Shown: piece after piece, positions 1 to 64,000 of the stretch
Position numbering within the stretch: position 1 is the stretch's first letter
Layout of the letters: every line of letters begins with the position of its first letter
Source: Tagaea sp.
GTDB taxonomy: Bacteria > Pseudomonadota > Alphaproteobacteria > CACIAM-22H2
Direction of reading: 5' to 3'
Assembly: GCA_965279525.1 (NCBI GenBank)
Contig: CBDIIB010000003.1
Coordinates: 160,001-224,000 of the forward strand
Length of the DNA stretch: 64,000 nucleotides
Notes under the pieces: generated by a model
The model's database searches: none
What the model was told of the DNA's origin: nothing
What the model saw: the letters and a program-made list of their open reading frames with translations, nothing else
Position numbers and translations under genes: made by a program

Positions 1-121
1 GGTTCTTCGTCCATTGCGCGGCATTCGCCGGACTCGTCATTGTCGTCACATATACCGGCTTGAAGCTGATCGAGTCCGGCAACCGGTGGAGAATGCGCAA
101 TTTAGGCAGGAGGGAGGTACG

Positions 122-1111
122 ATGAGTGACGCTTCTCGTCGGGAGTGCCTTCTCCTGCCGCTGCTAATGGTGCTGCCCGGAATCGCCATGGCCCAGCAGT
201 CCGGCGGCAACGAAAAGCGATACGCCCGTCTCGGTGCCGACAGCACGATAGCCGAACTGCTCGCGCATCCCGCGTTCGAGGGGTTCGCCCTTCGCCTTCT
301 GCCGTGGGACGACCGGGATTATGACCTGCGGACGAAGCTCGGCGCTCTCGGAAGCCTGCTTCCGTACCACAGCCATGTCGATACGGTCGCCACGGTCGGC
401 GCTCTCAACCGCATGATCGACGATGCGAGCCAGGGTCGGCGGATATTCTTCGACATCTATTCGGATGCGGAGAAGCGCGAGGACCCTACCAAGTCCCATG
501 CCGGCCTTTTCTTTTCGCGTGGAAAGCCCAATGCGCCCTTCGCAGTCATCGCGCCTGGTGGCGGCTTCGCCTATGTCGGCTCGGTACACGAGGGTTTCCC
601 CTATGCCACAGAGATTTGCCGGGCGGGACTGAACGCCTTCGTGCTGAAATACCGGGCGGGCAAAGGCAGTGCCGTGGCGACCCAGGACCTCGCTGCCGCA
701 ATTGGCTTCATCTTCCAGAACGCGGCCGCTCTTGGTGTCGAAACGCGCGGCTATTCGCTGTGGGGCAGTTCGGCCGGCGCCCGCATGGCGGCGTCCATCG
801 GCAGCCACGGCGTGGCTCGGTTCGGCGGGCCCGAGCTTCCCAAGCCTTCAGCCGTGGTGATGGCCTACACCGCGCATGCCGAACGCTCTGTCGCAGAGCC
901 GCCGACCTTCGCCGTCGTCGGCGAACGGGATGGCATTTCTCCGCCATCCGCGATGGAACAACGCGTTGCTGCCCTTCGTCGTGCCGGGATCGAGGTCGAA
1001 TATCGCGTCTATCCTGGTGTCGGCCACGGCTTCGGGCCCGGCATCGGAACGAGTGCCGAAGGCTGGATCGGCGATGCGATCCGCTTCTGGGAGCGGCATC
1101 AGCCCCGGTAG
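122..1111 (+). CDS. secreted alpha/beta hydrolase (BD-FAE/xylan esterase-like)
   Basis: ATG 122 after AGGAGGGAGG; signal-peptide-like N-terminus; PGGGF oxyanion motif, GSSAG nucleophile elbow, GERD and GHGFG catalytic Asp/His. Confidence 0.85.
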   Translation: MSDASRRECLLLPLLMVLPGIAMAQQSGGNEKRYARLGADSTIAELLAHPAFEGFALRLLPWDDRDYDLRTKLGALGSLLPYHSHVDTVATVGALNRMIDDASQGRRIFFDIYSDAEKREDPTKSHAGLFFSRGKPNAPFAVIAPGGGFAYVGSVHEGFPYATEICRAGLNAFVLKYRAGKGSAVATQDLAAAIGFIFQNAAALGVETRGYSLWGSSAGARMAASIGSHGVARFGGPELPKPSAVVMAYTAHAERSVAEPPTFAVVGERDGISPPSAMEQRVAALRRAGIEVEYRVYPGVGHGFGPGIGTSAEGWIGDAIRFWERHQPR

Positions 1112-1992
1112 CGCAGCGCGTCGATCACGACGGAAAGCGCCGGTGATGAATGTCGTCGACTTGGGTAGTAGAGGTGATAGCCCGGAAACGGTGCACACCA
1201 GTCTTCGAGAACCCGCACGAGCCGTCCAGCGCGGATATGCGGGAGAGCATGGTCTTCCGGCATGTAGGCGAGGCCGAGCCCATCCAGCGCCGAAGCCAGT
1301 CGCATGGCGAGACTGTTGAACACCAATTGCCCGTCGGAGCGTACCTTGATCGCCTGACTGTCCTTCTCGAGACCCCACGCGAATATTTCGCCATGTGTGG
1401 GCATCCGGGACGAGATGGAGTTGTGGGCGGTCAGATCCTGCGGCGTTCGTGGCGTTCCGTACCGCTTGAAATATCGAGGCGACCCGACGATGGCCATGCG
1501 CATGTCGGGACCTATCCGGACCGCGATCATGTCCTTGGCGACCCGTTCGCCCATCCGGACGCCGGCGTCAAAGCCCGCCGCAACGATGTCGACGAGACCG
1601 TAATCGACGATGATCTCGACCTTGATATCCGGATGATCCGGCAGGAACCGGCGGAGGGCTGGCTGCAGGACCGAGATCGCCGGATGCTCGCCGGCCGTGA
1701 TGCGTATCGTGCCCGCCGCCTTGCCGCGTAGTTCGCCGAGGGCCGAGATCTCTGCGACGATCTCGTCGAAGCGCGGCCCGACCGTTTCGAGCAGTCTGAT
1801 GCCGGCCTCCGTCGGCGCGACGCTGCGCGTCGTACGCGTCAGCAGCCGCAGCTTGAGGCGTTCTTCGAGCCCTTTGATGGTCTGGCTAAGCGCCGACTGC
1901 GAAACCCCCAGCTTGGCGCCGGCTTTGGTGAAGCTGCGCTCCTTCGCCACCATGGCGAACGCAGCGAGATCGTTGAAGTTGGGCTGAACCAT
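1099..1992 (-). CDS. LysR family transcriptional regulator
   Basis: N-terminal HTH SFTKAGAKLGVSQSALSQTIKGLEERL, RTTRSVAPTEAG; CrgA-like substrate domain. Confidence 0.95.
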   Translation of the reverse strand: MVQPNFNDLAAFAMVAKERSFTKAGAKLGVSQSALSQTIKGLEERLKLRLLTRTTRSVAPTEAGIRLLETVGPRFDEIVAEISALGELRGKAAGTIRITAGEHPAISVLQPALRRFLPDHPDIKVEIIVDYGLVDIVAAGFDAGVRMGERVAKDMIAVRIGPDMRMAIVGSPRYFKRYGTPRTPQDLTAHNSISSRMPTHGEIFAWGLEKDSQAIKVRSDGQLVFNSLAMRLASALDGLGLAYMPEDHALPHIRAGRLVRVLEDWCAPFPGYHLYYPSRRHSSPALSVVIDALRYRG

Positions 1993-2071
1993 TGATTAGA
2001 GAACCTTATTAGAATGATCGGATTATAGCGTCCAATCACGTGTGTGACCACGTTCCAATAAGGTCTGTCTC

Positions 2072-2150
2072 AGTATCACGCGTCGGCGGGGTGTTGGCAA
2101 AACACTGTTGCTGGCCGATTTCAATGAGAAGTCGCTTCGGGCTGCGGGAG
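2072..2150 (+). pseudogene. short remnant of an SDR N-terminal region
   Basis: frame reads SITRRRGVGKTLLLADFNEKSLRAAGE, like SDR segments AIARRxGxGKxVLLADxNE; no start or continuation. Confidence 0.4.
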
Positions 2151-2238
2151 AGCCGTTCCCGCCCGAACCTCGTCAAGCTGCGCTGGCTATCCAACAACGG
2201 CTCCTATTCGGTGGCGATCCGCTTAGACGGGTCTCCCG

Positions 2239-2643
2239 TCAGGCAGGGCCATCCAACTTCCACATCAGTTCGCGTTGTTCGCCGTCGGACCGCCGTGGTG
2301 GGATCAATACGAGGTGGTCATTGCGGAATTCTACTTTCCGGATCTGCTCGCCGCCGATCCGCTCCGTCACAGCGGCTGCATCGACGCGAGTTATCAGCCT
2401 GTCGCCTTCTATCCGGAAGTTCCCGCAATACGACGCGTAAGCACGTTTCTCCCCTCCCGGAATGGAGGGTCGGCCATCGCAGATGACGGCCATCATTCGG
2501 CCGGCTTCGCTGAGAATAAGCCGTCCCATTGGGATCGGGCCATACGGAGGGCGCACACTCCGCCCGTCTGCGTCGACGGCTGTCGCCGAGATCAGGCGCC
2601 ATGTGCCTTGAACTTGCTCAGGGCTTATCGTTTCGGCTGCCAT
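2239..2643 (-). CDS. lipocalin-like domain protein
   Basis: GTWRLISA, PYGPIPMGRL and YASYCGNF motifs; RBS GGAG/GAGG upstream. Confidence 0.8.
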   Translation of the reverse strand: MAAETISPEQVQGTWRLISATAVDADGRSVRPPYGPIPMGRLILSEAGRMMAVICDGRPSIPGGEKRAYASYCGNFRIEGDRLITRVDAAAVTERIGGEQIRKVEFRNDHLVLIPPRRSDGEQRELMWKLDGPA

Positions 2644-2681
2644 TCCTCTGCTCCTTCGCCATCATCTCTGATTTTCCTATT

Positions 2682-2692
2682 TGGACCGACCT
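2682..2692. promoter_or_regulatory. putative FadR/GntR operator TGGACCGACCT
   Basis: matches the TGGWCNGWCCA pseudo-palindrome also seen at 6195 and 6270; lies between the divergent lipocalin and FadR genes. Confidence 0.5.
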
Positions 2693-2842
2693 TTTAAGTT
2701 AGGGACATTTGGAGCATGATGGCAAACACCACATAATATCAGCAAGATAAAAGGGTTGAAGGGACGGACGCATGTTGCGGGGCCGTGGAGCGAGTGATAA
2801 ATCTGTCAAAGATCGTACTTTTACGGGCAGCAGTGGGCGAAG

Positions 2843-3598
2843 ATGCGCAAGAGCCAAAAGATCGATTTGAACAATGTTGCGGGCCCAAAGAATCTCGCGG
2901 CTGAATCGACATCTGTGTCCGTTGCGCTGGCCCGGAAGCTTCTTGACGCCATCGTCCAGGGCGGCATCGCGGTGGGAAGTTCGTTGCCGAGCGAACGAGA
3001 ACTGATGACCAAGTATCAGGTCAGTCGCGGGACGGTTCGCGAAGCCCTGAGCGTTTTGAGCGCCCAGAACCTGATACAGGTCAAACGGGGTCGAGGCGGT
3101 GGTTCCTTCATATCCAGCCCTACTTCCCATTCGGTGGTGCAGTCGCTGAACCTGTTCATCAAAGGCCAAGATATCCGCTTCCTCGATCTGGCCTTCGCCC
3201 GTGAGGCGATTGAACCCGCTGCCGCAGCGCAAGCCGCAGTGTCGCGAAGTCGGGAGAAGCTGGAAGAGTTGTGGCAGCTATGTACGGAATGCGAACGCAA
3301 GGTCGACGACGCCCAGCGTTTCGTTGAAACAAATCTCAGGTGGCATCTGGTCGTCGCGGAGGCGAGCAACAACCCGCTATTCGTTGCATTTCTCACGTCG
3401 ATCTCTACGGCACTTCATACCGCAACGAACTTCGAAGAATTCGATATCAAGATCCGCAAAGAGGTCGTCGGCGTGCACTGGCAGATCTTCGAGGCGATTC
3501 GGGTCGGTGACCCGGACGCGGCTCGCCGCCGTATGACACGTCATGTGTCGGCATATAGTCAGCAGCTTTCGTCAATCAATCTGGCAGCAAAAACGTAG
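2843..3598 (+). CDS. FadR/GntR family transcriptional regulator
   Basis: LPSERELMTKYQVSRGTVREAL winged HTH; FCD domain (SNNPLF, H...AIR.GD...A...M..H). Confidence 0.95.
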   Translation: MRKSQKIDLNNVAGPKNLAAESTSVSVALARKLLDAIVQGGIAVGSSLPSERELMTKYQVSRGTVREALSVLSAQNLIQVKRGRGGGSFISSPTSHSVVQSLNLFIKGQDIRFLDLAFAREAIEPAAAAQAAVSRSREKLEELWQLCTECERKVDDAQRFVETNLRWHLVVAEASNNPLFVAFLTSISTALHTATNFEEFDIKIRKEVVGVHWQIFEAIRVGDPDAARRRMTRHVSAYSQQLSSINLAAKT

Positions 3599-3693
3599 TT
3601 GCGCGTATCGCGCCTAAGATTGTTCTCTCGACCAGCTTGGAAGCGACCGCTTCGATCTTGTTTCGTGAAGCGGGGGATGTGGGCATAGCCACC

Positions 3694-4716
3694 TCAGTTG
3701 ATTTTGTAGATCCGGCGGGCCGTTTCGCTGAACAGTTTGTTCTTTTCCGCCGCTGAGTAGTTCGCTGCAATCAGCTTGAATGCATTCCAGATCGTACGGT
3801 AGCTGCCCGCAGCTCGGTCGGGCGGGAAATTGCTCTCGAACATGCACCGATCCGGGCCAAACAATTCTATGCAGGTTTCGACATAGGGCCGCCAGTCATT
3901 CGCGAGTTCCTCGGCGGTCGGCGACGTTGGGCGTTTTTCGTACGCAAAGCCGCAGCGCCGCCCGGAAAGGCCGCCGAGTTTCATGAGGATGTTGGGACGA
4001 CGCGCGGCATCAGTCACGAGCGCCTTCCACCGCGCGAAGTTGTCCGACCGGGCATAAGGTCCAATGCCAAGCAAGCCGCCGCAGTGATTCACGACGATCG
4101 TTGCCTGGGGAAAAGCATCAGCCAGGCTAGCGACTTCCGGCAATTGGGGATGATATTGCCAGGCGTCATAGACGAGCTTGCGCGCGGCCAGGCGGGCAAA
4201 GCCCGCACGAAAGCGGGTGTCCGATAGGAGACCTCGGGGGCCAAATGGCCGCGTACCAGTGTTGACCGATGGGTCGGCATCCCAGTTCGCAGTGCCGCGG
4301 ATGCCGCGCAGGCGGCTGCCGCTGGCAATGGCGAGCGCTTCCAGCACTTCATCGACGACCTCTCCCAGGGTGAGATCGGCGGCACCGACAAAGGCCGCGC
4401 ATATCCGCGTTGGCCCGAAGAGGCTGCTTTCACTCATCGCCGCCATGCCGCTGACGAATTCAGCTTCTCCAACAGGCCGCAGCGCCTCTGGGCCATGGTT
4501 GCGGTACATTGCGCTGCATTCGACATAGACGGATGCGAGCACGTTGTGGCCACTCGCGAGATCGGCCTGGAACTCCTCGATCAGATAGCGCTGATTGCGC
4601 AACACCCACAGATGATGATGGCTGTCGACGATCGGGAGATCGGGTTCGAGCACCTCAGCGTCGGCCCGGACACTGGCATTCTGCATGTGATCAGATGTCC
4701 TCGTTTTGTCTCCCAC
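3694..4716 (-). CDS. amidohydrolase_2 family (lactonase-like) protein
   Basis: DSHHHLW, VYVEC, VNHCGG, KLGGL, FGPDRCMFESNFP. Confidence 0.9.
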   Translation of the reverse strand: MGDKTRTSDHMQNASVRADAEVLEPDLPIVDSHHHLWVLRNQRYLIEEFQADLASGHNVLASVYVECSAMYRNHGPEALRPVGEAEFVSGMAAMSESSLFGPTRICAAFVGAADLTLGEVVDEVLEALAIASGSRLRGIRGTANWDADPSVNTGTRPFGPRGLLSDTRFRAGFARLAARKLVYDAWQYHPQLPEVASLADAFPQATIVVNHCGGLLGIGPYARSDNFARWKALVTDAARRPNILMKLGGLSGRRCGFAYEKRPTSPTAEELANDWRPYVETCIELFGPDRCMFESNFPPDRAAGSYRTIWNAFKLIAANYSAAEKNKLFSETARRIYKIN

Positions 4717-4745
4717 CAGTCCCGATAGCTCGGAACCTCATACCG

Positions 4746-5642
4746 CTAGCGTCGCGAGGTGAACGCATCCCGCATGGCTAGAACTTTTCGTGCCTGTTGG
4801 AGATGCGGCCGGTCGAGCATCTTCCCATCTACGCCGACCGTGCCGACATCCGGATTGGAAGCGAAAGCGGCGACGACGCGCTCGGCGAAGGCGATATCGT
4901 CGGCGCTTGGGCTGAACGTCTCGTTGATGATGTCCACCTGATCCGGATGGATAGCGAAGCGGCCGGTAAATCCCTCCCGGCGCGACGCAACGCAACTTTT
5001 TTTCAGGCCCCCCGTATCCTTGTAGTCGGGATAGACTGTGTCCACGGCTTCGACGCCGCAGGCTTTTGCCGCCAGGAGCGTAAAGCTGCGGACCATGCGA
5101 TAGGTTAGAGACAGCCGTCCGTCCTCGTCTTGATTGGTAGTGGCGCCGACGGCCGAACTGAGATCCTCAGCTCCCCAAGTCAGGCCGAAGAGACGTGTTA
5201 GGGCGGCCTGATGGTAAGACCCAAGTGAGAAGGGAGAGCATGCCGTCTCGGTCGTCACAGGCAGGATGGCGATCGATCCGATCGGCAACCCCTCACGAGC
5301 TTCAAGGGCATCGAGATAGTAGCTGAGACGTCGCACGTCGCCGGGGCCATCTACCTTCGGCTGCAGTATGCCGGCAGGCTTCCCAGCGACGACCGCGGCC
5401 AGATCCTGCAGTGCCTCGGGTGTCGACAATGGATTGATGCGGACCCACTGGGCAGTGCCTTGCCTGAAGTTCCCACTCTTCAGGTGTACAGCAGTCATCT
5501 CGCGGGCAATGGCTTTCCGGGCCTGAGCGACCGAATCTTCGAGATCGAGCACCAAGCCATCGGCATTGGAGGCGCGGGATTTTTCAATCTTGCGCTCGCT
5601 GTCGCCGGGCACGAATAGCAGGGATCGGACCGGAATCGTCAT
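4746..5642 (-). CDS. CitE/HpcH family acyl-CoA lyase (citramalyl-/malyl-CoA lyase-like)
   Basis: [45 protein letters not shown]; ATG overlaps the MaoC stop (ATGA). Confidence 0.92.
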
Positions 5643-6097
5643 GTCGTAGGCTTTTTCAACATTAAGGCCGCACGCTTGCAATGGCCGACCAGCTCGTTTC
5701 GCTGGTTGTAGGCCCTATGCATGAAGGTCACCACGCCCTGTTTCGGACGGGAACGGCTCTCCCGCATCTCGAGCACTTCGGACTCGGCGCGGATCGTGTC
5801 GCCGTGAAACACGGGTTTGGGAAATCGAACCTCGTCCATGCCCAGATTGCCAACGGTCGTGCCGAGAGTCGTGTCCGAGACTGAAAGGCCGATCATCAGG
5901 CCCAGCGTGAAGCCGCTATTGACGATCGGTTGGCCGAATTCCGTATGCTCCCGGCAGTACTGCGCGTCCAAGTGTATCGCGGCGGGATTGCAGGTGGCGG
6001 TAGTGAACCAGACATTGTCGGCCTCGGTGACCGTACGCCGTACGGCGTGCTGGAACACCTGCCCGACTTTGAATTCGTCGAAGAAAAGCCCCGGCAT
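5639..6097 (-). CDS. MaoC family (R)-specific enoyl-CoA hydratase/dehydratase
   Basis: RRTVTEADN...[27 protein letters not shown] hotdog motifs. Confidence 0.92.
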
Positions 6098-6194
6098 TGA
6101 GTCTCTCTCCCTCGAAGGGCCGATTACTCGGCATTGTTCTTACGTGGCCGTTGTTCGGGAGCTAACACCAAATCCATGGACGCGACAAGGCAAA

Positions 6195-6280
6195 TGGTCC
6201 GTCCAATACGGCCTCCTCCCGCCTTAAGGCCGATACAGGTAATATACCGCTGAAATCTTCTGGACAAAAAGGCCCGACCA
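6195..6280. promoter_or_regulatory. two putative FadR/GntR operators in the divergent promoter
   Basis: TGGTCCGTCCA at 6195-6205 and AGGCCCGACCA at 6270-6280, both with A/T-rich flanks. Confidence 0.55.
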
Positions 6281-6386
6281 TTTTACGAAACAGGGTACGA
6301 AGGCCATCTTGCCCTCGCTCGGGCTTGGATAAGCGTCGGGGTCAGCGGAACACACAAAAGGCCGCGGCTGTGGGGAGACTAGCGAT

Positions 6387-7625
6387 ATGCAGCGTCAATC
6401 TCAGGAAGTGGCCACGAAAGAAGCTGTCCCGGCACGCCTCCCGCTGCACGGGGTCACCGTCCTTGATCTCGGCCAGATCTACAACGGTCCCTACGCGTCG
6501 TTCCTGATGGCCATGAGCGGCGCTCGCGTAATCAAGATCGAGCCGCCCGGTGGTGAGAAGATGCGGCGCCGCAGTACCGTCGGCAGCGGTGCCATGCTTC
6601 CTTTCGCCATGCTGAACTCCAACAAGGAGTTTGTGACGCTCAATCTGAAGTCGGATATGGGCCGGAGCCTTTTCCTTCAGATGGTGCGTAAGGCGGACGT
6701 CGTCGTTGAAAATTTCGCGCCGGGTGTCATGGACAAACTCGGCGTCGGCCCGTCGAAACTTTTGCAGGAAAACCCACGCCTCATCTATGCGGCCGGCTCC
6801 GGCTACGGCTGGTCGGGGCCATACAGGAACTTCCTGGCGATGGATCTAACAGTCCAGGCCATGTCCGGCGTGATGGCCTCCACGGGCTTCCCCGACCGCC
6901 CGCCTGTCAAAGCTGGTCCTGCGCTATGCGATTTCTTGGGTGGAGTACACCTCTATGGTGCCGCTATCACGGCGCTGTTCGACGCGCAGCGCACCGGCAT
7001 TGGTCGCTTTGTCGAGGTGTCGATGTTGGAGGCGGTTTACCCGTCGCTCAGTTCGACGCTCGGTTCGTATCACGGCCTCGGCAATCAGAATCCACCGCGT
7101 ACGGGCAATCGGCACAGTGGCTTGGCCGAGTCACCCTACAATGTCTATCCCGCGAGTGACGGCTGGATTGCGATGTTCTGTGTTAGCGAAGCGCATTTTG
7201 AAGCACTCACCGCTGCGATGGACCGACTTGACCTTCGGCAGGAGCGCAAATTCGCCAGTCTTAAATCGAGAGTCGCGCACATGGATGAGCTCGACGCGAT
7301 GATTTCGGAGTGGAGTGGAAAGCGCACTAAGGCCGAGTTACTCGAGATCATGAACCGGTTTCGCGTTCCCTGTGCGCCCGTCCGCGAGATGGACGAGGTG
7401 GTGAACGACCCGCACATGCATGCCCGCGGCAGCTTGAAACGAGTTACCCATCCCGACCTGGGTGAAATCGTTCTGCCGACAGGCCCACTGCGATACGGCG
7501 AGACTCCCGCGCCTGAGATCACGCCGAGCAGGGATATAGGTGCTGACAACGCTACCGTGTTTCAGGAATGGCTAGGGCTCGGTGAGCAGGAATTCAAAGC
7601 TCTCATCGCCAACGAGGCCATCTGA
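6387..7625 (+). CDS. CaiB/BaiF family III CoA-transferase
   Basis: PLHGVTVLDL, GARVIKIEPPGG, ADVVVENFAPG, AMDLTVQAMSG (catalytic Asp). Confidence 0.95.
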   Translation: MQRQSQEVATKEAVPARLPLHGVTVLDLGQIYNGPYASFLMAMSGARVIKIEPPGGEKMRRRSTVGSGAMLPFAMLNSNKEFVTLNLKSDMGRSLFLQMVRKADVVVENFAPGVMDKLGVGPSKLLQENPRLIYAAGSGYGWSGPYRNFLAMDLTVQAMSGVMASTGFPDRPPVKAGPALCDFLGGVHLYGAAITALFDAQRTGIGRFVEVSMLEAVYPSLSSTLGSYHGLGNQNPPRTGNRHSGLAESPYNVYPASDGWIAMFCVSEAHFEALTAAMDRLDLRQERKFASLKSRVAHMDELDAMISEWSGKRTKAELLEIMNRFRVPCAPVREMDEVVNDPHMHARGSLKRVTHPDLGEIVLPTGPLRYGETPAPEITPSRDIGADNATVFQEWLGLGEQEFKALIANEAI

Positions 7626-7670
7626 TGATGTCACAAGCAGAGGCGCTTAAGCGGTGCCTTGGGGCAATCG

Positions 7671-8837
7671 ATGAATTTTGACTACACGGATGACCAGAAC
7701 GCTATCCGCGAGGGCGTTCGCGCCGTCGTGTCGCGCTTCGACGACCGTTACTGGCTTGCTCGTGATGACGACGGTAAGTTTCCGTTCGAGTTCCATCGCG
7801 CCATGGCGGAGGGGGGCTGGCTGGGAATTACCATGCCGGCGGAGTATGGCGGGTCAGGTCTCGGCGTGACCGAAGCCGCGATCATGATGAACGAAGTCGC
7901 CCAGCATGGTGGCGCCATGGCGGCTGTCTCAACGATCCACATCAATCTGTTTGGCCCGCATTCAATCATCGTTTACGGCACGCCGGAGCAAAAGCGGCGC
8001 TGGATTCCGCGGCTCGTCTCCGGTGAGGACCAGGTCTGCTTCGGCGTCACCGAACCGGACGCCGGCCTCGATACGACCCGCATTCGGACATTCGCCAAGA
8101 AGGTTCCCGGGGGCTATTCGGTGCGCGGGCAGAAAATCTGGACGTCGACCGCCCAGGTCGCGAAGAAAATCCTGCTGGTCACGCGGACAACGCCCTACGA
8201 AGAGTGCAAGAAGCCGACAGACGGCATCACCGTCTTCTATACCGATCTCGACCGAAAAAAAGTCGAAGTGACGCGCATCCCGAAAATGGGGCGCAAGGCC
8301 GTCGATTCAAACTCCGTGTTCATCGACGACTTGTTCATTCCGGACGAAGACCGCCTAGGCGAGGAGGGAAAAGGCTTCGCCTGCCTCCTGAACAGTCTCA
8401 ATCCGGAACGAATTCTTGTGGCGTCAGAAGCGATCGGCATCGGTCAGGATGCGTTGCGGCGGGCCGCTCGCTATGCGCAAGAGCGCAAGGTATTCGGCCG
8501 GACAATCGGTCAGAACCAGGCTATCCAGCATCCGCTTGCCCAAAACTGGATGGAGTTGGAGGCGGCATTGACCATGGTGATGAAGGCCGCCTGGCTCTAC
8601 GACAGTGCTCGGCCGTGCGGCCCTGAAGCCAACACCGCTAAATTTCTGGGCGCACGAGCTGCCTACAGTGCTTGTGAAAATGCCGTCTTCACGCACGGCG
8701 GCCTCGGATATGCCAAAGAGTATCACGTGGAGCGCCTCTTCCGCGAAGTGCTCCTGACCCGAATTGCCCCTGTGACGGAGCACCTTATCCTCTCGTTTAT
8801 TGGCGAGAAGGTTTTGGGCTTGGCAAAGAGCTACTGA
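7671..8837 (+). CDS. acyl-CoA dehydrogenase
   Basis: PAEYGGSGLG, FGVTEPDAGLD, GQKIWTS, RKVFGRTIGQNQAIQH, HGGLGYAKEYHVER. Confidence 0.95.
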   Translation: MNFDYTDDQNAIREGVRAVVSRFDDRYWLARDDDGKFPFEFHRAMAEGGWLGITMPAEYGGSGLGVTEAAIMMNEVAQHGGAMAAVSTIHINLFGPHSIIVYGTPEQKRRWIPRLVSGEDQVCFGVTEPDAGLDTTRIRTFAKKVPGGYSVRGQKIWTSTAQVAKKILLVTRTTPYEECKKPTDGITVFYTDLDRKKVEVTRIPKMGRKAVDSNSVFIDDLFIPDEDRLGEEGKGFACLLNSLNPERILVASEAIGIGQDALRRAARYAQERKVFGRTIGQNQAIQHPLAQNWMELEAALTMVMKAAWLYDSARPCGPEANTAKFLGARAAYSACENAVFTHGGLGYAKEYHVERLFREVLLTRIAPVTEHLILSFIGEKVLGLAKSY

Positions 8838-10096
8838 TGAACGTTAGCTTCAGTCGCCCACGTGTGGACGCAATCCTCTCCAGCGCTAAGAGCATCTATG
8901 TCTCTGGTTTCACGGCGGAGATAACGGAGGCGCCGGAGCTTTTTCGTCAACACCAACCTGCTGATGCGACCGTCACAGGTCTTTTTAGCCCCCTGATGAA
9001 CCGCCGCTCATATGCCGATCCCGACATCGGCTTGCGTGTGCGAAGTTTTCTTCTTACGCCGGCTCTGAAGAGAGATCTTTCCACAGGTATGGTTGATTAC
9101 TGTCCTTGGCGGTATGGAGCTATCAATCGCTGGCTCGCCGCTCCGGGGCGGTTTGATACCGCGCTGGTCATGATGTCGCCGCCCGACAACGCGGGAAAAT
9201 GCAGTCTCGGCGTTCAGGTCGACTTCTTGCCAAGTTTCCATGCCAAGGTTGACCGGTTGGTTGGTTTCATCAATCCCAACATGCCTCGTACGGCAGGTGA
9301 AGGGCTCATCGATTACAGTGCGTTGTCCGGAGTCGTCGACTACGACGCGCCATTGGTCACCGTGGTGCCGAAGTCGCCAGACCCAGCCGCGATAAAGATA
9401 GCAGCCAACATTGTGGAATTGGTGCCCGATCATGCCACGGTGCAGTTTGGGGTCGGTCAGATTCCGAGCCAAGTCGTCGTCCAGCTCAAGAACCATCGTG
9501 GTCTTCGTATCCACTCGGGTGTCGTCGATGACAGCATACTAGCACTCGACGCGAGTGGTGCGCTTGATCAGGACTCCCCGATAATCACCGGCACGGCAAT
9601 AGGCTCCAAACAGCTCTATGAAGCGCTGGCTGGCAACGGACGATTTTCTTTCAGATCCGTCTCTTATACGCACTCCCACTCGAGGATTGCGGGGCTGAAG
9701 CGCTTCACCGCGGTCAATTCGGTATTGCAGGCTGACTTGCTTGGGCAGGTGAGCGCTGAATACAGCGGTGGAAAGCTCGTCGCCAGTCCCGGTGGTTTGC
9801 CCGACTTTGCACGTGGTGCGCTGGATAGCGAGGGGGGCCAGTCGATAATTGCATTGCGTGCACAGGGCGGTGGTCACGCTAAAGGAATCGTCCCGCTTCT
9901 GGATGTGCCCCACGCGGCAACCGGAGGGGCCGTTGACGCTGACATCATCGTTACCGAGTTCGGTGCTGCCCGTATCGGCGGTCTATCGCTTGATCGACGC
10001 GCCGAGGCCATGATCGCCATTGCGGATCCCGAAGATCAGAGCTATCTCGCGGAGCAGTGGTCAAAGATACGCAGCAACCTCTTCGCCAGATCCTAG
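8837..10096 (+). CDS. acetyl-CoA hydrolase/transferase family (4-hydroxybutyrate CoA-transferase-like)
   Basis: NPNMPRT, ATVQFGVGQIP, NSVLQADLLGQVSAE, GGLPDFARGA, IVTEFG. Confidence 0.9.
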   Translation: MNVSFSRPRVDAILSSAKSIYVSGFTAEITEAPELFRQHQPADATVTGLFSPLMNRRSYADPDIGLRVRSFLLTPALKRDLSTGMVDYCPWRYGAINRWLAAPGRFDTALVMMSPPDNAGKCSLGVQVDFLPSFHAKVDRLVGFINPNMPRTAGEGLIDYSALSGVVDYDAPLVTVVPKSPDPAAIKIAANIVELVPDHATVQFGVGQIPSQVVVQLKNHRGLRIHSGVVDDSILALDASGALDQDSPIITGTAIGSKQLYEALAGNGRFSFRSVSYTHSHSRIAGLKRFTAVNSVLQADLLGQVSAEYSGGKLVASPGGLPDFARGALDSEGGQSIIALRAQGGGHAKGIVPLLDVPHAATGGAVDADIIVTEFGAARIGGLSLDRRAEAMIAIADPEDQSYLAEQWSKIRSNLFARS

Positions 10097-10144
10097 GACG
10101 CCACGCGCTATTCTCGGTTATGAACGCGTAGATGGGGATGTGTC

Positions 10145-10897
10145 ATGAGACTAAAAGGCAAGATTGCCATCGTTACTGGGGCTGGTGCCGGCATCGGTCA
10201 GGCTTGCGCCCAGTTGTTTGCAAGTGAAGGGGCGTGCGTCACCATTGCGGAGTTTGACGATGTGACAGGCGCTGCGGCATGCGAGCAAATCAAGAGCGAT
10301 GGTGGCCAAGCTATCTTCGTGCACACGGATGTCTCGCGTCCCGAAAGCGTGGAGGAGGCCATACGGGCGACAGTCTCCGAGTTCGGCGGTATCGACGTGC
10401 TGTACAACAACGTCGGTGGATCGACGCTCCAAGATGGGTCTGTCGTGACCGCTCCGTTCGAGGAGTTCCAGAAGAAGATTAACGTGGATCTGTTCGGGAC
10501 TTGGTTGGGCTGTCGTTATGCCGTGCCGGAGATGATCAAGCGTGGCGGTGGATCTATTATCAACGCTTCCTCCATTTGCGCCCTGAGCGGGATGCAAAAT
10601 AGGGCCGCATATACGGCGGCGAAAGGAGCGGTGACGGCTCTTACCCGGTCTATGGCCGTGGATTTTGCACCCCATAAGATTCGTGTAAACACGATTGTTC
10701 CGGGCTCGACGCAAACAGAACGCGTCTTGGCGCGAAGGCGGAACGGAAACGCCAAACCTCAAATGGTTGCAAGGCATATTCTCGGTTTGATCGATCCGAT
10801 CGATATCGCGTACGCAGTCCTCTATTTTGCGTCGGATGAGTCTCGCAGGACTACCGGACAGCTCCTCGCGGTCGATAGCGGATACATGATCTCATGA
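10145..10897 (+). CDS. SDR family NAD(P)-dependent oxidoreductase
   Basis: TGAGAGIG, NNVGG, YTAAK, IRVNTIVPG. Confidence 0.95.
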   Translation: MRLKGKIAIVTGAGAGIGQACAQLFASEGACVTIAEFDDVTGAAACEQIKSDGGQAIFVHTDVSRPESVEEAIRATVSEFGGIDVLYNNVGGSTLQDGSVVTAPFEEFQKKINVDLFGTWLGCRYAVPEMIKRGGGSIINASSICALSGMQNRAAYTAAKGAVTALTRSMAVDFAPHKIRVNTIVPGSTQTERVLARRRNGNAKPQMVARHILGLIDPIDIAYAVLYFASDESRRTTGQLLAVDSGYMIS

Positions 10898-10986
10898 TCC
10901 CCAAGGATTCGTCGGAGCGACCTATGACAGCACTTCGAACATAAATCTTAGTGGGCCGTAAGACCAGCGAGCCCGAAGGTAAGATT

Positions 10987-12183
10987 ATGCAAACAAAGCC
11001 CGGCCCACTTTCAGGAATTCGTGTGCTCGATGCGGCTACTTTCTTGGCTGCGCCCTATGCTGCGTCGCAGCTATCTGAGTACGGAGCCGAAGTTATCAAG
11101 ATCGAACAACCTTCGGGCGACCATATGCGGGAGATTGGCCCCTTCCGCGGCGAAGTTTCCCTGTGGTGGAAGGTCATCGCACGCAATCGCCAGAGCGTCA
11201 CACTGGATCTGAATGCTGAAGATGGTCGGGCAGTGTTCAAGAAACTTGCAGCCAAGTGCGACGTCGTCATCATGAACTATCGGCCTGATGCGTTGAAGAA
11301 GTGGGGGCTCGAGTTTCAGGATCTTGTTCGATGCCGCAGCGACATCGTGTATTTCCACCTGACCGCATTCGGCGCCGGACCATATGCCCAGAGGCCGGGT
11401 TTCGCACGTGTCGCCGAAGCGTATGCAGGACTTACGAACAGAACGGGCTTCCCCGGGCAGCCGCCGGTGCAGTCTGGCTATGCGATGCTCGGTGATGGGA
11501 TTGCCGGGATCTATGGTGCATTCGCCATCATGCTGGCGCTTCGGCAGCGGGACTTGACGGGCGAACCGCAAATGATCGACCTCGGACTTTACGAACCCTT
11601 GTTGAGTCTCATCGAAGACCAGATCATCGCCTACGATGAGACAGGGTCGCGGTTGGAACGGTTGGGCAATGCCAGCCCACGATGGTCACCGCATGGGCTG
11701 TTCCCGACGAAGGACAGGATGTTTGCAATCATCGCCTGTTCGACGGAAAAGCTGTGGCGGCAACTGCGCTCTGCAATGGGCGATGAGTCACTTGCGGTCT
11801 ATGACAATGACAATCGCGCGCGCGTCGCTAACCGCGCGAAGCTCGAGGCCCAAGTGAGCCGCTGGACGGAAAGTTACGAGTTGCGCGAGCTTCTTGAGAT
11901 TTGTGGAAAGGCCGGCTTGGCTGTTGGCCCCATCTATTCACCCGCCGAGATCGTGACTGACCCGCATATTATCGCCCGGAAATCAGTCATCTCTCTGGAT
12001 GATGCGGAAACCGGAAAGCCGGTCCGCATGGCGTCGCCGGCCGGCAGGTTCTCGGGCTTCAAGGGCGAGGTGCGCAATCTCGGCCCACTCCTGGGCGAAC
12101 ATACCGACACAGTCCTCACGGAGTTGCTGAACTATTCACCGGAACAGATAGAGGCGTTGCGGAAGCACGGCGTCATCAAGTAG
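10987..12183 (+). CDS. CaiB/BaiF family III CoA-transferase
   Basis: PLSGIRVLD, GAEVIKIEQP, RNRQSVTLDL, RPGFARVAEAYAG. Confidence 0.93.
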   Translation: MQTKPGPLSGIRVLDAATFLAAPYAASQLSEYGAEVIKIEQPSGDHMREIGPFRGEVSLWWKVIARNRQSVTLDLNAEDGRAVFKKLAAKCDVVIMNYRPDALKKWGLEFQDLVRCRSDIVYFHLTAFGAGPYAQRPGFARVAEAYAGLTNRTGFPGQPPVQSGYAMLGDGIAGIYGAFAIMLALRQRDLTGEPQMIDLGLYEPLLSLIEDQIIAYDETGSRLERLGNASPRWSPHGLFPTKDRMFAIIACSTEKLWRQLRSAMGDESLAVYDNDNRARVANRAKLEAQVSRWTESYELRELLEICGKAGLAVGPIYSPAEIVTDPHIIARKSVISLDDAETGKPVRMASPAGRFSGFKGEVRNLGPLLGEHTDTVLTELLNYSPEQIEALRKHGVIK

Positions 12184-12206
12184 CAGATGATTGTCGCGAG
12201 GAATTC

Positions 12207-13400
12207 ATGTCCGAGTTGAAGGGGCACTGTCATCCGCAGTTCCAGCGTGTCTATGACGCGTTGGCATCCAATATCCATGCGGGCAAAGAGGTCGGGGCCA
12301 GCCTCTACGTCAATATCGACGGCGAGGACGTCATCGATATCTGGGGTGGTTGGCGCGACAGGGAGCGGACTGTCCTCTGGAGTGAAGACACCATCGTGAG
12401 TGTCTTCTCGGCCAGCAAGACGGTGACCAGCCTTGCCGTCCTCATGCTCGTCGATAGGGGCCAGATTGATCTCTTTGCGCCTGTTGCCAGGTACTGGCCG
12501 GAATTTTCTCAGAACGGCAAAGATAAAGTCGAAGTGCGCCACCTGCTCAGCCATACGGCCGGCCTGCCGGCGTGGGAGCCGCCGTTCAGCCTGGTACATG
12601 CCATGGACATTGAGGGTTCAACGGCGAGCCTTGCGGCTCAGGCGCCTTGGTGGGAGCCGGGAACGCGTGGTTCGTATCACGCCAGCACATTCGGCCATCT
12701 CAATGCAGAACTGGTTCGCCGGGTGACCGGAACAACTCTCAGCCAGTTCATTGCCACGGAGATTTCCCGTCCGCTTGACGCCGATTTCTATCTTGGCGTT
12801 CCCGAAGCCGAGTTCGGCAGAGTGGCGATCATCTATCCGGCCGAAGACGAAGACAGTTCTGCCAAGCCCAAGACCGCACCGTCTCCAAATGACGAACTGG
12901 CAGTTGAACGGGCAATTTCGGCTAGAACCCGTCTGGGCTCATTCTCCGGCACCAAGCGTGACCCACAAGTACTGTTCAATTCCCCTGAGTGGCGTCGCAC
13001 CGAGTTCGGCGGCAGCAGCGGCCACGCGAACGCCCGGGGCCTAGGGCGAATCATCTCGGCGCTGACGCACGGTGGCGTCTCGCGGGGGGTGAAGCTTCTT
13101 TCGGCGAGCACGATCGAATTGATCTTCCGAGAGCAGGCCAGCGGTATCGACGCCTACTATATGAAGCCTATCCGCTGGGGCATTGGTTATGCGCTGGCCT
13201 CAGAGGAAAGCAATGTTCGTGGACCTCTCCCGTTCCTTCAGCCCAGCAAGAAGACCTGCTTCTGGTATGGCACCGGCGGCTCGCTTGCCATAGCCGATGT
13301 CGAGCGGCGTATCGCCTTTTCGTACGCCATGAACCAATGCCAGTCAGGCAGAAGTTCACTAAACGGGGTCTATTACAAAACCCTGTACGCGTGCCTTTGA
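12207..13400 (+). CDS. serine hydrolase (family VIII esterase, beta-lactamase fold)
   Basis: FSASKT (SxxK), LLSHTAGL, WEPGTRGSYH; no signal peptide. Confidence 0.9.
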   Translation: MSELKGHCHPQFQRVYDALASNIHAGKEVGASLYVNIDGEDVIDIWGGWRDRERTVLWSEDTIVSVFSASKTVTSLAVLMLVDRGQIDLFAPVARYWPEFSQNGKDKVEVRHLLSHTAGLPAWEPPFSLVHAMDIEGSTASLAAQAPWWEPGTRGSYHASTFGHLNAELVRRVTGTTLSQFIATEISRPLDADFYLGVPEAEFGRVAIIYPAEDEDSSAKPKTAPSPNDELAVERAISARTRLGSFSGTKRDPQVLFNSPEWRRTEFGGSSGHANARGLGRIISALTHGGVSRGVKLLSASTIELIFREQASGIDAYYMKPIRWGIGYALASEESNVRGPLPFLQPSKKTCFWYGTGGSLAIADVERRIAFSYAMNQCQSGRSSLNGVYYKTLYACL

Positions 13401-13430
13401 GTTCTGTCGAAAGTCGAACGGACTGACCTG

Positions 13431-13892
13431 ATGTACATTGACCGCGACAAGGCCTTGAAGCACCCAATCGCTCCCATGCCGTTCGACGTCGAGCGTGGCC
13501 GGTTGCGCTTCTTTGCCCGGACGATCGGCCTGACAGATCCAATCTATTTTGATCTCGATGCCGCCAGGCGAGCAGGGCACCGCGATCTGCCAGTACCGCC
13601 TACCTTCCTTGGAAATTCGCTCGAATTGGAACTTCCAAACCCGCTCGGATGGCTCGCCGAGCTTGGTGCCGATCTGACAAAGACGACCCACGCCGAGCAG
13701 ACATTCACCTACCACGCGATGGCGTATGCGACCGACCGCCTGGTCCTTCGTCGGAGGATTGTCGACGTCTATACAAAGAAGGGCGGTACCCTGGAGTTCG
13801 TAGTCAAGAAAACCGATGTCATGCGAAGCGATCAAACCTTGGCCGAAATATTGTTTGTGATCGCGCTTCGGCACCCGGAGGTCACGGCATGA
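13431..13892 (+). CDS. MaoC-like dehydratase N-terminal half (HadA-like)
   Basis: VERGRLRFFARTIG..DPIYFD, VPPTF, HAEQTFTYH. Confidence 0.85.
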   Translation: MYIDRDKALKHPIAPMPFDVERGRLRFFARTIGLTDPIYFDLDAARRAGHRDLPVPPTFLGNSLELELPNPLGWLAELGADLTKTTHAEQTFTYHAMAYATDRLVLRRRIVDVYTKKGGTLEFVVKKTDVMRSDQTLAEILFVIALRHPEVTA

Positions 13893-14287
13893 CCGCTCCA
13901 GGTGTCTTCGTGGGTTTGGAACTGCCGCCGCTGCAGATCGAGCCGATATCCAGAAAAACGCTCGCCCTCTTTGCCGGCGCGTCTGGCGATCATCAACCGA
14001 CGCATATCGATATTGACGCTGCTAAGGCCAAGGGTCGTGACGACGTGATCGCCCACGGCATGCTTATGATGGCGTATCTCGGACGGATGCTGACGGACTG
14101 GGTGCCGCAGGAGAAGATCCGGTCCTACACGGCCCGATTTGTCGCGATCACCCCTGTATCCGCTCAACCGACCTGCACCGGGCGAATCATTGCAATCAAG
14201 GACGGGCTTGCGACTATCGAGCTCGCGATCAATCTGGCCAATGGAACGACCGTGGTGCGAGGCGAAGCAGTCATCGATATCTGCTGA
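13889..14287 (+). CDS. MaoC family dehydratase (HadB-like)
   Basis: FAGASGDHQPTHID, IAHGML; ATGA overlap with the upstream gene. Confidence 0.88.
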   Translation: MTAPGVFVGLELPPLQIEPISRKTLALFAGASGDHQPTHIDIDAAKAKGRDDVIAHGMLMMAYLGRMLTDWVPQEKIRSYTARFVAITPVSAQPTCTGRIIAIKDGLATIELAINLANGTTVVRGEAVIDIC

Positions 14288-14333
14288 GCGTCGCTCACAG
14301 TCACCGAGTCAAATTCTCATCACGGAGCTGCCT

Positions 14334-15272
14334 ATGGCCGAAGCATTGAAAAAAGTAATTATCACCTGTGCGGTCACGGGCGGCATCCATACGCCAACCA
14401 TGTCAGACGCGCTTCCGGTGACCCCTGATGAAATCGCTGCTCAGTCGATCGCTGCGGCGGAAGCAGGGGCGTCCATTCTCCATTTACACGCGCGAGATCC
14501 CAAGGACGGAAGGCCAACCCCAGACCCCGCCGTTTTTATGCAATTTCTGCCGCGGATCAAGCAAGCAACTGACGCAGTGATCAACGTTACCACGGGGGGC
14601 GGGTTGAATATGACCGTTGAGCAGCGGCTGGCGGCACCGTTGCTTGCGAAACCCGAGATGTGCTCGCTCAATATGGGCTCGATGAATTTCGGAATCTATC
14701 CGCTCGCCGATCGCTATTCCTCGTGGAAGCATGATTGGGAGGAGCCGTATCTCCGAAATACGGATGACTTCATCTTTCGCAATACGTTCCGGGACATCGA
14801 GCGCATCTTAAAGTTACTCGGTGAGGAGCACGGAACGCGCTTCGAGCATGAATGCTACGACGTCGGACATCTCTACAATCTGGCTCATTTTGTTGACCGC
14901 GGCGCAGTCAAACCGCCTTTCTTTGTCCAGATGATTTTCGGCATCCTGGGCGGCATCGGGCCGCATATGGACAACTTGATGTTCATGAAGCAAAAGGCCG
15001 ATCAGCTTTTTGGCAGCGACTACCAGTGGTCCGTATTGGCCGCTGGCCGGTTTCAGATGCCATTCGCCACCCAGGCGGCAATGTTAGGCGGTTCTGTGCG
15101 CGTGGGACTGGAGGATTCGCTCTACATCGGTCGCGGAAAGCTCGCCGCATCCAATGCAGAGCAAGTCACGAAGATCCGCACCATACTGACCGAACTGGGT
15201 CATGAGATTGCGACCCCAGCGGAAGCGCGGCGAATGCTCGGACTTAAGGGCGGCGACAGGGTCGGTTTCTAG
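14334..15272 (+). CDS. beta-keto acid cleavage enzyme (BKACE, DUF849, Kce family)
   Basis: IITCAVTGGIHTP, HLHARDP, PEMCSLNMGSMNFG, ECYDVGH, RVGLEDSL. Confidence 0.93.
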   Translation: MAEALKKVIITCAVTGGIHTPTMSDALPVTPDEIAAQSIAAAEAGASILHLHARDPKDGRPTPDPAVFMQFLPRIKQATDAVINVTTGGGLNMTVEQRLAAPLLAKPEMCSLNMGSMNFGIYPLADRYSSWKHDWEEPYLRNTDDFIFRNTFRDIERILKLLGEEHGTRFEHECYDVGHLYNLAHFVDRGAVKPPFFVQMIFGILGGIGPHMDNLMFMKQKADQLFGSDYQWSVLAAGRFQMPFATQAAMLGGSVRVGLEDSLYIGRGKLAASNAEQVTKIRTILTELGHEIATPAEARRMLGLKGGDRVGF

Positions 15273-15292
15273 GTACGGGAGAGGGATCGATC

Positions 15293-16675
15293 GTGAGCGC
15301 TAAATCGGAGTCAACTCCCAGCAAGCAGACGCGGCGCGAGACTACGCGAGCGGTCGCGAGCTTTGCCGCGGACTCGAAGTTCGCCTCTCTGCCAGAAAAT
15401 GTGAAAGCCGAAGCAGCGCGCGGCTTCATGAACTGGCTCGGCTGCGCGTTGGGAGGGTGTCAGGAGCCGGCTGTGGGAATTGCCGCAGCGATGATGGCCG
15501 AGACGGGAGGCAAGCCGCAGGCGTCGATCATTGGTCATGGGCAGTGCACCGATGTTGCTGGTGCTGCATTCGTGAATTGCATCAGTTCGAGTATTCTCGC
15601 GTTCGACGATGCCCACTTGCCGACCGTGACACATCCAACGGGTCCGGTGGCATCGTCGCTATTCGCCTTGAGCGAGACGCTTGCTACGTCAGGGGAGGAC
15701 TTCCTCAACGCCTTTGCTGTGGGCGTCGAAGTCACATGCCGACTGAGTAACGTGCTGCTGCTTCCGCCCTCCAGGTTCAACCTTGGTTTCTATGTTACCG
15801 GGCTGACTGCCCCGATCGGCGTCGCCGTAGCGGTCGGGCGCCTGCTCAAGCTCGATGAGCAGCGTATGAGCTGGGCGATTGGCCTTGCAGCCTCTCAATC
15901 CTCCGGCTTCCGCTCGACACATGGGACGATGACCGCACACTTCCGTCCAGGACATGCCACGCGAGCGGGCGTATGGGCCGCGCTGTTGGCTGCCAAAGGG
16001 TTTACTTCGTCGGAGGATGCCTTGGAGGCCGAGAAAGGCTTCTTTGACGTGTTTTCGGCCGGAGCGGATCTCGGGCACGCGGTGGATGGTCTTGGTCAGC
16101 GTTACGAGCTGCTCCTGAACGCGTACAAACCCTATCCGTGTGGAATCGTAATCCATCCGACCATTGATGCATGTCTTGAGCTCAGGCAACAGCTCAGCCC
16201 GGCTTCCAATCTGAAAAGGGTTTCGATCAGAGTTCACCCTATGGCGCTAAGCCTCACCGGGATTCGAACACCAACTGACACTTTGGAATGTCACATAAGC
16301 ATTTTCCACTGGGTGGCTGTGTCACTCCTGCGCGGTCATGCGGGATTGGCCGAGACCACGCAGGAGTGCATTGATGATCCTCAAGTTTCTGCGCTGCGTC
16401 TGCTCGTCGACGCAACTCCGGATCCGGCACTCAAGAAAGGCGAGTCGATCGTAGAGGTCACGCGATCCGATGGCGTTGTCGTTAGAGAGCATGTCGTAAA
16501 TGCGCGCGGCAGTATCGAGAGGCCGATGTCCGACACTGAGTTGAACGCTAAGTTCAGGGAGCAGTCGAATCTTGTCCTCTCAGCCCATGCCACGGAAGAT
16601 CTGCTGTTAGCATCGAGAGGCGCAGCCGCACTGAGCGACGTCGGCAGAGAGATCGCAGCCATCTTGCATAAGTGA
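15293..16675 (+). CDS. MmgE/PrpD family protein
   Basis: FDDAH...HP, KPYPCGIVIHPTID, RGSIERPMS. Confidence 0.92.
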   Translation: MSAKSESTPSKQTRRETTRAVASFAADSKFASLPENVKAEAARGFMNWLGCALGGCQEPAVGIAAAMMAETGGKPQASIIGHGQCTDVAGAAFVNCISSSILAFDDAHLPTVTHPTGPVASSLFALSETLATSGEDFLNAFAVGVEVTCRLSNVLLLPPSRFNLGFYVTGLTAPIGVAVAVGRLLKLDEQRMSWAIGLAASQSSGFRSTHGTMTAHFRPGHATRAGVWAALLAAKGFTSSEDALEAEKGFFDVFSAGADLGHAVDGLGQRYELLLNAYKPYPCGIVIHPTIDACLELRQQLSPASNLKRVSIRVHPMALSLTGIRTPTDTLECHISIFHWVAVSLLRGHAGLAETTQECIDDPQVSALRLLVDATPDPALKKGESIVEVTRSDGVVVREHVVNARGSIERPMSDTELNAKFREQSNLVLSAHATEDLLLASRGAAALSDVGREIAAILHK

Positions 16676-16745
16676 TCAGTTTTCGGGTTTAGTCGGTGTC
16701 AAAATATTATGTAATTTCATTGTGATAGAGGTCGTTTTAGTTATT

Positions 16746-16786
16746 TGGTCTGATATTATTGCCTTGACAGAATAATGGTATGACAT
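16746..16786 (+). promoter_or_regulatory. AT-rich promoter region with TTGACA and two GntR-like boxes
   Basis: TGGTCTGATAT 16746-56, TTGACA 16764-69, TGGTATGACAT 16776-86. Confidence 0.45.
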
Positions 16787-16867
16787 TTTACTCGACAGTC
16801 TAAAACAATAGCGCTTCCACGTCGGTCCTGCGCCGATAAGTGGTCAAAGCGCGAAAGGTCCAGGGAG

Positions 16868-17731
16868 ATGATTGCGCAGCGCCCGACGGCAGATCCGGTA
16901 ACTGAAAAAGGCGATCGCGTTCGCGGCAAGGTCGCGATCGTTACCGGCGCAGGCTCAACAGCCCCAGGCATCGGCAACGGGCGAGGGGCTGCGCTATTGC
17001 TGGCGCGTCATGGTGCCAAGGTTGGCCTCATCGACTCTGACGAAGCCTCCGTCAATGAAACCGCGCAGATGGTCGCGGACGACGGTGGAGAAGCGCTCGT
17101 TATTCGTGCCGACGTGACCAATGTCGATGACTGTCAGAAAGCAGTGAGCGCTACCGTTGAGCGCTTCGGCGGCCTCGACATTTTAGTCAACAATGTTGGT
17201 ACCAGTAAGGTTCGCGGCAACGCAGTGGATATCGATCTGGACGAATGGGACCGCGGCATGCAGGTCAACGTCAAGTCGATGGTGATGATGGTCCGCTTCG
17301 CTGTTCCCGAGATGAAAAAGCGAGGTGGCGGCTCGATTATCAACATCTCTTCCATTACGGCATTGCATGGCGGGCACCCCAATCTGCTGTATCCGACATC
17401 GAAGGCCGCTGTAGTGCATCTGACCCGCACAATGGCCGGCCATCATGGCCCGGATGGTATCCGGGTGAACTGTGTGGCGCCGGGTTTTGTCTATACGCCG
17501 GTCGTCTATGGCCGCGGCCTAGAGGAAGGCGTGCGCGAAATGCGCCGGGATGCTTCGGCGCTTAAGACGGAGGGAACGGGATGGGATGTCGCTTACGGCA
17601 TTCTGTATCTCGCAAGTGATGAGGCGCGTTGGATTACGGGTGTCCTTCTTCCGATTGATGCCGGTGTGAGCTCCATCTCGCCCCATTTTCAGACGAGCGC
17701 CCGACGGCTTGACTGGAAGGCAAAGGCGTAG
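16868..17731 (+). CDS. SDR family oxidoreductase
   Basis: TGAGS..PGIGNG, NNVG, YPTSK, IRVNCVAPG. Confidence 0.93.
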   Translation: MIAQRPTADPVTEKGDRVRGKVAIVTGAGSTAPGIGNGRGAALLLARHGAKVGLIDSDEASVNETAQMVADDGGEALVIRADVTNVDDCQKAVSATVERFGGLDILVNNVGTSKVRGNAVDIDLDEWDRGMQVNVKSMVMMVRFAVPEMKKRGGGSIINISSITALHGGHPNLLYPTSKAAVVHLTRTMAGHHGPDGIRVNCVAPGFVYTPVVYGRGLEEGVREMRRDASALKTEGTGWDVAYGILYLASDEARWITGVLLPIDAGVSSISPHFQTSARRLDWKAKA

Positions 17732-17829
17732 ATGGGTCGCCCGAAGACTCAGCGGGTCGCAGGCCGACAGCGCCGCGTGTTCGAAGAGCGGATCGTCTCT
17801 GCGTTCCGATCTGTTCACGGGAGAACGTC

Positions 17830-18639
17830 ATGAATCTTGTTTCAAGCGATTTACTAGGCGCGAAGAACGCGATGCAGAACGTCAACCCCAAAAACGAGAT
17901 CGATTTCGATCAGGCGGTCGTTCGATTTGGAAATCTCACGGCGATGGGGCCGACGACCCTTTCGGTCAAGCGCGGAGAATTTCTCGCAATTGTCGGACCA
18001 AGCGGCTGTGGAAAATCGACGCTGCTGAATTTGGTTGCCGGCACTCTTAATCCCTCATCGGGCTCAGTGCTATATCGGGGCGCGCCGGTCAACGGGCCGA
18101 ACCGTGACGTCGGCTATATCACGCAGAAAAACTACTGTCTGCCCTGGCGAACCGTAGAGCAGAACATTGCTCTACCTCTCGAGTTGCGTGACTTTTCTAA
18201 GAGCGAGATCGCTGACCGAGTCTCTGCAGCGATAAAGAAGATCGGGCTTAGCGGTTTCGAACGATCCTATCCGCGGCAGCTCTCTGGCGGAATGCTCCAG
18301 CGGGTTCTCATTGCTCGCACCCTGGCCTATCAACCGACTACATATCTAATGGATGAGCCATTTGGCAGTCTGGATGCACAGTTGCGACTGCGCATGCACA
18401 ACGATCTGCTCGATTTGTGGGCCGAGTCTGGCGCCACTTTCGTGTTTGTCACACACGATCTTCATGAGGCAATCACTCTGGCGGACCGTGTCGTCGTAAT
18501 GTCGCATCGTCCCGGAACACCAAAGCTCGTCCTCGATATCGACCTCAAGCGGCCTCGTGATGTCGTTCACGTGCAAGCCAATCCGGCTTTTGGCCGATAC
18601 TTCACCCAATTGTGGGAAGCCTTGGATGTCCAGATCTAG
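17830..18639 (+). CDS. NitT/TauT-type ABC transporter ATP-binding protein
   Basis: GPSGCGKST, LSGGMLQR, MDEPFGSLDAQ, VTHD. Confidence 0.95.
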   Translation: MNLVSSDLLGAKNAMQNVNPKNEIDFDQAVVRFGNLTAMGPTTLSVKRGEFLAIVGPSGCGKSTLLNLVAGTLNPSSGSVLYRGAPVNGPNRDVGYITQKNYCLPWRTVEQNIALPLELRDFSKSEIADRVSAAIKKIGLSGFERSYPRQLSGGMLQRVLIARTLAYQPTTYLMDEPFGSLDAQLRLRMHNDLLDLWAESGATFVFVTHDLHEAITLADRVVVMSHRPGTPKLVLDIDLKRPRDVVHVQANPAFGRYFTQLWEALDVQI

Positions 18640-18659
18640 CCATCAAGGAGTATCTCGCC

Positions 18660-19532
18660 GTGGATAGCTCAAGAGCATTACCGGCCGAGGCTGCCTTGGT
18701 CTCGAATGAGACGAGTCCGCAATCAGGCGGCCGTAAGTCGGCAATGCGGCGGTCGCTCGCAAATGGCCGACTGCTTGTCTACCAGGTGCTGTTGCTGCTA
18801 GCGATGATGCTGCTCTGGGAATTCAATTCTTATCATTTCGATCTGGAGTTCTGGGTCAGCAGCCCGAGCGCCATCCTTCGCAGCCTCGTCAAATGGCACG
18901 CTACGGGATTGCTGTGGAGCGATCTGCAGATCACGCTTCTGGAAGCATCAGTAGGTTTCCTCGTGGGAGCCTTTGTAGGCGCGGTTTTAGGGTTCCTGTT
19001 GGGTTGGGTTCGGCTGCTTGGCGATCTTTTGGAGCCGTTCGCGCTGTCGCTCTATACGGTGCCCAAGATCGCATTGGCGCCTCTCTTTATCCTGTGGTTT
19101 GGAATTGGCCCGATCAACAAGATGATGTTCTCCGCCATGCTTGTCGCCATGATGGTCTTCATCACCACATTCCAGGGTGTCAGGCAGGTCGATCGAGATC
19201 TGGTGGCGAATGTTGTACTTCTCGGTGCCAGACCTTTCCAGACTTGGACTAAGATTGCGATCCCGTACGCGGCTGTCTGGATTTTTACCGGACTTCGCAT
19301 CGGGCTGCCATACGCCCTGATCGGTGCGATCGTCGGCGAATTCATCGCGGCGGACCGTGGTGTCGGCTACCGAATCAAGGAAGCCACATCGTTCTTCGAC
19401 ACGTCAGCGGTCTTTGCCGGAATTCTTGTGCTTATGTTCATCAGTACGATGCTCCTGATGTGCCTGCGTCTTGTGGAGCGTCATGTGCTCCGCTGGCAAA
19501 CGTTGGACCTTTCGGCAACGCGCCGGGAATAG
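18660..19532 (+). CDS. NitT/TauT-type ABC transporter permease
   Basis: VPKIALAPLFILWFGIG, GAIVGEF; GTG 18660 after AAGGAG. Confidence 0.92.
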   Translation: MDSSRALPAEAALVSNETSPQSGGRKSAMRRSLANGRLLVYQVLLLLAMMLLWEFNSYHFDLEFWVSSPSAILRSLVKWHATGLLWSDLQITLLEASVGFLVGAFVGAVLGFLLGWVRLLGDLLEPFALSLYTVPKIALAPLFILWFGIGPINKMMFSAMLVAMMVFITTFQGVRQVDRDLVANVVLLGARPFQTWTKIAIPYAAVWIFTGLRIGLPYALIGAIVGEFIAADRGVGYRIKEATSFFDTSAVFAGILVLMFISTMLLMCLRLVERHVLRWQTLDLSATRRE

Positions 19533-19535
19533 GGA

Positions 19536-20561
19536 ATGCGCGCCGCACAGCTCACGATTCGGGAGCAGGGCAGCTTCGCAGTCGGCGGCGCCGTGGTGAA
19601 GAATCCAGGCCGTTACGACCCAACGAAATTAAGCCCGGATGGACAGACGCTGCATGGAGACCATGCCTATGTTTTCTATCAGGTCCCCGTGGCGGCCCGG
19701 AAATTCCCCCTGGTGCTCCTTCATGGAAATTCGCAGTTCTCGAAGACTTGGGAAACCACCCCGGACGGCCGCGAGGGGTATCAGAACATCTTTTTGCGAC
19801 GCGGCTTCAGCGTTTACCTAGTCGACCATCCGCGACGGGGAAACGCCGGGCGCAGCACGCTTCCGGCGACGCTGACTGCTACACCCGAAGATCAAATCTG
19901 GTTCGACAGGTTCCGGGTGGGCGTATGGCCCGAGTTCTTTTCTGGGGTGCAGTTCTCCGGAACACCGGAGACCCTGAATCAATACTTCCGGCAGATCACG
20001 CCAGATACCGGCCCCTTCGATGTGCAAGTGGCATCGGATGCCGTCGCTGCCCTTTTTGACAAAATCGGACCTGCCGTTCTGGTAAGTCATTCGCAAGGTG
20101 GGGGCGTCGGTTGGTTTTCGGCAATCAAGAGCGCGAGCATCCGCGCAATCGTATGTTACGAGCCGGGAAGCAATTTTCCCTTCCCGCCGGGTGAAGTGCC
20201 CCTGCCGATGCCTAGCGCCGGCGGGACACTCGCGGCCGTTGGCGTGCCGATGTCGGACTTCAAGCGGATCACAAGGATTCCGATCGTCATCTTCTACGGC
20301 GACAATATTCCAGAGCAACCGGTGGCGAACGTCGGTCAGGACCAATGGCGCGTACGTCTGGCGATGACCAGGCTGTGGGTTCAAGCCGTGAATCGCCATG
20401 GTGGTGATGCCGCCCTTGTCTGTCTGCCGGAGATCGGCATTCGAGGAAATACCCACTTTCCCTTCTCCGATCTCAACAATGTCGAGATTGCAGACGAGAT
20501 GTCAAAATTCCTGAGTGCAAAGAAGCTGGATGTGTTTTGCGATACTCAACAACAAACATAA
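19536..20561 (+). CDS. alpha/beta fold hydrolase
   Basis: EQGSFAVGG, WETTPDGREG, SHSQGG elbow, GNTHFPFSDLNN. Confidence 0.88.
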   Translation: MRAAQLTIREQGSFAVGGAVVKNPGRYDPTKLSPDGQTLHGDHAYVFYQVPVAARKFPLVLLHGNSQFSKTWETTPDGREGYQNIFLRRGFSVYLVDHPRRGNAGRSTLPATLTATPEDQIWFDRFRVGVWPEFFSGVQFSGTPETLNQYFRQITPDTGPFDVQVASDAVAALFDKIGPAVLVSHSQGGGVGWFSAIKSASIRAIVCYEPGSNFPFPPGEVPLPMPSAGGTLAAVGVPMSDFKRITRIPIVIFYGDNIPEQPVANVGQDQWRVRLAMTRLWVQAVNRHGGDAALVCLPEIGIRGNTHFPFSDLNNVEIADEMSKFLSAKKLDVFCDTQQQT

Positions 20562-20576
20562 AACACGGAGGAGAAA

Positions 20577-21584
20577 ATGATCAACGTATCGAGACTCAAG
20601 ACTTGGGCCTTCACGGGGTTCCTGATTGTGACGGCGGTCTTCATCGTGCCGCATACGTCTTCCGCTCAGGAACTACGGAAGATCAGTATTGCGCTTAGTT
20701 CTTCGAGCATTCCTGCCGGAGCTGCGCGGATCGCCAAGGAAATGGGGTTTTTCGAAAAGCACGGCCTGTCAGCGACGGTCACTCCGATGGATACTGGCTC
20801 CGTCGCCTCGGCCGCGCTTATGTCGGGTGCTGTGAATTTCGTTACAACCGGCCCGAGCGACGTCGTGGTCGCTCAGGGCCGAGGACTGAAAATCGTCGCA
20901 CTGACAGCAGTGTATCGAGGCTTTGCTGCCACTATCGTTCTCTCCAAGGAAGCCGCCGCGAAAACCGGCGTTTCACCAACAGCTCCTATCGAAGCACGAC
21001 TCAAGGCGCTCAACGGCTTGAAAATCGCGACGACGAGCGCCAGCTCGACGTTCGCAATCGCTCCGAAGGCTGCAACGGAAGGCGTGGGTGCGAACATTAA
21101 CTTCGTCTATATGGCACAGCCGGCTATGGTCGCAGCACTGCAGAGAGGTATAGTTGACGGCATTACGGTATCCGCGCCTTATTACGTGCCGCCTGTCCTC
21201 GCTGGCACGGGCGTAATCTGGGTTAGCGGCCCGAGAGGCGATTTTCCAAAAGCTGCTGCCCCGGTGAATTCGGTTGTCGTGCTTGTGCAGCAAGCCTTCG
21301 CTACCGCCAATCCTGAACTGATGAAGCAGGTCAGTGCTTCTTTTGCGGATGTCTGGAAGGCCATCGATGAACGCCCTGCCGATGTGAAGGCTGCGATGGC
21401 CAAAATCTGGCCGGACCTCGATGCCAAGACTATCGACTTGGTCTTTGAGACCGAAGGTCCCGGATTCAAGGCGCAACCGTTGACGGTCGACGAAATGGCG
21501 CATGAGATTGCCTTCATGAAACTGGGCGGGGCCGATCTGCCGCGTGGTGACAGCCTCGATCCCGCCGCCATGATCTTTCGGTGA
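20577..21584 (+). CDS. ABC transporter substrate-binding protein (NMT1/SsuA-like)
   Basis: signal peptide; AKEMGFFEKHGL; RBS GGAGGAG. Confidence 0.9.
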   Translation: MINVSRLKTWAFTGFLIVTAVFIVPHTSSAQELRKISIALSSSSIPAGAARIAKEMGFFEKHGLSATVTPMDTGSVASAALMSGAVNFVTTGPSDVVVAQGRGLKIVALTAVYRGFAATIVLSKEAAAKTGVSPTAPIEARLKALNGLKIATTSASSTFAIAPKAATEGVGANINFVYMAQPAMVAALQRGIVDGITVSAPYYVPPVLAGTGVIWVSGPRGDFPKAAAPVNSVVVLVQQAFATANPELMKQVSASFADVWKAIDERPADVKAAMAKIWPDLDAKTIDLVFETEGPGFKAQPLTVDEMAHEIAFMKLGGADLPRGDSLDPAAMIFR

Positions 21585-21602
21585 AATTGCGATAGCAACA
21601 AG

Positions 21603-21645
21603 CTGCTCCTCACCCGGTCGACGGTGCAATCCGGGTGAGGAGCGG
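21603..21645 (+). terminator. GC-rich hairpin after the ABC operon
   Basis: GCTCCTCACCCGG...CCGGGTGAGGAGC 13-bp stem; no U-tract. Confidence 0.5.
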
Positions 21646-21928
21646 GAATGCCCGTCATCAGAACAATCAGGACGTATCGAGGCCGTTGTTATCGCAGGCT
21701 TGGCGCATCTGGCGGCGAATTTCGAGGCCACGCTGCTCAACCGTGCCATTTGACGGTGGCCGCTTCATTGGGTTCATCATCTTGGCGACCAGCTCCAAGT
21801 TGGCCGTCTGGGATTTTGACCGATTGCGGCGTATGTTGATGGCCTAAAAGTCTGAGATTATCTTGATTAGTTGGAGGACTTGCCCCATTAGGGCTCTAAG
21901 AGTCTCCAACTACCATTGGATACACATC

Positions 21929-21951
21929 AGCGTGATCGGAATCGGCTCTAG
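21929..21951. repeat. left 23-bp inverted repeat of the PdxA/TRAP cassette
   Basis: AGCGTGATCGGAATCGGCTCTAG is the exact reverse complement of 28490-28512; contains the pdxA stop. Confidence 0.95.
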
Positions 21952-22967
21952 GCCGCCTTGGCGCGCCTTGCGGAGCCCATGCGGCAGGCGATCCGGAAGG
22001 CCTGACGCGTCGCCTCGGGGTTGGCGATGCCCTGACCGGCGATCTCGTAGGCCGTGCCGTGGGCCGGCGTGCAGATCGGGATCGGCAGGCCGCCGAGCAC
22101 CGTCACGCCCTTGTCGAAGCCCATCAGCTTGATGGCGATCTGTCCCTGGTCGTGGAACATGCTGAGCACGGCGTCGAACTTGCCGTCACGCGCCCGCAGG
22201 TAGACCGTGTCCGACGGGAACGGCCCCTCGACGGCGAACTGCATCGCCTTGGCCTTCTCGACCGCGGGCGTGATCACATCGATCTCCTCGCGCCCGAAAT
22301 TGCCGCCGTCACCGGCATGCGGGTTGAGCGCCGCCACGGCGATGCGCGGCCGGGCAAAGCCCGCTGCCTGCATGGCGTTGTGGGTCAGGCGCAGTGCGTC
22401 GAGAATTCGGTCCACGGTGATCAGCGAGCTCACCTTGGCCAGCGGCACGTGCGACGTGACGCGCGCGTTCCAGATCTTCTCCAGCACGTTGAACTCGCCA
22501 TAGGTGCCCTTGTGCGCGAGCACGTCGGCGGCGAGTTGCAGCTCGTCCTCGTAAGGGTTGCCGGCGAGGCGCAGCGCCGTCTTGTTGAACGGCGTGAAGC
22601 ACAGCGCGTCGACCAGACCGCGCCTGGCCAGGTCGAGACCGTGCTTGAAATTGGTCATGGCGAAACCGCCGCCTTCCGCCGAGGCCTTCTGCAATGTGAT
22701 GGCGGCGGGATCAAGGTGGCCGAGATCGAGAAACACAGGCTGGCCCAAAGCAAGCCGCGCATCCTCGGCGCGCTTCACCACCGGCAGCTTCAGCGACACC
22801 TTGGCGATTCGCTCGCCTTCGGCCAGGACGCGGCGGTCGCCGATCACGAGGATGGCGGCCTGACCTGCCGTCTCCGGCATGGCAAGCAGCCGGGCCATCA
22901 GCTCCGGGCTGATGCCGCAGGGATCCCCCATCACCAGACCGACACGCGCGGGTAGAACGTCGCTCAT
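21948..22967 (-). CDS. pdxA: PdxA family NAD-dependent dehydrogenase (PdxA2/TphB-like)
   Basis: MGDPCGISPE, TSHVPL, LNPHAGDGG, MFHDQGQIAIK, TPAHGTAYEIAG. Confidence 0.9.
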   Translation of the reverse strand: MSDVLPARVGLVMGDPCGISPELMARLLAMPETAGQAAILVIGDRRVLAEGERIAKVSLKLPVVKRAEDARLALGQPVFLDLGHLDPAAITLQKASAEGGGFAMTNFKHGLDLARRGLVDALCFTPFNKTALRLAGNPYEDELQLAADVLAHKGTYGEFNVLEKIWNARVTSHVPLAKVSSLITVDRILDALRLTHNAMQAAGFARPRIAVAALNPHAGDGGNFGREEIDVITPAVEKAKAMQFAVEGPFPSDTVYLRARDGKFDAVLSMFHDQGQIAIKLMGFDKGVTVLGGLPIPICTPAHGTAYEIAGQGIANPEATRQAFRIACRMGSARRAKAA

Positions 22968-23018
22968 GTTTCCTCCGTGAGGCCCCCTTTATGACTCAGG
23001 CGGCCGGGGCAAGTCATC

Positions 23019-23035
23019 CTGAATGTTGCATTCAG
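23019..23035. promoter_or_regulatory. inverted repeat CTGAATG-TTG-CATTCAG, candidate operator for the cassette GntR
   Basis: perfect 7-bp arms in the divergent pdxA/dctP intergenic region. Confidence 0.45.
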
Positions 23036-23110
23036 AATTCAGAAGGGGCAGAGTCCCAATCGCGACGCCTCAATGGCGCGCCGAAACAAGGGAGAAACGC
23101 CGTGATATCG

Positions 23111-24109
23111 ATGAAATCGCTCACGCCGATGCTCGCCGCCTGTGCGGTCGCCATCGGCACCCTGACCTTTGCGAGCGCCGCCTCGGCGCAGACCGTCCTT
23201 CGCTACGCCCATGTCGGCGCGGACGGTGAGTCTCAGACCCGCTACGCCACCGAGCTGGCGGCGCTGATCAGGCAGAAAACCGAAGGCCGCGTGGACATCC
23301 GCGTGTTCCCCGGCTCACAGCTCGGCAACCTCAGCGAGATGGTCAACGGGGTGCGCATCGGCTCGATCGCCATGGCGCATCACGACTTCGCCTCCCTCGA
23401 CCGCATCGTTGAGGATGTCGGCGTATTCAACTCGCCGTTCATCTACCGCGACGCCCGTCATGCGATGAAGGCGACCGACGCCAAGACCTCGCCGGTGCTG
23501 CAGGACATCAACAAGCAGCTCGTCGAAAAGGGCGGTGTGCGCATCGTCGGCAATTTCTATCGCGGGGCACGCCAGCTCTCGGCCAAGTTCGCGGTGAAGA
23601 GCCCTGATGATCTCAAGGGCCGCAAGATCCGCGGCGTCCCCATCAAGCTGTGGAACACCATGCTCGGCGGCATGGGCGCCATCCCCACACCGGTCGAGAT
23701 CACCGAGCTCATGACGGCGCTCTCCACCGGCGTGGTCGATGGGCAGGAGAACCCGCTCAACAACATCATCGCCCAGCGCTTCTACGAGGTGCAGCCCTTC
23801 GTTATGATGACCAGCCACATGGAATCGGTGCTGGCCCTGTTCATCAACGAAGCCGTCTGGCAGCGCCTGCCGGCTCGCGACCGCAGCCTGTTCGAGGAAG
23901 CGGCCGCCGAAATGGCAGGGCGCTCGCTGCAATGGGCGGACGAGGGCGTGAAGAAGGATCAGGACTTCCTGCGCTCCAAGAACGTGACCATCATCGAGGC
24001 CAAGGACGGCCTCAACATCAACGCCTTCCGCACCGCCGTCGGCGCGCAGATGGCGAAGGACTTCCCCAACTGGACAGGCCACATCCAGAAGATCCAGGCC
24101 ATCCAGTAA
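23111..24109 (+). CDS. dctP: TRAP transporter substrate-binding protein
   Basis: signal peptide; FPGSQLG, DLKGRKIR, GVVDGQENP. Confidence 0.95.
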   Translation: MKSLTPMLAACAVAIGTLTFASAASAQTVLRYAHVGADGESQTRYATELAALIRQKTEGRVDIRVFPGSQLGNLSEMVNGVRIGSIAMAHHDFASLDRIVEDVGVFNSPFIYRDARHAMKATDAKTSPVLQDINKQLVEKGGVRIVGNFYRGARQLSAKFAVKSPDDLKGRKIRGVPIKLWNTMLGGMGAIPTPVEITELMTALSTGVVDGQENPLNNIIAQRFYEVQPFVMMTSHMESVLALFINEAVWQRLPARDRSLFEEAAAEMAGRSLQWADEGVKKDQDFLRSKNVTIIEAKDGLNINAFRTAVGAQMAKDFPNWTGHIQKIQAIQ

Positions 24110-24123
24110 CGCAAGCCGCATAG

Positions 24124-24161
24124 CCGCTCGTCATGCCGGCCTTTGCCGGCATGACGAGCGG
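24124..24161. repeat. REP-like palindrome between dctP and dctQ
   Basis: CCGCTCGTCATGCCGGC-CTTT-GCCGGCATGACGAGCGG, 17-bp perfect stem. Confidence 0.8.
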
Positions 24162-24189
24162 AGCGGATCCGCCGCCCGCGAGACCCTCC

Positions 24190-24672
24190 ATGATCCTCCA
24201 TTACATCCGCAGCGCCTGCGTGGTGATTGGCTGTTTCGCGCTGGCCGCGATTGTCGTGTTGCCCGCCAGCCAGATCGTGCTGCGCGAGCTCGGTGCGCCC
24301 TTCATTGGCATGGAGGAGCTGGCGCGCTACTTCATGATCGTTGTCACCTTCGTCGGCATTCCACTGGTCAACCACGAAGGCGGCCATATCCGCATGGACG
24401 AGATTCACCGCTTCATCCCGCTCTCGGCATCGCAGGTTCTGCGGGTAATCATCGCCATCGTCTCCGGCACCGCCTTTGGCGTCGTGGTCGTCGCCATCTA
24501 CTCGTCGGTGCGTATCACAATGGGCAGCTCGACGCCGACCCTCGGCATCCCCTTCTGGCTGTTCAACGCACCGGCCATGTTCGGGTTGGCGCTGGGTGCT
24601 CTCGAGTTCGTCCTGCAGGCCTGGCGAGTTGCCCGTGGCCAGGACGACGCGGCCGCACCGCGGATCGTCTGA
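24190..24672 (+). CDS. dctQ: TRAP transporter small permease
   Basis: EELARY, GGHIRMD; 4 hydrophobic segments. Confidence 0.9.
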   Translation: MILHYIRSACVVIGCFALAAIVVLPASQIVLRELGAPFIGMEELARYFMIVVTFVGIPLVNHEGGHIRMDEIHRFIPLSASQVLRVIIAIVSGTAFGVVVVAIYSSVRITMGSSTPTLGIPFWLFNAPAMFGLALGALEFVLQAWRVARGQDDAAAPRIV

Positions 24673-24681
24673 GAGGCCACC

Positions 24682-25959
24682 ATGGACGCCACCGTTCTCG
24701 TCATCGCGACCTTCGTCGTACTCTTCATCCTCGGCTTCCCGGTGGTTATCGCCGTGTTGATGCCCTCGATCATCTACGTGCTGTGGGAAGGCATCCCGCT
24801 GGCCATGGTCGGCCAGCGCACGGTCTACGCTCTCGACTCCTTCCCGTTGATGGCGGTGCCGATTTTCATTTTCGTCGGTGCCCTGATGAACTCGTCGGGC
24901 ATCACCACGCGCATCTACAAATTCGCCGCTACGGCGTTCGGCCGCCTGCCCGGAGGCCTCGCCCAGGTCAACATCGCCGGCAGCCTGATCTTCTCCGGCA
25001 TGTCGGGCGCCGCTCTGGCCGATGTCGGCGGCCTCGGCCGGGTCGAGATCAAGGCAATGAAGGAGCACGGCTTCAAGCCGGCCTACGCCTCGGCCCTGAC
25101 CTGCGCCTCGGCCATCGTCGGGCCGATCTTCCCGCCGAGCATCCCGCTGATCATCTACGCCTCCGTCGCCAATGTCTCAAGCGTGCAGCTTTTGCTCGCC
25201 GGCATCGGCCCGGCGCTGATCTGCGTCCTCATGCTCTCGATCACCGTGGCCGTCGTCGGCATCATCGGAAATCACCCGCGCGCCGCGCGCTGGCCGACGA
25301 TCGGCGAAGTGTGGCGCGACTTCGTCCCCGCATTCCCCGCTCTGTTCACGCCGGTGCTGCTGATCAGCGGTATGCTGCTGGGCTACTTCACGCCCACCGA
25401 GGCCGCGGCGGTCACCGTCGTCTACATCCTCCTGGTCAGCGCCTGCTACGGCGAGTTCGACCTGCACCACATCTATCTGGCAGCCATCGACACCATCAAA
25501 GGCACGGCGGCGATCATGGCCATCGTCGCGGTAGCCGCGATGTTCGGCTGGATCCTCGCGGTCGAGCAGGTGCCGCAATGGTTCAACGGCTGGATTACCG
25601 GCATCAGCAACGACCCGCTTGTCCTGCTGCTGATCCTCAACGTCATCCTGCTGATCGTTGGTATGTTCATCGACAGCACCACGGCGACGCTGCTGCTCGT
25701 TCCCATCCTCTGCCCTCCCATCGTCGCCGCCGGCGTCGACCCGATTCAGCTCGGCCTGATCGTCATCTTCAACCTGATGATCGGCCTAGTGACACCGCCC
25801 ATGGGCCTGTCGCTGTTCCTGATGAGCGACATCGCCAAGGTGCCGATGCGCGAGATCCTCAAGGCGATGATCCCCTTCTATCCGCCCCTGCTGCTGACGC
25901 TGGCCATCATCACGCTGGTGCCGGAGGTGTCGCTGTGGGTTCCCGACCTTTTGAAGTAG
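24682..25959 (+). CDS. dctM: TRAP transporter large permease
   Basis: FSGMSGAALAD, PIFPPSIP, FTPTEAA, GLVTPPMG. Confidence 0.95.
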   Translation: MDATVLVIATFVVLFILGFPVVIAVLMPSIIYVLWEGIPLAMVGQRTVYALDSFPLMAVPIFIFVGALMNSSGITTRIYKFAATAFGRLPGGLAQVNIAGSLIFSGMSGAALADVGGLGRVEIKAMKEHGFKPAYASALTCASAIVGPIFPPSIPLIIYASVANVSSVQLLLAGIGPALICVLMLSITVAVVGIIGNHPRAARWPTIGEVWRDFVPAFPALFTPVLLISGMLLGYFTPTEAAAVTVVYILLVSACYGEFDLHHIYLAAIDTIKGTAAIMAIVAVAAMFGWILAVEQVPQWFNGWITGISNDPLVLLLILNVILLIVGMFIDSTTATLLLVPILCPPIVAAGVDPIQLGLIVIFNLMIGLVTPPMGLSLFLMSDIAKVPMREILKAMIPFYPPLLLTLAIITLVPEVSLWVPDLLK

Positions 25960-25966
25960 CGTAGGG

Positions 25967-26665
25967 ATGATGGCCAACCGCTCCGAGTCCCTGCCTGCCG
26001 CCGAGATCGTGCCCATACGGCGTGCGAGCCTGCACGATGAGGTGGTCAGCCGGGTGCGCGACATGATCGTCGAGGGCCAGTTCAGCTTCGGCACCCGCAT
26101 CCACGAAGGCCGGCTCTGCGAGCAGCTCGGCATCTCGCGCACGCCACTGCGTGAGGCACTCAAGGTACTCGCCACCGAGGGCCTGGTCGACCTCTCGCCC
26201 AACCGCGGCGCCATCGTGCGCGAGGTGACGCCCAAAGACATGCGCGACATGCTGCGGGTGCTGGGCCAGCTCGAGGCCCTGGCAGGCGAGCTCGCCTGCG
26301 CCAATGCCAGCGAGGCCGATATCGCCGCCATCCATGAGATGCACCAGCGGATGATGGAGCACTATACGGCCCGCAACCGCATGGAGTATTTCAAGCTCAA
26401 CCAGGCAATCCACAGCGCCTTCGTGCGCCTGGCCGACAACCCGACCCTGCAGGCGATGCACGAGACCCTGCAGGCGCGCATAAAGCGCATCCGCTACATC
26501 GGCAACGACCGCGACACGCAGTGGCACGACGCGGTCGACGACCACGAGAAGATGATCGCCGCCCTGCTCAAGCGCGACGGCCCGGCCCTCGGCCGGGTGC
26601 TGCGCTTTCATCTCGAGCGCACCTGGGACCGGGTGCGCAACGTGCTGGATGTCGGCGACCTCTAG
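25967..26665 (+). CDS. GntR family (FCD) transcriptional regulator
   Basis: LGISRTPLREALKVL, PNRGA. Confidence 0.95.
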   Translation: MMANRSESLPAAEIVPIRRASLHDEVVSRVRDMIVEGQFSFGTRIHEGRLCEQLGISRTPLREALKVLATEGLVDLSPNRGAIVREVTPKDMRDMLRVLGQLEALAGELACANASEADIAAIHEMHQRMMEHYTARNRMEYFKLNQAIHSAFVRLADNPTLQAMHETLQARIKRIRYIGNDRDTQWHDAVDDHEKMIAALLKRDGPALGRVLRFHLERTWDRVRNVLDVGDL

Positions 26666-26692
26666 AATGACGCGCGCGAAGGAGAGCATCCC

Positions 26693-27577
26693 ATGACGGC
26701 ACAGGCGGCGATCGGCTTCATCGGTCTTGGCCTGATGGGGCAGGGCTTCACCAGGCGCCTGGCGGAGAGTGGCTTCAAGGTTACCGGCTACGACATTGTC
26801 GCCGACAAGGTGAAGGCGGCCTCCGCCCATGGTGTCGCGGCAGCCGCCTCACCCGCCGCCGTGGCCGCCGCCAGCGACATCGTGCTTGTCTGCGTCACCT
26901 CGACCGATGCAGTGCAGGAAGCCGTGTTCGGCAGCGGCGGGATCGCCGAGACCCCCGGTACAGGCAAGGTGCTCGTCGACCACTCGACCACCGAGGTCGA
27001 GGCCACGAAGCAGTTTGCCGCCGACCTGTTGAAGCGCTCGGGCATGAAATGGGTGGACGCGCCGGTGTCCGGCGGCCCGGGGGCCGCCGCATCCGGCTCG
27101 CTCGCCATCATGGCCGGCGGCAACGCGGACGCCATCAGGCAGGTCGAGCCGGTGATGGCAAGACTGGCGGCGAAATTCACCCCTATGGGCGACGTGGGTG
27201 CCGGCCAGATCACCAAGATGATCAACCAGGTGCTGGTGCTGACCAACTACTGCGTGATCGCCGAAGCCATCAGGCTGGGCGAGAAATGCGGCATCGATGT
27301 TGCGAAGATTCCGGAGGCGCTGGCCACCGGTCATGCCGGCAGCAATCTTCTCAAGGACGTGACGCCGCGGCTGGTCGGCCGAGACTTCGCGCCGCGCGGC
27401 TATATCCGCCAGGTGCTCAAGGACCTCGACATGGTCCATGACCTCGCCAAGGAGGTGAAGGCACCCACCCCCATGGTCTCTCAGGCCGCGTCTCTCTACC
27501 GCCTGATGGTCGCCCGCGGCCACAGCGAGCTCGATGCCTGCGCGGTGATGCGCCTCTATCTCGACGAACCCGTCTGA
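26693..27577 (+). CDS. 3-hydroxyisobutyrate/tartronate-semialdehyde reductase family dehydrogenase
   Basis: IGFIGLGLMG, DAPVSGG, GAGQITKMINQ. Confidence 0.92.
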   Translation: MTAQAAIGFIGLGLMGQGFTRRLAESGFKVTGYDIVADKVKAASAHGVAAAASPAAVAAASDIVLVCVTSTDAVQEAVFGSGGIAETPGTGKVLVDHSTTEVEATKQFAADLLKRSGMKWVDAPVSGGPGAAASGSLAIMAGGNADAIRQVEPVMARLAAKFTPMGDVGAGQITKMINQVLVLTNYCVIAEAIRLGEKCGIDVAKIPEALATGHAGSNLLKDVTPRLVGRDFAPRGYIRQVLKDLDMVHDLAKEVKAPTPMVSQAASLYRLMVARGHSELDACAVMRLYLDEPV

Positions 27578-27584
27578 TCCGGTC

Positions 27585-28493
27585 ATGGCAGGCCTCGAGA
27601 TCGTCGACGCGCACCACCATTTTTGGGACCTCGACGGCCCCCTGCACTACCCGTGGCTCGAGGATGCGCCGCTAGCGACGTTCCGCTACGGCGACTACTC
27701 CGCCATTCGCCGCTCCTATCTGCCGCAGGACTTCCGCCACGACACGGCCCGCCATAACGTCGTCGCGACCGTGCACATGGAGGCGGAGGTGCGGCACGAC
27801 CAGGAAGTCGCCGAGACGCGCTGGATCCACGATATCGCCGAGCGCCACGGCTTGCCGACCGCCTGTATCGGTCACGCCCGTTTCGAGTCGGAGGACATCG
27901 CGGCGGTGCTAAAGGGGCATGCCGCCTATCCACTCATGCGCGCCATCCGCCAGAAGCCGGCGGCTTCGCGCTCGGCCATAGAGATCGTCAGAGGCGCACC
28001 CGGCTCCATGGGCGACCCGGTCTGGCGACGCGGCTACGCCCGCCTCGCCGATCACGGGCTGCACTACGAGTTGCAGACACCCTACTGGCATCTTCCTGAG
28101 GCGGCGGAGCTGGCGCGCGCCTTCCCGGATATTCGCATCCTGCTCAACCACACCGGTGTGCCCCACGATCGCAGCGCGGCGGGTGTCGCGGCCTGGCGGG
28201 AAGGGTTGGCCGCCTTTGCCGCCGAGCCCAATACGCGGATCAAGATTTCCGGCATCGGCGAGGCGGGGCAGACGTGGACCGTCACATCCAACCGGCCCAT
28301 CGTGTTGACCGCCATCGAGCTCTTTGGCGTCGACCGCTGCCTCTTCGCCAGCAATTTCCCGGTCGACAGCCTCTGCGGCAGTTACGACGCGATCTTCGAC
28401 GGCTTCAAGGAGATCGTCGCCCACATGCCGGATGCCGACCAGCGGAAGCTGTTCCGCGACAACGCGCTTCGCGAGTACCGGATCCGCCTCTAG
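27585..28493 (+). CDS. amidohydrolase_2 family lactonase-like protein
   Basis: DAHHHFWD, VHMEAE, LNHTG, KISG, FASNFPVD; stop supplied by the right inverted repeat. Confidence 0.9.
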   Translation: MAGLEIVDAHHHFWDLDGPLHYPWLEDAPLATFRYGDYSAIRRSYLPQDFRHDTARHNVVATVHMEAEVRHDQEVAETRWIHDIAERHGLPTACIGHARFESEDIAAVLKGHAAYPLMRAIRQKPAASRSAIEIVRGAPGSMGDPVWRRGYARLADHGLHYELQTPYWHLPEAAELARAFPDIRILLNHTGVPHDRSAAGVAAWREGLAAFAAEPNTRIKISGIGEAGQTWTVTSNRPIVLTAIELFGVDRCLFASNFPVDSLCGSYDAIFDGFKEIVAHMPDADQRKLFRDNALREYRIRL

Positions 28494-28512
28494 AGCCGAT
28501 TCCGATCACGCT
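28490..28512. repeat. right 23-bp inverted repeat of the PdxA/TRAP cassette
   Basis: CTAGAGCCGATTCCGATCACGCT, perfect reverse complement of 21929-21951. Confidence 0.95.
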
Positions 28513-28610
28513 TCGGTCTGGCCGGCGTTCCGTTGAACTCCAAGTATCCTTTGGGGATCGATGGGGGCATCCGGGGTTCTGGTGACAGAAATCTGATCGA
28601 AAATCCAGCC

Positions 28611-28636
28611 TGCTTGACAGCTCTCAATCAGTGGGT
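28611..28636 (+). mobile_element. degenerate att-like scar resembling the tRNA-Lys(CTT) anticodon region
   Basis: TGCTTGACAG-CTCTCAATCAGTGGGT, 21/26 identical to 55316-55341. Confidence 0.45.
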
Positions 28637-28700
28637 TTGACGGAAAATCCGGGCGGCAAAATTCGCCTGGTTCTTAGTTCATGAAGGCTAACACCACGAC

Positions 28701-28910
28701 TACTTCGCAACACGCGCACCTCGATCTCCGTCCGACCTTGATCAAGTGATGCAGTTGCGATGCTTCTGTCGAGTAAATCTAAGCAGCCGGCTCCGGGTTC
28801 CGAGGAATTGCTATTGAGCTGTTCGGATTGTCGCCTCGAATGCTATCCGGCTCTGGTCGCCAAGCGTCGAGTACCTGAGACGCATGCCGTAGAATTTCTC
28901 GATACAGTCG
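28701..28910 (+). repeat. 210-bp degenerate direct repeat, copy 1
   Basis: ungapped match to 40351-40560, 151/210 identical by hand count. Confidence 0.85.
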
Positions 28911-29130
28911 AAAACGCCGACGCGTGCTTCGACACCTGAGAGATGGATATTCCGACTGACGCGCTCGGCGAGATAACGTCCTCGATGGCCGCATCGCATC
29001 GATCGGTACGGGACATGTTCATTGGGCACGCGACATCCTGGTCGACGACCAGCCGCCAAAATGCCTCGCCGTTATGCTGGCTGCTGCGATCCGAGTGCCG
29101 GAGTCCTGCCACGCCGCCTGCGAACTCGGC
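28784..29130 (-). pseudogene. IS3-family transposase (OrfB) 3' remnant with degenerate right end
   Basis: frames read HSDRSSQHNGEAFWRL..DQDVACPM and EARVGVFDCIEKFYGMRLRYSTLGDQSRIAFE, like IS3 HSDRGSQY and FDYIERFYN.RRRHSTLG..SP..FE. Confidence 0.8.
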
Positions 29131-29212
29131 AATGTTGGCGAAGCCGCGTTGGACGTGTCGGTCATTCGTTATTGCGGCGCCACTTTGCACCGCCAATTGC
29201 GCCTCGATACAG

Positions 29213-29274
29213 ATGGCAGTACTGCCATTTCACTGCCAAACTGAACCCCATTCCAACCCCATTCCACTGCCAAA
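29213..29274. repeat. clustered short repeats, candidate integrase arm-type sites
   Basis: palindrome ATGGCAGTACTGCCAT 29213-28; CACTGCCAAA at 29231 and 29265; tandem AACCCCATTCC. Confidence 0.55.
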
Positions 29275-29365
29275 TCGACCCCATACGAGCACTGTGGACG
29301 GAGGGTGGGGGTCGCAAGTTGTTGACTTAGCGAGCAGAAAATGGCCTATTTTTCGGTACCTAAGA

Positions 29366-29410
29366 TTCGGGAGCTAGGGGCCGGAGGTTCGAATCCTCTC
29401 GCTCCGACCA
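29366..29410 (+). mobile_element. att site: 3' half of tRNA-Pro(CGG), not an intact tRNA
   Basis: TTCGGGA anticodon loop, GGAGG-TTCGAAT-CCTCT T-arm, CGCTCCG-ACCA end; no CGGAGCG 5' strand or D-arm upstream. Confidence 0.85.
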
Positions 29411-29511
29411 AATTTTTCCAGTGACTTAGCCGTCATTTGATCCGCGGAAGGTCTCCGAAGACCAATTCGCGTCGGTGTCCAGGATCTCCGGCAAAAAGGC
29501 GACTCGCGTCG

Positions 29512-30531
29512 ATGACTTCAAGCCATTCGGCCATGGCGACCGAGACCGCTGAAATTCCCCGCGTCCTTGCAGAAATCGTCGCGCGGCGTGCGTCGATTGC
29601 CGAACTGGCCGGTCGCATCGACGTGCGGTCGGCGGCGGTTGCCGTGCTATGCGGGCGCGGGAGCTCGGGGCATGCGGCAACGTACCTGCGTTACCTCATC
29701 GAGACGCGTCTGGGAATCCCCGTATCTTCCGCAGCGCCATCCGTTTCGACCGTGTTCGGCGCCAAGCTCAAACTCACCGGCGCGCTGTTCGTCGTCATAT
29801 CGCAGTCCGGGAAAAGCCCGGACCTGGTTGCGGCGACGAAGGCTGCTCGGGCGGGTGGAGCCCAGACGGTCGCAATCGTCAACGAGGCGGAATCGGCCGT
29901 CGCTATGGCGGCCGAACATGTGCTTGCGTTGCAGGCCGGGCGCGAAAGGTCCGTTGCCGCCACGAAATCGGTTGTCGCGTCGATGTTCGCGGGCGCCGAA
30001 CTGGTTGCCGCTCTTGCCGACGATTCCAAGCTCCAGAGCGCGCTCGCCCGGCTGCCGGATCGGACGACGTCGGGATTGCGTCTCGATTGGGGAAGCGTGA
30101 GCGAAGCGCTGCAGAACGCATCTTGTTTATATACGACATCGCGCGGGTTCGGCCTCGGCCCCGTGCGCGAACTCGCTCTCAAATGTGCCGAGACGCTGAG
30201 ATTGCCGGCACTTGCCTACAGTGCGGCGGAACTGCTCCATGGTCCGCGCGCGGCAGTCACGACCGGCACGCCGGTTCTCGCATTGCGCCTGGACGACGCC
30301 AGTGCAAGCGGGATCGATGCGCTAGCGCGCGATCTCGTCGCTTCCAAGGTTCCGCTGTTCCTTGCCGGCGGACCGGCTTCTGGCCTCCCCTGGATCGGCG
30401 ACGATCATCCGGCAACTGACGCGATCGCGATGCTCGCACCTGCGTATCTGATGATCGAGCGGGCGGCCCGAATGATGGGATACGATCCCGATCGTCCGCC
30501 ACATCTGTCGAAAGTGACCGAAACTCTCTGA
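29512..30531 (+). CDS. SIS domain protein (NagB-II/FrlB-like sugar-phosphate deaminase or deglycase)
   Basis: GRGSSGHAA, ISQSGKSPDL, SVAATKS, ELALKCAE, ELLHGP, PPHLSKVTETL. Confidence 0.9.
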   Translation: MTSSHSAMATETAEIPRVLAEIVARRASIAELAGRIDVRSAAVAVLCGRGSSGHAATYLRYLIETRLGIPVSSAAPSVSTVFGAKLKLTGALFVVISQSGKSPDLVAATKAARAGGAQTVAIVNEAESAVAMAAEHVLALQAGRERSVAATKSVVASMFAGAELVAALADDSKLQSALARLPDRTTSGLRLDWGSVSEALQNASCLYTTSRGFGLGPVRELALKCAETLRLPALAYSAAELLHGPRAAVTTGTPVLALRLDDASASGIDALARDLVASKVPLFLAGGPASGLPWIGDDHPATDAIAMLAPAYLMIERAARMMGYDPDRPPHLSKVTETL

Positions 30532-30540
30532 TTCGGCGTT

Positions 30541-31509
30541 TCAGATCGCGGAAGCGTCACGGACGGAAACGGCACCCGCGACCGACCGGACGTCGACCCG
30601 CGCTTCGAGACGGAGGATGGCCGCACGAGTCGGAACGGTACGCGCACCGCCGACATGCGATACCGCGAACGCGCCACAGGCCGTGGCGCGGGCAAGGCAG
30701 GCAGCAGGCGAAGCGCTGTCGATCCACGCGTCGATGAAACCGGCGGCGAACGCGTCGCCAGCACCCGTCGCATCGACGACGTCGACGGCCAGCGCCGTCG
30801 ACGCGAGCTGCCGAGTGCCATCGGACCAGATCGCCCCCTGCCGGCCCCGCTTCAGAACGACCGTCGGCCCGCTCGTCGCGAGCATCTGGAGGAGCGGTTC
30901 GGGCCGGTCGACCGGCAGTCCCGTCAGGGCGGCGGCCTCGGGCGCGTTGGGAATCAGCAGGTCGACGGCTCGCGCCAGCGCCAATGCACCTGGCAGCCGG
31001 ATCGCGGCGTCGTCCCATGCCACGTCGAGCGAGATCGTGATCCCGCATTCGCGCGCAACGTCGATCAGCCACCGGGCATCAAGAAGCGTGGCGAGTTCGG
31101 CGACGTGCAAGTGCCGAACGCCGCCTTGTCGCAGACGATCTGCGAGACTGTCGGGAACCGCCGGACCCGCACGGTGCGTGACGAAGGATCGGTCGTCGCC
31201 GACCGCGAGCGCCACGGTCAGCTGGGGCCCGCCGTCGAAACGCTGGAGCAGCGAAAGCCCGACTCCCGATTTGCGGAGTTGCGGCTCGAGCGTGCACGAG
31301 ACCGGATCGGTTCCGAGCGACGCGGCGAGCTCGACACTCCGGCCAAGGTTGTGAAGGAACGCCGCCGAAATGAGCGCACCGCCGCCGGGCGTCACGACGA
31401 CGGCGTCCGCATAGTGCTCGCGACCGATCTGCGGCATCGCCTTCAGGCCGGTCATCACGATGTCGGCGTAGAGACGGCCGACGCAGACAATGGCACCCTT
31501 CGTTTTCAC
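30541..31509 (-). CDS. PfkB family carbohydrate kinase
   Basis: PGGGALISA, VLKRGRQGA, DATGAGDAFAAGF; GTG overlaps the upstream stop. Confidence 0.92.
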   Translation of the reverse strand: MKTKGAIVCVGRLYADIVMTGLKAMPQIGREHYADAVVVTPGGGALISAAFLHNLGRSVELAASLGTDPVSCTLEPQLRKSGVGLSLLQRFDGGPQLTVALAVGDDRSFVTHRAGPAVPDSLADRLRQGGVRHLHVAELATLLDARWLIDVARECGITISLDVAWDDAAIRLPGALALARAVDLLIPNAPEAAALTGLPVDRPEPLLQMLATSGPTVVLKRGRQGAIWSDGTRQLASTALAVDVVDATGAGDAFAAGFIDAWIDSASPAACLARATACGAFAVSHVGGARTVPTRAAILRLEARVDVRSVAGAVSVRDASAI

Positions 31510-32582
31510 GCAGTCAATCCATGGCGGATCGCGCGCCCGCCAGCCGTCTCGAACAAATGGAGGTTCGCCGGATCGGCACCGAGCATGACGCGGTCGCCCG
31601 GTCGCGGCAGGACACGGTCCGCGCATTTGGCGACGACTTCGTGCGGGCCCATCTGGCCATAGACGAGCGCGTCGTGTCCCAGCGGCTCGACGACCTTCAC
31701 GACCGCTTCGGCGCGGATCGGGGCCGAAGCGCCGCCGGCGAGGACTCGCAGGTCGTCCGGCCGGACGCCCACGGTGAGTTCGCCCGGAACCTGCTCCGGC
31801 GATGCGAGCGACACGAGACCTTCGATCTCGATGCGGCCGGAGACATTTCGGGCCGAAAACATGTTCATCGATGGCGATCCGATGAATCGCGCAACGAACA
31901 TGTCGACCGGCCGCCTGTAGATCTCGTCGGGCGTACCCGTCTGGAGAATCTCGCCGTCCTTCATGATGACGATACGATCGGCGAGCGTCATCGCCTCGAC
32001 CTGATCATGTGTCACAAACACGATCGTACGACCCAGCGTCTGATGGAGCTTCTTGATCTCGAGACGCATCTGCGCGCGAAGCTGCGCATCGAGATTCGAA
32101 AGAGGCTCATCGAACAGGAACACGGCGGGATCACGGACCATCGCACGGCCGATCGCCACGCGCTGGCGCTGGCCACCGGAAAGCTCCGACGGGCGGCGAT
32201 GCATCAGGTCGGTCAGGCCGAGCTTCCCGGCGATGTCTGCGACACGCCGTTCCTTCTCGACCTCCGGCATTTTCCGCGCGCGCAGGCCGAAGCCGATGTT
32301 CTTGGCGACCGTCATGTGCGGATAGATCGCATAGTTCTGGAAGACCATCGCAATGTCGCGGTCCTTCGGTTCGATACGGTTGACGACGCGCCCGCCGATC
32401 GAGATTTCGCCTTCGGTGACATCTTCCAGTCCGGCGATCATGCGCAGCGTCGTCGACTTGCCGCACCCAGATGGCCCGACAAGCACGACGAATTCGCCGC
32501 TGACGACGGAAAGGTCGATGCCCTTGACGGCTTCCACCTTGCCGTAGCGCTTGACCAGTTTCGTTAGGGTGATTTCGGCCAT
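31506..32582 (-). CDS. carbohydrate ABC transporter ATP-binding protein (MalK/UgpC-like)
   Basis: GPSGCGKST, LSGGQRQR, DEPLSNLDA, VTHDQVEAMTL. Confidence 0.96.
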   Translation of the reverse strand: MAEITLTKLVKRYGKVEAVKGIDLSVVSGEFVVLVGPSGCGKSTTLRMIAGLEDVTEGEISIGGRVVNRIEPKDRDIAMVFQNYAIYPHMTVAKNIGFGLRARKMPEVEKERRVADIAGKLGLTDLMHRRPSELSGGQRQRVAIGRAMVRDPAVFLFDEPLSNLDAQLRAQMRLEIKKLHQTLGRTIVFVTHDQVEAMTLADRIVIMKDGEILQTGTPDEIYRRPVDMFVARFIGSPSMNMFSARNVSGRIEIEGLVSLASPEQVPGELTVGVRPDDLRVLAGGASAPIRAEAVVKVVEPLGHDALVYGQMGPHEVVAKCADRVLPRPGDRVMLGADPANLHLFETAGGRAIRHGLTA

Positions 32583-32592
32583 TCGTCTGTTC

Positions 32593-34101
32593 CTATCCAC
32601 GCGCGACAAGTCGGCCAAAGGCCGCGTCGAGTGCTTCTGCCTGGGTGGTCTCGCGCGTAAGTATCTCGGTGGCTTGCCGCGAGAAAGCGGCAGCCTGCGC
32701 GCGATACCCTGCAAGGGCCTCGCGCATCGGTTCGGGCGCCGGACCGCCGGGGAGTGTGCGCACGGCGACGAAATTCGCGGGCGACACCACCGTGCGGAAG
32801 CGCGCCTCGTCGATTTTAGCAGGGCGTCCGGCGGCATGCCGGAACGCCGTGGCGAACGGCGCATAGCCGGCGGCGGCAAGCGATGAGCCGGCGGCGACGA
32901 CGGCGCGCGCTGTCGTGGCGGCGATTTCGTGCGCTTGCCGGAACGACAGGCCTTCCTCGCGTACGACGCTGTCGGCCAATTCGGTGATTGTGGCGCAGCT
33001 GCGGTCAAGATTGGCCGACACGCGCGCGGCGTCGATCCGCACGGCGCGGATCAGGCCCGCCAGAAGGTCGGTGGCGCGACCGGCATCGACGAAGGCGGCA
33101 TGGCAGGCGGCCTGCACTTCGCCCTCGATGTCGTTCATGTCGGTGAAAGGCGTGTTGTGGACGATCGAGACCGCGGTTTCCGCGCGGCCGGCGGCGAGCG
33201 AGGCGAGAAGGCGCGTGTGCTCGATCGGCACGGGATTGCGCTTCTGCGGCATTATCGACGAGATCTGGACGAAGCCGTCGGGGACGTGGAGTTGGCCGAC
33301 CTCGAACCCGGACCAGTACTGGAAATCCTGCACGATGCGGCCAAGATGCAGCATCGAAAGGCGCAGGGCCGAATAGGGCGCGGTGACGTAATCCGCTGCC
33401 GCGATGCAGCCGTAGCTGTTCTGCCGGATGCGCGCGAAGCCGAGCAGTTCGGCCATGCGGCTGCGGTCGAGCGGGAACCCGGTTGTGGTGATGGCACCAG
33501 CTCCCATCGAACTCTGGTCGACGATGGCCCGCGCGGCGACGAGGCGTTCGATGTCGGCGATGAGTATCTCGATATATGCCGACAGATAATGTCCGAACGT
33601 CGTCGGTTGGGCAGGCTGGCCGTGCGTATAGGCGACGACAAGCGTCCCGACCTCGGCTTCCGCTTTGGTGATCGTCGCATCGAGCAGGGCGCGCATCTTG
33701 GCGAGATGCCCGTCGATCCGTTCTTTCAGCACGATCTTGAAGATCGTGTGGTCGATGTCGTTGCGGCTGCGTCCGATATGCAGGCGGCCGGCGACGTCGG
33801 GATCGAGGCGGTCACGCAGAGCATGCTCGATCAGGAAGAACAGGTCCTCGACTTCGCCGGTATAGGGGATCGACTTCAGGTCGAGTGACTTCTCGATGTC
33901 GGCAAGTGCCTTCGCGATGGCGCTTGCTTGCGCATCCGGCAGGATTCCGGTTTCGTGGAGCATGACGCAATGCGCGCGGTCGATGCGGCGGAAGGCGTCA
34001 ACGAACGTGGACTTCGCCCCCTCGAAGAGAGGCGCCAGAACCGTGTCCTTGAAGACGGGAGCGGGGAACCGGTCGTCTGAACCGGCGAGCGGAGCGGACA
34101 T
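32593..34101 (-). CDS. argininosuccinate lyase-like fumarate-releasing lyase
   Basis: HIGRSRND, AYTHGQPAQP, SSIMPQKRNP signature, FRQAH. Confidence 0.9.
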   Translation of the reverse strand: MSAPLAGSDDRFPAPVFKDTVLAPLFEGAKSTFVDAFRRIDRAHCVMLHETGILPDAQASAIAKALADIEKSLDLKSIPYTGEVEDLFFLIEHALRDRLDPDVAGRLHIGRSRNDIDHTIFKIVLKERIDGHLAKMRALLDATITKAEAEVGTLVVAYTHGQPAQPTTFGHYLSAYIEILIADIERLVAARAIVDQSSMGAGAITTTGFPLDRSRMAELLGFARIRQNSYGCIAAADYVTAPYSALRLSMLHLGRIVQDFQYWSGFEVGQLHVPDGFVQISSIMPQKRNPVPIEHTRLLASLAAGRAETAVSIVHNTPFTDMNDIEGEVQAACHAAFVDAGRATDLLAGLIRAVRIDAARVSANLDRSCATITELADSVVREEGLSFRQAHEIAATTARAVVAAGSSLAAAGYAPFATAFRHAAGRPAKIDEARFRTVVSPANFVAVRTLPGGPAPEPMREALAGYRAQAAAFSRQATEILTRETTQAEALDAAFGRLVARG

Positions 34102-34105
34102 CGGA

Positions 34106-34954
34106 TTATCCTTTCAGCCCGGCGAGGACGACGCCGCGGATGATGTAGCGCTGGAAGATCAGGAAGATGAGAAGCGTGGGGATCGTCGCGAGGCTGGCGC
34201 CGGTCATGATCAGTTCCCAGTCGATCTGCTGTTCGACCGAAAACGTCGTGAGGCCGACCGGGAGCGTGTAGAGCTTCGGCGACGTCGTCACGATCAGCGG
34301 CCAGAGAAAGGCCGTCCAGTTACCGAGGAAGACGAAGATCGCGAGGGCGGAAAGCGCCGGCGTCACGAGCGGCATCGCGATCGTCCACCAGATCGCGAAC
34401 TCGCCCTGGCCATCAATGCGAGCGGCGTCGAGGAAATCGTCGGGGACGGTCTCGAAGAACTGCTTCATCAGGAACGTGCCGAAGGCTGTCATGATGCCTG
34501 GAAACATGATGCCCCATGTCGTGTCGAGCCAGCCGAACGTGGCCGACATCATGTACCAGGGGATCACGAGCATTTCGGTCGGGATCATCAGCGTCGACAG
34601 GATCGCGAGAAAAACGAGATAGCGGCCGCGGAAGTGGAACTTCGCCAGCGTGTAGCCGACGAGACTGTCGAAGAAGACGTTCGACAGCGTCACGACGGTG
34701 GCGATGAAGAGCGAGTTCAGGAACCACCGGGCGAAGCGTCCGTCCTTCAGGACGTGAACATAGTTCTCCAGCGTGGGTTCGCGCGGGATGAGCGTGAGTT
34801 GGTAGACCTCGTGCGGATGCTTGAACGACGTCATCAGCATGTAGAAGACGGGCGTGACCATCAGGACGCCGCCGATTGCCAGAAGCGTCCATGCGATGAT
34901 GCGGCCGGGGCGAAGGTCGGCGAGATGGGCCGGTAGCTGCGGCACGCTGGCCAT
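34106..34954 (-). CDS. carbohydrate ABC transporter permease
   Basis: DAARIDG (EAA loop), WTAFLWPL. Confidence 0.95.
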   Translation of the reverse strand: MASVPQLPAHLADLRPGRIIAWTLLAIGGVLMVTPVFYMLMTSFKHPHEVYQLTLIPREPTLENYVHVLKDGRFARWFLNSLFIATVVTLSNVFFDSLVGYTLAKFHFRGRYLVFLAILSTLMIPTEMLVIPWYMMSATFGWLDTTWGIMFPGIMTAFGTFLMKQFFETVPDDFLDAARIDGQGEFAIWWTIAMPLVTPALSALAIFVFLGNWTAFLWPLIVTTSPKLYTLPVGLTTFSVEQQIDWELIMTGASLATIPTLLIFLIFQRYIIRGVVLAGLKG

Positions 34955-34956
34955 GG

Positions 34957-35850
34957 TCAGCGGTCCTTCATGATGCGGAGCTGGAGCAGGGAGATGGCGA
35001 GCAGTACGACGAACAGAACGACGGTCTGCGCGGCTGCATATCCGAGTTCGTAGGAGCGGAACGCGGTCTGGTAGATCAGCAGCACGAGCGGCTTGGTCGA
35101 ATCCAGCGGACCACCGGGATCGTTCGTCGTCATGTTGTAGACTTGGTCAAAGATTCGCAGGTATCCGATCGACGAGAACACGACGAGGAAGATTACGGTC
35201 GGCCGCATCAGCGGGATCGTGATCTCGCGCAGGATTGTCCAGTCCGACACGCCGTCCATGCGCGCGGCCTCGTAGTAGCTGGTCGGGATCGCGCGCAGGC
35301 CGGCCATGAAGATGATCACCTGGAAGCCGAGCCCGTGCCAGATCGCGGTTGCGAGAATCGACGGCAACGCGTTCGTCGTCGAGGCGAGGAACGCGATCTG
35401 CGGCAGGCCGAGACTGGAGATCGCATTGTTGATCACGCCGATCGGGACGGGTTGGTAGAACCAGCGCCAGACCCATGCCATTGCGGCGGCCGTCGTCAGG
35501 AACGGCAGGAAGTAGAGTGCCCGGATGAGCCCTTGCATGAACCGCACGCGGTCCAGCTGGTAGGCGACGAGGAAAGACAGCACGATCGACAGCGGCGTGC
35601 CGACAATGAGGTAGATGAACGTGTTCGCGAAGACCTTCCAGAATACGGGGTCGTTCGCGAGGCGGACATAATTGTCGAAGCCAACCCAGCGTTGCTCACC
35701 GATCAGACGCCAGGAATGCAGGGAGACGTAGAAGGATTCGAGCGTGGGATAGAAGCGGACGAGGACATAGAACGCGAGCGGAACCGCAAGGAACGTCCAA
35801 GCCCAGACAACCCGCTTCTGTTCGATCGTTCTGTTCGCGTACCAACTCAT
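34957..35850 (-). CDS. carbohydrate ABC transporter permease
   Basis: YEAARMDG, GGPLDST, GYAAA. Confidence 0.95.
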   Translation of the reverse strand: MSWYANRTIEQKRVVWAWTFLAVPLAFYVLVRFYPTLESFYVSLHSWRLIGEQRWVGFDNYVRLANDPVFWKVFANTFIYLIVGTPLSIVLSFLVAYQLDRVRFMQGLIRALYFLPFLTTAAAMAWVWRWFYQPVPIGVINNAISSLGLPQIAFLASTTNALPSILATAIWHGLGFQVIIFMAGLRAIPTSYYEAARMDGVSDWTILREITIPLMRPTVIFLVVFSSIGYLRIFDQVYNMTTNDPGGPLDSTKPLVLLIYQTAFRSYELGYAAAQTVVLFVVLLAISLLQLRIMKDR

Positions 35851-35862
35851 TGCTGACTGGAA

Positions 35863-35890
35863 TGGCCCCGCGGACCGGTCCGCGGGGCCA
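35863..35890. repeat. perfect 28-bp palindrome downstream of the binding-protein gene (probable mRNA stem-loop)
   Basis: TGGCCCCGCGGACCGGTCCGCGGGGCCA. Confidence 0.75.
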
Positions 35891-35896
35891 CCTCCG

Positions 35897-37153
35897 TCAC
35901 TTCTTGTAGAAGCCGTCGAGCAGTTTCTGCTCGGCTTCCGCCATGATCTTCAGCGACACCGCCGGATCCTGGTTCTCGAGAAGGATGCGGCTGACCGCAT
36001 CCATCACCATCTGGCGCTGGGCGGACTCGTCGACGAAACGCGTGGCGTGCGCTTCCTTGAGGCCGGCTACGAACGGGCCGTAGATCGGACTTTCGGTCGC
36101 AGCTTTCGAATTGGCGGCCGCTTCGCGCGCCGGCAGCTCGCCGGTGACGTCGAGCCAGTGCTGCATCGCATCCGGCGTCGTCACGAAGGCGAGGAACTTC
36201 GTCGCGGCGTCGAGTTTGGTGCCCTTCGAGGAAGCCGTGATGCCGTTCACCCAATAAGAACCGTAGTTCGAACGGATTCCGTTATGGCTGGGCAGCGGAG
36301 CGACGACCCACTCGAGGCCCCGGGTACGCTCGAGCGCGCCGATGCGGAAGTTGCCGTCGACCATCAGGCCGGCGCGCTGGGCGCGGAAGGCCGCCTGCGG
36401 CTCGTCCATGAATCCGCGCGCGGTGACCTTGTGGGTGCGGAAGAGATCGACATACCAGGTCAGCGCCTTCAGGCCGGCCTCGGAATTGTACGTGACCTGC
36501 CTGCCGTCGGCCGAATAGGGCGTGCCGCCGAACTGTCGCACGAGCACTTCGCGCCACCAATGCTGGTCCTGCCATTCCACGCCGGCGCCGATGCCGACCT
36601 GCGTGATGTTGCCCGAGGCGTCGCGCTTGGTCATCTTCTTGGCCGCGTCGAGGAGGGCGTCGAGCGTCGCCGGCGGCTTCGCGGGGTCGAGGCCGGCTTC
36701 CTTCATCAGGCGCGTATTGTAGAAGACCGACAGCGACCGTACCGCGGTCGGCAGCGCAAAGTACGCGCCGTCGCGTTTCATTTCGCGGATCATCGGGAAA
36801 AATTCGGATTCGATCTTCGCAGCCGGGAAGGCAGCCGCGGGCAGCGGCTGCAGGATCTTGCTCGCGTGAAAATCGTCGAGCCATCCGTAGAAGAGCTGAA
36901 CCACGTCCGGGCCCTGGCCGGCGGCCATCGCAGCCGAGACCTTCGTGCGGTAGTCGTTGTAGGGAAAATTGACGTGCTTGACCTTGATTGCGGGGTTGGC
37001 GGCCTCGAACCGCTTGATCAGTTCGTCCATCGCGCGAACGCGCGTCTCGAAGGTGTACTGCCAGTACTCGATCTCGACGGGCTGGGCCTTGGCCCCGCCT
37101 GCGAGGCCGACGGCGAGCAGCGCTGCCGCGGCAAGGCTCTTCAGAATCCGCAT
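35897..37153 (-). CDS. sugar ABC transporter extracellular solute-binding protein
   Basis: signal peptide; AGQGPDVVQL, VFYNTRLMKEAGLDP. Confidence 0.93.
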   Translation of the reverse strand: MRILKSLAAAALLAVGLAGGAKAQPVEIEYWQYTFETRVRAMDELIKRFEAANPAIKVKHVNFPYNDYRTKVSAAMAAGQGPDVVQLFYGWLDDFHASKILQPLPAAAFPAAKIESEFFPMIREMKRDGAYFALPTAVRSLSVFYNTRLMKEAGLDPAKPPATLDALLDAAKKMTKRDASGNITQVGIGAGVEWQDQHWWREVLVRQFGGTPYSADGRQVTYNSEAGLKALTWYVDLFRTHKVTARGFMDEPQAAFRAQRAGLMVDGNFRIGALERTRGLEWVVAPLPSHNGIRSNYGSYWVNGITASSKGTKLDAATKFLAFVTTPDAMQHWLDVTGELPAREAAANSKAATESPIYGPFVAGLKEAHATRFVDESAQRQMVMDAVSRILLENQDPAVSLKIMAEAEQKLLDGFYKK

Positions 37154-37302
37154 CCTGATCTCCCTCGTGTTATGCCGGGCGGTTCACGTTGCGCGCCGCG
37201 GCGAATGCCAATGAATTCGCGATTATGAAGCGCATGGGGCCATCGGCAAGTCAATAACCCAAATCTGTTGAATTAATCGAAGGGGCTCCCTAGGCTTGTC
37301 GC

Positions 37303-38460
37303 ATGCGCGATATGCCTTCCAATGTCTACGACACGCGCGAACACAACCGGCGCGTTGTCCTGCAGGCACTTCGCCGGTACGGAACGCTCAGTCGGCCCGA
37401 TCTTGCGCGCCTCACCGGTCTGTCGGCGCAAGGTGTCACGAATATTGCCGACGAATTGCTGCGTGATCGCCTCGTTCGCAACGCCGGGCGGCGTCGCGGC
37501 GGCCGCGGCCAGCCGCCACTCGATCTGGCCATCGATCCGGCCGGTGGCGCCACGATCGGCGTCGAACTGCGGCATGACGCGATGGTCGTGGTGCTGGCCG
37601 ACCTCCAAGGCGTAGCGCTGCGCCAGAAGACGGTACCATTGCCTTCCGCCGATCCGCAGACTGTCGCGCGTGCGCTCCCCAAGGCGATCGGCAGCTTCTT
37701 GGCGCTCGCGGCGTCCAAGGCAGCCGGTCCGATCATCGGCATCGGAATCGTGGCGCCTTGGCCGACTAGAGGCGCATCGGGCGCGCGCCGCAGCACCGAG
37801 CTTCCGGGCTGGGACCACCTTGCGGATCCGAGCGCCTTCCTGACCGGGGCGCTCGGCTACGACGTCGTGATCGAGAACGATGCCGCCGCCGCTGCCCTCG
37901 GCGAGCACCTGATGGGAGCCGGCCGTAGGTATTCGCGCGTGGCCTGCCTCTACATGGGGCGGGGTCTCGGTCTCGGCCTTGTGCTTGACGGGCGCCTCTA
38001 TCGCGGCGCGACCGGGAACGCGGGCGAGATCGGCCATGTCGTCGTCGAGCCTGGCGGGAGGCCATGTTTCTGCGGCCAGCGTGGCTGCCTCGAACGCTAT
38101 GTGTCGCTTGAAGCCGCACTCGCCGATCTCGGCGTGCCGGCACTCGACGCGAAAGTCGATGCGAGCCTGCTGGGGCGCTGGCTCGATGGCGCCGCAATCC
38201 GGCTCGCGGATGCTGTCGTCATGATCGAGAACCTGTTCGATCCCGACACGATCCTCATCGCCGGACTTTCCCTGCAACTGGTCGAGGGGATCGTCGCGCG
38301 GCTTGGCCGCCTGCCGGCATCGTTGGCACCGCGACCCGGTCCGCGTGTCCTGCAGGGCGAGTGCGGACCCTATAGTGCGGCACGCGGAGCTGCATCGTTG
38401 CCACTCTACGGCCGTGAAGCGCCGCATCTGGCGACCCGGGCTGCGATGTCACGCGCATGA
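37303..38460 (+). CDS. ROK family transcriptional regulator
   Basis: HTH SRPDLARLTGLS, IENDAAAAALGE, AGEIGH, CFCGQRGCLE. Confidence 0.93.
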   Translation: MRDMPSNVYDTREHNRRVVLQALRRYGTLSRPDLARLTGLSAQGVTNIADELLRDRLVRNAGRRRGGRGQPPLDLAIDPAGGATIGVELRHDAMVVVLADLQGVALRQKTVPLPSADPQTVARALPKAIGSFLALAASKAAGPIIGIGIVAPWPTRGASGARRSTELPGWDHLADPSAFLTGALGYDVVIENDAAAAALGEHLMGAGRRYSRVACLYMGRGLGLGLVLDGRLYRGATGNAGEIGHVVVEPGGRPCFCGQRGCLERYVSLEAALADLGVPALDAKVDASLLGRWLDGAAIRLADAVVMIENLFDPDTILIAGLSLQLVEGIVARLGRLPASLAPRPGPRVLQGECGPYSAARGAASLPLYGREAPHLATRAAMSRA

Positions 38461-40265
38461 ACGGTGACGCGTTGCGGCTGGAAGCCGAGGCGGCCGCGGA
38501 TCGTACCTGGGGGCTGGAACTTGCGCTTCGCGGATTGACGGGCACGCTGTCGCTCCTGCAGGTCGGCGCGCATCCGGACGATGAATCCAGCAGGCTGATC
38601 GCGACTCTTGTTCGTCGGCACGCAATGACGGTCGGCTATGCTTGCGCGACGCGCGGTGAAGGCGGGCAGAATGCGCTAGGACCGGAACGCGGGGCTGCCC
38701 TCGGCGCTCTTCGGACCGACGAGATGGAAGCCGCAGCAGCACGGCTCGGAATTTCCATGCACTGGCTTGCGGAACTTGGCGACGAAGCGCTGTGCGATTT
38801 CGGGTTTTCGAAGAGTGCGGAAGATACGCTGCGCCGTTGGGGGCATGCTTTTGCGCTGGAACGGCTCGTGCGCTGCATCCGGCTGATGCAGCCGGACATC
38901 CTGTGCACGACCTTCCGCGACGTCGATGGCCAGCACGGGCATCACCGTGCGATTTCGCGACTTACGGCGGAAGCGTTCGGAATTTCGGGCGATGTCGCTG
39001 CGTTTCCCGAACATGCCGCCGAAGGTATCGGGGCATGGAAACCGTCGCTCCTGTACGAACCAGCCTGGTCGGGTGCCGACGGAACTTACGACGATATGGC
39101 GCCGCCGTCAGGACACGTCCAAGTCGACGTTGGCGAGTGCGATCCGGCAAACGGCGTTCCATACGCGCGAATCGGCGAGTGGTCGCGCGTCTGCCACCGC
39201 ACGCAGGAAATGGGACAGTGGGTCGAGGCGGGGCCGCGCGCCGTTTCGCTCAGGCTCGTCGCGCGCAACGACGGCGGCATCGTCGTCGCCGACCGGCTCG
39301 GCCAATCGCTGCCGGCCACGCTGCGCGAATTGGCGGTGACGACAGGTATTCCGGAACTTGGAAGGGTGCAGGACGCGATCGAGGTCGCGCGTGCCGAGAT
39401 GCCGGATCGGGCGGCGGTAATCCGCCATCTCGAAGCTGCGCGACGCATCCTCGGGACGATCCGGATCACCGAACCGCTTGCCGATCCGCTGAAGCGCAAG
39501 GACGCGCAGATACAGGATGCGATCCGTCTTGCGGTGGATCATGCTGGCCGATGTCCGCCTCATCCGGTCCGAATTCCAGCGCCGGCCGTCAGGCGCGACG
39601 TGCGACCGGATGATGTCATCCGCCCCGATGGCGCGCGCATTGCCTATCTGGGCGGCGGGCTCGATACGGTCGGCGACTGGATCGCCGCATTGGGGATCGA
39701 CAGGGTCGATCTGCAGAATTTCGATCCGGCGGTATTCGCGCGTGGGGGGTTCACGACCGCGCTCGTCGGTATCCGCGCGTTCGAGCGGCGCGACGACCTT
39801 CGGGCGAATGTCGAAGCGCTGCATGATTTCGTCCACGCGGGCGGCCATCTCGTGACGTTGTACCATCGCGCCGGAAAGGGCTGGATGCCGGAACGCATGC
39901 CACCCGCCCGCATCGAGATCGGTTCGCCGAGCATCCGCTGGCGCGCCTGCGATCCGGAAGCGCAGGTTGAGATAGTCGTTCCCAATCATCCGTTGATGGA
40001 AATTCCCAACCGGATCGGACCGGCGGATTGGAATGGTTGGCGACGGGAGCGCGGCCTCTATTTTGCGAGCGCCTGGGATCCGGCCTATGTGCCGCTGCTG
40101 CGCGTGACCGATCCGGGCGAAGAACGGCATCTCGGAAGCCTGCTTTCCGGCCGCTTCGGGAAGGGAAGACACACGCACGTTGCACTTGCCCTCCATAACG
40201 AGATCGAGTTCGGCACACCCGGTGCGTTGCGCCTGATGTGCAACATCGTCTCGCCGCCGGACTGA
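38457..40265 (+). CDS. PIG-L/LmbE family deacetylase/amidase with a C-terminal extra domain
   Basis: AHPDDE, TRGEGGQN, DFGFSKS, QHGHHRA, H.TQ.MG; C-terminal GGHLVTLYH, W..ERGLYF. Confidence 0.88.
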   Translation: MNGDALRLEAEAAADRTWGLELALRGLTGTLSLLQVGAHPDDESSRLIATLVRRHAMTVGYACATRGEGGQNALGPERGAALGALRTDEMEAAAARLGISMHWLAELGDEALCDFGFSKSAEDTLRRWGHAFALERLVRCIRLMQPDILCTTFRDVDGQHGHHRAISRLTAEAFGISGDVAAFPEHAAEGIGAWKPSLLYEPAWSGADGTYDDMAPPSGHVQVDVGECDPANGVPYARIGEWSRVCHRTQEMGQWVEAGPRAVSLRLVARNDGGIVVADRLGQSLPATLRELAVTTGIPELGRVQDAIEVARAEMPDRAAVIRHLEAARRILGTIRITEPLADPLKRKDAQIQDAIRLAVDHAGRCPPHPVRIPAPAVRRDVRPDDVIRPDGARIAYLGGGLDTVGDWIAALGIDRVDLQNFDPAVFARGGFTTALVGIRAFERRDDLRANVEALHDFVHAGGHLVTLYHRAGKGWMPERMPPARIEIGSPSIRWRACDPEAQVEIVVPNHPLMEIPNRIGPADWNGWRRERGLYFASAWDPAYVPLLRVTDPGEERHLGSLLSGRFGKGRHTHVALALHNEIEFGTPGALRLMCNIVSPPD

Positions 40266-40350
40266 GCTCGAACGCCTGTTTCAGGTTCCTGTAGACGTCA
40301 ACGGCCCGGCGGACGCGCCGGCTGATATCTTCCAAGGCGGCGGTATCGAT

Positions 40351-40560
40351 TATTTTGCAATATGCGCGCCTCAATCTCCGTCCAACGTTGATCAAGCGAC
40401 GCTGCTGCGCTCCTTCGATCAAATAGATCCAAATTGCCTGCTCGGAGTTTCGAAAAGGCACAATTCAACTATTGGCGCTATCGCCCCGAATGCTATCGGG
40501 TTCTCGCCGCCAAGCGCAAAGCACCTGAGACACGTGACGTAGAAGTTTCCGATCCAGCCG
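40351..40560 (+). repeat. 210-bp degenerate direct repeat, copy 2 (contains an IS3 3' remnant on the - strand)
   Basis: offset exactly 11650 bp from 28701-28910; - strand reads WIGNFYVTCLRCFALGGENPIAF. Confidence 0.85.
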
Positions 40561-41284
40561 CTGGAATGCCTCGCTGCTGTATTGTCTGCCGCGATTTGCG
40601 CCGCCAGATGAGCCTCGACCTTCGCGCACGCCACGCGAAGCTGGAGCAGGGTACGGCGAAGTCAGTCGGCAATATTCCAAAGGAATCCCTTAGTGCAACT
40701 GCGATGCTGTAGTCGTTATCGATCTTATGCGAAGCGAGATGCCAAAAATTTCCGTCAAGCATCTCCGTCCAAGATCCACTACGTGGCCCGGTATGGAACC
40801 GATCTACTCGATCGGTCACCTGAGCCCACCCTATCCCCGTCGCTTTGGCGAACGCTTCCCTTAGAGTCCAGATGCGATAGAACTCTTCGAGCCCATATTG
40901 GAAGACGGCGGCTCGCTCCTGGGGCCCGAACGCCACTGCTGTAAGAGCGGAAACATCGCGCGGCTTGTGCCTTTCGATGTCGATACCCAGTGCGCCATGC
41001 CCGCACACGGCCGCCGCTGCGAACGATTTGGAATGTGCCAGTGAGATTGAAGGGCCAATCTCGCCGTCTGGGGCAATGAGATGTGGTTTGCCGCGCCGGT
41101 CTTTCGCGATCCGGAAACGGGATATTTCGCCAATTCCAGCAACAAGGAAGTGAGTCAATGCCCGTGCAAGCAACGATGCCGGTCGGTCGCCTGAAGCCAT
41201 AAGATCGGCCGGTCCGGCCCACTTCCGAACGAAAGTTGGTGCATCCGGATCGTCCAGTCGCATCGACGCAAAGCTCAAATCCAC
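40493..41284 (-). CDS. Sfp-type 4'-phosphopantetheinyl transferase
   Basis: GKPHL, SLAHS, LGIDIE, WTLREAFAKATG. Confidence 0.88.
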   Translation of the reverse strand: MDLSFASMRLDDPDAPTFVRKWAGPADLMASGDRPASLLARALTHFLVAGIGEISRFRIAKDRRGKPHLIAPDGEIGPSISLAHSKSFAAAAVCGHGALGIDIERHKPRDVSALTAVAFGPQERAAVFQYGLEEFYRIWTLREAFAKATGIGWAQVTDRVDRFHTGPRSGSWTEMLDGNFWHLASHKIDNDYSIAVALRDSFGILPTDFAVPCSSFAWRARRSRLIWRRKSRQTIQQRGIPAAGSETSTSRVSGALRLAARTR

Positions 41285-41404
41285 GGCTGCAACCTGATGG
41301 GATTTAGACTTGTTCTTTAGTTATGTTATGTTGTGCGTGGCTATAGCGCTATTGAATTCAAAAAAGTATGCTGAAGTTCTACCAAATTTCATTGGAGGGG
41401 TAAG

Positions 41405-41815
41405 TTGGTGGGGGTATTGGCAAAGCGGATCCTGCTGGTCTGCGTGCTGGGGATATCCGTCGCGGCATGCAGGCAACCTCAGCCGATCAACAATGTAAAT
41501 AATCACGCGATTCCGGGCATGGCGCAGCAGAAACTGACGGAAGAGAAGATTGGGGAACTGATTGTTCGGGCCGCCGTTGCAACCGATTGGAGTATTGAGC
41601 CGATCGGCGTCGGACGCTACCGAATCACAACTCGCTGGCGTGAGTTCAGCGCCGTCTCTGAGATCGCCTATACGCGCCAGAGTTACAGCATCCAGCTCGA
41701 TCATTCACGGAATCTCAAAGAAAAGAACGGAATGATCCACCCTCGATACAATCAAAAAATACAGACGCTCACGGTCGAGATTGATCGGCAGCTGACCCTT
41801 GCCGCCCTAAATTGA
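41405..41815 (+). CDS. lipoprotein at the head of the aryl polyene cluster
   Basis: lipobox ISVAAC; C-terminal IHPRYNQ. Confidence 0.7.
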   Translation: MVGVLAKRILLVCVLGISVAACRQPQPINNVNNHAIPGMAQQKLTEEKIGELIVRAAVATDWSIEPIGVGRYRITTRWREFSAVSEIAYTRQSYSIQLDHSRNLKEKNGMIHPRYNQKIQTLTVEIDRQLTLAALN

Positions 41816-42507
41816 GTGCGATGGTGCATCTTACTTTCCGCATAAAGGGCTGGGCCGGTTGGACGCCGAATGGCGGGGAATGCGGCATGTCCGATGCGTC
41901 GACGATGCCGTCGATGCTGCGCAGGCGAGTCGGGTCGCTCGGGCAGTCGGCGCTGCGCGCCGCTTGGGGCTTGCGCGGCGCCGAGAAGTCGCGACTTGTC
42001 TTCTCGTCCCGCCACGGTGAATTCGCACGCACGACGAAGATCATGGAGGCTCTGGCCCGGCACGAAGAAGTATCGCCGGCCGATTTCAGCCTATCGGTCC
42101 ATCACGCGCTCGCCGGCCTGCTGTCCATCGCGACGGCCAACGGCAGGGGACACAGCGCCGTCGCCGCCTGCCGCGACAGTTTCTGCAACGCGTTTCTCGA
42201 GGCCGTGGCGAGTCTGGCCGAAGCGCCGTCGGAGGACGTCACGCTCGTCTACTACGACGAGCCGTTGCCCGCTCCGTTTGCCGACTTCGGCGCGTCCGAC
42301 GAGGAGCATCTTGTACTGGCGCTGCTGCTGTCGGCCGCGGACGGCTCGCCCATGCGCATGACGATGCACGCGTGCAAGGTCGATGACGTGCCGACGGCGC
42401 GGCCCGCCGAAGCATTCCTGGCGTTCCTGCGGGAGGATCGCGCCAGCTGCGAGACCTTCGGCGCGCGACAGGTCTGGCGGTGGGAACGGTCCGATGTTCC
42501 GCATTGA
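41812..42507 (+). CDS. apeC: beta-ketoacyl synthase chain-length factor
   Basis: PSMLRRR, FSSRHGE, SPADFSLSVH, DEPLP. Confidence 0.88.
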   Translation: MSAMVHLTFRIKGWAGWTPNGGECGMSDASTMPSMLRRRVGSLGQSALRAAWGLRGAEKSRLVFSSRHGEFARTTKIMEALARHEEVSPADFSLSVHHALAGLLSIATANGRGHSAVAACRDSFCNAFLEAVASLAEAPSEDVTLVYYDEPLPAPFADFGASDEEHLVLALLLSAADGSPMRMTMHACKVDDVPTARPAEAFLAFLREDRASCETFGARQVWRWERSDVPH

Positions 42508-43255
42508 TTTCGGCTGGCGGCTCGTGGCGACCGGGGCGGCGTTCGCGTTCATCTTCGGCGGCGGCGGCCTGCTGGCAGTCACGGTGCTGCCGCTTCTCGC
42601 GCTGCTGCCGCACCGCTCGCATGAGCGCACGCAGTTCATCATCCACCGGATATTCCGGTTCTATGTCGGCATGCTGCAGGCGTCGGGCCTAATACGGCTC
42701 GTCCTCAAGGGCGCCGACCGGCTGCAGATGGCCGGTGGCCGGATCGTGATCGCCAACCATCCAACGTTGCTGGACGTCGTCCTGCTGATTTCGCTGATCC
42801 CGCGTGCCCAGTGCATAGTCAAGAGCGTGCTCCTGCTGCATCCGTTGCTCGGACCGCTGATGCGGCGGGCCGGCTATATCCCCAATGATCTCGGTGCCGA
42901 CGAGATGGTGGCGGCCTGCACGGCGTCCTTGCGGGCGGGTGAATGCCTCATCATATTTCCGGAAGGAACGCGCACCGAACCCGGAAGTCTGCCCCGATTC
43001 CGCAGGGGGTTCGCGAACCTTGCCATCCTCACGCAGGCGACGATCCAGCCGGTGGTGATCACGTGCGTTCCTCCGACCTTGATCAAAGGCGAGCCGTGGT
43101 GGCGTATACCGCCACGGCAGCCCGCCTTCCAGCTCGTGGTAGAAGAGTGCATGGAAGCGAGCAGCTACATGAGTTATGGATATCGCGGTCTTGCGGCGCG
43201 AAAATTGGTGGGACAGCTTCAGAAATTCTATGCCGAGAAACTGGTCAATGCCTGA
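42494..43255 (+). CDS. apeD: lysophospholipid (1-acylglycerol-3-phosphate) acyltransferase
   Basis: ANHPTLLD, FPEGTRT. Confidence 0.92.
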   Translation: MFRIDFGWRLVATGAAFAFIFGGGGLLAVTVLPLLALLPHRSHERTQFIIHRIFRFYVGMLQASGLIRLVLKGADRLQMAGGRIVIANHPTLLDVVLLISLIPRAQCIVKSVLLLHPLLGPLMRRAGYIPNDLGADEMVAACTASLRAGECLIIFPEGTRTEPGSLPRFRRGFANLAILTQATIQPVVITCVPPTLIKGEPWWRIPPRQPAFQLVVEECMEASSYMSYGYRGLAARKLVGQLQKFYAEKLVNA

Positions 43256-43511
43256 TCTGGAAATCGAGATAAAGGAGCTGATCGTCGAGTGCCTGGCGCT
43301 TGAGGACGTTTCGGCCAGCGACATCGACAGCGACGAGGCTTTGTTCGGGGCGACCGGATTGGGGCTGGACTCGATCGACGCGCTGGAGCTTGGTGTCGCG
43401 CTGCGCAAGCGCTTCGGGATCAAGATCGACAAAGTCGACGAAGAGGTAAAGCTGCATTTCGCGACTGTGCGAAGCTTGGCGCGCTTCATCGCGACTCAGA
43501 GGGGGGCGTGA
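43248..43511 (+). CDS. apeE: acyl carrier protein
   Basis: GLDSIDALEL. Confidence 0.93.
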   Translation: MPDLEIEIKELIVECLALEDVSASDIDSDEALFGATGLGLDSIDALELGVALRKRFGIKIDKVDEEVKLHFATVRSLARFIATQRGA

Positions 43512-43774
43512 TGCTGTCGAAAGACGAAGTATTCGACAAGTTGATCGGCTACTTCGAGGAACTGTTCGAGATTCCACGCGAAAAGATCGCAATGGAATCT
43601 CGGCTTTACGAGGATCTCGATCTCGACAGCATCGATGCAGTCGATCTTGTCGTGAAACTGCAGGAGCTGACCAACCGGCGCATCAAGCCCGAAGCGTTCA
43701 AGAGCGTCCGAACCGTCGCCGACGTGGTCAAATGCATCGAAGAGCTTCTGGCGGATGACACGACCGCGCGTTGA
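43508..43774 (+). CDS. apeF: acyl carrier protein
   Basis: DLDSIDAVDL, FKSVRTV. Confidence 0.93.
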   Translation: MMLSKDEVFDKLIGYFEELFEIPREKIAMESRLYEDLDLDSIDAVDLVVKLQELTNRRIKPEAFKSVRTVADVVKCIEELLADDTTAR

Positions 43775-44324
43775 TTCCTGGCTGGTTGTGGCGGGTCTGG
43801 GAGGGATCGTCTATCCGCCGTTGGTGTATTTCGGTCTGACGTCGGTTCCGCCTCTTGTGGTCGTGGCGTTCGCCCTGTGTCTGCTGCTCCTCCGCCTGCT
43901 TTGTGCGCGGCGCTTGGCCGATGCCGGCCGCTGGTCGGTTGCTTTCGCCGTCGCCATCGCCGTGCTGCTCGGGTTATTGTTCGTTTCGCCGGAGCTCGCC
44001 GTGAAGGCCTATCCGGTCCTGGTGAGCCTCGCGGTTGCGGCCGTCTTCGGCATGTCGCTGATCGCGCCGCCGAGCGCCATCGAGCGCATCGCGCGCCTGC
44101 GAGAGCCGCAACTGCCGCCCGAAGGTATTGCCTATACCCGTGCATTGACCGGGGTCTGGACGGCATTCCTGCTCGGCAACGCGGCCGTCTCCGCCGCGAC
44201 CAGCGTGTGGGGATCTCTGGATGTCTGGACGTTGTGGAACGGACTGCTCGCCTACGTCGCTATGGGACTTCTGTTTGTTGGCGAGATCGCTTACCGCAGT
44301 TACGTACGCCGTCCCGCGTCATGA
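43755..44324 (+). CDS. apeG: COG4648 membrane protein
   Basis: YPVLVS, IERIARL, YTRALT.VW, WTLWNG. Confidence 0.85.
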   Translation: MTRPRVDSWLVVAGLGGIVYPPLVYFGLTSVPPLVVVAFALCLLLLRLLCARRLADAGRWSVAFAVAIAVLLGLLFVSPELAVKAYPVLVSLAVAAVFGMSLIAPPSAIERIARLREPQLPPEGIAYTRALTGVWTAFLLGNAAVSAATSVWGSLDVWTLWNGLLAYVAMGLLFVGEIAYRSYVRRPAS

Positions 44325-45634
44325 AATTCCAGACGCTTTCCGGGTTGCTTGCAGAGGGTAGGTCAGCCCCGCATCCAGTCGCGTTCCGGAATGGAACGAC
44401 TGTAGATTTTTCGAGATTCCGACACGATGTCGCGATCGCGGCTGGCCGCCTGACGGGCTGCCGGAGTGGTGCATTGCTCGGCGACGATAGCTATGCGTTT
44501 GCCGTCGGCCTGTTCGGACTTTTGCAGGCTGGTGCCCGGGTCGTATTGCCGCCGAATGGGAATCCGGGCACGCTCTCGGTGCTTGCGGGCAGTTTCGAAC
44601 GCGTCGTCGATGAAGGGATACTTGCACCGGGCGAGCCAGCCGATCTCCGCAAGCTCGATCCCGGCAATGCGCGCATCGATTTTTTCACCTCGGGCTCCAC
44701 CGGAACACCCAAGCGCGTCGAGAAGGATCTGCGCGGCATCGAGGCGGAGTTGGCAACTCTCGACGGGGTGCTCGGAAATCTGCCGGCCGCTGGCCCCGTG
44801 ATGGCGACCGTTCCGCATCACCATGTCTATGGCCTGACCTTCAAGATATTGCTGTCGCTGGCGACCGGCCGGCCGTTCAGTTCCGAGATGCAGGAATTCT
44901 GGGAAAGCGTCCTGCCGGCACTGACCGCGACGACGGTGCTAGTGACGAGTCCGGCCCATCTCGCACGGCTGGACGGGCTGCCGGCCATCGCCGCAGACGC
45001 CCATCCGGCAATCGTCCTGACGGCCGGAGCGCCGTTGTCGCTTGGGGCCGCCCGCGACAGCCTGCGCCTGCTGGGTAGCCTCCCTTTCGAGATATTCGGC
45101 ACGACGGAAACCGGTGCCATCGCCACGCGCCGCCAGTCTGCCGAAGGCACGCCCTGGCTTCCGATGCCCGGCGTGGAAATTCGCCTTGATGCCGAATCGT
45201 GCCTGCAGGTGCGTTCGGCGCATGTCGGGCCGCGATGGATCGCGATGGCCGACCGTGTCGAACTGCAGGCAGACGGATTCCATTTCCTGGAGCGCGCGGA
45301 TCGCGTGGTCAAGATCGAAGGCAAGCGCGTGAGTCTGGCCGAGGTCGAGAATACATTGCGGGAATTGCCGTGGATCGCGGACGCCGCCGCAACGATGCTG
45401 CCGGGGAAGATCGTACAGCTCGCCGCTGCGATCGTGTTGAACCGGCAAGGGACGTCGCAGTTGCAGGAGATCGGCGCCTTCCGTTTGGGCCGGCAGTTGC
45501 GCAGGACGCTGGCCGAATTCCGGGAGCCTGCCTGCCTGCCCAAGCGCTGGCGCTTCGTCGATGCATTGCCGCTCCAGGCGATGGGAAAGCGTCGCGACGC
45601 TGACATCCGCGCCTTGTTCGGGGAGCGTACATGA
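44321..45634 (+). CDS. apeH: AMP-binding acyl-ACP synthetase
   Basis: TSGSTGTPK, HHVYGL, FGTTETG, KIEGKRVSL. Confidence 0.9.
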   Translation: MKFQTLSGLLAEGRSAPHPVAFRNGTTVDFSRFRHDVAIAAGRLTGCRSGALLGDDSYAFAVGLFGLLQAGARVVLPPNGNPGTLSVLAGSFERVVDEGILAPGEPADLRKLDPGNARIDFFTSGSTGTPKRVEKDLRGIEAELATLDGVLGNLPAAGPVMATVPHHHVYGLTFKILLSLATGRPFSSEMQEFWESVLPALTATTVLVTSPAHLARLDGLPAIAADAHPAIVLTAGAPLSLGAARDSLRLLGSLPFEIFGTTETGAIATRRQSAEGTPWLPMPGVEIRLDAESCLQVRSAHVGPRWIAMADRVELQADGFHFLERADRVVKIEGKRVSLAEVENTLRELPWIADAAATMLPGKIVQLAAAIVLNRQGTSQLQEIGAFRLGRQLRRTLAEFREPACLPKRWRFVDALPLQAMGKRRDADIRALFGERT

Positions 45635-45984
45635 TCTGCTTGCCCGAGGTCCTCTCGGCGTACCGGCCGACCGACGGGCAGGCCGTTTTGCGGATTTCGC
45701 TGCCACTCGGCGCACCTGCGTTCGCCGGCCATTTCCGCGATCAGCCGATCCTGGCAGGCGTCATCCAGATAGACTGGGCATTGCGCCTTGCAGGCGAATA
45801 CCTGACGCTCCGGCTGCCGGCGGCGCGCGATTTCCAGGTCAAGTTTCGCCGCATTATCCGTCCGGACGTGCCGCTGTTCCTGGACCTGAACATGAACGCG
45901 GTGAAGCGGCATCTATCGTTCGAATATCGGATTGGCGACGAGCTCGCGACGGTCGGGAAGTTCAAGCTGGAGTCAGCTTCATGA
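45631..45984 (+). CDS. apeI: hotdog-fold 3-hydroxyacyl-ACP dehydratase
   Basis: FAGHFRDQPILAGVIQIDW. Confidence 0.88.
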   Translation: MICLPEVLSAYRPTDGQAVLRISLPLGAPAFAGHFRDQPILAGVIQIDWALRLAGEYLTLRLPAARDFQVKFRRIIRPDVPLFLDLNMNAVKRHLSFEYRIGDELATVGKFKLESAS

Positions 45985-47627
45985 TTCCGTGCGCACTCGT
46001 GCCGAGCCACGATCACTGGCAGTCACTGGCCGTCGTCGTTGCCGGCCTGCGGGCGAACGGACTGCCGGTCCTTGTCATCGACGATGGCAGTGGCCGCGAG
46101 GCGGCCGCGCACATTGCCGCCCTGCATGATCCGGCCGGCGGCGTTCAGGTGTTTCGCCTGGAGGCCAATCAGGGCAAGGGCGGTGCCGTAATCGAAGGGT
46201 TTCGCAGGGCAGCAGCGGCAGGTTTCACGCATGCGGTTCAGGTGGACGCGGACAACCAGCACGACCTGGCCGCGTTGCCGCTGCTGTTGGCCGAAGCCCG
46301 TGCGTATCCCGGAGCGCTGATCAGCGGCCGGCCTGAATTCGACATGTCGATGCCGACCGGCCGCAGGATCGGCCGCAATCTGACCCATTTCTGGGTCTGG
46401 ATCGAGACGCTGAGCTTTTCGATTCCCGACAGCATGTGCGGATTCCGCGTATATCCGCTCGCGCCTGCCCTCGCTCTGCTGGAAGTCGAACGCGTCGGTC
46501 GAAGGATGGATTTCGACACCGAGATCGTGGTGCGGCTCCATTGGCGTGGCGTCGAGGTCCGGACGGTTCCGGTGCGCGTCGTCTATCCGGCCGGCAATTT
46601 CTCGAACTTCGACATGATCGCCGACAACTGGCGGATCACGTGCATGCACACGCGGCTGTTCTTCGGCATGCTTCGACGCCTGCCGACATTGTTGCGGCGC
46701 CGTCGCGGCCGGAGTTCGCCGTCCCACTGGGCGGTTCTGGCGGAACGCGGCGCCTATTGGGGGCTGCGCTTGTGTGCGGCCGCCTATCGGCTACTCGGGC
46801 GACGGGTGTGCCTTGCGGCAATCTCACCGGTCGTCCTCTATTTCTATGTCGCAGGTCGCCAGCAGCGGGAAGCCTCGAGGGATTTCCTGACGCGGGCCTT
46901 CGGGCATCCGGCGACGTGGCGTCAGGGCTTGCGCCATTTCATGTGCTTTGCCGGTCGTGCGCTGGACGTATTCGGCGGATGGACGGGCCGGATCCCGCCA
47001 TCGGCAGTGACCGCGACGGATCCCGAGACCCTGCGAAGTGCAGCGGCCGATCCACGGGGTGCGCTGGTGGTCGTGGCACATCTGGGCAATGTGGACCTGT
47101 CGCGCGCCGTCCTGGATCCGGCAATGCGATCGCGCCTGAAAGTGCTGGTGCATACGCGACATGCCGTCAACTACAACCGGATACTGGCCGAGGCGTGCCC
47201 TGACGCGATGCCCGACCTTCTCCAAGTGACCGATCTTGGTGCGGCAACGACGATCGCGCTCAAGGAGAAGGTCGAATCGGGCAACTGGGTGGTGATCTCC
47301 GGTGACCGGACACCGGTCGGCGGGACAGGGCGGACGAGCCGGGTACCTTTCTTCGGTGCACCTGCATCGTTCCCGCAAGGACCCTGGATCCTCGCAAGCC
47401 TGCTCGATTGCCCCGTCCATCTACTGTTCTGCCTGAAGGACCGCGACAAGTGGCGCCTGACGCTCGAGCCGTTCGCAGAGCGGATCGTGCTGCCGCGCGC
47501 GGCGCGGGCTGCCGAGCTTTCGGCACTTTGTTCGCGTTACGCCGTGCGGCTGGAAGCGTATGCTCGCCTCGACCCTTACCAGTGGTTCAATTTCTTCGAT
47601 TTTTGGAAGGGCGAAGAAGGCAGATGA
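45981..47627 (+). CDS. apeJ: GT2 glycosyltransferase fused to an LpxL-like acyltransferase
   Basis: DDGS, NQGKGGAV, QVDADNQH, DSMCGFR; C-terminal AHLGN, GDRTP, QWFNFFDFW. Confidence 0.92.
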   Translation: MIPCALVPSHDHWQSLAVVVAGLRANGLPVLVIDDGSGREAAAHIAALHDPAGGVQVFRLEANQGKGGAVIEGFRRAAAAGFTHAVQVDADNQHDLAALPLLLAEARAYPGALISGRPEFDMSMPTGRRIGRNLTHFWVWIETLSFSIPDSMCGFRVYPLAPALALLEVERVGRRMDFDTEIVVRLHWRGVEVRTVPVRVVYPAGNFSNFDMIADNWRITCMHTRLFFGMLRRLPTLLRRRRGRSSPSHWAVLAERGAYWGLRLCAAAYRLLGRRVCLAAISPVVLYFYVAGRQQREASRDFLTRAFGHPATWRQGLRHFMCFAGRALDVFGGWTGRIPPSAVTATDPETLRSAAADPRGALVVVAHLGNVDLSRAVLDPAMRSRLKVLVHTRHAVNYNRILAEACPDAMPDLLQVTDLGAATTIALKEKVESGNWVVISGDRTPVGGTGRTSRVPFFGAPASFPQGPWILASLLDCPVHLLFCLKDRDKWRLTLEPFAERIVLPRAARAAELSALCSRYAVRLEAYARLDPYQWFNFFDFWKGEEGR

Positions 47628-48031
47628 TTACCGCCGAGATCGTCGTGAAGGCACAGTTCTACGACCTCGACCCCATGGCGGTCGTGTGGCACGGGAACTA
47701 TGCGCGGTTTCTCGAGCAGGCGCGCTGCGCGCTGCTCGACCGGATCGGATACAACTACGTCGAGATGAAGGCATCGGGTCATCTGTGGCCGATCGTCGAC
47801 ATGCGACTGAAGTACGTCCGCCCGGTCCGCTTCGGGCAGGAGATCGTCGTCGCGGCGAAGCTGGTCGAATGGCAGAACCGGCTGAAGATCGAATACCGGA
47901 TACGCGATCGGGTCAGCGGCGAGGTCCTGACGAAGGCCCACACCGTTCAGGTCGCCGTTCTGGCTGAGACGGGCGAACTGCTGCTGGAGAGCCCGCCTGT
48001 CCTGACCAAGATCATCGAGGGGATATCGTGA
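47624..48031 (+). CDS. apeK: 4-hydroxybenzoyl-CoA-type thioesterase
   Basis: FYDLDPMAVVWHGNY. Confidence 0.92.
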   Translation: MITAEIVVKAQFYDLDPMAVVWHGNYARFLEQARCALLDRIGYNYVEMKASGHLWPIVDMRLKYVRPVRFGQEIVVAAKLVEWQNRLKIEYRIRDRVSGEVLTKAHTVQVAVLAETGELLLESPPVLTKIIEGIS

Positions 48032-48642
48032 AGCGGCGGTCGATCCTTTCGTTTCTCCTGCTGACGCTTCCGCTTGCGCGCGCGGCGGCGCAGGGGCCAA
48101 GCCAGACATTGGCGGACGGGCAGATCCTGCGCGGGCGCTTCCGGCAGGAGCGGCGCCTTGCGGGTTTCAGCGCACCGCTGCGCTCCGAAGGTCGGTTCGT
48201 ACTGGTCGCCGGCCGGGGTCTGATCTGGAATCCGCAAAAACCTTTCGCGATGACGACGGTGATCACGCCCGCCGGGCTGCTTCAGGAGATGGGCGGGGCA
48301 GAGATCGCGCGCTTGCCCGCCGCGCGCCTGCCGTTCCTTGCACGCCTCTATGACATGCTCGGCGGTGCCATGGCCGGTGATTGGCGTGCCCTTGAACGGG
48401 AGTTCTCCGTCCGTCGCACCGGCACCGATGATGCCTGGTCGGTATCGCTGACGCCCGTCAGGGCCGACGATCCGGCCATGCCGTTCCGCCATATCGCCGT
48501 CGAAGGAAGCCGCTTCGTCGACAAGGTCACGATGGAGAAGCCCGAGGGTGACAGCGACGCGCTGGAATTTTTCGAACAGGCGCTTTCTCCGGGGCCGGCA
48601 ACTGCCGAGGAGGCGGCGGCCTTGTCGATGCTAAAGCCGTGA
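48028..48642 (+). CDS. apeL: LolA-like lipid carrier protein
   Basis: signal peptide; GRFRQER..G...PLRSEGRF, GLIW. Confidence 0.85.
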   Translation: MKRRSILSFLLLTLPLARAAAQGPSQTLADGQILRGRFRQERRLAGFSAPLRSEGRFVLVAGRGLIWNPQKPFAMTTVITPAGLLQEMGGAEIARLPAARLPFLARLYDMLGGAMAGDWRALEREFSVRRTGTDDAWSVSLTPVRADDPAMPFRHIAVEGSRFVDKVTMEKPEGDSDALEFFEQALSPGPATAEEAAALSMLKP

Positions 48643-50957
48643 GCCGACACCTGGCGCTGCTCTGGTTAGCCATCGTCTTGCTGGCCGGCACATATCTGGC
48701 GGTGCGATTGCACGAAGGGTTGGCGTTCCGTACCGACCTGTTGGCCCTGCTTCCGCGCGAAGAGCGCGACCCGGTCCTGCAGCGCGCCAACGATGCCGTG
48801 ACCCGTTCGCTGTCGCAGCGTGTCGTACTTCTTGTCGGCCATCCCGACCGGATTCAGGCGCATGCTGTTGCGCGCAAACTCGTCGGATCGCTCTCCGGGC
48901 ATGTCGATATCGTCACTACGGGTTTCGACAAGTCCGGTCTGCAGGATCTCGGCGGACTCTATTTTCCCTATCGCCGCGGGTTGCTGAGTACCGGTGACCG
49001 CGCACTGCTGCTCGACGACAAGGGTGCCGTACTTGCCGACCGGGCTCTGGCCCAAGCTTTCGGCTTTTTCGGCATGAGTGACGCGCGCCTGCTCCGGCAG
49101 GATCCCTTCCTGCTGTTGCAGGCATTCTTCGGCGACCTGCCATTGCCGCTATCGCGCCTCGAGCCGGACGACGGCCTGCTTTCGGTCCGGGAGAAAGATG
49201 CGACATGGGTCTTGGTTGCCGGACAGCTGCGCGGCGAGCCGTTCGCTCTCGCCGTTCAGGAAGCACTCTCGGCGACACTGGATCCCGCCATTGCGGCGTT
49301 GCATGCGGCGCATCCAGGGACGGACGTCCTTCGTCTGGGCGCCGTGTTCTACGCGCAGGCCGGTGCCGCGCAGGCCATGGACGAATCGTCGGCGATCGGG
49401 CTCGCTTCGATCGCCGGCATCATCCTGCTCGTGCTTGTCGTCTTTCGGGCGCTGTCGGCCGTCTGGTACAGCCTGATCGTGATCGGCGTGGGTGTGCTGA
49501 CGGCCTTGTCGGCCTGTCTCTGGCTGTTCGGCGAACTGCATGTCGGCGCATTGCTGTTCGGCGTCAGCCTGATCGGCGTTTCGGTCGACTATTGCCTTCA
49601 GTACTGCACCGAGATCTTCGCGGCCGATCCGGCGGACCCGCAGCGCCGCCTGCGACGCGTTGTCACGGGAATTACCTTGGGCATGACGATGACCGTCATC
49701 GGCTACCTGACGCTGTTCCTCGCGCCGTTTCCGGGCCTGCACCAGATCGCTGCCTTTTCCGCAATCGGGTTGCTGGCCGCATGGACGACGGTCGTTTTAT
49801 GGCTGCCGCTTTTCGATCGCGCGACGCCACCCCGTCACGGCAAACGGATGCTTGCGGCGGCAGGATGGTATCTCGGTCTCTGGGAGAACGAGGCATATCG
49901 CCGTGTACGGCAGTTGCTGCTGGCGGGAGCCTTTGTGGCTGGTTGTGCCGGCCTGTTGCATCTGCACGCGGATGACGACGTACGTCGGATGCAGTCCTTG
50001 AATCCCGAATTGGCAAAGCAGCAAGATCGCATCCAGACACTGATCGGATCTGCCGGTGCGAACCAGTTCGTCCTCGTACAGGCGGTCAGCGACGAGGCGG
50101 CGCTGCGGATCGAAGAGGAACTTGTCGAGCGACTGCGCCCGCTGGTCACGCAGGGCGCGCTATCGGGCTTCCAGGCGCCGGCCCAGTATGTGCCGTCGGC
50201 CGAGCGCCAGCGGCAGAACCGCGGACTTCTGCGCGAACGACTCGATCCATTGCTCGAAGCGCAGATGACCGGTCTGGGGCTCGTGCAGGCTCCGGAGCGG
50301 CCCGACGATTCCGCTCCGTTCTTGACGCTGGCAGACGCGATTGCCGCAGGTCCTGCGAAGGCCCTGTTGAGCGCGCTGTTGCTGGATGGCCCGCCCGGCG
50401 AGACGACGCATGTCGTACTGCTGTGGACTCCTTCGCGTCTGGACACGATCCGCGCGGCAATCCGCGACCTTCCGGGCGTACGGCTTGTCGATCCTGCCGG
50501 CGACTTCAGCGCGCTGCTCGGCAAATATCGCGAGCGCGCACTCCTGCTGCTGGCCCTGTCAGCAGCGCTCATGGTGCCGATTCTGTTGTGGCGCTACGGG
50601 CCGAAAGGCGCACTCCGAGTGATGTCGGCGCCGGTGCTGGCCGTGCTGCTGGCGCCTGCCCTCCGCGCCCTGGCGGGAGCCGGGTTCACCTTCTTCGACG
50701 CGATGGCCCTGGTCCTCGTCCTGTCGATCGGTATCGACTATGCAGTGTTTTGTGCCGAGACCAGCGCCGACCGGAAACCTGTCACGATGCTGGCAGTCGC
50801 CTTGGCGGCGTGCACGACGCTGATGTCCTTCGGCATGCTGGCCTTGAGCGGCGTTGCAGCCGTGCAGGCGTTTGGGGCGACGTTGTTCATCGGCATCCTG
50901 CTTGCCTTCCTGCTGGCACCGCTCGGGCGTTCCGCACGGGAGGCGACGGCACGATGA
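48639..50957 (+). CDS. apeM: MMPL/RND-type exporter
   Basis: TDLLALLP, LIGVSVDY, SIGIDYAVF; two membrane repeats. Confidence 0.9.
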   Translation: MSRHLALLWLAIVLLAGTYLAVRLHEGLAFRTDLLALLPREERDPVLQRANDAVTRSLSQRVVLLVGHPDRIQAHAVARKLVGSLSGHVDIVTTGFDKSGLQDLGGLYFPYRRGLLSTGDRALLLDDKGAVLADRALAQAFGFFGMSDARLLRQDPFLLLQAFFGDLPLPLSRLEPDDGLLSVREKDATWVLVAGQLRGEPFALAVQEALSATLDPAIAALHAAHPGTDVLRLGAVFYAQAGAAQAMDESSAIGLASIAGIILLVLVVFRALSAVWYSLIVIGVGVLTALSACLWLFGELHVGALLFGVSLIGVSVDYCLQYCTEIFAADPADPQRRLRRVVTGITLGMTMTVIGYLTLFLAPFPGLHQIAAFSAIGLLAAWTTVVLWLPLFDRATPPRHGKRMLAAAGWYLGLWENEAYRRVRQLLLAGAFVAGCAGLLHLHADDDVRRMQSLNPELAKQQDRIQTLIGSAGANQFVLVQAVSDEAALRIEEELVERLRPLVTQGALSGFQAPAQYVPSAERQRQNRGLLRERLDPLLEAQMTGLGLVQAPERPDDSAPFLTLADAIAAGPAKALLSALLLDGPPGETTHVVLLWTPSRLDTIRAAIRDLPGVRLVDPAGDFSALLGKYRERALLLLALSAALMVPILLWRYGPKGALRVMSAPVLAVLLAPALRALAGAGFTFFDAMALVLVLSIGIDYAVFCAETSADRKPVTMLAVALAACTTLMSFGMLALSGVAAVQAFGATLFIGILLAFLLAPLGRSAREATAR

Positions 50958-51547
50958 GCGCCACTCGCAACCGATTGCGCACGATCGCGGCCCTCGTGAT
51001 GCTGGCTTGCCTCGCCGGATGCACGACCGCGCCGGCCGAGCAGTCACCGGGCACGGTACGGATCGGTCCGGAGATGTATCTTTCGCTACCTCGACCGGAC
51101 GAATTGGGGCGCGAATTGGAAGCGGCACAACTGGTTGCGGCACGTTATGGCGAACAGACTTTCCTGTTCGAGTGCCGCCTCAGCGCGACGGCCGGGCGCT
51201 TTTCCTTTGTCGGGCTCGACATGCTGGGGCGCCGAGCCATGTCCGTTGTCTGGACGGATTCCGGCGTGACGGCCGAAAAGGCGGCATGGGTACCCCAGGC
51301 GCTGAGCCCCGAGCGGATCCTTGCCGACATGGTGCTGCTCTACTGGCCGGACGCTGCGGTTCAACGCTCCCTTCGCGGTGCCGAGCTGCGAAGTACGGCA
51401 GACGGCCGCTTGCTCCTGTCGCAAGGCAAGGAAGCGATCCGCATGCAGTATCGGCCGCTCGGCGCGGACCGCTGGACGGGACAGCTCACATTGCAGAATA
51501 TTGCGTGGGGGTATGAACTGGAAATCCAATCGACGGTATTGCAATGA
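50954..51547 (+). CDS. apeN: DUF3261-type lipoprotein
   Basis: lipobox LAGC; ILADMVLLYWP. Confidence 0.85.
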   Translation: MSATRNRLRTIAALVMLACLAGCTTAPAEQSPGTVRIGPEMYLSLPRPDELGRELEAAQLVAARYGEQTFLFECRLSATAGRFSFVGLDMLGRRAMSVVWTDSGVTAEKAAWVPQALSPERILADMVLLYWPDAAVQRSLRGAELRSTADGRLLLSQGKEAIRMQYRPLGADRWTGQLTLQNIAWGYELEIQSTVLQ

Positions 51548-52725
51548 CACTGTCTGTCATCGACTGCGGGGTTGTCACGCCGCTGGGGCGAGGTTGCGCG
51601 GAGAACGCGAGCGCCCTCGCCGAAGGCCGTCGAGCCTTGACGTATCGCGACGATCTGTTGTCCGGCCGGTCCGTGGCGGTCGGTGCCGTTGTCGGCGAGC
51701 TGCCACCGCTGCCTGACGCACTGGCCAATCTCGACTGTCGCAACAATCGCCTGATGCGTGTGGCGCTGGACGAGATCGCGGAGAGCGTGCGACGTGCCGC
51801 CGCACGCTTCGGTCGCGAGCGCGTGGCTGTCGTGCTGGGCACGAGTACGTCTGGCATGGCCGAAGGCGAGTCGGCGCTCGGGCATCTGCATGCGACGGGA
51901 AGCTGGCCGGCAGACTACCGCTACAGCCGTCAGGAAATCGGCAACTTGAGCGAATTCGCCGTGCGCTATCTCGATCTCGCCGGGCCGGCCTATACCGTCG
52001 CTGCGGCCTGCGCATCGAGCGCCAAGGTCTTCGCGTCGGCGCGCCGCCTGATCCGAGCAGGAGTCGCCGATGCGGCGGTGGTGGGTGGCGCCGATACGCT
52101 CTGCCGGATGACGCTGAACGGCTTCGGTTCGCTGGAGGCGCTGTCAGCGGGATTCTGCGCGCCCTTTGCTGCCGGGCGGGACGGCATCAATATCGGCGAG
52201 GGGGCGTCGGCTTTCCTGCTGTCGCGCGAAGCCGGCCCAGTCCGGTTTCTAGGGATCGGCGAGACTTCGGATGCGCATCATGTCACGGCACCGGCACCCG
52301 ACGGGAACGGCGCCATGCGCGCGATGCGCCTTGCACTCGACGATGCGGGGCTGCAGCCGTCCGAGATCAGCTATGTGAATCTTCACGGCACCGCGACTCT
52401 CCTGAACGATGCGATGGAAAGCGCTGCAGTCGCTGCTCTGTTCGGCAACCGTGTTCCATGCAGTTCTACCAAGGCGATGACCGGCCACATGCTGGGGGCC
52501 ACCGGGGGCTGCGAAGCGGCGTTCCTCTGGCTCGCGCTGAATCCGGCATTCCGTACGGGATATCTGCCGCCGCATGTCTGGAACGGCGTGCGCGATCCGG
52601 CGTTGCCGCCACTGGATTTCGTGGCGCCGGGAACCTGTTTGCGCGCCGACGGGCGTCAGTCGATGCTGAGCAATTCCTTCGGTTTCGGCGGCAGCAATGT
52701 CAGCCTGATCTTCGGTGACACATGA
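51544..52725 (+). CDS. apeO: beta-ketoacyl-ACP synthase
   Basis: GTSTSG, AACASSAK, NLHGTAT, TGHMLG, SNSFGFGGSN. Confidence 0.92.
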   Translation: MTLSVIDCGVVTPLGRGCAENASALAEGRRALTYRDDLLSGRSVAVGAVVGELPPLPDALANLDCRNNRLMRVALDEIAESVRRAAARFGRERVAVVLGTSTSGMAEGESALGHLHATGSWPADYRYSRQEIGNLSEFAVRYLDLAGPAYTVAAACASSAKVFASARRLIRAGVADAAVVGGADTLCRMTLNGFGSLEALSAGFCAPFAAGRDGINIGEGASAFLLSREAGPVRFLGIGETSDAHHVTAPAPDGNGAMRAMRLALDDAGLQPSEISYVNLHGTATLLNDAMESAAVAALFGNRVPCSSTKAMTGHMLGATGGCEAAFLWLALNPAFRTGYLPPHVWNGVRDPALPPLDFVAPGTCLRADGRQSMLSNSFGFGGSNVSLIFGDT

Positions 52726-53186
52726 GCACACCGTTCCGCTACAGCGTCGAGGAGCTACTGCCGCACGAGCCGCCCATGGTATTGCTCGACGAATTGCTGG
52801 ACTGGACCGACACAGGCGCCCGCACAGCCGTCATGATCCGCGACGATAGTCCGTTCGCGGTGGCCGGGTTCGGTGTGCCCGCGCATGTCGGCATCGAATT
52901 GATGGCACAGACCTGCGGAGTTTTCGCCGGACTGGAGGCCAAGCAGGCGGGCGAGCCAGTCAAGCTTGGATTCCTGCTCGGCAGTCGCCGCTATTCGGCC
53001 GAGCGTGATCGGTTCCAGGCGGGTGAACGGCTGGAGATCCAAGTAACGTCGGTCTTCCAAGAAGGGCCGATGGCGGTCTTCGACTGCCGCATCGAAAGCG
53101 ACGGAAGGGTCGTCGCAGCTGCGCAACTGACGCTGTATCGACCGGACGATCCGGCGGCAGTTCTGTCCGCTCAGGCAATGGGGTAG
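52722..53186 (+). CDS. apeP: hotdog-fold dehydratase partner
   Basis: LLPHEPPMVLLD, ELMAQ, GFLLGSR. Confidence 0.9.
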   Translation: MSTPFRYSVEELLPHEPPMVLLDELLDWTDTGARTAVMIRDDSPFAVAGFGVPAHVGIELMAQTCGVFAGLEAKQAGEPVKLGFLLGSRRYSAERDRFQAGERLEIQVTSVFQEGPMAVFDCRIESDGRVVAAAQLTLYRPDDPAAVLSAQAMG

Positions 53187-53189
53187 GGA

Positions 53190-53903
53190 ATGAAGCGCAC
53201 GATCTTGGTGACAGGTGCGAGCAAGGGAATCGGGCGTGCGATCGCGCTGCGATTGGCGCGCGACGGGTTTCGCATCGTTGTCCACTATGGGCGCGACCTC
53301 GACGGTGCCGAATCGGTGCTGTCGGAAATCGGCGATGGCCGGACGATAAACTTCGACATCTCGGATCGCGTCGCATGCCGTACCGCTCTCGAGGCCGATA
53401 TCGCCGAACATGGTCCTTACTACGGCGTCGTGCTGAATGCCGGGATTGCCCGCGACAACGCTTTTCCCGCCATGGAGGATTCCGACTGGGACGACGTGCT
53501 CGGCACCAATCTCGACGGCTTCTACAACGTGCTGCGGCCACTCGTCATGCCCATGGTGACAATGCGCGACGGCGGTCGCATCGTCACGCTGTCGTCAGTT
53601 TCCGGGATCGCAGGAAATCGGGGGCAGGTCAACTACAGTGCTGCCAAGGCCGGCATCATCGGTGCGACGAAGGCGCTGGCGATCGAACTCGCCAAGCGTG
53701 CCATTACGGTCAATTGTGTGGCACCGGGCATCATCGAGACGCAAATGACCGAAAATCTCCCGATGGACGAGGTCGCGAAACTCGTTCCGCTACGACGTTC
53801 CGGCCGACCCGAAGAGGTTGCCGGACTCGTGGCATTCCTGTGTTCCGACGAGGCATCCTACATCACCCGGCAGGTGATTTCGGTGAACGGGGGTCTCGTC
53901 TGA
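53190..53903 (+). CDS. apeQ: 3-oxoacyl-ACP reductase (FabG-like)
   Basis: TGASKGIG, NRGQVNYSAAK, RQVISVNGG. Confidence 0.94.
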   Translation: MKRTILVTGASKGIGRAIALRLARDGFRIVVHYGRDLDGAESVLSEIGDGRTINFDISDRVACRTALEADIAEHGPYYGVVLNAGIARDNAFPAMEDSDWDDVLGTNLDGFYNVLRPLVMPMVTMRDGGRIVTLSSVSGIAGNRGQVNYSAAKAGIIGATKALAIELAKRAITVNCVAPGIIETQMTENLPMDEVAKLVPLRRSGRPEEVAGLVAFLCSDEASYITRQVISVNGGLV

Positions 53904-55129
53904 TGCAGCGCCGTGTCGTCGTTACAGGCATGGGTGGCGTGACGGCCTTGGGCCATGACTGGCCGAGCATTCGTACCGCGTTCGCACAGGGGCGCACGGG
54001 TGTGCGCTTCATGGACGAATGGGAGCGCTTCTCCGGCATCGATACGCGCATGGCGGCACCCGTGCTCGATTTCGCGATCGACAACCGCTATCCGCGCAAG
54101 AAGACGCGCACGATGGGTCGCGTCGCGCAGTTCGCCGTCTATGCGAGCGAACTCGCGCTGGCCGACGCAGGCCTGATCGACGATCCGGTCCTGCTGAAAG
54201 GGCGGACGGGGGCGGCCTATGGTTCGTCGTTCGGCAGTCCCGATGCCGTCCTCGGCTTCTACGAACTGAAGAAAGAAGGGGCGTCGCGGAATCTCAACGC
54301 CACGAGCTATATCCAGATGATGGGCCACACGACGGTGGTGAATATCGGCCTGTTTTTCGGCATCACAGGGCGCATCATCCCGACATCGAGTGCTTGCACC
54401 TCCGGCAGCCAGGGAATCGGTTACGCTTACGAGTCGATCCGGTGGGGACGTGCCGACGTGATGGTCGCCGGCGGCGCCGAAGAACTCGATATCACGGACT
54501 CCGCCGTTTTCGACACGCTCTACGCCACGAGCACGCGCAACGACCGTCCGAATGAAACACCCCGACCCTATGACAAGGATCGCGACGGACTGGTGATCGG
54601 CGAGGGTGCTGCCACACTGATCCTTGAGGAGTACGAGCACGCCCGCGCGCGCGGTGCGCGGATTTATGCCGAGATCGTCGGCTTCGGATGCAACTCGGAC
54701 GGCAGCCATGTGACCCAGCCGCAGGCCGAAACCATGGCTGGGGCGCTTCGGTTGTCGTTGCAGGATGCAGGATTGTCGCCCGATGCGATCGGCTTCGTTT
54801 CAGGCCATGGAACCGCGACCGAATGGGGCGATCTTGCCGAAACCAAGGCGACGAACGAAGTTCTGGGCGCCAAAGTGCCGATTCATTCACTGAAAGGGCA
54901 TTTCGGTCACAGCCTTGGTGCCTGCGGTGCGATCGAGGCGTGGTTGGGGATCGAGATGATGCGCGAAGGCTGGTTCTGCCCGACGGCCAACCTTGTCGCT
55001 GTCGACGAGCGGTGTGCGCCTCTCGATTATGTGATGGCGAGCCCGCGACAACTGCAGCCGGAATACCTGATGAGCAACAATTTCGCGTTCGGTGGAATCA
55101 ACACGTCGCTTATTTTCAGGCGCATCTGA
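53903..55129 (+). CDS. apeR: beta-ketoacyl-ACP synthase II
   Basis: RRVVVTGMG, SACTSGSQ, HGTAT, GHSLGACG, SNNFAFGGIN. Confidence 0.94.
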   Translation: MQRRVVVTGMGGVTALGHDWPSIRTAFAQGRTGVRFMDEWERFSGIDTRMAAPVLDFAIDNRYPRKKTRTMGRVAQFAVYASELALADAGLIDDPVLLKGRTGAAYGSSFGSPDAVLGFYELKKEGASRNLNATSYIQMMGHTTVVNIGLFFGITGRIIPTSSACTSGSQGIGYAYESIRWGRADVMVAGGAEELDITDSAVFDTLYATSTRNDRPNETPRPYDKDRDGLVIGEGAATLILEEYEHARARGARIYAEIVGFGCNSDGSHVTQPQAETMAGALRLSLQDAGLSPDAIGFVSGHGTATEWGDLAETKATNEVLGAKVPIHSLKGHFGHSLGACGAIEAWLGIEMMREGWFCPTANLVAVDERCAPLDYVMASPRQLQPEYLMSNNFAFGGINTSLIFRRI

Positions 55130-55182
55130 AGGCAGGACTTATCGGGGCTTTCCATTCAGCACGTTCACCAGTTCTGCTGATT

Positions 55183-55280
55183 TGGCCTGCCCCGGGTTCC
55201 GTGGACACCGAGATTGGATGTCACACTGGAGCCGGAGGACGTCCATGGGACAGAGTAGGGCCTTCAGTCGGGTCATTTGG
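55183..55280 (+). mobile_element. IS3-family left end with truncated orfA start
   Basis: TGGCCTGCCCCGGGTTCCGTGGACAC terminal repeat, RBS GGAGG, then MGQSRAFSR (cf. OrfA M..RRxFSREFK). Confidence 0.65.
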
Positions 55281-55315
55281 GGCGCGAATGACGGAAACAG
55301 TTCGAGAGCTGAACT

Positions 55316-55370
55316 TGCTTGACAGCGCTTAGCCAGAGGGTCGTAGGCTCGAGCCCTACAGCAACCGCCA
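55316..55370 (+). mobile_element. degenerate tRNA 3' fragment (tRNA-Lys(CTT)-like att scar)
   Basis: CGCTTAGCCAGAGGGTC, T-arm GTAGG-CTCGAGC-CCTAC, AGCAACC-G-CCA; no 5' half. Confidence 0.6.
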
Positions 55371-55466
55371 GCGGGGTAGTTAGTGCGGATGCCATGATGC
55401 TTGTCAGGCATGCAGGCATTAGACTTATATGCATGATTGCTGGCCCCTCGAATTGACGGAGTACCG

Positions 55467-56336
55467 ATGACCGACATGCAGTTTGTCGCCCCCCGGAATC
55501 TCGAAGAGGCCATCAAGGCATTTTCGGATTCGGCGGGCGCCGCACGGATCCTTGCCGGCGGCACAGATTTGCTCGTGCAAATGCGGGCCGGTGTCGTGCG
55601 GCCCGCGATGATCATCGATATCAAGAAGATCAGCGAGCTGACCGCCATCGAGGAGATGCCGGACGGAAGTTTCGTGGTCGGAGCAGCTGCATCGGGCGCC
55701 GTGCTCGCGGAGCATTCGAAGTTCGGTGCGGTCTGGCCGGGCGTGCTCGAGGCGATCAACCTCATCGGATCCAAGCAAGTGCAAGGCCGCGCGTCGCCGG
55801 GTGGAAATCTCTGCAACGCATCGCCGGCCGGCGACAGTGTTCCAGCACTGGTTGCAGCCGCTGCGATCGTGACCGTGGCCGGTCCGAACGGCCGGCGCCA
55901 GCTGCCCGTCGAAGCGGTGCCGACGGGACCGGGGCGGACGGCGCTGGCGCGCGGCGAGATCGTCGTGAGTTTCCGGTTTCCGCCGCGTCCGGCGGGCTCT
56001 GGTGATGCGTATCTGCGCATGATCCCGAGAACCGAAATGGATATCGCCGTCGTCGGATGCGGCGTCAGCCTGACGCTGCGCGATGGCGTCTGCACGGCAG
56101 CTCGCGTCGGGCTAGGTGCGGTGGCGCCCACGGTCCTGCTGGTCGAAGCTGCAGGAATGGCCCTGATTGGCTCGAAGCTTGACGACGCCGCACTCGAAGC
56201 GGCTGCTGATTCCTGCCGTGCTGTCTGTCGCCCAATCGATGACAAGCGCGGGACCATCGAGTACCGAACCAAGATAACCGGCGTGCTGCTGAAGCGGACC
56301 GTCCGCATTGCTGCCGACCGAGCGAGAGGCATCTGA
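55467..56336 (+). CDS. xanthine dehydrogenase family FAD-binding subunit (CoxM-like)
   Basis: LAGGTDL, GGNLCNASPAGD, PIDDKRG...YR. Confidence 0.93.
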   Translation: MTDMQFVAPRNLEEAIKAFSDSAGAARILAGGTDLLVQMRAGVVRPAMIIDIKKISELTAIEEMPDGSFVVGAAASGAVLAEHSKFGAVWPGVLEAINLIGSKQVQGRASPGGNLCNASPAGDSVPALVAAAAIVTVAGPNGRRQLPVEAVPTGPGRTALARGEIVVSFRFPPRPAGSGDAYLRMIPRTEMDIAVVGCGVSLTLRDGVCTAARVGLGAVAPTVLLVEAAGMALIGSKLDDAALEAAADSCRAVCRPIDDKRGTIEYRTKITGVLLKRTVRIAADRARGI

Positions 56337-56339
56337 ATC

Positions 56340-56822
56340 ATGGCGAAGTTGCAGGTTTCGACCACGATAAATGGGGACTCCGTCGAATTCCTCTGCAGCC
56401 CGGGCGAGACGATGCTCGATGCGCTGCGCGGCCCGCTCGGCATGATGGGCAGCAAGGAAGGCTGCGGTTCGGGAGATTGCGGAGCCTGCAGCATCACGCT
56501 GGACGGCCGGCTCATCTGCTCGTGCCTGATGCTTGCGGCGGAGGCGGAAGGCCGCCAGATCGGCACGATCGAAGGGATGGCGAAGGGTGGGCAGATGCAT
56601 CCCCTGCAGTCGAAGTTCCTCGAGATGGCAGCACTCCAGTGCGGGATCTGCACGCCGGGCGTCTTGATGGCCGCCAAGGCGCTTCTCGAGCGGAACAATG
56701 ATCCGACGGAGGAAGAGGTGCGGTTCTGGCTGGCCGGCAATCTGTGCCGGTGCACCGGATACGACAAGATCGTGCGGGCCGTGCTCGAAACGGCCGCTGA
56801 CATGAGGGGGGCCGCACAGTGA
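56340..56822 (+). CDS. xanthine dehydrogenase family 2Fe-2S subunit (CoxS-like)
   Basis: GCGSGDCGAC, QCGICTPG, GNLCRCTGY. Confidence 0.95.
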   Translation: MAKLQVSTTINGDSVEFLCSPGETMLDALRGPLGMMGSKEGCGSGDCGACSITLDGRLICSCLMLAAEAEGRQIGTIEGMAKGGQMHPLQSKFLEMAALQCGICTPGVLMAAKALLERNNDPTEEEVRFWLAGNLCRCTGYDKIVRAVLETAADMRGAAQ

Positions 56823-59074
56823 CCGTCCAGAACAACAAGTGGATCGGCCAGCGGACCATCCGGCCCGACGGTTCCGACAAGGTGACAGGGCGCGCGGCTT
56901 ACGCCGCCGACACGACGATGACCGGAATGATCTGGGGCAAGGTCCTGCGCAGCCCGCATGCCCATGCCCGCATCCGGTCGATCGATACGGCCAGGGCCGA
57001 AGCGTTGCCCGGTGTGCGGGCGGTGATGACGGGGATGGATCTCGTGGACTTCCCCGTCGACAAGTCAGTGATGCTCGGTATCCAGGACATGCGCTGGATG
57101 ACCCGCAACGTGATGGCGCGAGAGAAGGCGCTTTTCCCGGGCCATCCGGTCGCGGCCGTCGCGGCGACATCGGAGAGAATCGCGGCCGAAGCGCTCAAGC
57201 TGATCGACGTCGACTACGAAGTCCTGCCCTGGGTGATCGACGTCGAAGAGGCGATGAGACCCGGTGCCCCGATCCTGCATGATTTCGTACGATTCGAGGA
57301 CGCGCCGTCGAATATCGCCGGTGCCCTCGAGATCAAGCTTGGCGATGCCGAGGCGGCATTCGCTGCGGCCGACATCGTCGTCGAGCGGAGCTTCCGCACC
57401 AAGCCGGTCCATCAGGGCTATATCGAACCGCACGCATGTCTCGTCAGCGTCCTGCCCGACGGCAAGTCGACGGTCTGGAGTTCGAGTCAGGGCCAGTTCA
57501 TGGTCCGGGCGATGTGCGCGCTGATGACCGGGATCCCGCAGAGCGACATCCGGGCCATCCCGGCTGAAATCGGCGGCGGTTTTGGCGGCAAGACGATCGT
57601 CTATCTCGAGCCGGTCGCTATGGTGCTGTCGAAGAAATCGGGCCATCCGGTGAAGATGGTCATGACGCGCGACGAGGTCATGCGTGCGACCGGGCCAACG
57701 TCAGGCTCCTTCAGCACGGTAAAAGTCGGCGCCACGAAGGATGGCCGGATCGTTGCCGCGAAGGGGGCCTTCTATCTTCAGGCCGGCGCCTTTCCCGGGT
57801 CGCCGATCCGCGGTGCCGCCGGCTGCGCCTTTTCGCCTTACGACATCGCCAACGTGCATTCCGTGGGCTTCGATGTCGTGTCGAACCGTTCGAAAGTTGC
57901 CGCATATCGAGCGCCGGGTGCGCCGATCGGGGCCTACGCGGTTGAGTGCGTCCTCGACGAGGTCGCCGAAGCCCTGAAGATGGATCCATTGCAGTTCCGG
58001 CTTAAGAATGCGGCCAAGGAGGGGACGAAGGCAGCCTACGGGCCTGTTTTTCCGCGCATCGGCTTCGTCGAGACGCTCCAGGCGGCCGTCGGCCATCCGC
58101 ACAGCAAGTCACCGCTCGGGAATGCGCCGGCCGGCTTCAAGCGCGGTCGCGGAGTCGCCAGTGGCTTCTGGTTCAATGCCGGTGGCGAATCCAGCGCGCA
58201 GGTCAACATCACCGAAGACGGCAATGTCGTCGTGATTACCGGACATCCGGATATCGGCGGCTCGCGTGCCTCGACCGCCAACATCACGGCGGAACTGCTC
58301 GGCATCGACTATCGGCGGGTATCGGTCCTCATCGGCGATACGAGTTCGATCGGCTACAGCGCCCTGACTGGCGGCAGCCGGGTCACCTATGCATCCGCCA
58401 TGGTGGTCACCCATTCGACCGAGCAGGTCATCGCAACCTTGCGCGAGCGCGCGGCGAAGATCTGGAAGATCGATCCGGAAGCCGTCGTCTGGCAGGACGG
58501 CGAAGCGCGTCCGGCCGGCGACAATGCGGGCAAGTTTCCCCCGCTGTCGCTCGCCGATATCGCGGCCCGGGCAGGCGAGACCGGCGGGCCCATCGGTGCG
58601 GGCAAGCAACTGAATACGACGGGTGCCGAAGGCGGGTTCGGCACGCATGTCTGCGACGTCGAAGTGGATACCGAGCTCGGGATCGTGCGCATCCTGCGCT
58701 ATACGGCCATCCAGGATGCCGGCCGTGCAATTCACCCAAGCTATGTCGAGGGGCAGATGCAGGGCGGCGTCGCCCAGGGGATCGGCTGGGCGCTCAGCGA
58801 GGAATATCTCTACGACAAGAACGGCAAGGTCGATAACGCGACCTTCCTCGACTACCGGATGCCGGTCTGCTCGGATCTTCCGATGCTCGATACGGTAATC
58901 ATCGAGGTGCCGAATCCCAAGCATCCGCAAGGCGTGCGCGGCGTGGGCGAGATCCCGCTCGTACCGGCTTTGGCGGCAGTGTCGAACGCCGTCTATAGTG
59001 CTCTCGGCCGCCGGTTCTACAGCCTGCCGATGTCGCCGCCGAAAGTGCTGGCCGGGATCGACAGGGCCGGATGA
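56819..59074 (+). CDS. xanthine dehydrogenase family molybdopterin subunit
   Basis: KVTGRA, RSPHAHA, GGGFGGK, AYRAPG, GVRGVGE. Confidence 0.95.
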   Translation: MTVQNNKWIGQRTIRPDGSDKVTGRAAYAADTTMTGMIWGKVLRSPHAHARIRSIDTARAEALPGVRAVMTGMDLVDFPVDKSVMLGIQDMRWMTRNVMAREKALFPGHPVAAVAATSERIAAEALKLIDVDYEVLPWVIDVEEAMRPGAPILHDFVRFEDAPSNIAGALEIKLGDAEAAFAAADIVVERSFRTKPVHQGYIEPHACLVSVLPDGKSTVWSSSQGQFMVRAMCALMTGIPQSDIRAIPAEIGGGFGGKTIVYLEPVAMVLSKKSGHPVKMVMTRDEVMRATGPTSGSFSTVKVGATKDGRIVAAKGAFYLQAGAFPGSPIRGAAGCAFSPYDIANVHSVGFDVVSNRSKVAAYRAPGAPIGAYAVECVLDEVAEALKMDPLQFRLKNAAKEGTKAAYGPVFPRIGFVETLQAAVGHPHSKSPLGNAPAGFKRGRGVASGFWFNAGGESSAQVNITEDGNVVVITGHPDIGGSRASTANITAELLGIDYRRVSVLIGDTSSIGYSALTGGSRVTYASAMVVTHSTEQVIATLRERAAKIWKIDPEAVVWQDGEARPAGDNAGKFPPLSLADIAARAGETGGPIGAGKQLNTTGAEGGFGTHVCDVEVDTELGIVRILRYTAIQDAGRAIHPSYVEGQMQGGVAQGIGWALSEEYLYDKNGKVDNATFLDYRMPVCSDLPMLDTVIIEVPNPKHPQGVRGVGEIPLVPALAAVSNAVYSALGRRFYSLPMSPPKVLAGIDRAG

Positions 59075-59184
59075 CAGGCAAGTCGCGATTGCAGTCGATC
59101 GTCAGTCCTTCAGCGCGCCTTCCTTGACCAGAGTCTCGTGCGCCGCCTTGAATGCATACGGTCGCGGAAAAGTTGTGCTGGCTT

Positions 59185-60480
59185 CTATGTCTGTTCGACG
59201 CCGCCGTCCTGATATCTATAGTACGCGATCACGGCCGCCATTCCGATACGCCGCAGGAAATGGAACGGTATTGCCCGGACCGGCGACAGCGGGAAGGGGA
59301 GCGTCGAGCGATCGCCGCTCAGCGCATAGGCGGCGAGACGTTCGCCAATTGCCGTCTGCAGGCCGACACCACGACCGATGCAACCGACATCGACGATGAG
59401 ACCTGGCTCGGGTTCATGCAGATGCGGCAGAAAGTCGGCAGTGACCGCAACGCGTCCGCCCCATCGATACTCGAACGGCACGCCGGCCAATTGCGGGAAC
59501 ATCTTGCCGACGACGCGCTCAAGATGCGCCCAGTCTTCCGGTCCGGTCGGTTCGCGGAACGGACCTCGCCCGCCCATCAGCAGTCTTCCTGTGTGATCGA
59601 GGCGAAAATAGAGCAGAAGCTTTCGCGTATCCGACGAGACATGCCCGAGTGGGAAAATGGAGCGGCGCAGGTTGTCGGACAACGGTGCTGTCGCCACCAT
59701 GAAGGAATTCACGTCGATGAAGGTGCGGTTCAGGCCCGGGACGATGTCGCCGCTGTAGGCGTTGGCACAGACGACCACCTTGCGCGCCGTGACACGCGAT
59801 CCCCGGGCGGTCACGACGTCGAAACGTTCGGCCCGCCGCTCCAGTCCGGTGACAGGGGAGTCGCCATGAATTGCGGCGCCGGCGGCCAGTGCCGCGCGTG
59901 CTAGGCCGCGCGCATAGGAAAGCGGCTGGATCGCACCGCCGCGTGGATCGAGCCAGCCGGCCCGGTACGAAGATGTTCCGAGAAGCTTTGCCGTCTCGTC
60001 GCGATCAAGCATCCGCGCGGCGACACCTTGACGCGACCATTGCCGGACGCGCGCCTGTGCGAGCGCAATGCCTTCGTCCGAATGGGCGCCCTGGATCCAG
60101 CCATTGCGCTGATGGGGAACATCCATCCGATGCCGTGCGATCAGCTCGAAGACGCGTTCGGCGGTGGCGCCGGCGAACTTCACGAGATCTCCGCCGCGTT
60201 CAGGCCCGAACTTCGCCACCAGTTCGTCAGGATCGAACTTGAGACCGGGAATCACCTGTCCGCCGTTGCGGCCTGAAGCACCCCAACCGGGTTCTCGGGC
60301 TTCAAGAAGGACGACGTCTGCGCCCGCTTCGGCCAGATGCAGCGCCGTCGAGAGGCCAGCGAAGCCGCCGCCAACAACGCAGACATCCGCTTCCCGGTCG
60401 GTGTCGAGCGGTGGCGTTGCCGCAGGCGGTGCTGCGGTCGCTGCCCAGAGCGACGGTGCCAGCGGAAACGGCTGTATCAT
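59185..60480 (-). CDS. FAD-dependent oxidoreductase (DadA/PuuB family)
   Basis: VGGGFAGLS, GASGRNGGQ; ATGA overlap with the upstream gene. Confidence 0.9.
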   Translation of the reverse strand: MIQPFPLAPSLWAATAAPPAATPPLDTDREADVCVVGGGFAGLSTALHLAEAGADVVLLEAREPGWGASGRNGGQVIPGLKFDPDELVAKFGPERGGDLVKFAGATAERVFELIARHRMDVPHQRNGWIQGAHSDEGIALAQARVRQWSRQGVAARMLDRDETAKLLGTSSYRAGWLDPRGGAIQPLSYARGLARAALAAGAAIHGDSPVTGLERRAERFDVVTARGSRVTARKVVVCANAYSGDIVPGLNRTFIDVNSFMVATAPLSDNLRRSIFPLGHVSSDTRKLLLYFRLDHTGRLLMGGRGPFREPTGPEDWAHLERVVGKMFPQLAGVPFEYRWGGRVAVTADFLPHLHEPEPGLIVDVGCIGRGVGLQTAIGERLAAYALSGDRSTLPFPLSPVRAIPFHFLRRIGMAAVIAYYRYQDGGVEQT

Positions 60481-61772
60481 TCGCGGTTGTCCATCCATCG
60501 GTAATACATGACCGACGGCGCCAGGAACCAGGGATTGCCCGTGTAGAACGGTATCGTGGGGAAGTCCAAACCGTCGAAACCCGTCGCACCGGATTTCTGG
60601 CCGAGTATCTTGTGGCCGATCCGCATGCCGAGGAAGCTGGCCATGCCGACGCCGGATCCGCAATAACCCATCGCATAGTGCATGCCTTCATGCGTTCCGG
60701 TATGTGCCAGTTCGTCAAACGTGTAGGCAACGAGACCGCACCAGGAGTGACTGATGCGCGTGCCGGCTAGTTCGGGAAACAGGCGGACCATCTCGGCACG
60801 CAGCTTGGGGCCGCTGACGCGCGGATCCGTCTCGCTGTGTGAAACACGTCCGCCGAACAGGATGCGACGGCGGTCCGGCGAGGCGCGGTAATAGTAGACG
60901 ACCTTGCGCGTGTCGCTGACGATGCGGTCCTTCGGCATTATGCGCGCCATGATTTCGGCCGGAATCTCTTCGGTCGCGATGATGTAGCTGCCGATCGGGA
61001 TCACGCGCCGACGCAACCAGGGCGTCAGCTTGCCGGTATAGCCGTTTGTCGCGATCACGACCTCGCGCGCGCGGACCTTGCCGCGGGGCGTCGTGACCGT
61101 GAATCCGTCCTGATCGCGCTCGATGCGGGTTGCGGGCGTGTGCGGAAAGACGGCGGTTCCCGCTTCCTGAGCGCGCGTGAGCAGGCCCGCGTGATAGCGG
61201 GCCGGGTTGACCGAAGCGTGGGCGGTCAGGACCACGCCGCCATGGTAGACGTCCGTTCCGAGTTCGCGGCGCTGCTCCGCACGCGGGACGATCTCGAACG
61301 GCACCTCGAAGCCTTTCGGCTGGTTCGTCATCTGGCGTGCGAGCGCCTCATATTGGGCCGGATTGTGGGCCGCATGGAAGCGCCCGGCGACGCGGAAATC
61401 GCAGTCGATCCGCTCGTTGCGGACGAAATCGCCGAGCCAGGCCAGCGAAGTCCGGCCGTCGCGAAGGATCTGCGCTGCCGCTTCCGGTCCGTGTCGGCGA
61501 ACAAGCTCGGCATGGCCGGGCTTCACGCTGGTCGAGACCTGCCCGCCATTGCGCGTGCTACAGCCCCAGCCTGCTTCCTCGGCATCGAGCACGATCGTGT
61601 GGCGGCCGCCGCGCGCGGTCTGCAGGGCGGCGTTGAGGCCGGTATACCCGGATCCGACGACGAGCACGTCGGTCTTCGCGGGAAGGTCCGCAGGCGCGAT
61701 CGACGGGCGCGGAACTTGCTTCCACCAGTACGGCGTGGTCCTGAAATCTTCGGAAAACATGTTGTTCTTCAT
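60477..61772 (-). CDS. FAD-dependent oxidoreductase (DadA/PuuB family)
   Basis: VGSGYTGL, GCSTRNGGQ, ATNGYT, GYCGSGV. Confidence 0.9.
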   Translation of the reverse strand: MKNNMFSEDFRTTPYWWKQVPRPSIAPADLPAKTDVLVVGSGYTGLNAALQTARGGRHTIVLDAEEAGWGCSTRNGGQVSTSVKPGHAELVRRHGPEAAAQILRDGRTSLAWLGDFVRNERIDCDFRVAGRFHAAHNPAQYEALARQMTNQPKGFEVPFEIVPRAEQRRELGTDVYHGGVVLTAHASVNPARYHAGLLTRAQEAGTAVFPHTPATRIERDQDGFTVTTPRGKVRAREVVIATNGYTGKLTPWLRRRVIPIGSYIIATEEIPAEIMARIMPKDRIVSDTRKVVYYYRASPDRRRILFGGRVSHSETDPRVSGPKLRAEMVRLFPELAGTRISHSWCGLVAYTFDELAHTGTHEGMHYAMGYCGSGVGMASFLGMRIGHKILGQKSGATGFDGLDFPTIPFYTGNPWFLAPSVMYYRWMDNRE

Positions 61773-63352
61773 CTGGGCGAACTCTTTCCAAGAACGAGAT
61801 CGGCGCCTTTTTCGGCCACCATGATCGTCGGGGCGTTCGTGTTGCCGGATGTTACCGTCGGAAAAACCGATGCGTCGATCACCCGGAGCCCTTCGATTCC
61901 GTAGACGCGCAAATCCGAGTCGACGACATCGCCTTGCGCATCGGGTCCCATCCGGCACGTGCCGACCGGGTGGAACACGGTCGAACTGCGCCGGCGGATG
62001 TCGGCAAGATGTTCGTCGTCGGTGCGGACGCCCGGTCCCGGCAGCATCTCGGCTTCGATGACGGCACCCAGGGATGGTGCCGCCGCAAGGCGTCGGAGCA
62101 GCCGGGCGCCTTCGATCATCTCGCGGACGTCGTGCTCGGTCGACAGCGAGTTCGGGAAGATCGCGGGCGGTTCTGCCGGATCGTTCGAGGCGATCTCGAC
62201 ATGGCCACGACTGGACGGGCGGCAGGGTTGTGCGCTCAGCAGGAAGCCCGGAAACGGATCGGGGCGCATCAGCGGCCGTTTGCCCGGCGGCGTGCGCGTG
62301 TAGCTGAGTGGCGAAAAATAGATCTGCATGTTCGGTCGGTCGAGTGCGGCACGCGAACGTACGAACCCGCCGCCCTGGTTGACGCTGAGCGCCAGTGGCC
62401 CCTTGCGGAACAACACGTATCGCAGGCCCGCCGCAATCTTGCCGCGCCATGAGCCGAGTTGCTGGTTCAGCGTGGGTACGCGCGCACGGTAGAGATGGTC
62501 GATGCAAAGATGATCCTGGAGATTTCGGCCCACGCCCGGATGGTCGCGCACGACCGCGATCCCGTGTGCTTTCAGGAGCCGGAATGGCCCGATGCCCGAC
62601 AATTGAAGCAGCTTGGGCGAATTGACGCTGCCGGCCGCGAGCAGCACCTCGCGTCGCGCCCGCGCGACGTGACGGGTATTGCCCCTCATGTACTCCACGC
62701 AGCTGGCCCGGCGGCCATCGAACACGATGCGGGTCGCAAGCGCGCGAGTCTCGACCTGGAGGTTTCCCCGGCGCATCGCCGGATGCAGATAGGCGCGGGC
62801 GGTCGATTGGCGCAGGCCGCCTTTCGTCGCGATCCGGTAGATGCCCACGCCTTCCGGATCGCCTGCGTTGAAGTCGGGGTTGAACGTAAAGCCGGCTTCA
62901 CGCCCTGCCGCCAGAAATGCGTCGCACAGTGGATGCACGTCGGTCGCGACATCGTTGCTTGCGATGCACTGCTCGGCCCGCTCGAAATAGGGCCATAAGC
63001 CGTCGGCCGACCAGCCTGCGTTTCCCTCCGCCGCCCAGTCATCGAAATCCCGTTTGTGGCCGAAGACATGCACCATTGCATTGATCGAACTCGATCCGCC
63101 GAGGACCTTGCCGCGCGGCCAGTAGCCGCGCCGGTTTTCGAGTTCAGGATCCGGTTCGGTGCGGTACATCCAGTTCACTTCGGGATCGAAGAATGACATG
63201 CCGTAGCCGATCGGTACCTGGATCTGGAAGCGTCGGTCGCTTCCACCAGCCTCAAGAAGCAGCACCTTGCTGAAGCCATCGGCACTGAGACGGTTGGCGA
63301 GCACGCAACCGGCCGACCCTGCGCCGACGACGATGTAGTCGACCTCGATCAT
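61769..63352 (-). CDS. GMC family oxidoreductase (choline dehydrogenase-like)
   Basis: GAGSAG, PRGKVLGGSSSIN, FHPVGTC, SGNTNAP. Confidence 0.93.
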   Translation of the reverse strand: MIEVDYIVVGAGSAGCVLANRLSADGFSKVLLLEAGGSDRRFQIQVPIGYGMSFFDPEVNWMYRTEPDPELENRRGYWPRGKVLGGSSSINAMVHVFGHKRDFDDWAAEGNAGWSADGLWPYFERAEQCIASNDVATDVHPLCDAFLAAGREAGFTFNPDFNAGDPEGVGIYRIATKGGLRQSTARAYLHPAMRRGNLQVETRALATRIVFDGRRASCVEYMRGNTRHVARARREVLLAAGSVNSPKLLQLSGIGPFRLLKAHGIAVVRDHPGVGRNLQDHLCIDHLYRARVPTLNQQLGSWRGKIAAGLRYVLFRKGPLALSVNQGGGFVRSRAALDRPNMQIYFSPLSYTRTPPGKRPLMRPDPFPGFLLSAQPCRPSSRGHVEIASNDPAEPPAIFPNSLSTEHDVREMIEGARLLRRLAAAPSLGAVIEAEMLPGPGVRTDDEHLADIRRRSSTVFHPVGTCRMGPDAQGDVVDSDLRVYGIEGLRVIDASVFPTVTSGNTNAPTIMVAEKGADLVLGKSSPR

Positions 63353-63407
63353 GCACGGACCGTCCCATTGAATTGGCCCGGCCGCGAGGTCCAGTCTGGA
63401 GAGAATC

Positions 63408-64000
63408 TCATACCATTCTGCGGCGCGCACGACGCGCCAGCGATTCGAGGGCAGGGGCCAGCTTCGCGATTCCCTCCTTTATGTCGCGCGGGTTCACGGC
63501 ACCGAAGCCAAGTACGAGACCGTTGTCTTTCGTCGGAGAGATAGAAAAGCGCGCTATCGGCGAGACGATCACGCCCATTTCGGCGGCCGCATCGGTCGCG
63601 GCACGTTCGGAGATGCCTTTCGCAAGGCGGCCGATCGTGTGCAGGCCACTTTCGGTCGGCACGATCTGAAGCAGGTCACCCAGCTTCCGGCGAGATTCTT
63701 CGCAGAGTGCCGCGTGCCGCTCCGCGTAGACGCGGCGCATGCGCCGGACATGCGTCGCGAAATATCCTTCGTGGATGAAGTCTGCGACGATCGCCTGCAC
63801 GCTGGTCGGCACGCCCTGGATGAAGGAAGCCGAGATGCGCTCGAACGTTTCGACGAGTGTGGGCGGGACCAGCATGAAGCCCAATCGCAGGGCCGGAAAG
63901 AGCGATTTGCTGAAGGTACCGACATAGATCACGAGCCCGGTCTGGTCGACGCTCTTGAGCGTGGGAAGTGGACGCCGTCCGAAGGAGAACTCGCCGTCAT
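63408..64000 (-). CDS. MocR/GabR-type PLP-dependent regulator (5' end outside the window)
   Basis: IYVGTFSKSLFPALRLGF, HVRRMRRVY, GLVLGFG. Confidence 0.88.
   Translation of the reverse strand, partial: DGEFSFGRRPLPTLKSVDQTGLVIYVGTFSKSLFPALRLGFMLVPPTLVETFERISASFIQGVPTSVQAIVADFIHEGYFATHVRRMRRVYAERHAALCEESRRKLGDLLQIVPTESGLHTIGRLAKGISERAATDAAAEMGVIVSPIARFSISPTKDNGLVLGFGAVNPRDIKEGIAKLAPALESLARRARRRMV

Follow-up and report, generated by a model that had tools for sequence, protein, structure and literature searches.

Probable IS630-family end stubs on native CTAG stop codons border a transferred TRAP-transporter/PdxA cassette in Tagaea sp.

The window, which is the whole 64,000-nucleotide stretch of a Tagaea sp. 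contig analysed here, contains a seven-gene cassette bordered by two 23-bp arms. The features of the cassette and of its surroundings are as follows.

21908..21928, + strand: putative remnant of a decayed IS630-family transposase gene, 3′ end (by translation and spacing)
21929..21951, + strand: left arm, probable IRR-type IS630-family terminus (20 nt ending ...GGCTC), then TA, then the G of a native CTAG
21948..22967, − strand: PdxA-family dehydrogenase paralog (PF04166, 7.7e-85)
22991..24109, + strand: TRAP transporter solute-binding subunit DctP (Pfam)
24133..24672, + strand: TRAP small permease DctQ (Pfam)
24682..25959, + strand: TRAP large permease DctM (Pfam)
25967..26665, + strand: GntR/FCD-family regulator (Pfam)
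26693..27577, + strand: β-hydroxyacid dehydrogenase (NAD_binding_2/11), tartronate-semialdehyde reductase / L-threonate dehydrogenase-like
27585..28493, + strand: Amidohydrolase_2 (Amidohydro_2) protein, lactonase-like (Pfam)
28490..28512, − strand: right arm, the identical probable IS630 terminus, reverse-complemented, whose IS body would have lain rightward
28526..28636, + strand: recurrent island-end module of ~155 nt in truncated form (~110-nt arm and the beginning of the 45-nt tRNA-Lys(CTT) 3′ half)
29366..29410, + strand: attR, perfect 45-nt copy of the tRNA-Pro(CGG) 3′ end in direct orientation

The PdxA-family paralog scores under all PdxA equivalog cut-offs, and the β-hydroxyacid dehydrogenase also stays under its equivalog cut-offs. 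According to Pfam, the interior holds only PdxA, DctP, DctQ, DctM, GntR/FCD, NAD_binding_2/11 and Amidohydro_2 proteins; no recombinase is present among the seven genes, in agreement with an earlier, sequence-only reading of this locus. That reading had also noticed a more G/C-ending codon usage inside the cassette than in the island to the left, which is borne out by the GC3 values of 0.83–0.91 for the cassette, against 0.60–0.66 in the five left-hand genes and 0.69–0.80 in three right-hand genes.

The left arm, AGCGTGATCGGAATCGGCTCTAG (21929–21951, + strand), is the exact reverse complement of 28490–28512. As described before, the identity of the two arms ends at an equivalent base on each side, with CATC| and |TCGG on the outside and |GCCGCC and CGCCT| on the inside. 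None of 100 dinucleotide shuffles gave a match to the arm pair, and of the 182 inverted-repeat pairs detected between 21000 and 29600, no other is both long and perfect. In the 4,347,249-bp genome to which the window belongs (G000), the 23-mer matches only at the two arm sites, even with up to 5 mismatches, and all 14-mers of the arm are confined to them; the genome search proposed earlier thus finds no abundant half-length repeat. The exact 23-mer has no occurrence in 185,579 species genomes besides the window's own, and the source IS itself is therefore unsampled.

Related sequences reveal what kind of element the arms come from. When at most 3 mismatches are allowed, three of the 50 family genomes contain the 23-mer, namely G000 (2 sites), the congener G006 (16 sites) and G059 (1 site), the latter two matching it at 21 of 23 positions. 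All 16 copies in G006 have a common upstream region of ~125 nt and split apart right after CTAG; most of them lie ~125 nt from contig ends. The left ends in G006 consist of unique DNA followed by CTA|GAGCAAATTCCGA, with 9 distinct flanks. The element in G059 has CTAG at both ends, and its ORFs match HTH_Tnp_IS630 and DDE_3 (1.9e-32). The 21-mer common to the window and G006 was found in 9 metagenome contigs, three of which contain an IS630 transposase, while the other six carry a ~155-bp MITE-like element. Each sampled IS copy is bordered, before or after, by CTAG plus unique DNA. In all 26 sampled elements (16 from G006, one from G059 and nine from metagenomes), the cleaved terminus reads ...GGCTC|TA, with unique DNA after CTAG, and the element body is always on the AGCGTG/TACGTG side. 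This polarity places the IS bodies outside the cassette, with both termini pointing inward.

The reference group for the related full elements is the IS630 family of the Tc1/mariner/IS630 superfamily, which includes IS630 of Shigella sonnei and ISY100. Such elements have an HTH + DDE_3 transposase, whose stop codon falls within the right repeat, and short terminal inverted repeats, and they insert at the TA within CTAG; TA duplication and cut-and-paste transposition are documented for the family (PMC2170065). The arms share their terminal sequence with DDE_3/IS630-type elements, and insertion at TA in CTAG with TA duplication is found here as well. Different from these elements, only ~20–45 nt of each copy survives in the window, as stubs with no transposase gene between inverted terminal repeats, in a genome without a transposase of the family, and the exact terminus (AG preceding CGTGATCGG...) occurs in no other sampled genome. 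The ~155-bp transposase-less metagenome element, an IS630-derived MITE, has an identical 21-nt terminus, and the CTAG occupied by one full MITE-like copy (L067) terminates an upstream reading frame; however, the termini of MITEs face outward around a short core, whereas those in the window face inward around 6.5 kb of genes. We consider it probable (roughly 0.8) that the arms are the terminal inverted repeats of two IS630-family insertion sequences, left as relics of their insertions. Of the earlier interpretation, which had listed IS630 among the genes to look for, the transposon terminal repeats, the distinct and horizontally acquired cassette and the recombinase-free interior are retained, while the hairpin halves and the assignment of the repeats to the cassette itself are given up. 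The chief value of the analysis is the corrected annotation of a 'transposase-free cassette' as IS630-family end-stubs on native CTAG stop-codon targets.

The flanks agree with this polarity, at least on the left. There, GGA TAC ACA TCA GCG TGA (21918–21935) encodes GYTSA* in frame into the arm, so that a transposase TGA stop would lie inside the arm; its counterparts are AGYSST* in G006, AGYDAT in G059 and AGYSAT*/AGYVRT* in metagenomes. The spacing from GG(A/T)TA(C/T) to TGA is equal in the window, G006, G059 and two further copies (L065 and L069), and an AACTAC (NY) trace is visible at 21908–13. The left stub would thus retain ~45 nt of the IS, including the last ~6 recognisable transposase codons, although tblastn returned nothing for this remnant. 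Outside the right arm, neither tblastn nor translation gave any transposase trace; the right stub contains 20–33 nt of IS at most, since any IS remnant on this side must stop at the island-end module (28526..28636). Because only the 20-nt terminus is recognisable, the right terminus could be an IRR, the IRL of an IS with perfect terminal inverted repeats, or a MITE end.

A search for an IS630 transposase gene elsewhere in G000, as had been suggested, came out empty: tblastn detected none, and DDE_3 (PF13358) had 0 matches at E ≤ 1 with stops read through. G006 also has 0 DDE_3 matches despite at least 16 copies, the IS body being unassembled, and a transposase missing from an assembly is therefore weak evidence in general. 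The G000 assembly has 5 contigs only and contains no further copies of the IS end. The arms are inert stubs in a genome that now lacks an IS630 transposase.

Both arms sit on stop codons. The stop TAG of the pdxA-family ORF (− strand) is at 21950–21948 and that of the amidohydrolase ORF (+ strand) at 28491–93, both within CTAG; the ORF coordinates thus confirm what had been read from the inner ends. Contrary to the earlier suggestion, the stop codons are no special contribution of the repeats, since IS-free pdxA homologs already end in GCC TAG (L020/G065 and G064) and IS-free amidohydrolase homologs in CTC TAG (L021/G054 and G009). The two CTAGs are accordingly native IS630 targets, and the IS end supplies only the G of each TAG. 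Base composition predicts 13,541 CTAGs in G000 and 1486 are observed, a ~9-fold under-representation. Of 34 independent IS/MITE ends, 10 have a coding-like ORF whose stop is precisely the TAG of the target CTAG, compared with 0 of 34 for either of two shifted control frames. CTAG targeting thus puts IS630-type elements on TAG stops while the gene keeps its stop, and the locus is a natural illustration of this.

The cassette has been transferred horizontally. Its 6.6 kb share 92.6% identity with the copy in the congener G009, while identity to G009 across a 20-kb stretch of chromosome is mostly about 72–80%; the view of the cassette as a distinct, acquired unit is upheld by this contrast. It is absent from G019, G013 and G017, whose chromosomal identity is 83–91%, and G000 and G009 hold the only 2 close copies among the genomes searched. 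The ~93% homology block stops at the two CTAG/IS-end positions, and the flanks of the cassette in G000 and G009 are unrelated to each other. In G009, a diverged IS end (17/23) and a ...CASDFSAAG... transposase remnant lie beside pdxA, with left-side homology extending past the arm; the right arm is absent, and on the amidohydrolase side the CTAG stands bare, lacking any IS end. This bare CTAG calls for precise excision or for a transfer event without the right-hand IS. Third-position divergence between the two cassettes is 14.6% and intergenic divergence is 15/96, and the divergence of the G009 IS end (6/23 differences) is consistent with neutral drift at this level. Were the G000 arms as old as the G000/G009 split, an estimated ~3 differences would be expected between them; their perfect identity suggests that a second insertion, or a re-insertion, is younger, and this complicates a single-event story.

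The cassette lies inside a tRNA-Pro island. The tRNA-Pro(CGG) gene is at C3:89801–89877, and 45 of 45 nt of its 3′ end (C3:89833–89877) are repeated at C3:189366–189410; a tyrosine integrase (Phage_integrase, 1e-17; C3:89891–91408, − strand) adjoins the tRNA. As expected of a tRNA-integrated island, a 3′-end direct repeat and an adjacent tyrosine integrase are thus both present. The island spans ~99.5 kb and contains a weak MobA/MobL match; synteny with relatives restarts directly after attR, its right border, which is 0.85 kb from the cassette. In both G000 and G009, the cassette is within 13–45 nt of the tRNA-Lys island-end module. The 45-nt repeat and the integrase liken this context to tRNA-targeting integrative (mobilisable) islands; it carries the cassette and is not the source of the 23-bp arms.

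We infer the following order of events. Two copies of one IS lineage would have landed in two pre-existing CTAG sites, namely the C+TAG stop contexts of the two genes that lie convergently at the outside of a TRAP-transporter/PdxA-family catabolic regulon of seven genes. With G as its first and C as its last base (TA|GAGCC...GGCTC|TA), an IS inserted into C-TA-G would restore CTAG on both sides, and both genes would have kept their TAG stops because of this. Both ISs would have turned the same end (transposase 3′, IRR-type) toward the cassette, which is the geometry of an inverted-copy composite transposon, and the IS bodies would have been lost later, leaving the stubs behind.

Joint mobilisation of the cassette by the two ISs in the past, as opposed to their landing beside it, is in our judgement evenly poised. 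In G000, two inward-facing ends of one IS lineage flank the cargo, while the bodies and outer ends are missing. Like the cargo of Tn5/Tn10-type composites, the cassette would have lain between inverted copies of one IS with the same end inward; it is horizontally transferred, as a homology block bounded by IS ends. Different from such composites, it no longer forms a transposition-competent unit, and any past activity is deduced. Neither G000 nor G009 contains an intact flanking IS, outer IS ends or a composite-unit target duplication, so that composite transposition is no more than a candidate. An experimental IS630-associated composite transposon was reportedly described by Tenzen and Ohtsubo in 1991 (cited in PMC2170065), with preferential transposition to the TA in 5′-CTAG-3′. 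The stubs may instead be incidental, that is, independent hits on the sole CTAGs at the operon ends of a cassette that never transposed as a composite and travelled as tRNA-targeting island cargo or by recombination. This account is a serious contender, though we hold it somewhat short of probable: the closeness of the cassette to attR and to the tRNA-Lys module, the integrase and the MobA/MobL match, the IS-free amidohydrolase side of G009, and the rarity of CTAG together with the frequency of stop-abutting insertions, which makes recurrent hits expected, all suit it. However, the G000/G009 block ends at the CTAG/IS-end positions and does not continue into shared island DNA, and the unrelated flanks fit an IS-delimited unit better than shared island cargo. 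The locus would also illustrate the known capacity of IS pairs to bracket a catabolic operon later exchanged between distant congeners.

Other explanations of the arms fare worse. Gene conversion, a local duplication in inverted orientation, or an inversion that broke within an IS end might have made the right arm a secondary copy of the left stub; identity over exactly 23 nt despite the drift of the G009 ortholog, and the missing transposase trace rightward, would be accounted for. We regard this as very unlikely, because the right arm lies exactly where G009 and L021 have an uninterrupted native CTAG, as target-specific insertion predicts and random duplication does not, and no other duplicated sequence accompanies it. 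Still less probable is the 'simpler alternative' of the sequence-only reading, a non-autonomous transposon mobilised in trans with the arms as its terminal repeats, in spite of the perfect inverted repeats, the transposase-free interior, the transfer of the cassette and the TC at both ends. The polarity of the 26 sampled elements is wrong for it, as ...GGCTC|TA faces the cassette, whereas cassette TIRs or a MITE would have outward termini and a target duplication; the left flank runs on as transposase coding sequence, and the G009 copy lacks the right arm while its left-side homology runs past the arm. The TC dinucleotides are indeed present (21927–28 and 28513–14), but on the truncated side of the IS stubs; a match at both ends has a chance of 1 in 16, and because IS630 elements duplicate TA, TC is meaningless as their target duplication. 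No TA borders the AGCGTG/CACGCT ends of the arms in the window, where the outer sequence is CATC/TCGG.

The least credible account, to which we give next to no weight, is repeat-mediated gene capture, in which a regulon is excised in trans at the centres of REP-like hairpins of which the arms are halves. The arms do overlap stop codons, and placed head to head they would make a perfect palindrome. Nevertheless, IS630-type elements demonstrably end in this sequence, and CTAGAGC(N0–60)GCTCTAG palindromes number 0 genome-wide in G000, where the arm belongs to no repeat family. The proposed HUH/RAYT check gave 0 matches to the Y1/RAYT transposase (PF01797) in G000 at E ≤ 0.01, in a search that was positive in 6 of 14 reference genomes. 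REP/BIME-type repeats with RAYT were rejected on account of the missing palindromes, the unique arm and the lack of a Y1 (HUH) transposase. No new gene-capture mechanism is required; the locus is best read as an ordinary IS630 relic.

Returning to the IS630 reading, it is a long shot that the inward-facing perfect pair is a working 'inside-out' substrate and not debris. If so, an IS630 transposase acting in trans, as congeners carrying such elements might provide, would cut both CTAG borders, and the regulon would be released or deleted, or the surrounding replicon mobilised. CTAG stop codons would then serve entire operons as docking and exchange points that can be used repeatedly.

The analysis also documents the context of the cassette, the ~99.5-kb tRNA-Pro integrative island; older island ends make up a patchwork at its right end.

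The 23-bp inverted repeats (arms) that bound the ~6.6-kb, seven-gene cassette are real but ordinary; judged from sequence comparison, they are best read as inward-facing end-stubs of IS630-family insertion sequences (ISs), sitting on native CTAG stop targets at both cassette ends. The left arm, AGCGTGATCGGAATCGGCTCTAG, is located at 21929–21951 and has its exact reverse complement at 28490–28512. The pair is the sole perfect long inverted repeat within window positions 21,000–29,600, and none of 100 shuffles produced such a match by chance. Even at five mismatches, only two arm copies were found in the 4.35-Mb assembly (five contigs), and all 14-mers of the arm are restricted to these two sites; the 16-mer TIR core, searched in the same genome at three mismatches, gave 103 matches, which are GC-rich background and uninformative except for the two arms. 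The inner CTAG of the left arm holds the TAG stop of a PdxA-family gene (21948–22967, minus strand), and that of the right arm holds the TAG stop of an Amidohydro_2 gene (27585–28493).

The five genes between these two encode DctP, DctQ, DctM, one GntR/FCD regulator and one beta-hydroxyacid dehydrogenase; as the domain content of the inner genes confirmed, there is no recombinase gene inside the cassette. The NCBIfam equivalog scores of the cassette proteins are all below the cut-off, which argues that the cassette is a regulon for hydroxy- or sugar-acid uptake and catabolism and that its PdxA is a paralog, not the housekeeping enzyme. Genes of the cassette have a GC3 of 0.83–0.91, compared with 0.60–0.66 for the five left-hand neighbours and 0.69–0.80 for three right-hand ones; no genome percentile is given for these values, as wrong frames had entered the stop-to-stop and greedy-ORF background sets (dctM, for instance, was covered by a false frame with GC3 of 0.44). 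The sequence-only reading, which had described the arms, both stops, the lack of a recombinase gene and the more G/C-ending codons inside than in the island to the left, was thus correct in every detail of observation. More distant homologs of the cluster, 70–76% identical, are present at L015 (genome G024), L021/L100 (G054) and L028/L101 (G053); in all of them, relative to the remaining six genes, the amidohydrolase gene is inverted, so the cluster does not keep a fixed gene orientation at this end.

With three mismatches allowed, the 23-mer occurs in 3 of the 50 family genomes: this genome (two arms), G059 (one site) and the congener G006 (16 sites). All 16 G006 copies read ...GGATACAGCTCTACGTGATCGGAATCGGCTCTAG; they have the ~125 nt before the terminus in common, are followed by unrelated DNA straight after CTAG, and mostly have a contig end ~125 nt away. 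Such a pattern marks a multicopy insertion sequence with the terminus ...GGCTC, then TA(G). The left ends of the G006 element, seen with nine distinct flanks, consist of unique DNA and CTA followed by GAGCAAATTCCGA. The G059 copy is a complete element with CTAG at both bounds; its ORF one matches HTH_Tnp_IS630 and related HTH families, and its ORF two matches DDE_3 (1.9e-32) and ends ...ECANYFAAAGYDAT just ahead of the repeat. Metagenome contigs yielded nine occurrences of the 21-mer that G006 shares with the window, three as the right end of IS630-type ISs with a transposase and six as the right end of one ~155-bp, transposase-less MITE-like element, whose single full copy lies between two CTAGs. 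The terminus shared by these elements shows that the arms are termini of an IS630-family element. Two metagenome contigs (L069, L070) carry IS630-type elements in head-to-tail tandem with one CTAG in common (...GGCTCTAGAGCATTTTCC...), which we read as IS dimers or as adjacent insertions into a regenerated target.

The orientation of these termini locates the missing bodies. In 26 of 26 sampled elements, the body is on the (A/T)(G/A)CGTGATCGG side, and the host flank starts after CTAG. In the window, the CTAG of the left arm is on the cassette side, and by symmetry so is that of the right arm; the cassette thus stands where host DNA would flank each arm, and both IS bodies lay outside it. This is confirmed at the left flank, where GGA TAC ACA TCA GCG TGA, in the frame that ends at the arm's internal TGA, reads GYTSA*, and the stub runs ...GYTSA* + AGCGTGATCGG...; G006 (AGYSST*), G059 (AGYDAT) and the metagenome ISs have the conserved Gly-Tyr at an equal distance from the stop. 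Upstream of this stretch the frame breaks up, and tblastn gives no transposase match there. An imperfect hairpin (GTTGGAGGACT ... AGTCTCCAAC, 21870–21910) is found directly left of the stub; the GGGCTCTAAGAG it encloses has a faint likeness to two abutted IS630 ends, which is too weak to call.

To the right of the 20-nt terminus of the right arm, neither tblastn nor six-frame reading found IS-like sequence. An unrelated recurrent module begins 13 nt beyond the arm, so at most ~33 nt of IS is left on this side. The right flank was therefore rejected as IS debris; it is island-end material instead. The CTAG at 29,374 was rejected as a second IS end, since it sits in a tRNA-Pro repeat. Identity between the arms does break off at one and the same base on either side, but this means only that the right stub ends there or turns into non-homologous subterminal sequence. 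The TC outside each arm, once taken as a possible 2-bp duplication, is irrelevant, because the element duplicates TA at its other edge. As described for the IS630 family in PMC2170065, its members insert at TA, duplicate the TA and move by cut-and-paste.

The CTAGs are native. IS-free pdxA homologs (L020 of G065, and G064) end in GCC TAG; the amidohydrolase ends in CTC TAG in L021 (G054) and G009, and in CTC TAA in G064 and G065. Since C+TAG is already present in IS-free homologs, the CTAGs were the insertion targets; the IS has G as its first base and C as its last, which rebuilds TAG after insertion. Thus, the arms do overlap both stops, but they are not the source of them. IS630 reportedly prefers the TA in CTAG, going by the title of work by Tenzen and Ohtsubo from 1991, which PMC2170065 cites. 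Landing on stop codons is a general habit of these ISs and MITEs: of 34 independent ends, 10 have a target CTAG whose TAG is the very stop of a coding-like ORF (≥100 codons, GC3 > 0.72, GC3–GC2 > 0.15), whereas each of two shifted control frames gave 0 of 34. This criterion replaced an earlier test by ORF length alone, which was too noisy (20/34 vs 13/34 and 7/34 in control frames); both tests left out the window loci L034 and L036, duplicate L051, L067 (flank <200 nt) and L070 (duplicate flank). CTAG is ~9-fold under-represented in this genome (1486 observed vs 13,541 expected from base composition), so stop-codon contexts make up a large share of the available targets.

Two other origins of the arms had been proposed. 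Under the one, each arm is half of a palindromic hairpin repeat, and the cassette was captured between two such halves; although the arms do overlap stop codons, this genome contains no CTAGAGC...GCTCTAG palindrome, no further arm copy and no Y1/RAYT transposase, and the arms match IS630 ends. Under the other, the cassette is a non-autonomous transposon with the arms as its TIRs, as perfect inverted repeats around a recombinase-free segment would allow, but the polarity of the 26 elements contradicts it, as the termini face inward. Known IS630 biology suffices for the arms. An IS630-type DDE_3 enzyme does accompany the shared terminus in the G059 element; in this genome, DDE_3 gave no match at E ≤ 1, even when read through stops, and neither did tblastn with both G059 transposase ORFs. 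DDE_3 is present in 4 of 21 genomes of the genus. G006 has no DDE_3 match though it clearly carries the IS, because the IS body is unassembled; transposase absence is therefore weak evidence in fragmented drafts. This genome, in contrast, is in five contigs and has no further end copies.

A close copy of the cassette was found in G009 only, among 41 relatives and again among 50 family and order genomes, with 92.6% identity over window 21,922–28,494 and flanks unrelated to those of the window. No other copy above 86% identity is present in the 50 genomes, and megablast of 21,500–29,000 against PLSDB gave no cassette copy, only 74–83% partial gene matches (best Skermanella and Sinorhizobium). 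A 20-kb chromosomal stretch of this genome is mostly 72–80% identical to G009 and 83–91% identical to G019, G013 and G017, which are without the cassette. These comparisons show that the cassette was transferred horizontally. The two copies diverge by 4.0%, 1.8% and 14.6% at the three codon positions and at 15 of 96 intergenic sites. An IS630 end (17/23 identical) and a transposase remnant (...CASDFSAAG...) also follow the pdxA stop in G009; as 6 of 23 differences are compatible with ~15% neutral divergence, the IS end at this side was probably in place before the two copies split. The amidohydrolase side of G009 has a bare CTAG, then unrelated DNA. Two arms as old as the split should differ at ~3 positions by our estimate at the neutral rate; none was observed, a hint at a younger age for the right-hand insertion or for both of today's stubs.

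Two IS630-family copies would thus have inserted into native CTAG stop contexts at both regulon ends, with TAG rebuilt, and their bodies outside the cassette would later have been lost, leaving the inward-facing stubs. We give about even odds to a past composite transposon in which these two ISs moved the regulon. The G009 alignment speaks for it, since the homology block breaks at the two CTAG/IS-end positions, as a unit delimited by flanking ISs predicts, although the right arm is missing in G009. The ISs may instead have just landed beside the regulon without moving it, which we rate somewhat below an even chance. No intact IS or outer IS end survives around the cassette in this genome or G009. 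No simple empty site was found among relatives; G019 and G013 are syntenic only from ~29,470–29,483 and upstream carry a block located on another contig of this genome, and the left flank (window 1–20,000) has no ortholog in five congeners. In the public contigs of the organism (four runs, all contigs), no end at either arm is seen among the 13 listed joints; the left arm is bridged unchanged (0 differences) by contigs of runs X22 and X24 and, among the pieces listed, none spans the right arm. Such contigs are uninformative on rare excision or inversion. One 279-nt contig of metagenome run X1 matches 21,935–22,172 with eight differences, after 41 unaligned letters.

The cassette belongs to a ~99.5-kb integrative island and lies 0.85 kb from its right end, as the following features and the synteny resumed just beyond them indicate. 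Window 29,366–29,410 repeats, in direct orientation and at 45/45 identity, the 3′ end of tRNA-Pro(CGG) at C3:89,801–89,877 (C3 being the contig of the window), and this tRNA gene is adjoined by a tyrosine integrase (Phage_integrase 1e-17, C3:89891–91408, minus strand), followed by a weak MobA/MobL-like ORF at C3:92643–94886. The island would cover window 1–29410 and is possibly mobilisable. The 0.85 kb between cassette and island end is pieced together from short modules that recur in 11 of 20 other congeners; one module is:
28526–28636, truncated island-end module, a copy cut inside the att core, with the conserved ~110-nt arm starting TTTCCGTCG

The full unit is ~155 nt long and joins this ~110-nt arm to the 45-nt 3′ half of tRNA-Lys(CTT), 44/45 identical to the gene of this genome; owing to these last 45 nt, it is read as the putative attR-type end of another, tRNA-Lys-targeting island family. 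It is found in five congeners at eight places, four of these places in G018 (intact copies L084–L087 and L092–L094), and in G009 it lies in full 45 nt from the amidohydrolase CTAG in opposite orientation. Rfam gave no match in window 21,000–30,000 or in three intact copies, and ARAGORN saw no tRNA in the unit. At 55317–55360 (C3:215317–215360), 44 nt are 88.6% identical to its junction part and may be another att-like remnant.

Two direct repeats, 29225–29248 and 29259–29282 (CCATTTCACTGCCAAACTGAACCC-like, 83% identical), lie ~85–140 nt inside attR; the ~120 nt around them are 84–86% conserved beside the tRNA-Pro repeat in G012 and G017, and they may be arm-type binding sites of the integrase. 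G019 and G013 stay syntenic up to ~40,243, where GC falls to 0.56–0.58 (40243–42000), and 40347–40560 is 72% identical to the cassette right flank at 28697–28910; a second island-type junction is probably located at 40243–42000.

What the first reader, a model, noticed from the sequence alone, without database searches (positions are those of the whole stretch)
29512..40265. Uncharacterised sugar-conjugate pathway: ASL-like lyase inside a sugar ABC operon, with LmbE amidase, PfkB kinase and SIS deaminase
Seen: an argininosuccinate-lyase-superfamily gene (SSIMPQKRNP) sits between the permeases and the ATPase of a carbohydrate ABC system. It has RSRNDIDH where ArgH typically has RSRNDQVA, and no other arg genes are present. 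It is followed by a PfkB kinase, faces an SIS protein, and is divergent from a ROK regulator plus a PIG-L enzyme. Established: this superfamily eliminates fumarate from X-succinyl substrates (argininosuccinate, EDDS/IDS, S-succinylcysteine). PIG-L enzymes (MshB/BshB/Mca/LmbE) hydrolyse N-acyl-glucosamine conjugates. PfkB+SIS pairs (FrlD/FrlB, FraD/FraB) and NagB-II process amino-sugar phosphates. Inference: the cluster imports an amino-sugar-malate or sugar-aspartate conjugate (for example bacillithiol-derived GlcNAc-/GlcN-malate, or an Amadori/opine-type compound), deacylates it, releases fumarate, phosphorylates it and deaminates it to a hexose-6-phosphate. I know of no described pathway with this gene set.
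Basis: partly seen in the sequence, partly recalled or inferred. Interest (0 to 1): 0.78.

Follow-up and report, generated by a model that had tools for sequence, protein, structure and literature searches.

The report
Sugar-transport operon hiding an odd lyase
A gene labelled "argininosuccinate lyase" sits inside a sugar-import operon that recurs across many Alphaproteobacteria, and it most likely belongs to an undescribed pathway that splits fumarate off an imported amino-sugar compound rather than making arginine.

Summary
On the minus strand, tightly packed, lie a binding protein, two permeases, an ASL-superfamily lyase, a UgpC/MalK-type ATPase and a PfkB kinase. A NagB-II-like SIS gene converges on this operon. 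A ROK regulator overlapping a PIG-L gene diverges from it.

The lyase is not the cell's ArgH. The genome has two far better argH genes elsewhere (565 and 510 bits against 284). The lyase keeps the catalytic motifs but has family-specific changes elsewhere, several at positions I recall as arginine-contacting.

The linkage is conserved. In 80 related loci the binding protein and both permeases flank the lyase in 77 of 78, the ATPase in 75 of 77, PfkB in 67 of 75 and ROK in 70 of 75. PIG-L and SIS are accessory and largely alternate. Bosea carries an in-operon NagB-II and no PIG-L.

The host genome shows no NagA and no NagB-I, so this SIS is its only candidate glucosamine-6-P deaminase.

Best reading (about 0.45): an amino-sugar conjugate with a succinyl-type substituent is imported, fumarate is removed, and the sugar is phosphorylated and deaminated. 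The substrate remains unknown; bacillithiol-derived GlcN-malate is the best named candidate. No description was found in print.

The parts
29512..30531 (+). SIS protein, NagB-II-like; putative glucosamine-6-phosphate deaminase/isomerase. Convergent on the operon, with 9 bp between the two stop codons.
   Evidence: Pfam SIS. NF046059 NagB-II scores 249.1 bits, the best model but under its cut-off of 430. PDB relatives include the NagB-II structure 8EOL. It is the only NagB-II-like gene in the genome besides a GlmS-like hit. The ORF opens at 29437, but the profile match begins at residue 31, so the ATG at 29512 is the likely start.
30541..31509 (-). PfkB-family sugar kinase; last gene of the operon.
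   Evidence: Pfam PfkB, 139.6 bits. No NCBIfam equivalog reaches its cut-off; ribokinase-like models score best at about 89 bits. The Pfam match begins at residue 46 of the 31626 ORF. A start near 31509 overlapping the ATPase stop codon is inferred. Found next to the lyase in 67 of 75 loci with enough flank.
31506..32582 (-). ABC ATPase of the UgpC/MalK (CUT1) type.
   Evidence: NF008653 UgpC scores 475 bits against a cut-off of 432; ABC_tran and TOBE domains are present. Adjacent to the lyase in 75 of 77 loci.
32593..34101 (-). ASL-superfamily lyase (P0001, 502 aa); the odd member of the operon.
   Evidence: Lyase_1 plus ASL_C2. TIGR00838 scores 284.2 against a cut-off of 279.5. The catalytic motifs are kept while other conserved positions are changed, several at sites recalled as arginine-contacting. 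Two better argH genes lie elsewhere in the genome.
34106..34954 (-). ABC permease 2 (UgpE/MalG-like).
   Evidence: BPD_transp_1. UgpE-like at 139 bits. Present in 77 of 78 loci.
34957..35850 (-). ABC permease 1 (UgpA/MalF-like).
   Evidence: BPD_transp_1. Present in 77 of 78 loci.
35897..37153 (-). Periplasmic solute-binding protein, family 1, with a signal peptide.
   Evidence: SBP_bac_1 and SBP_bac_8. The N-terminus MRILKSLAAAALLAVGLAGGAKA reads as a signal peptide. The nearest solved relatives are generic sugar binders at 86 bits or less. Present in 77 of 78 loci.
37154..37302 (.). Divergent intergenic region of 149 bp between the binding-protein gene and the ROK gene; presumed promoter and operator region.
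   Evidence: One sigma-70-like site on the minus strand at 37249-37222, which is not more than chance would give. No inverted repeat was found.
37303..38460 (+). ROK-family transcription regulator (NagC/Mlc-like).
   Evidence: ROK domain plus an N-terminal MarR-type HTH. Mlc and NagC models score about 118 bits. The sequence has IGVELRHD where I recall sugar kinases having a DxGxT-type phosphate-binding motif, and it keeps the CxCGxxGCxE zinc motif (motif knowledge recalled). Present in 70 of 75 loci.
38457..40265 (+). PIG-L/LmbE-type zinc deacetylase or amidase fused to a helical linker and a ThuA-like C-terminal domain (P0002, 602 aa). Overlaps the ROK gene by 4 bp.
   Evidence: PIG-L domain at residues 34-173. 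AHPDDE and HGHH motifs are nearly invariant in 20 orthologues. The model has pLDDT 81.9. Foldseek matches the N-terminal domain to LnmX, MshB, diacetylchitobiose deacetylase and BC1534, and the C-terminal domain to ThuA-like 1T0B and to 2GK3. Most orthologues are about 800 aa and carry an extra beta-rich middle domain that this protein lacks.

Best explanation
This is a compact, horizontally mobile catabolic module for an imported amino-sugar conjugate whose non-sugar part is a 2-substituted succinate, either malyl (O-linked) or aspartyl-type (N-linked).

Proposed steps:
1. A CUT1-type ABC importer (binding protein, two permeases, UgpC-like ATPase) brings the compound in.
2. The ASL-fold lyase removes the substituent as fumarate by the superfamily's usual beta-elimination and frees glucosamine or a close amino sugar.
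3. The PfkB kinase phosphorylates the sugar.
4. A NagB-II-type SIS enzyme converts the amino-sugar 6-phosphate to fructose-6-phosphate plus ammonia.
5. Where present, the PIG-L enzyme first strips an N-acyl group (acetyl or aminoacyl) from the glucosamine nitrogen.
6. The ROK protein is the sugar-responsive repressor.

What is shown: gene content, operon packing, conservation of the linkage, an intact catalytic set in the lyase, divergence from ArgH, and the NagB-II affinity of the SIS gene.

What is inferred: the substrate class, the order of the steps, fumarate as the product, and glucosamine as the kinase's substrate.

The best named candidate substrate is bacillithiol and its fragments (Cys-GlcN-malate, GlcNAc-malate, GlcN-malate).
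For: 1. Operon packing from coordinates. Perm2 to lyase is 4 nt and lyase to ATPase 10 nt. ROK and PIG-L overlap by 4 nt. The ATPase stop probably overlaps the kinase start.

2. Conserved linkage in 80 loci from Tagaea, Microvirga, Bosea, Chelativorans, Devosia, Paracoccus, Rhodophyticola and others. Among loci with enough flank: binding protein 77 of 78, each permease 77 of 78, ATPase 75 of 77, PfkB 67 of 75, ROK 70 of 75.

3. The lyase is not ArgH.
- The genome has argH hits of 564.8 and 510.4 bits on other contigs, against 284.1 here.
- Identity to 21 canonical ArgH sequences is 29-35%, whereas the 120 listed family members are 61-99% identical to it.

4. The catalytic set is kept: R111-S-R-N-D115, T159, H160, S281, S282, K287, N289, E294. 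PMC2779060 and PMC7601404 (passages read) describe H162, E296, T161, K289 and the three conserved motifs as the fumarate-side and catalytic machinery.

5. Family-specific replacements relative to ArgH: Q to I116, V to D117, A to H118, H/M/N to F88/F89/L90, Y to D321, K to N323, Q to E326, K to Q330.

6. Amino-sugar end of the pathway.
- The window's SIS has NagB-II as its best model (249 bits) and resembles the solved NagB-II structure 8EOL.
- Bosea places a closer NagB-II (335.7 bits) directly after PfkB on the same strand.
- The host genome has no NagA (best 25.6 bits) and no PF01182 NagB-I (completeness 97%).

7. The PIG-L domain has an intact metal motif and folds like MshB, diacetylchitobiose deacetylase and BC1534. 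From recall, this family acts on N-acyl-glucosamine compounds.

8. EDDS lyase, the second-best solved relative (about 155 bits), adds many primary amines to fumarate (abstracts of PMC12363623 and PMC8317194). N-substituted aspartates with varied substituents are therefore within reach of this fold.
Against: - There is no direct evidence for any substrate. Nothing was assayed and no expression data were examined.
- PIG-L and SIS are not constant.
  - PIG-L is in about 50 of 80 loci.
  - No match to the PIG-L protein was found in 4 of 4 Bosea genomes searched.
  - SIS is next to the cluster in only 24 of 80 loci.
  A single linear four-enzyme pathway is therefore too simple.
- The kinase matches no known glucosamine kinase model, and its best hits are weak ribokinase-like ones.
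- Both SIS proteins score under the NagB-II cut-off.
- The lyase sits nearest the C-N-cleaving ASL clade. A C-O cleavage of a malyl glycoside would be a new reaction for that clade.
- The binding protein's solved relatives bind neutral oligosaccharides.
- No complementary NagA / PIG-L pattern was seen: Microvirga and Devosia have both.
Confidence: 0.45

Rival explanations
1. N-glycated aspartate catabolism. The substrate is an Amadori (fructose-aspartate) or Heyns (2-deoxy-2-aspartyl-glucose) compound. The lyase cuts the C-N bond to give fumarate plus fructosamine or glucosamine, which is then phosphorylated by PfkB and deaminated by the SIS enzyme.
For: - The gene families (CUT1 importer, PfkB kinase, two-domain SIS enzyme) are the same as in the B. 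subtilis frlBONMD-frlP operon (abstract of PMC12632257).
- C-N cleavage of an N-substituted aspartate is the ordinary chemistry of the ASL clade, and EDDS lyase accepts varied amines.
- Bosea's operon of transporter, lyase, PfkB and NagB-II, with no PIG-L, fits this reading well.
Against: - The FrlD and FrlB equivalog models score far under their cut-offs (51.9 against 247; 30.3 against 430).
- PIG-L, present in about 50 of 80 loci, has no role in this scheme.
- From recall, known Amadori and Heyns pathways release the amino acid with the SIS deglycase alone, so a lyase would be superfluous.
- Such compounds are plant- or food-derived, yet the module also occurs in marine Rhodobacterales.
Confidence: 0.2
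2. The transporter imports an ordinary amino-sugar oligosaccharide (chitosan- or GlcN-type, or another glycoside). The lyase has a side role unrelated to the sugar, for example acting on a co-metabolite or on an aglycone that is not succinyl-type.
For: - The binding protein's relatives are generic oligosaccharide binders.
- From recall, PIG-L, a kinase and a SIS enzyme alone reproduce the archaeal chitobiose-to-fructose-6-P route.
- The flanking genes give no further clue.
Against: - The lyase is the most constant non-transport gene. It always sits between the permease and ATPase genes, while PIG-L, PfkB and SIS come and go.
- A second paralogous copy in a genus relative keeps the same permease-permease-lyase-ATPase order.
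- No glycoside hydrolase is part of the module in any locus examined.
Confidence: 0.15
3. It is a true argininosuccinate lyase, a third ArgH copy that happens to sit in a sugar operon.
For: - TIGR00838 is just passed (284.2 against 279.5).
- RefSeq names the orthologues argH.
- All catalytic residues are present.
Against: - Two far better argH copies exist in the same genome.
- Identity to them is only 30-32%.
- Positions conserved in ArgH are systematically replaced.
- The position inside a sugar ABC operon is conserved in 75 or more loci.
- The distribution is patchy and accessory: 6 of 300 other sampled alphaproteobacterial genomes, and often on plasmids.
Confidence: 0.05
4. The substrate is a succinylated riboside, such as succinyladenosine or SAICA-riboside. 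The lyase frees the nucleoside and the PfkB enzyme acts as a nucleoside or ribose kinase.
For: - The kinase's best, though weak, models are ribokinase and ribose-1-P kinase.
- A distant Bacillus paralogue (PRK06705 type) lies next to a nucleoside hydrolase.
Against: - The NagB-II enzyme inside the Bosea operon and the PIG-L gene have no role in this scheme.
- The regulator is a NagC/Mlc-like ROK protein.
- The Bacillus protein is only 33% identical to this lyase.
Confidence: 0.05

Closest known systems
Argininosuccinate lyase (ArgH; delta-crystallin/ASL clade of the fumarase-aspartase superfamily)
   Same: Same fold and domains (Lyase_1 plus ASL_C2). The three conserved motifs and the Ser-loop/Lys/His/Glu catalytic set are the same. 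The best solved relative is T. thermophilus ASL 2E9F at 188.7 bits.
   Different: Only 29-35% identical to canonical ArgH. Positions conserved in ArgH are replaced: Q/V/A to I/D/H after RSRND, and Y, K, Q, K to D321, N323, E326, Q330. It is embedded in a sugar ABC operon, is a third and dispensable copy, and has a patchy distribution.
EDDS lyase of Chelativorans sp. BNC1 (PDB 6G3D), a C-N lyase for N-substituted aspartates
   Same: Second-best solved relative (about 155-158 bits). It shares HIGRSRND and GHYL-type local motifs with this family. It cleaves or forms N-(1,2-dicarboxyethyl)-amines with varied amine parts (abstracts read).
   Different: EDDS lyase lacks the T-H dyad (it has YTQRK where this protein has YTHGQ). 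It serves aminopolycarboxylate degradation rather than a sugar operon. No specific orthology was shown.
B. subtilis frlBONMD-frlP and Salmonella fra Amadori-compound operons
   Same: The same building blocks: a CUT1 ABC importer, a PfkB kinase and a two-domain SIS enzyme (abstract of PMC12632257).
   Different: Those operons contain no lyase and no PIG-L. The kinase and SIS enzyme here do not reach the FrlD or FrlB models (51.9 against 247; 30.3 against 430). The SIS protein is of NagB-II type.
Archaeal chitobiose route (PIG-L deacetylase Dac, sugar kinase, SIS deaminase GlmD) and bacterial NagB-II glucosamine-6-P deaminase
   Same: Deacetylation by a PIG-L enzyme at the unphosphorylated stage, then a kinase, then a SIS-type deaminase. 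The PIG-L model resembles diacetylchitobiose deacetylase, and the SIS protein resembles NagB-II. The pathway outline is recalled, not taken from a call.
   Different: No glucosaminidase is present. A lyase occupies the core position. The kinase is PfkB rather than ADP-dependent. The GlmD model scores only 36.5 bits, for the Bosea protein.
Bacillithiol and mycothiol PIG-L enzymes (BshB1, Bca/BshB2, MshB, Mca)
   Same: The same zinc-deacetylase fold and metal motif. The Mca model is the best NCBIfam hit for the PIG-L protein (46.9 bits). BC1534 and MshB are among the structural matches.
   Different: All equivalog scores are far below cut-off (46.9 against 277; 31.5 against 182; 28.3 against 224). 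This protein carries an extra ThuA-like C-terminal domain, and in most orthologues a beta-rich middle domain, that those enzymes lack.

Membership tests
Argininosuccinate lyase (ArgH, EC 4.3.2.1) | Lyase_1 fold with the ASL C-terminal domain | tested here: met
   PF00206 scores 132.5 bits and PF14698 36.3 bits.
Argininosuccinate lyase (ArgH, EC 4.3.2.1) | Three conserved motifs and the catalytic residues (RSRND; T-H; SS-loop with Lys, Asn and Glu) | tested here: met
   R111-D115, T159, H160, S281, S282, K287, N289 and E294 are at least 90% conserved and identical in both the family and canonical ArgH. The motifs are as listed in PMC7601404 and PMC2779060.
Argininosuccinate lyase (ArgH, EC 4.3.2.1) | Score above the curated equivalog cut-off | tested here: inconclusive
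   TIGR00838 scores 284.2 against 279.5, a bare pass. The genome's own ArgH genes score 564.8 and 510.4.
Argininosuccinate lyase (ArgH, EC 4.3.2.1) | Conservation of the residues on the arginine side of the pocket (after RSRND, and the Y-N-K-D-L-Q-E-D-K helix) | tested here: not met
   Replacements relative to ArgH: Q to I116, V to D117, A to H118, Y to D321, K to N323, Q to E326, K to Q330. Each is at least 90% conserved in 117 family sequences and at least 80% conserved in 21 canonical ArgH sequences. That these positions contact the arginine moiety is recalled, not taken from a call.
Argininosuccinate lyase (ArgH, EC 4.3.2.1) | Role in arginine synthesis (sole or housekeeping copy, arg gene context) | tested here: not met
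   It is a third copy. There is no arg gene among the 19 neighbouring ORFs scanned. It is found in 6 of 300 other sampled alphaproteobacterial genomes.
Argininosuccinate lyase (ArgH, EC 4.3.2.1) | Turnover of argininosuccinate | not testable with these tools
   This needs an enzyme assay.
Frl/Fra Amadori-compound catabolic operons | FrlD-type fructosamine 6-kinase | tested here: not met
   NF007321 scores 51.9 bits against a cut-off of 247.
Frl/Fra Amadori-compound catabolic operons | FrlB/FraB-type deglycase | tested here: not met
   NF008481 scores 30.3 bits against a cut-off of 430. NagB-II is the best model at 249.1.
NagB-II glucosamine-6-phosphate deaminase | Match to the SO3506-type equivalog model over its full length | tested here: inconclusive
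   Positions 2-330 of 330 are aligned, but the score is 249.1 for the window and 335.7 for Bosea, against a cut-off of 430. PDB 8EOL scores 160 bits.
PIG-L / LmbE zinc deacetylases (CE14) | PIG-L domain with the AHPDD(E) and HxxH metal and catalytic motifs | tested here: met
   PF02585 scores 72.2 bits. A38-E43 and H160, H162 and H163 are at least 90% conserved in 20 orthologues. Fold matches include MshB and diacetylchitobiose deacetylase.
Bacillithiol/mycothiol enzymes BshB, Bca, MshB, Mca | Score above the equivalog cut-offs | tested here: not met
   Mca scores 46.9 against 277.15, BshB1 31.5 against 182.5, and MshB 28.3 against 224.35.
CUT1 carbohydrate ABC importers | Family-1 binding protein, two MalF/G-type permeases, and a MalK/UgpC ATPase with a TOBE domain | tested here: met
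   (UgpC subfamily model 475 bits against a cut-off of 432).
ROK repressors (NagC/Mlc type) | N-terminal HTH plus a ROK domain with the zinc motif, lacking the kinase phosphate-binding motif | tested here: met
   MarR_2 HTH at residues 19-65 and ROK at 85-366. The sequence is read. The motif definitions are recalled.

The most novel reading that the evidence does not exclude
The module is a scavenging pathway for bacillithiol and its fragments in bacteria that do not make that thiol.

1. The PIG-L enzyme removes cysteine or acetate from the glucosamine nitrogen.
2. The ASL-fold lyase then performs a reaction not known for its clade: beta-elimination of the malyl O-glycoside, giving GlcN-malate -> glucosamine + fumarate.
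3. A PfkB glucosamine kinase and NagB-II follow.

This would be the first catabolic route for a low-molecular-weight thiol of this type and a new way of breaking a glycosidic bond from the aglycone side.
Probability: 0.2. Interest if true: 0.8.

Novelty: new variant of a known kind. Interest (0 to 1): 0.6.

Why it matters
- Hundreds of database entries name this protein argH. That label is very probably wrong, and it feeds false arginine-synthesis calls into metabolic models.
- The module is compact and conserved, and it occurs in culturable soil and marine genera (Bosea, Microvirga, Aminobacter, Paracoccus, Devosia). Its substrate can therefore be found with standard assays.
- Whichever substrate it is, the result would add a new specificity to the ASL/fumarase superfamily. 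It would probably also add a new nutrient route for amino-sugar conjugates.
- If the substrate is bacillithiol-derived, the result would also show how a major bacterial thiol is recycled in nature.

Tried and rejected
1. S. meliloti Smb21216-21221.
- I recalled a glucosamine/galactosamine ABC cluster with two enzymes between the transport genes. PMC4961836 (passages read) predicts a galactosamine role for it.
- The pSymB lyase hits are only 28% identical to this lyase.
- The best Sinorhizobium PfkB hit (32% identity) lies in a differently arranged cluster.
- It is therefore not the same system. Supplementary Note 1 of that paper could not be seen.

2. Independent gene context for close lyase homologues.
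- L012 (78% identical lyase, a MAG labelled Solibacteraceae) has unrelated neighbours.
- The flanks of loci lacking PfkB (L025, L039, L051, L068, L076, L086) hold unrelated genes.

3. The Bacillus PRK06705-type paralogue (33% identity) lies beside a PanF-like symporter and a nucleoside hydrolase. It is a different system.

4. Complementarity of PIG-L with NagA was not seen. NagA is present in Microvirga and Devosia, which have PIG-L, and NagA-like hits occur in Bosea.

5. A search for an operator palindrome in the divergent region found none. The single promoter-like site is within chance expectation.

6. Six literature searches aimed at this gene set or these substrate ideas found no description of it. 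Searches were made for mechanism papers. The absence claim rests on these searches of PMC and bioRxiv full text only.

7. The tblastn count for PIG-L (44 of 73) undercounts, because the roughly 200-aa insert splits the alignment. ORF clustering gives 44 + 5 loci, plus the 467-aa Devosia form.

8. In one search, 4 of the 120 family hits were dropped by a length filter of 480-520 aa.

Full report
**What is there.** ORF listing and profile scans show one tightly packed minus-strand operon:
- family-1 solute-binding protein, 35897-37153, with a signal peptide;
- two MalF/G-type permeases, 34957-35850 and 34106-34954;
- a 502-aa Lyase_1 + ASL_C2 protein, 32593-34101 (P0001);
- a UgpC/MalK-type ATPase, 31506-32582;
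- a PfkB kinase, 30541 to about 31509.

The gaps are 4 nt (permease to lyase) and 10 nt (lyase to ATPase). The kinase's profile match starts at residue 46 of its long ORF. I infer a start that overlaps the ATPase stop codon.

A SIS gene (29512-30531, plus strand) converges on the kinase, with 9 bp between the two stop codons. A ROK gene with an N-terminal HTH (37303-38460) diverges across a 149-bp spacer. It overlaps by 4 nt a 602-aa PIG-L gene (38457-40265, P0002).

**The lyase is not the cell's ArgH.** The window lies on contig 3 of a 4.35-Mb, 5-contig genome. The TIGR00838 argH model finds 564.8 bits on contig 5 and 510.4 bits on contig 4, against 284.1 bits here (cut-off 279.5).

I aligned P0001 and 116 family sequences with 21 canonical ArgH sequences from this genome and its relatives (4 of 120 family hits were dropped by length).
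- Identity to canonical ArgH is 29-35%.
- The 120 listed family members are 61-99% identical to P0001.

Positions shared by both groups include R111-S-R-N-D115, T159, H160, S281, S282, K287, N289 and E294. These belong to the three conserved motifs and to the His-Glu, Thr, Lys and Ser-loop machinery that the literature assigns to catalysis and to the fumarate side of the substrate (PMC2779060 and PMC7601404, passages read).

Positions fixed in each group but different between them include (ArgH residue first):
- Q to I116, V to D117, A to H118;
- H/M/N to F88/F89/L90;
- L to G161;
- Y to D321, K to N323, Q to E326, K to Q330.

From recall, several of these line the arginine side of the ASL pocket. 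The paper that would document this (PMC1134128) is not held.

The nearest solved structures are T. thermophilus ASL (188.7 bits) and EDDS lyase of Chelativorans (about 155-158 bits). EDDS lyase adds a wide range of primary amines to fumarate (abstracts read).

**The linkage is conserved and mobile.** A scan of one genome per species returned 118 relatives, of which the best 80 loci were kept. They come from Tagaea (the window's nearest kin, 88-93% identity), Microvirga, Bosea, Chelativorans, Devosia, Paracoccus, Rhodophyticola, Alterinioella and several MAGs.

tblastn of the nine window proteins against these loci, counting only loci with enough flank, gave these counts next to the lyase:

| Gene | Loci with the gene / loci with enough flank |
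|---|---|
| Binding protein | 77 / 78 |
| Each permease | 77 / 78 |
| ATPase | 75 / 77 |
| PfkB | 67 / 75 |
| ROK | 70 / 75 |

The order and orientation are the same throughout. The exception L012 has unrelated neighbours.

The family is accessory.
- It is found in 6 of 300 other alphaproteobacterial genomes sampled evenly, at E <= 1e-100.
- It is found in 5 of 12 other genomes of the same genus.
- It is often on plasmids or secondary replicons: Aminobacter, Loktanella, Rhizobium, Shinella and Thalassospira, with 17 plasmid records at 60-80% identity.
- One genus relative carries a second, paralogous permease-permease-lyase-ATPase module whose lyase is 55% identical.

RefSeq labels the orthologues argH.

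**The variable parts.**

PIG-L:
- By ORF clustering it is present in 44 + 5 loci, plus a 467-aa form in Devosia.
- Most copies are about 800 aa. The window's copy lacks a beta-rich middle domain of about 200 aa. An NPCBM-associated family is annotated on 13% of one atlas cluster.
- Metal and catalytic motifs AHPDDE and HGHH are nearly invariant.
- The AlphaFold model (pLDDT 81.9) matches LnmX, MshB, diacetylchitobiose deacetylase and BC1534 in its N-terminal domain. Its C-terminal domain matches a ThuA-like protein (1T0B) and 2GK3.
- No conserved cysteine is seen in the C-terminal domain, so an amidotransferase activity is unlikely. It has several invariant Arg, Trp and His residues.

SIS:
- It lies near the cluster in 24 of 80 loci. 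In 22 of them, all Bosea-type, it follows PfkB on the same strand. In 2 (L007, L008) it is convergent, as in the window.
- Only those 2 loci and the window have both PIG-L and SIS.
- Four Bosea genomes gave no match to the PIG-L protein anywhere.
- The Bosea SIS is closer to the NagB-II model (335.7 bits) than the window's is (249.1 bits); the cut-off is 430.

DMT/EamA: a transporter of this family follows PIG-L in 32 Microvirga loci and in Aminobacter.

Other flanks are unrelated.

**Host metabolism.** The genome (97% complete) gives no NagA (best 25.6 bits) and no PF01182 NagB-I. Apart from a GlmS-like hit, the window's SIS is its only NagB-II-like gene. I infer that a PIG-L enzyme could supply deacetylation at the unphosphorylated stage in this host. 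The pattern is not general: Microvirga and Devosia have both NagA and PIG-L.

**Reading.**

The constant core is the importer plus the lyase, nearly always with a PfkB kinase and a NagC/Mlc-like ROK repressor.
- The lyase keeps everything needed to bind a succinyl moiety and abstract its proton, but it has rebuilt the rest of its pocket.
- Downstream, the only enzyme ever added in-operon is a NagB-II-type deaminase.
- Upstream, the common partner is an N-acyl-glucosamine deacylase.

The most economical scheme has five steps.
1. A glucosamine-type sugar carrying a 2-substituted succinate is imported.
2. It is deacylated where needed.
3. It is cleaved to fumarate plus the free amino sugar.
4. 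The sugar is phosphorylated.
5. The phosphate is deaminated to fructose-6-P.

Two linkages fit this scheme.
- An N-(1,2-dicarboxyethyl) amine. This is ordinary ASL and EDDS-lyase chemistry, and Amadori or Heyns aspartate adducts are the natural examples.
- A malyl O-glycoside. From recall, the only natural example I know is the GlcN-malate core of bacillithiol. Its biosynthetic and detoxifying enzymes are PIG-L proteins, and it occurs in both soil and marine phyla.

I put the general scheme at about 0.45. Of the two linkages, I give the bacillithiol version about 0.2 and the glycated-aspartate version about 0.2.

Against all of this:
- no substrate evidence exists;
- the kinase matches no known glucosamine kinase;
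- both SIS proteins score below cut-off;
- PIG-L and SIS are dispensable;
- the binding protein's solved relatives bind neutral sugars.

**Comparison and novelty.** The module works like a hybrid of an Frl-type Amadori operon (the same transporter, kinase and SIS families) and the archaeal PIG-L/kinase/SIS glucosamine route. An ASL-fold lyase is inserted as the defining step. It is not a member of either known system: the FrlD, FrlB, BshB, Mca, MshB and GlmD models are all far below cut-off.

Six literature searches found no description of this gene set. The S. meliloti Smb21216-21 cluster that I recalled is a different system.

I rate it a new variant of a known kind. It is built from known enzyme families, but the lyase specificity and the pathway are new and uncharacterised, and the gene is systematically misannotated as argH.

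Noticed in passing
L088:7947-9473 and its neighbours at 4145-10373 (Bacillus sp. N5-665 record): The PRK06705-type "argininosuccinate lyase" of Bacillus (1119.7 bits to NF005218; 33% identical to the window lyase) lies in a same-strand run with a PanF-like sodium symporter, a RihC-like nucleoside hydrolase and two proteins with no family match. This looks like another non-arginine ASL paralogue of unknown role.
   Followed up: partly
L112 and L113 (genus relatives G313 and G306): There is a second, paralogous permease-permease-lyase-ATPase module (lyase 55% identical, permease 67%). In G313 it exists alongside the orthologous copy, which suggests that the family has diversified towards related substrates.
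   Followed up: partly
G000:C4:1204856-1206214 (L002) and G000:C5:598415-599773 (L001): The genome carries two canonical argH genes (510 and 565 bits). The contig-4 copy lies in a long open frame, and an ABC-ATPase-like stretch (40% identical over 177 residues to the window ATPase) lies just downstream of it.
   Followed up: no
whole genome G000: No NagA (best 25.6 bits) and no PF01182 family member (neither NagB-I nor 6-phosphogluconolactonase) were detected in a genome that is 97% complete.
   Followed up: partly
window 1-22000 versus 22001-64000: G+C is 0.56-0.61 over most of the first 22 kb (0.636 in the first 2 kb) and 0.61-0.67 afterwards, with a dip to 0.572 at 40001-42000 just past the PIG-L gene. 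This may mark a compositional boundary or island edges.
   Followed up: no
window 40493-45634: Next to the module lie a 4'-phosphopantetheinyl transferase (40493-41284, minus strand), an acyltransferase (42383-43255) and an AMP-binding enzyme (43877-45634). This looks like a small acyl-activation or lipid-type cluster unrelated to the module.
   Followed up: no
L014:2179-3093 and 31 further loci; L087:1061-1882: A DMT/EamA-family transporter gene follows the PIG-L gene on the same strand in 32 loci (Microvirga) and in Aminobacter plasmid pUSP1. It may export a product of the pathway, or the association may be coincidental.
   Followed up: partly
L041:4128-5531 (Devosia algicola): The PIG-L gene here is only 467 aa. 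It ends within the middle domain and lacks the ThuA-like C-terminal domain, so it may be truncated or frameshifted.
   Followed up: no
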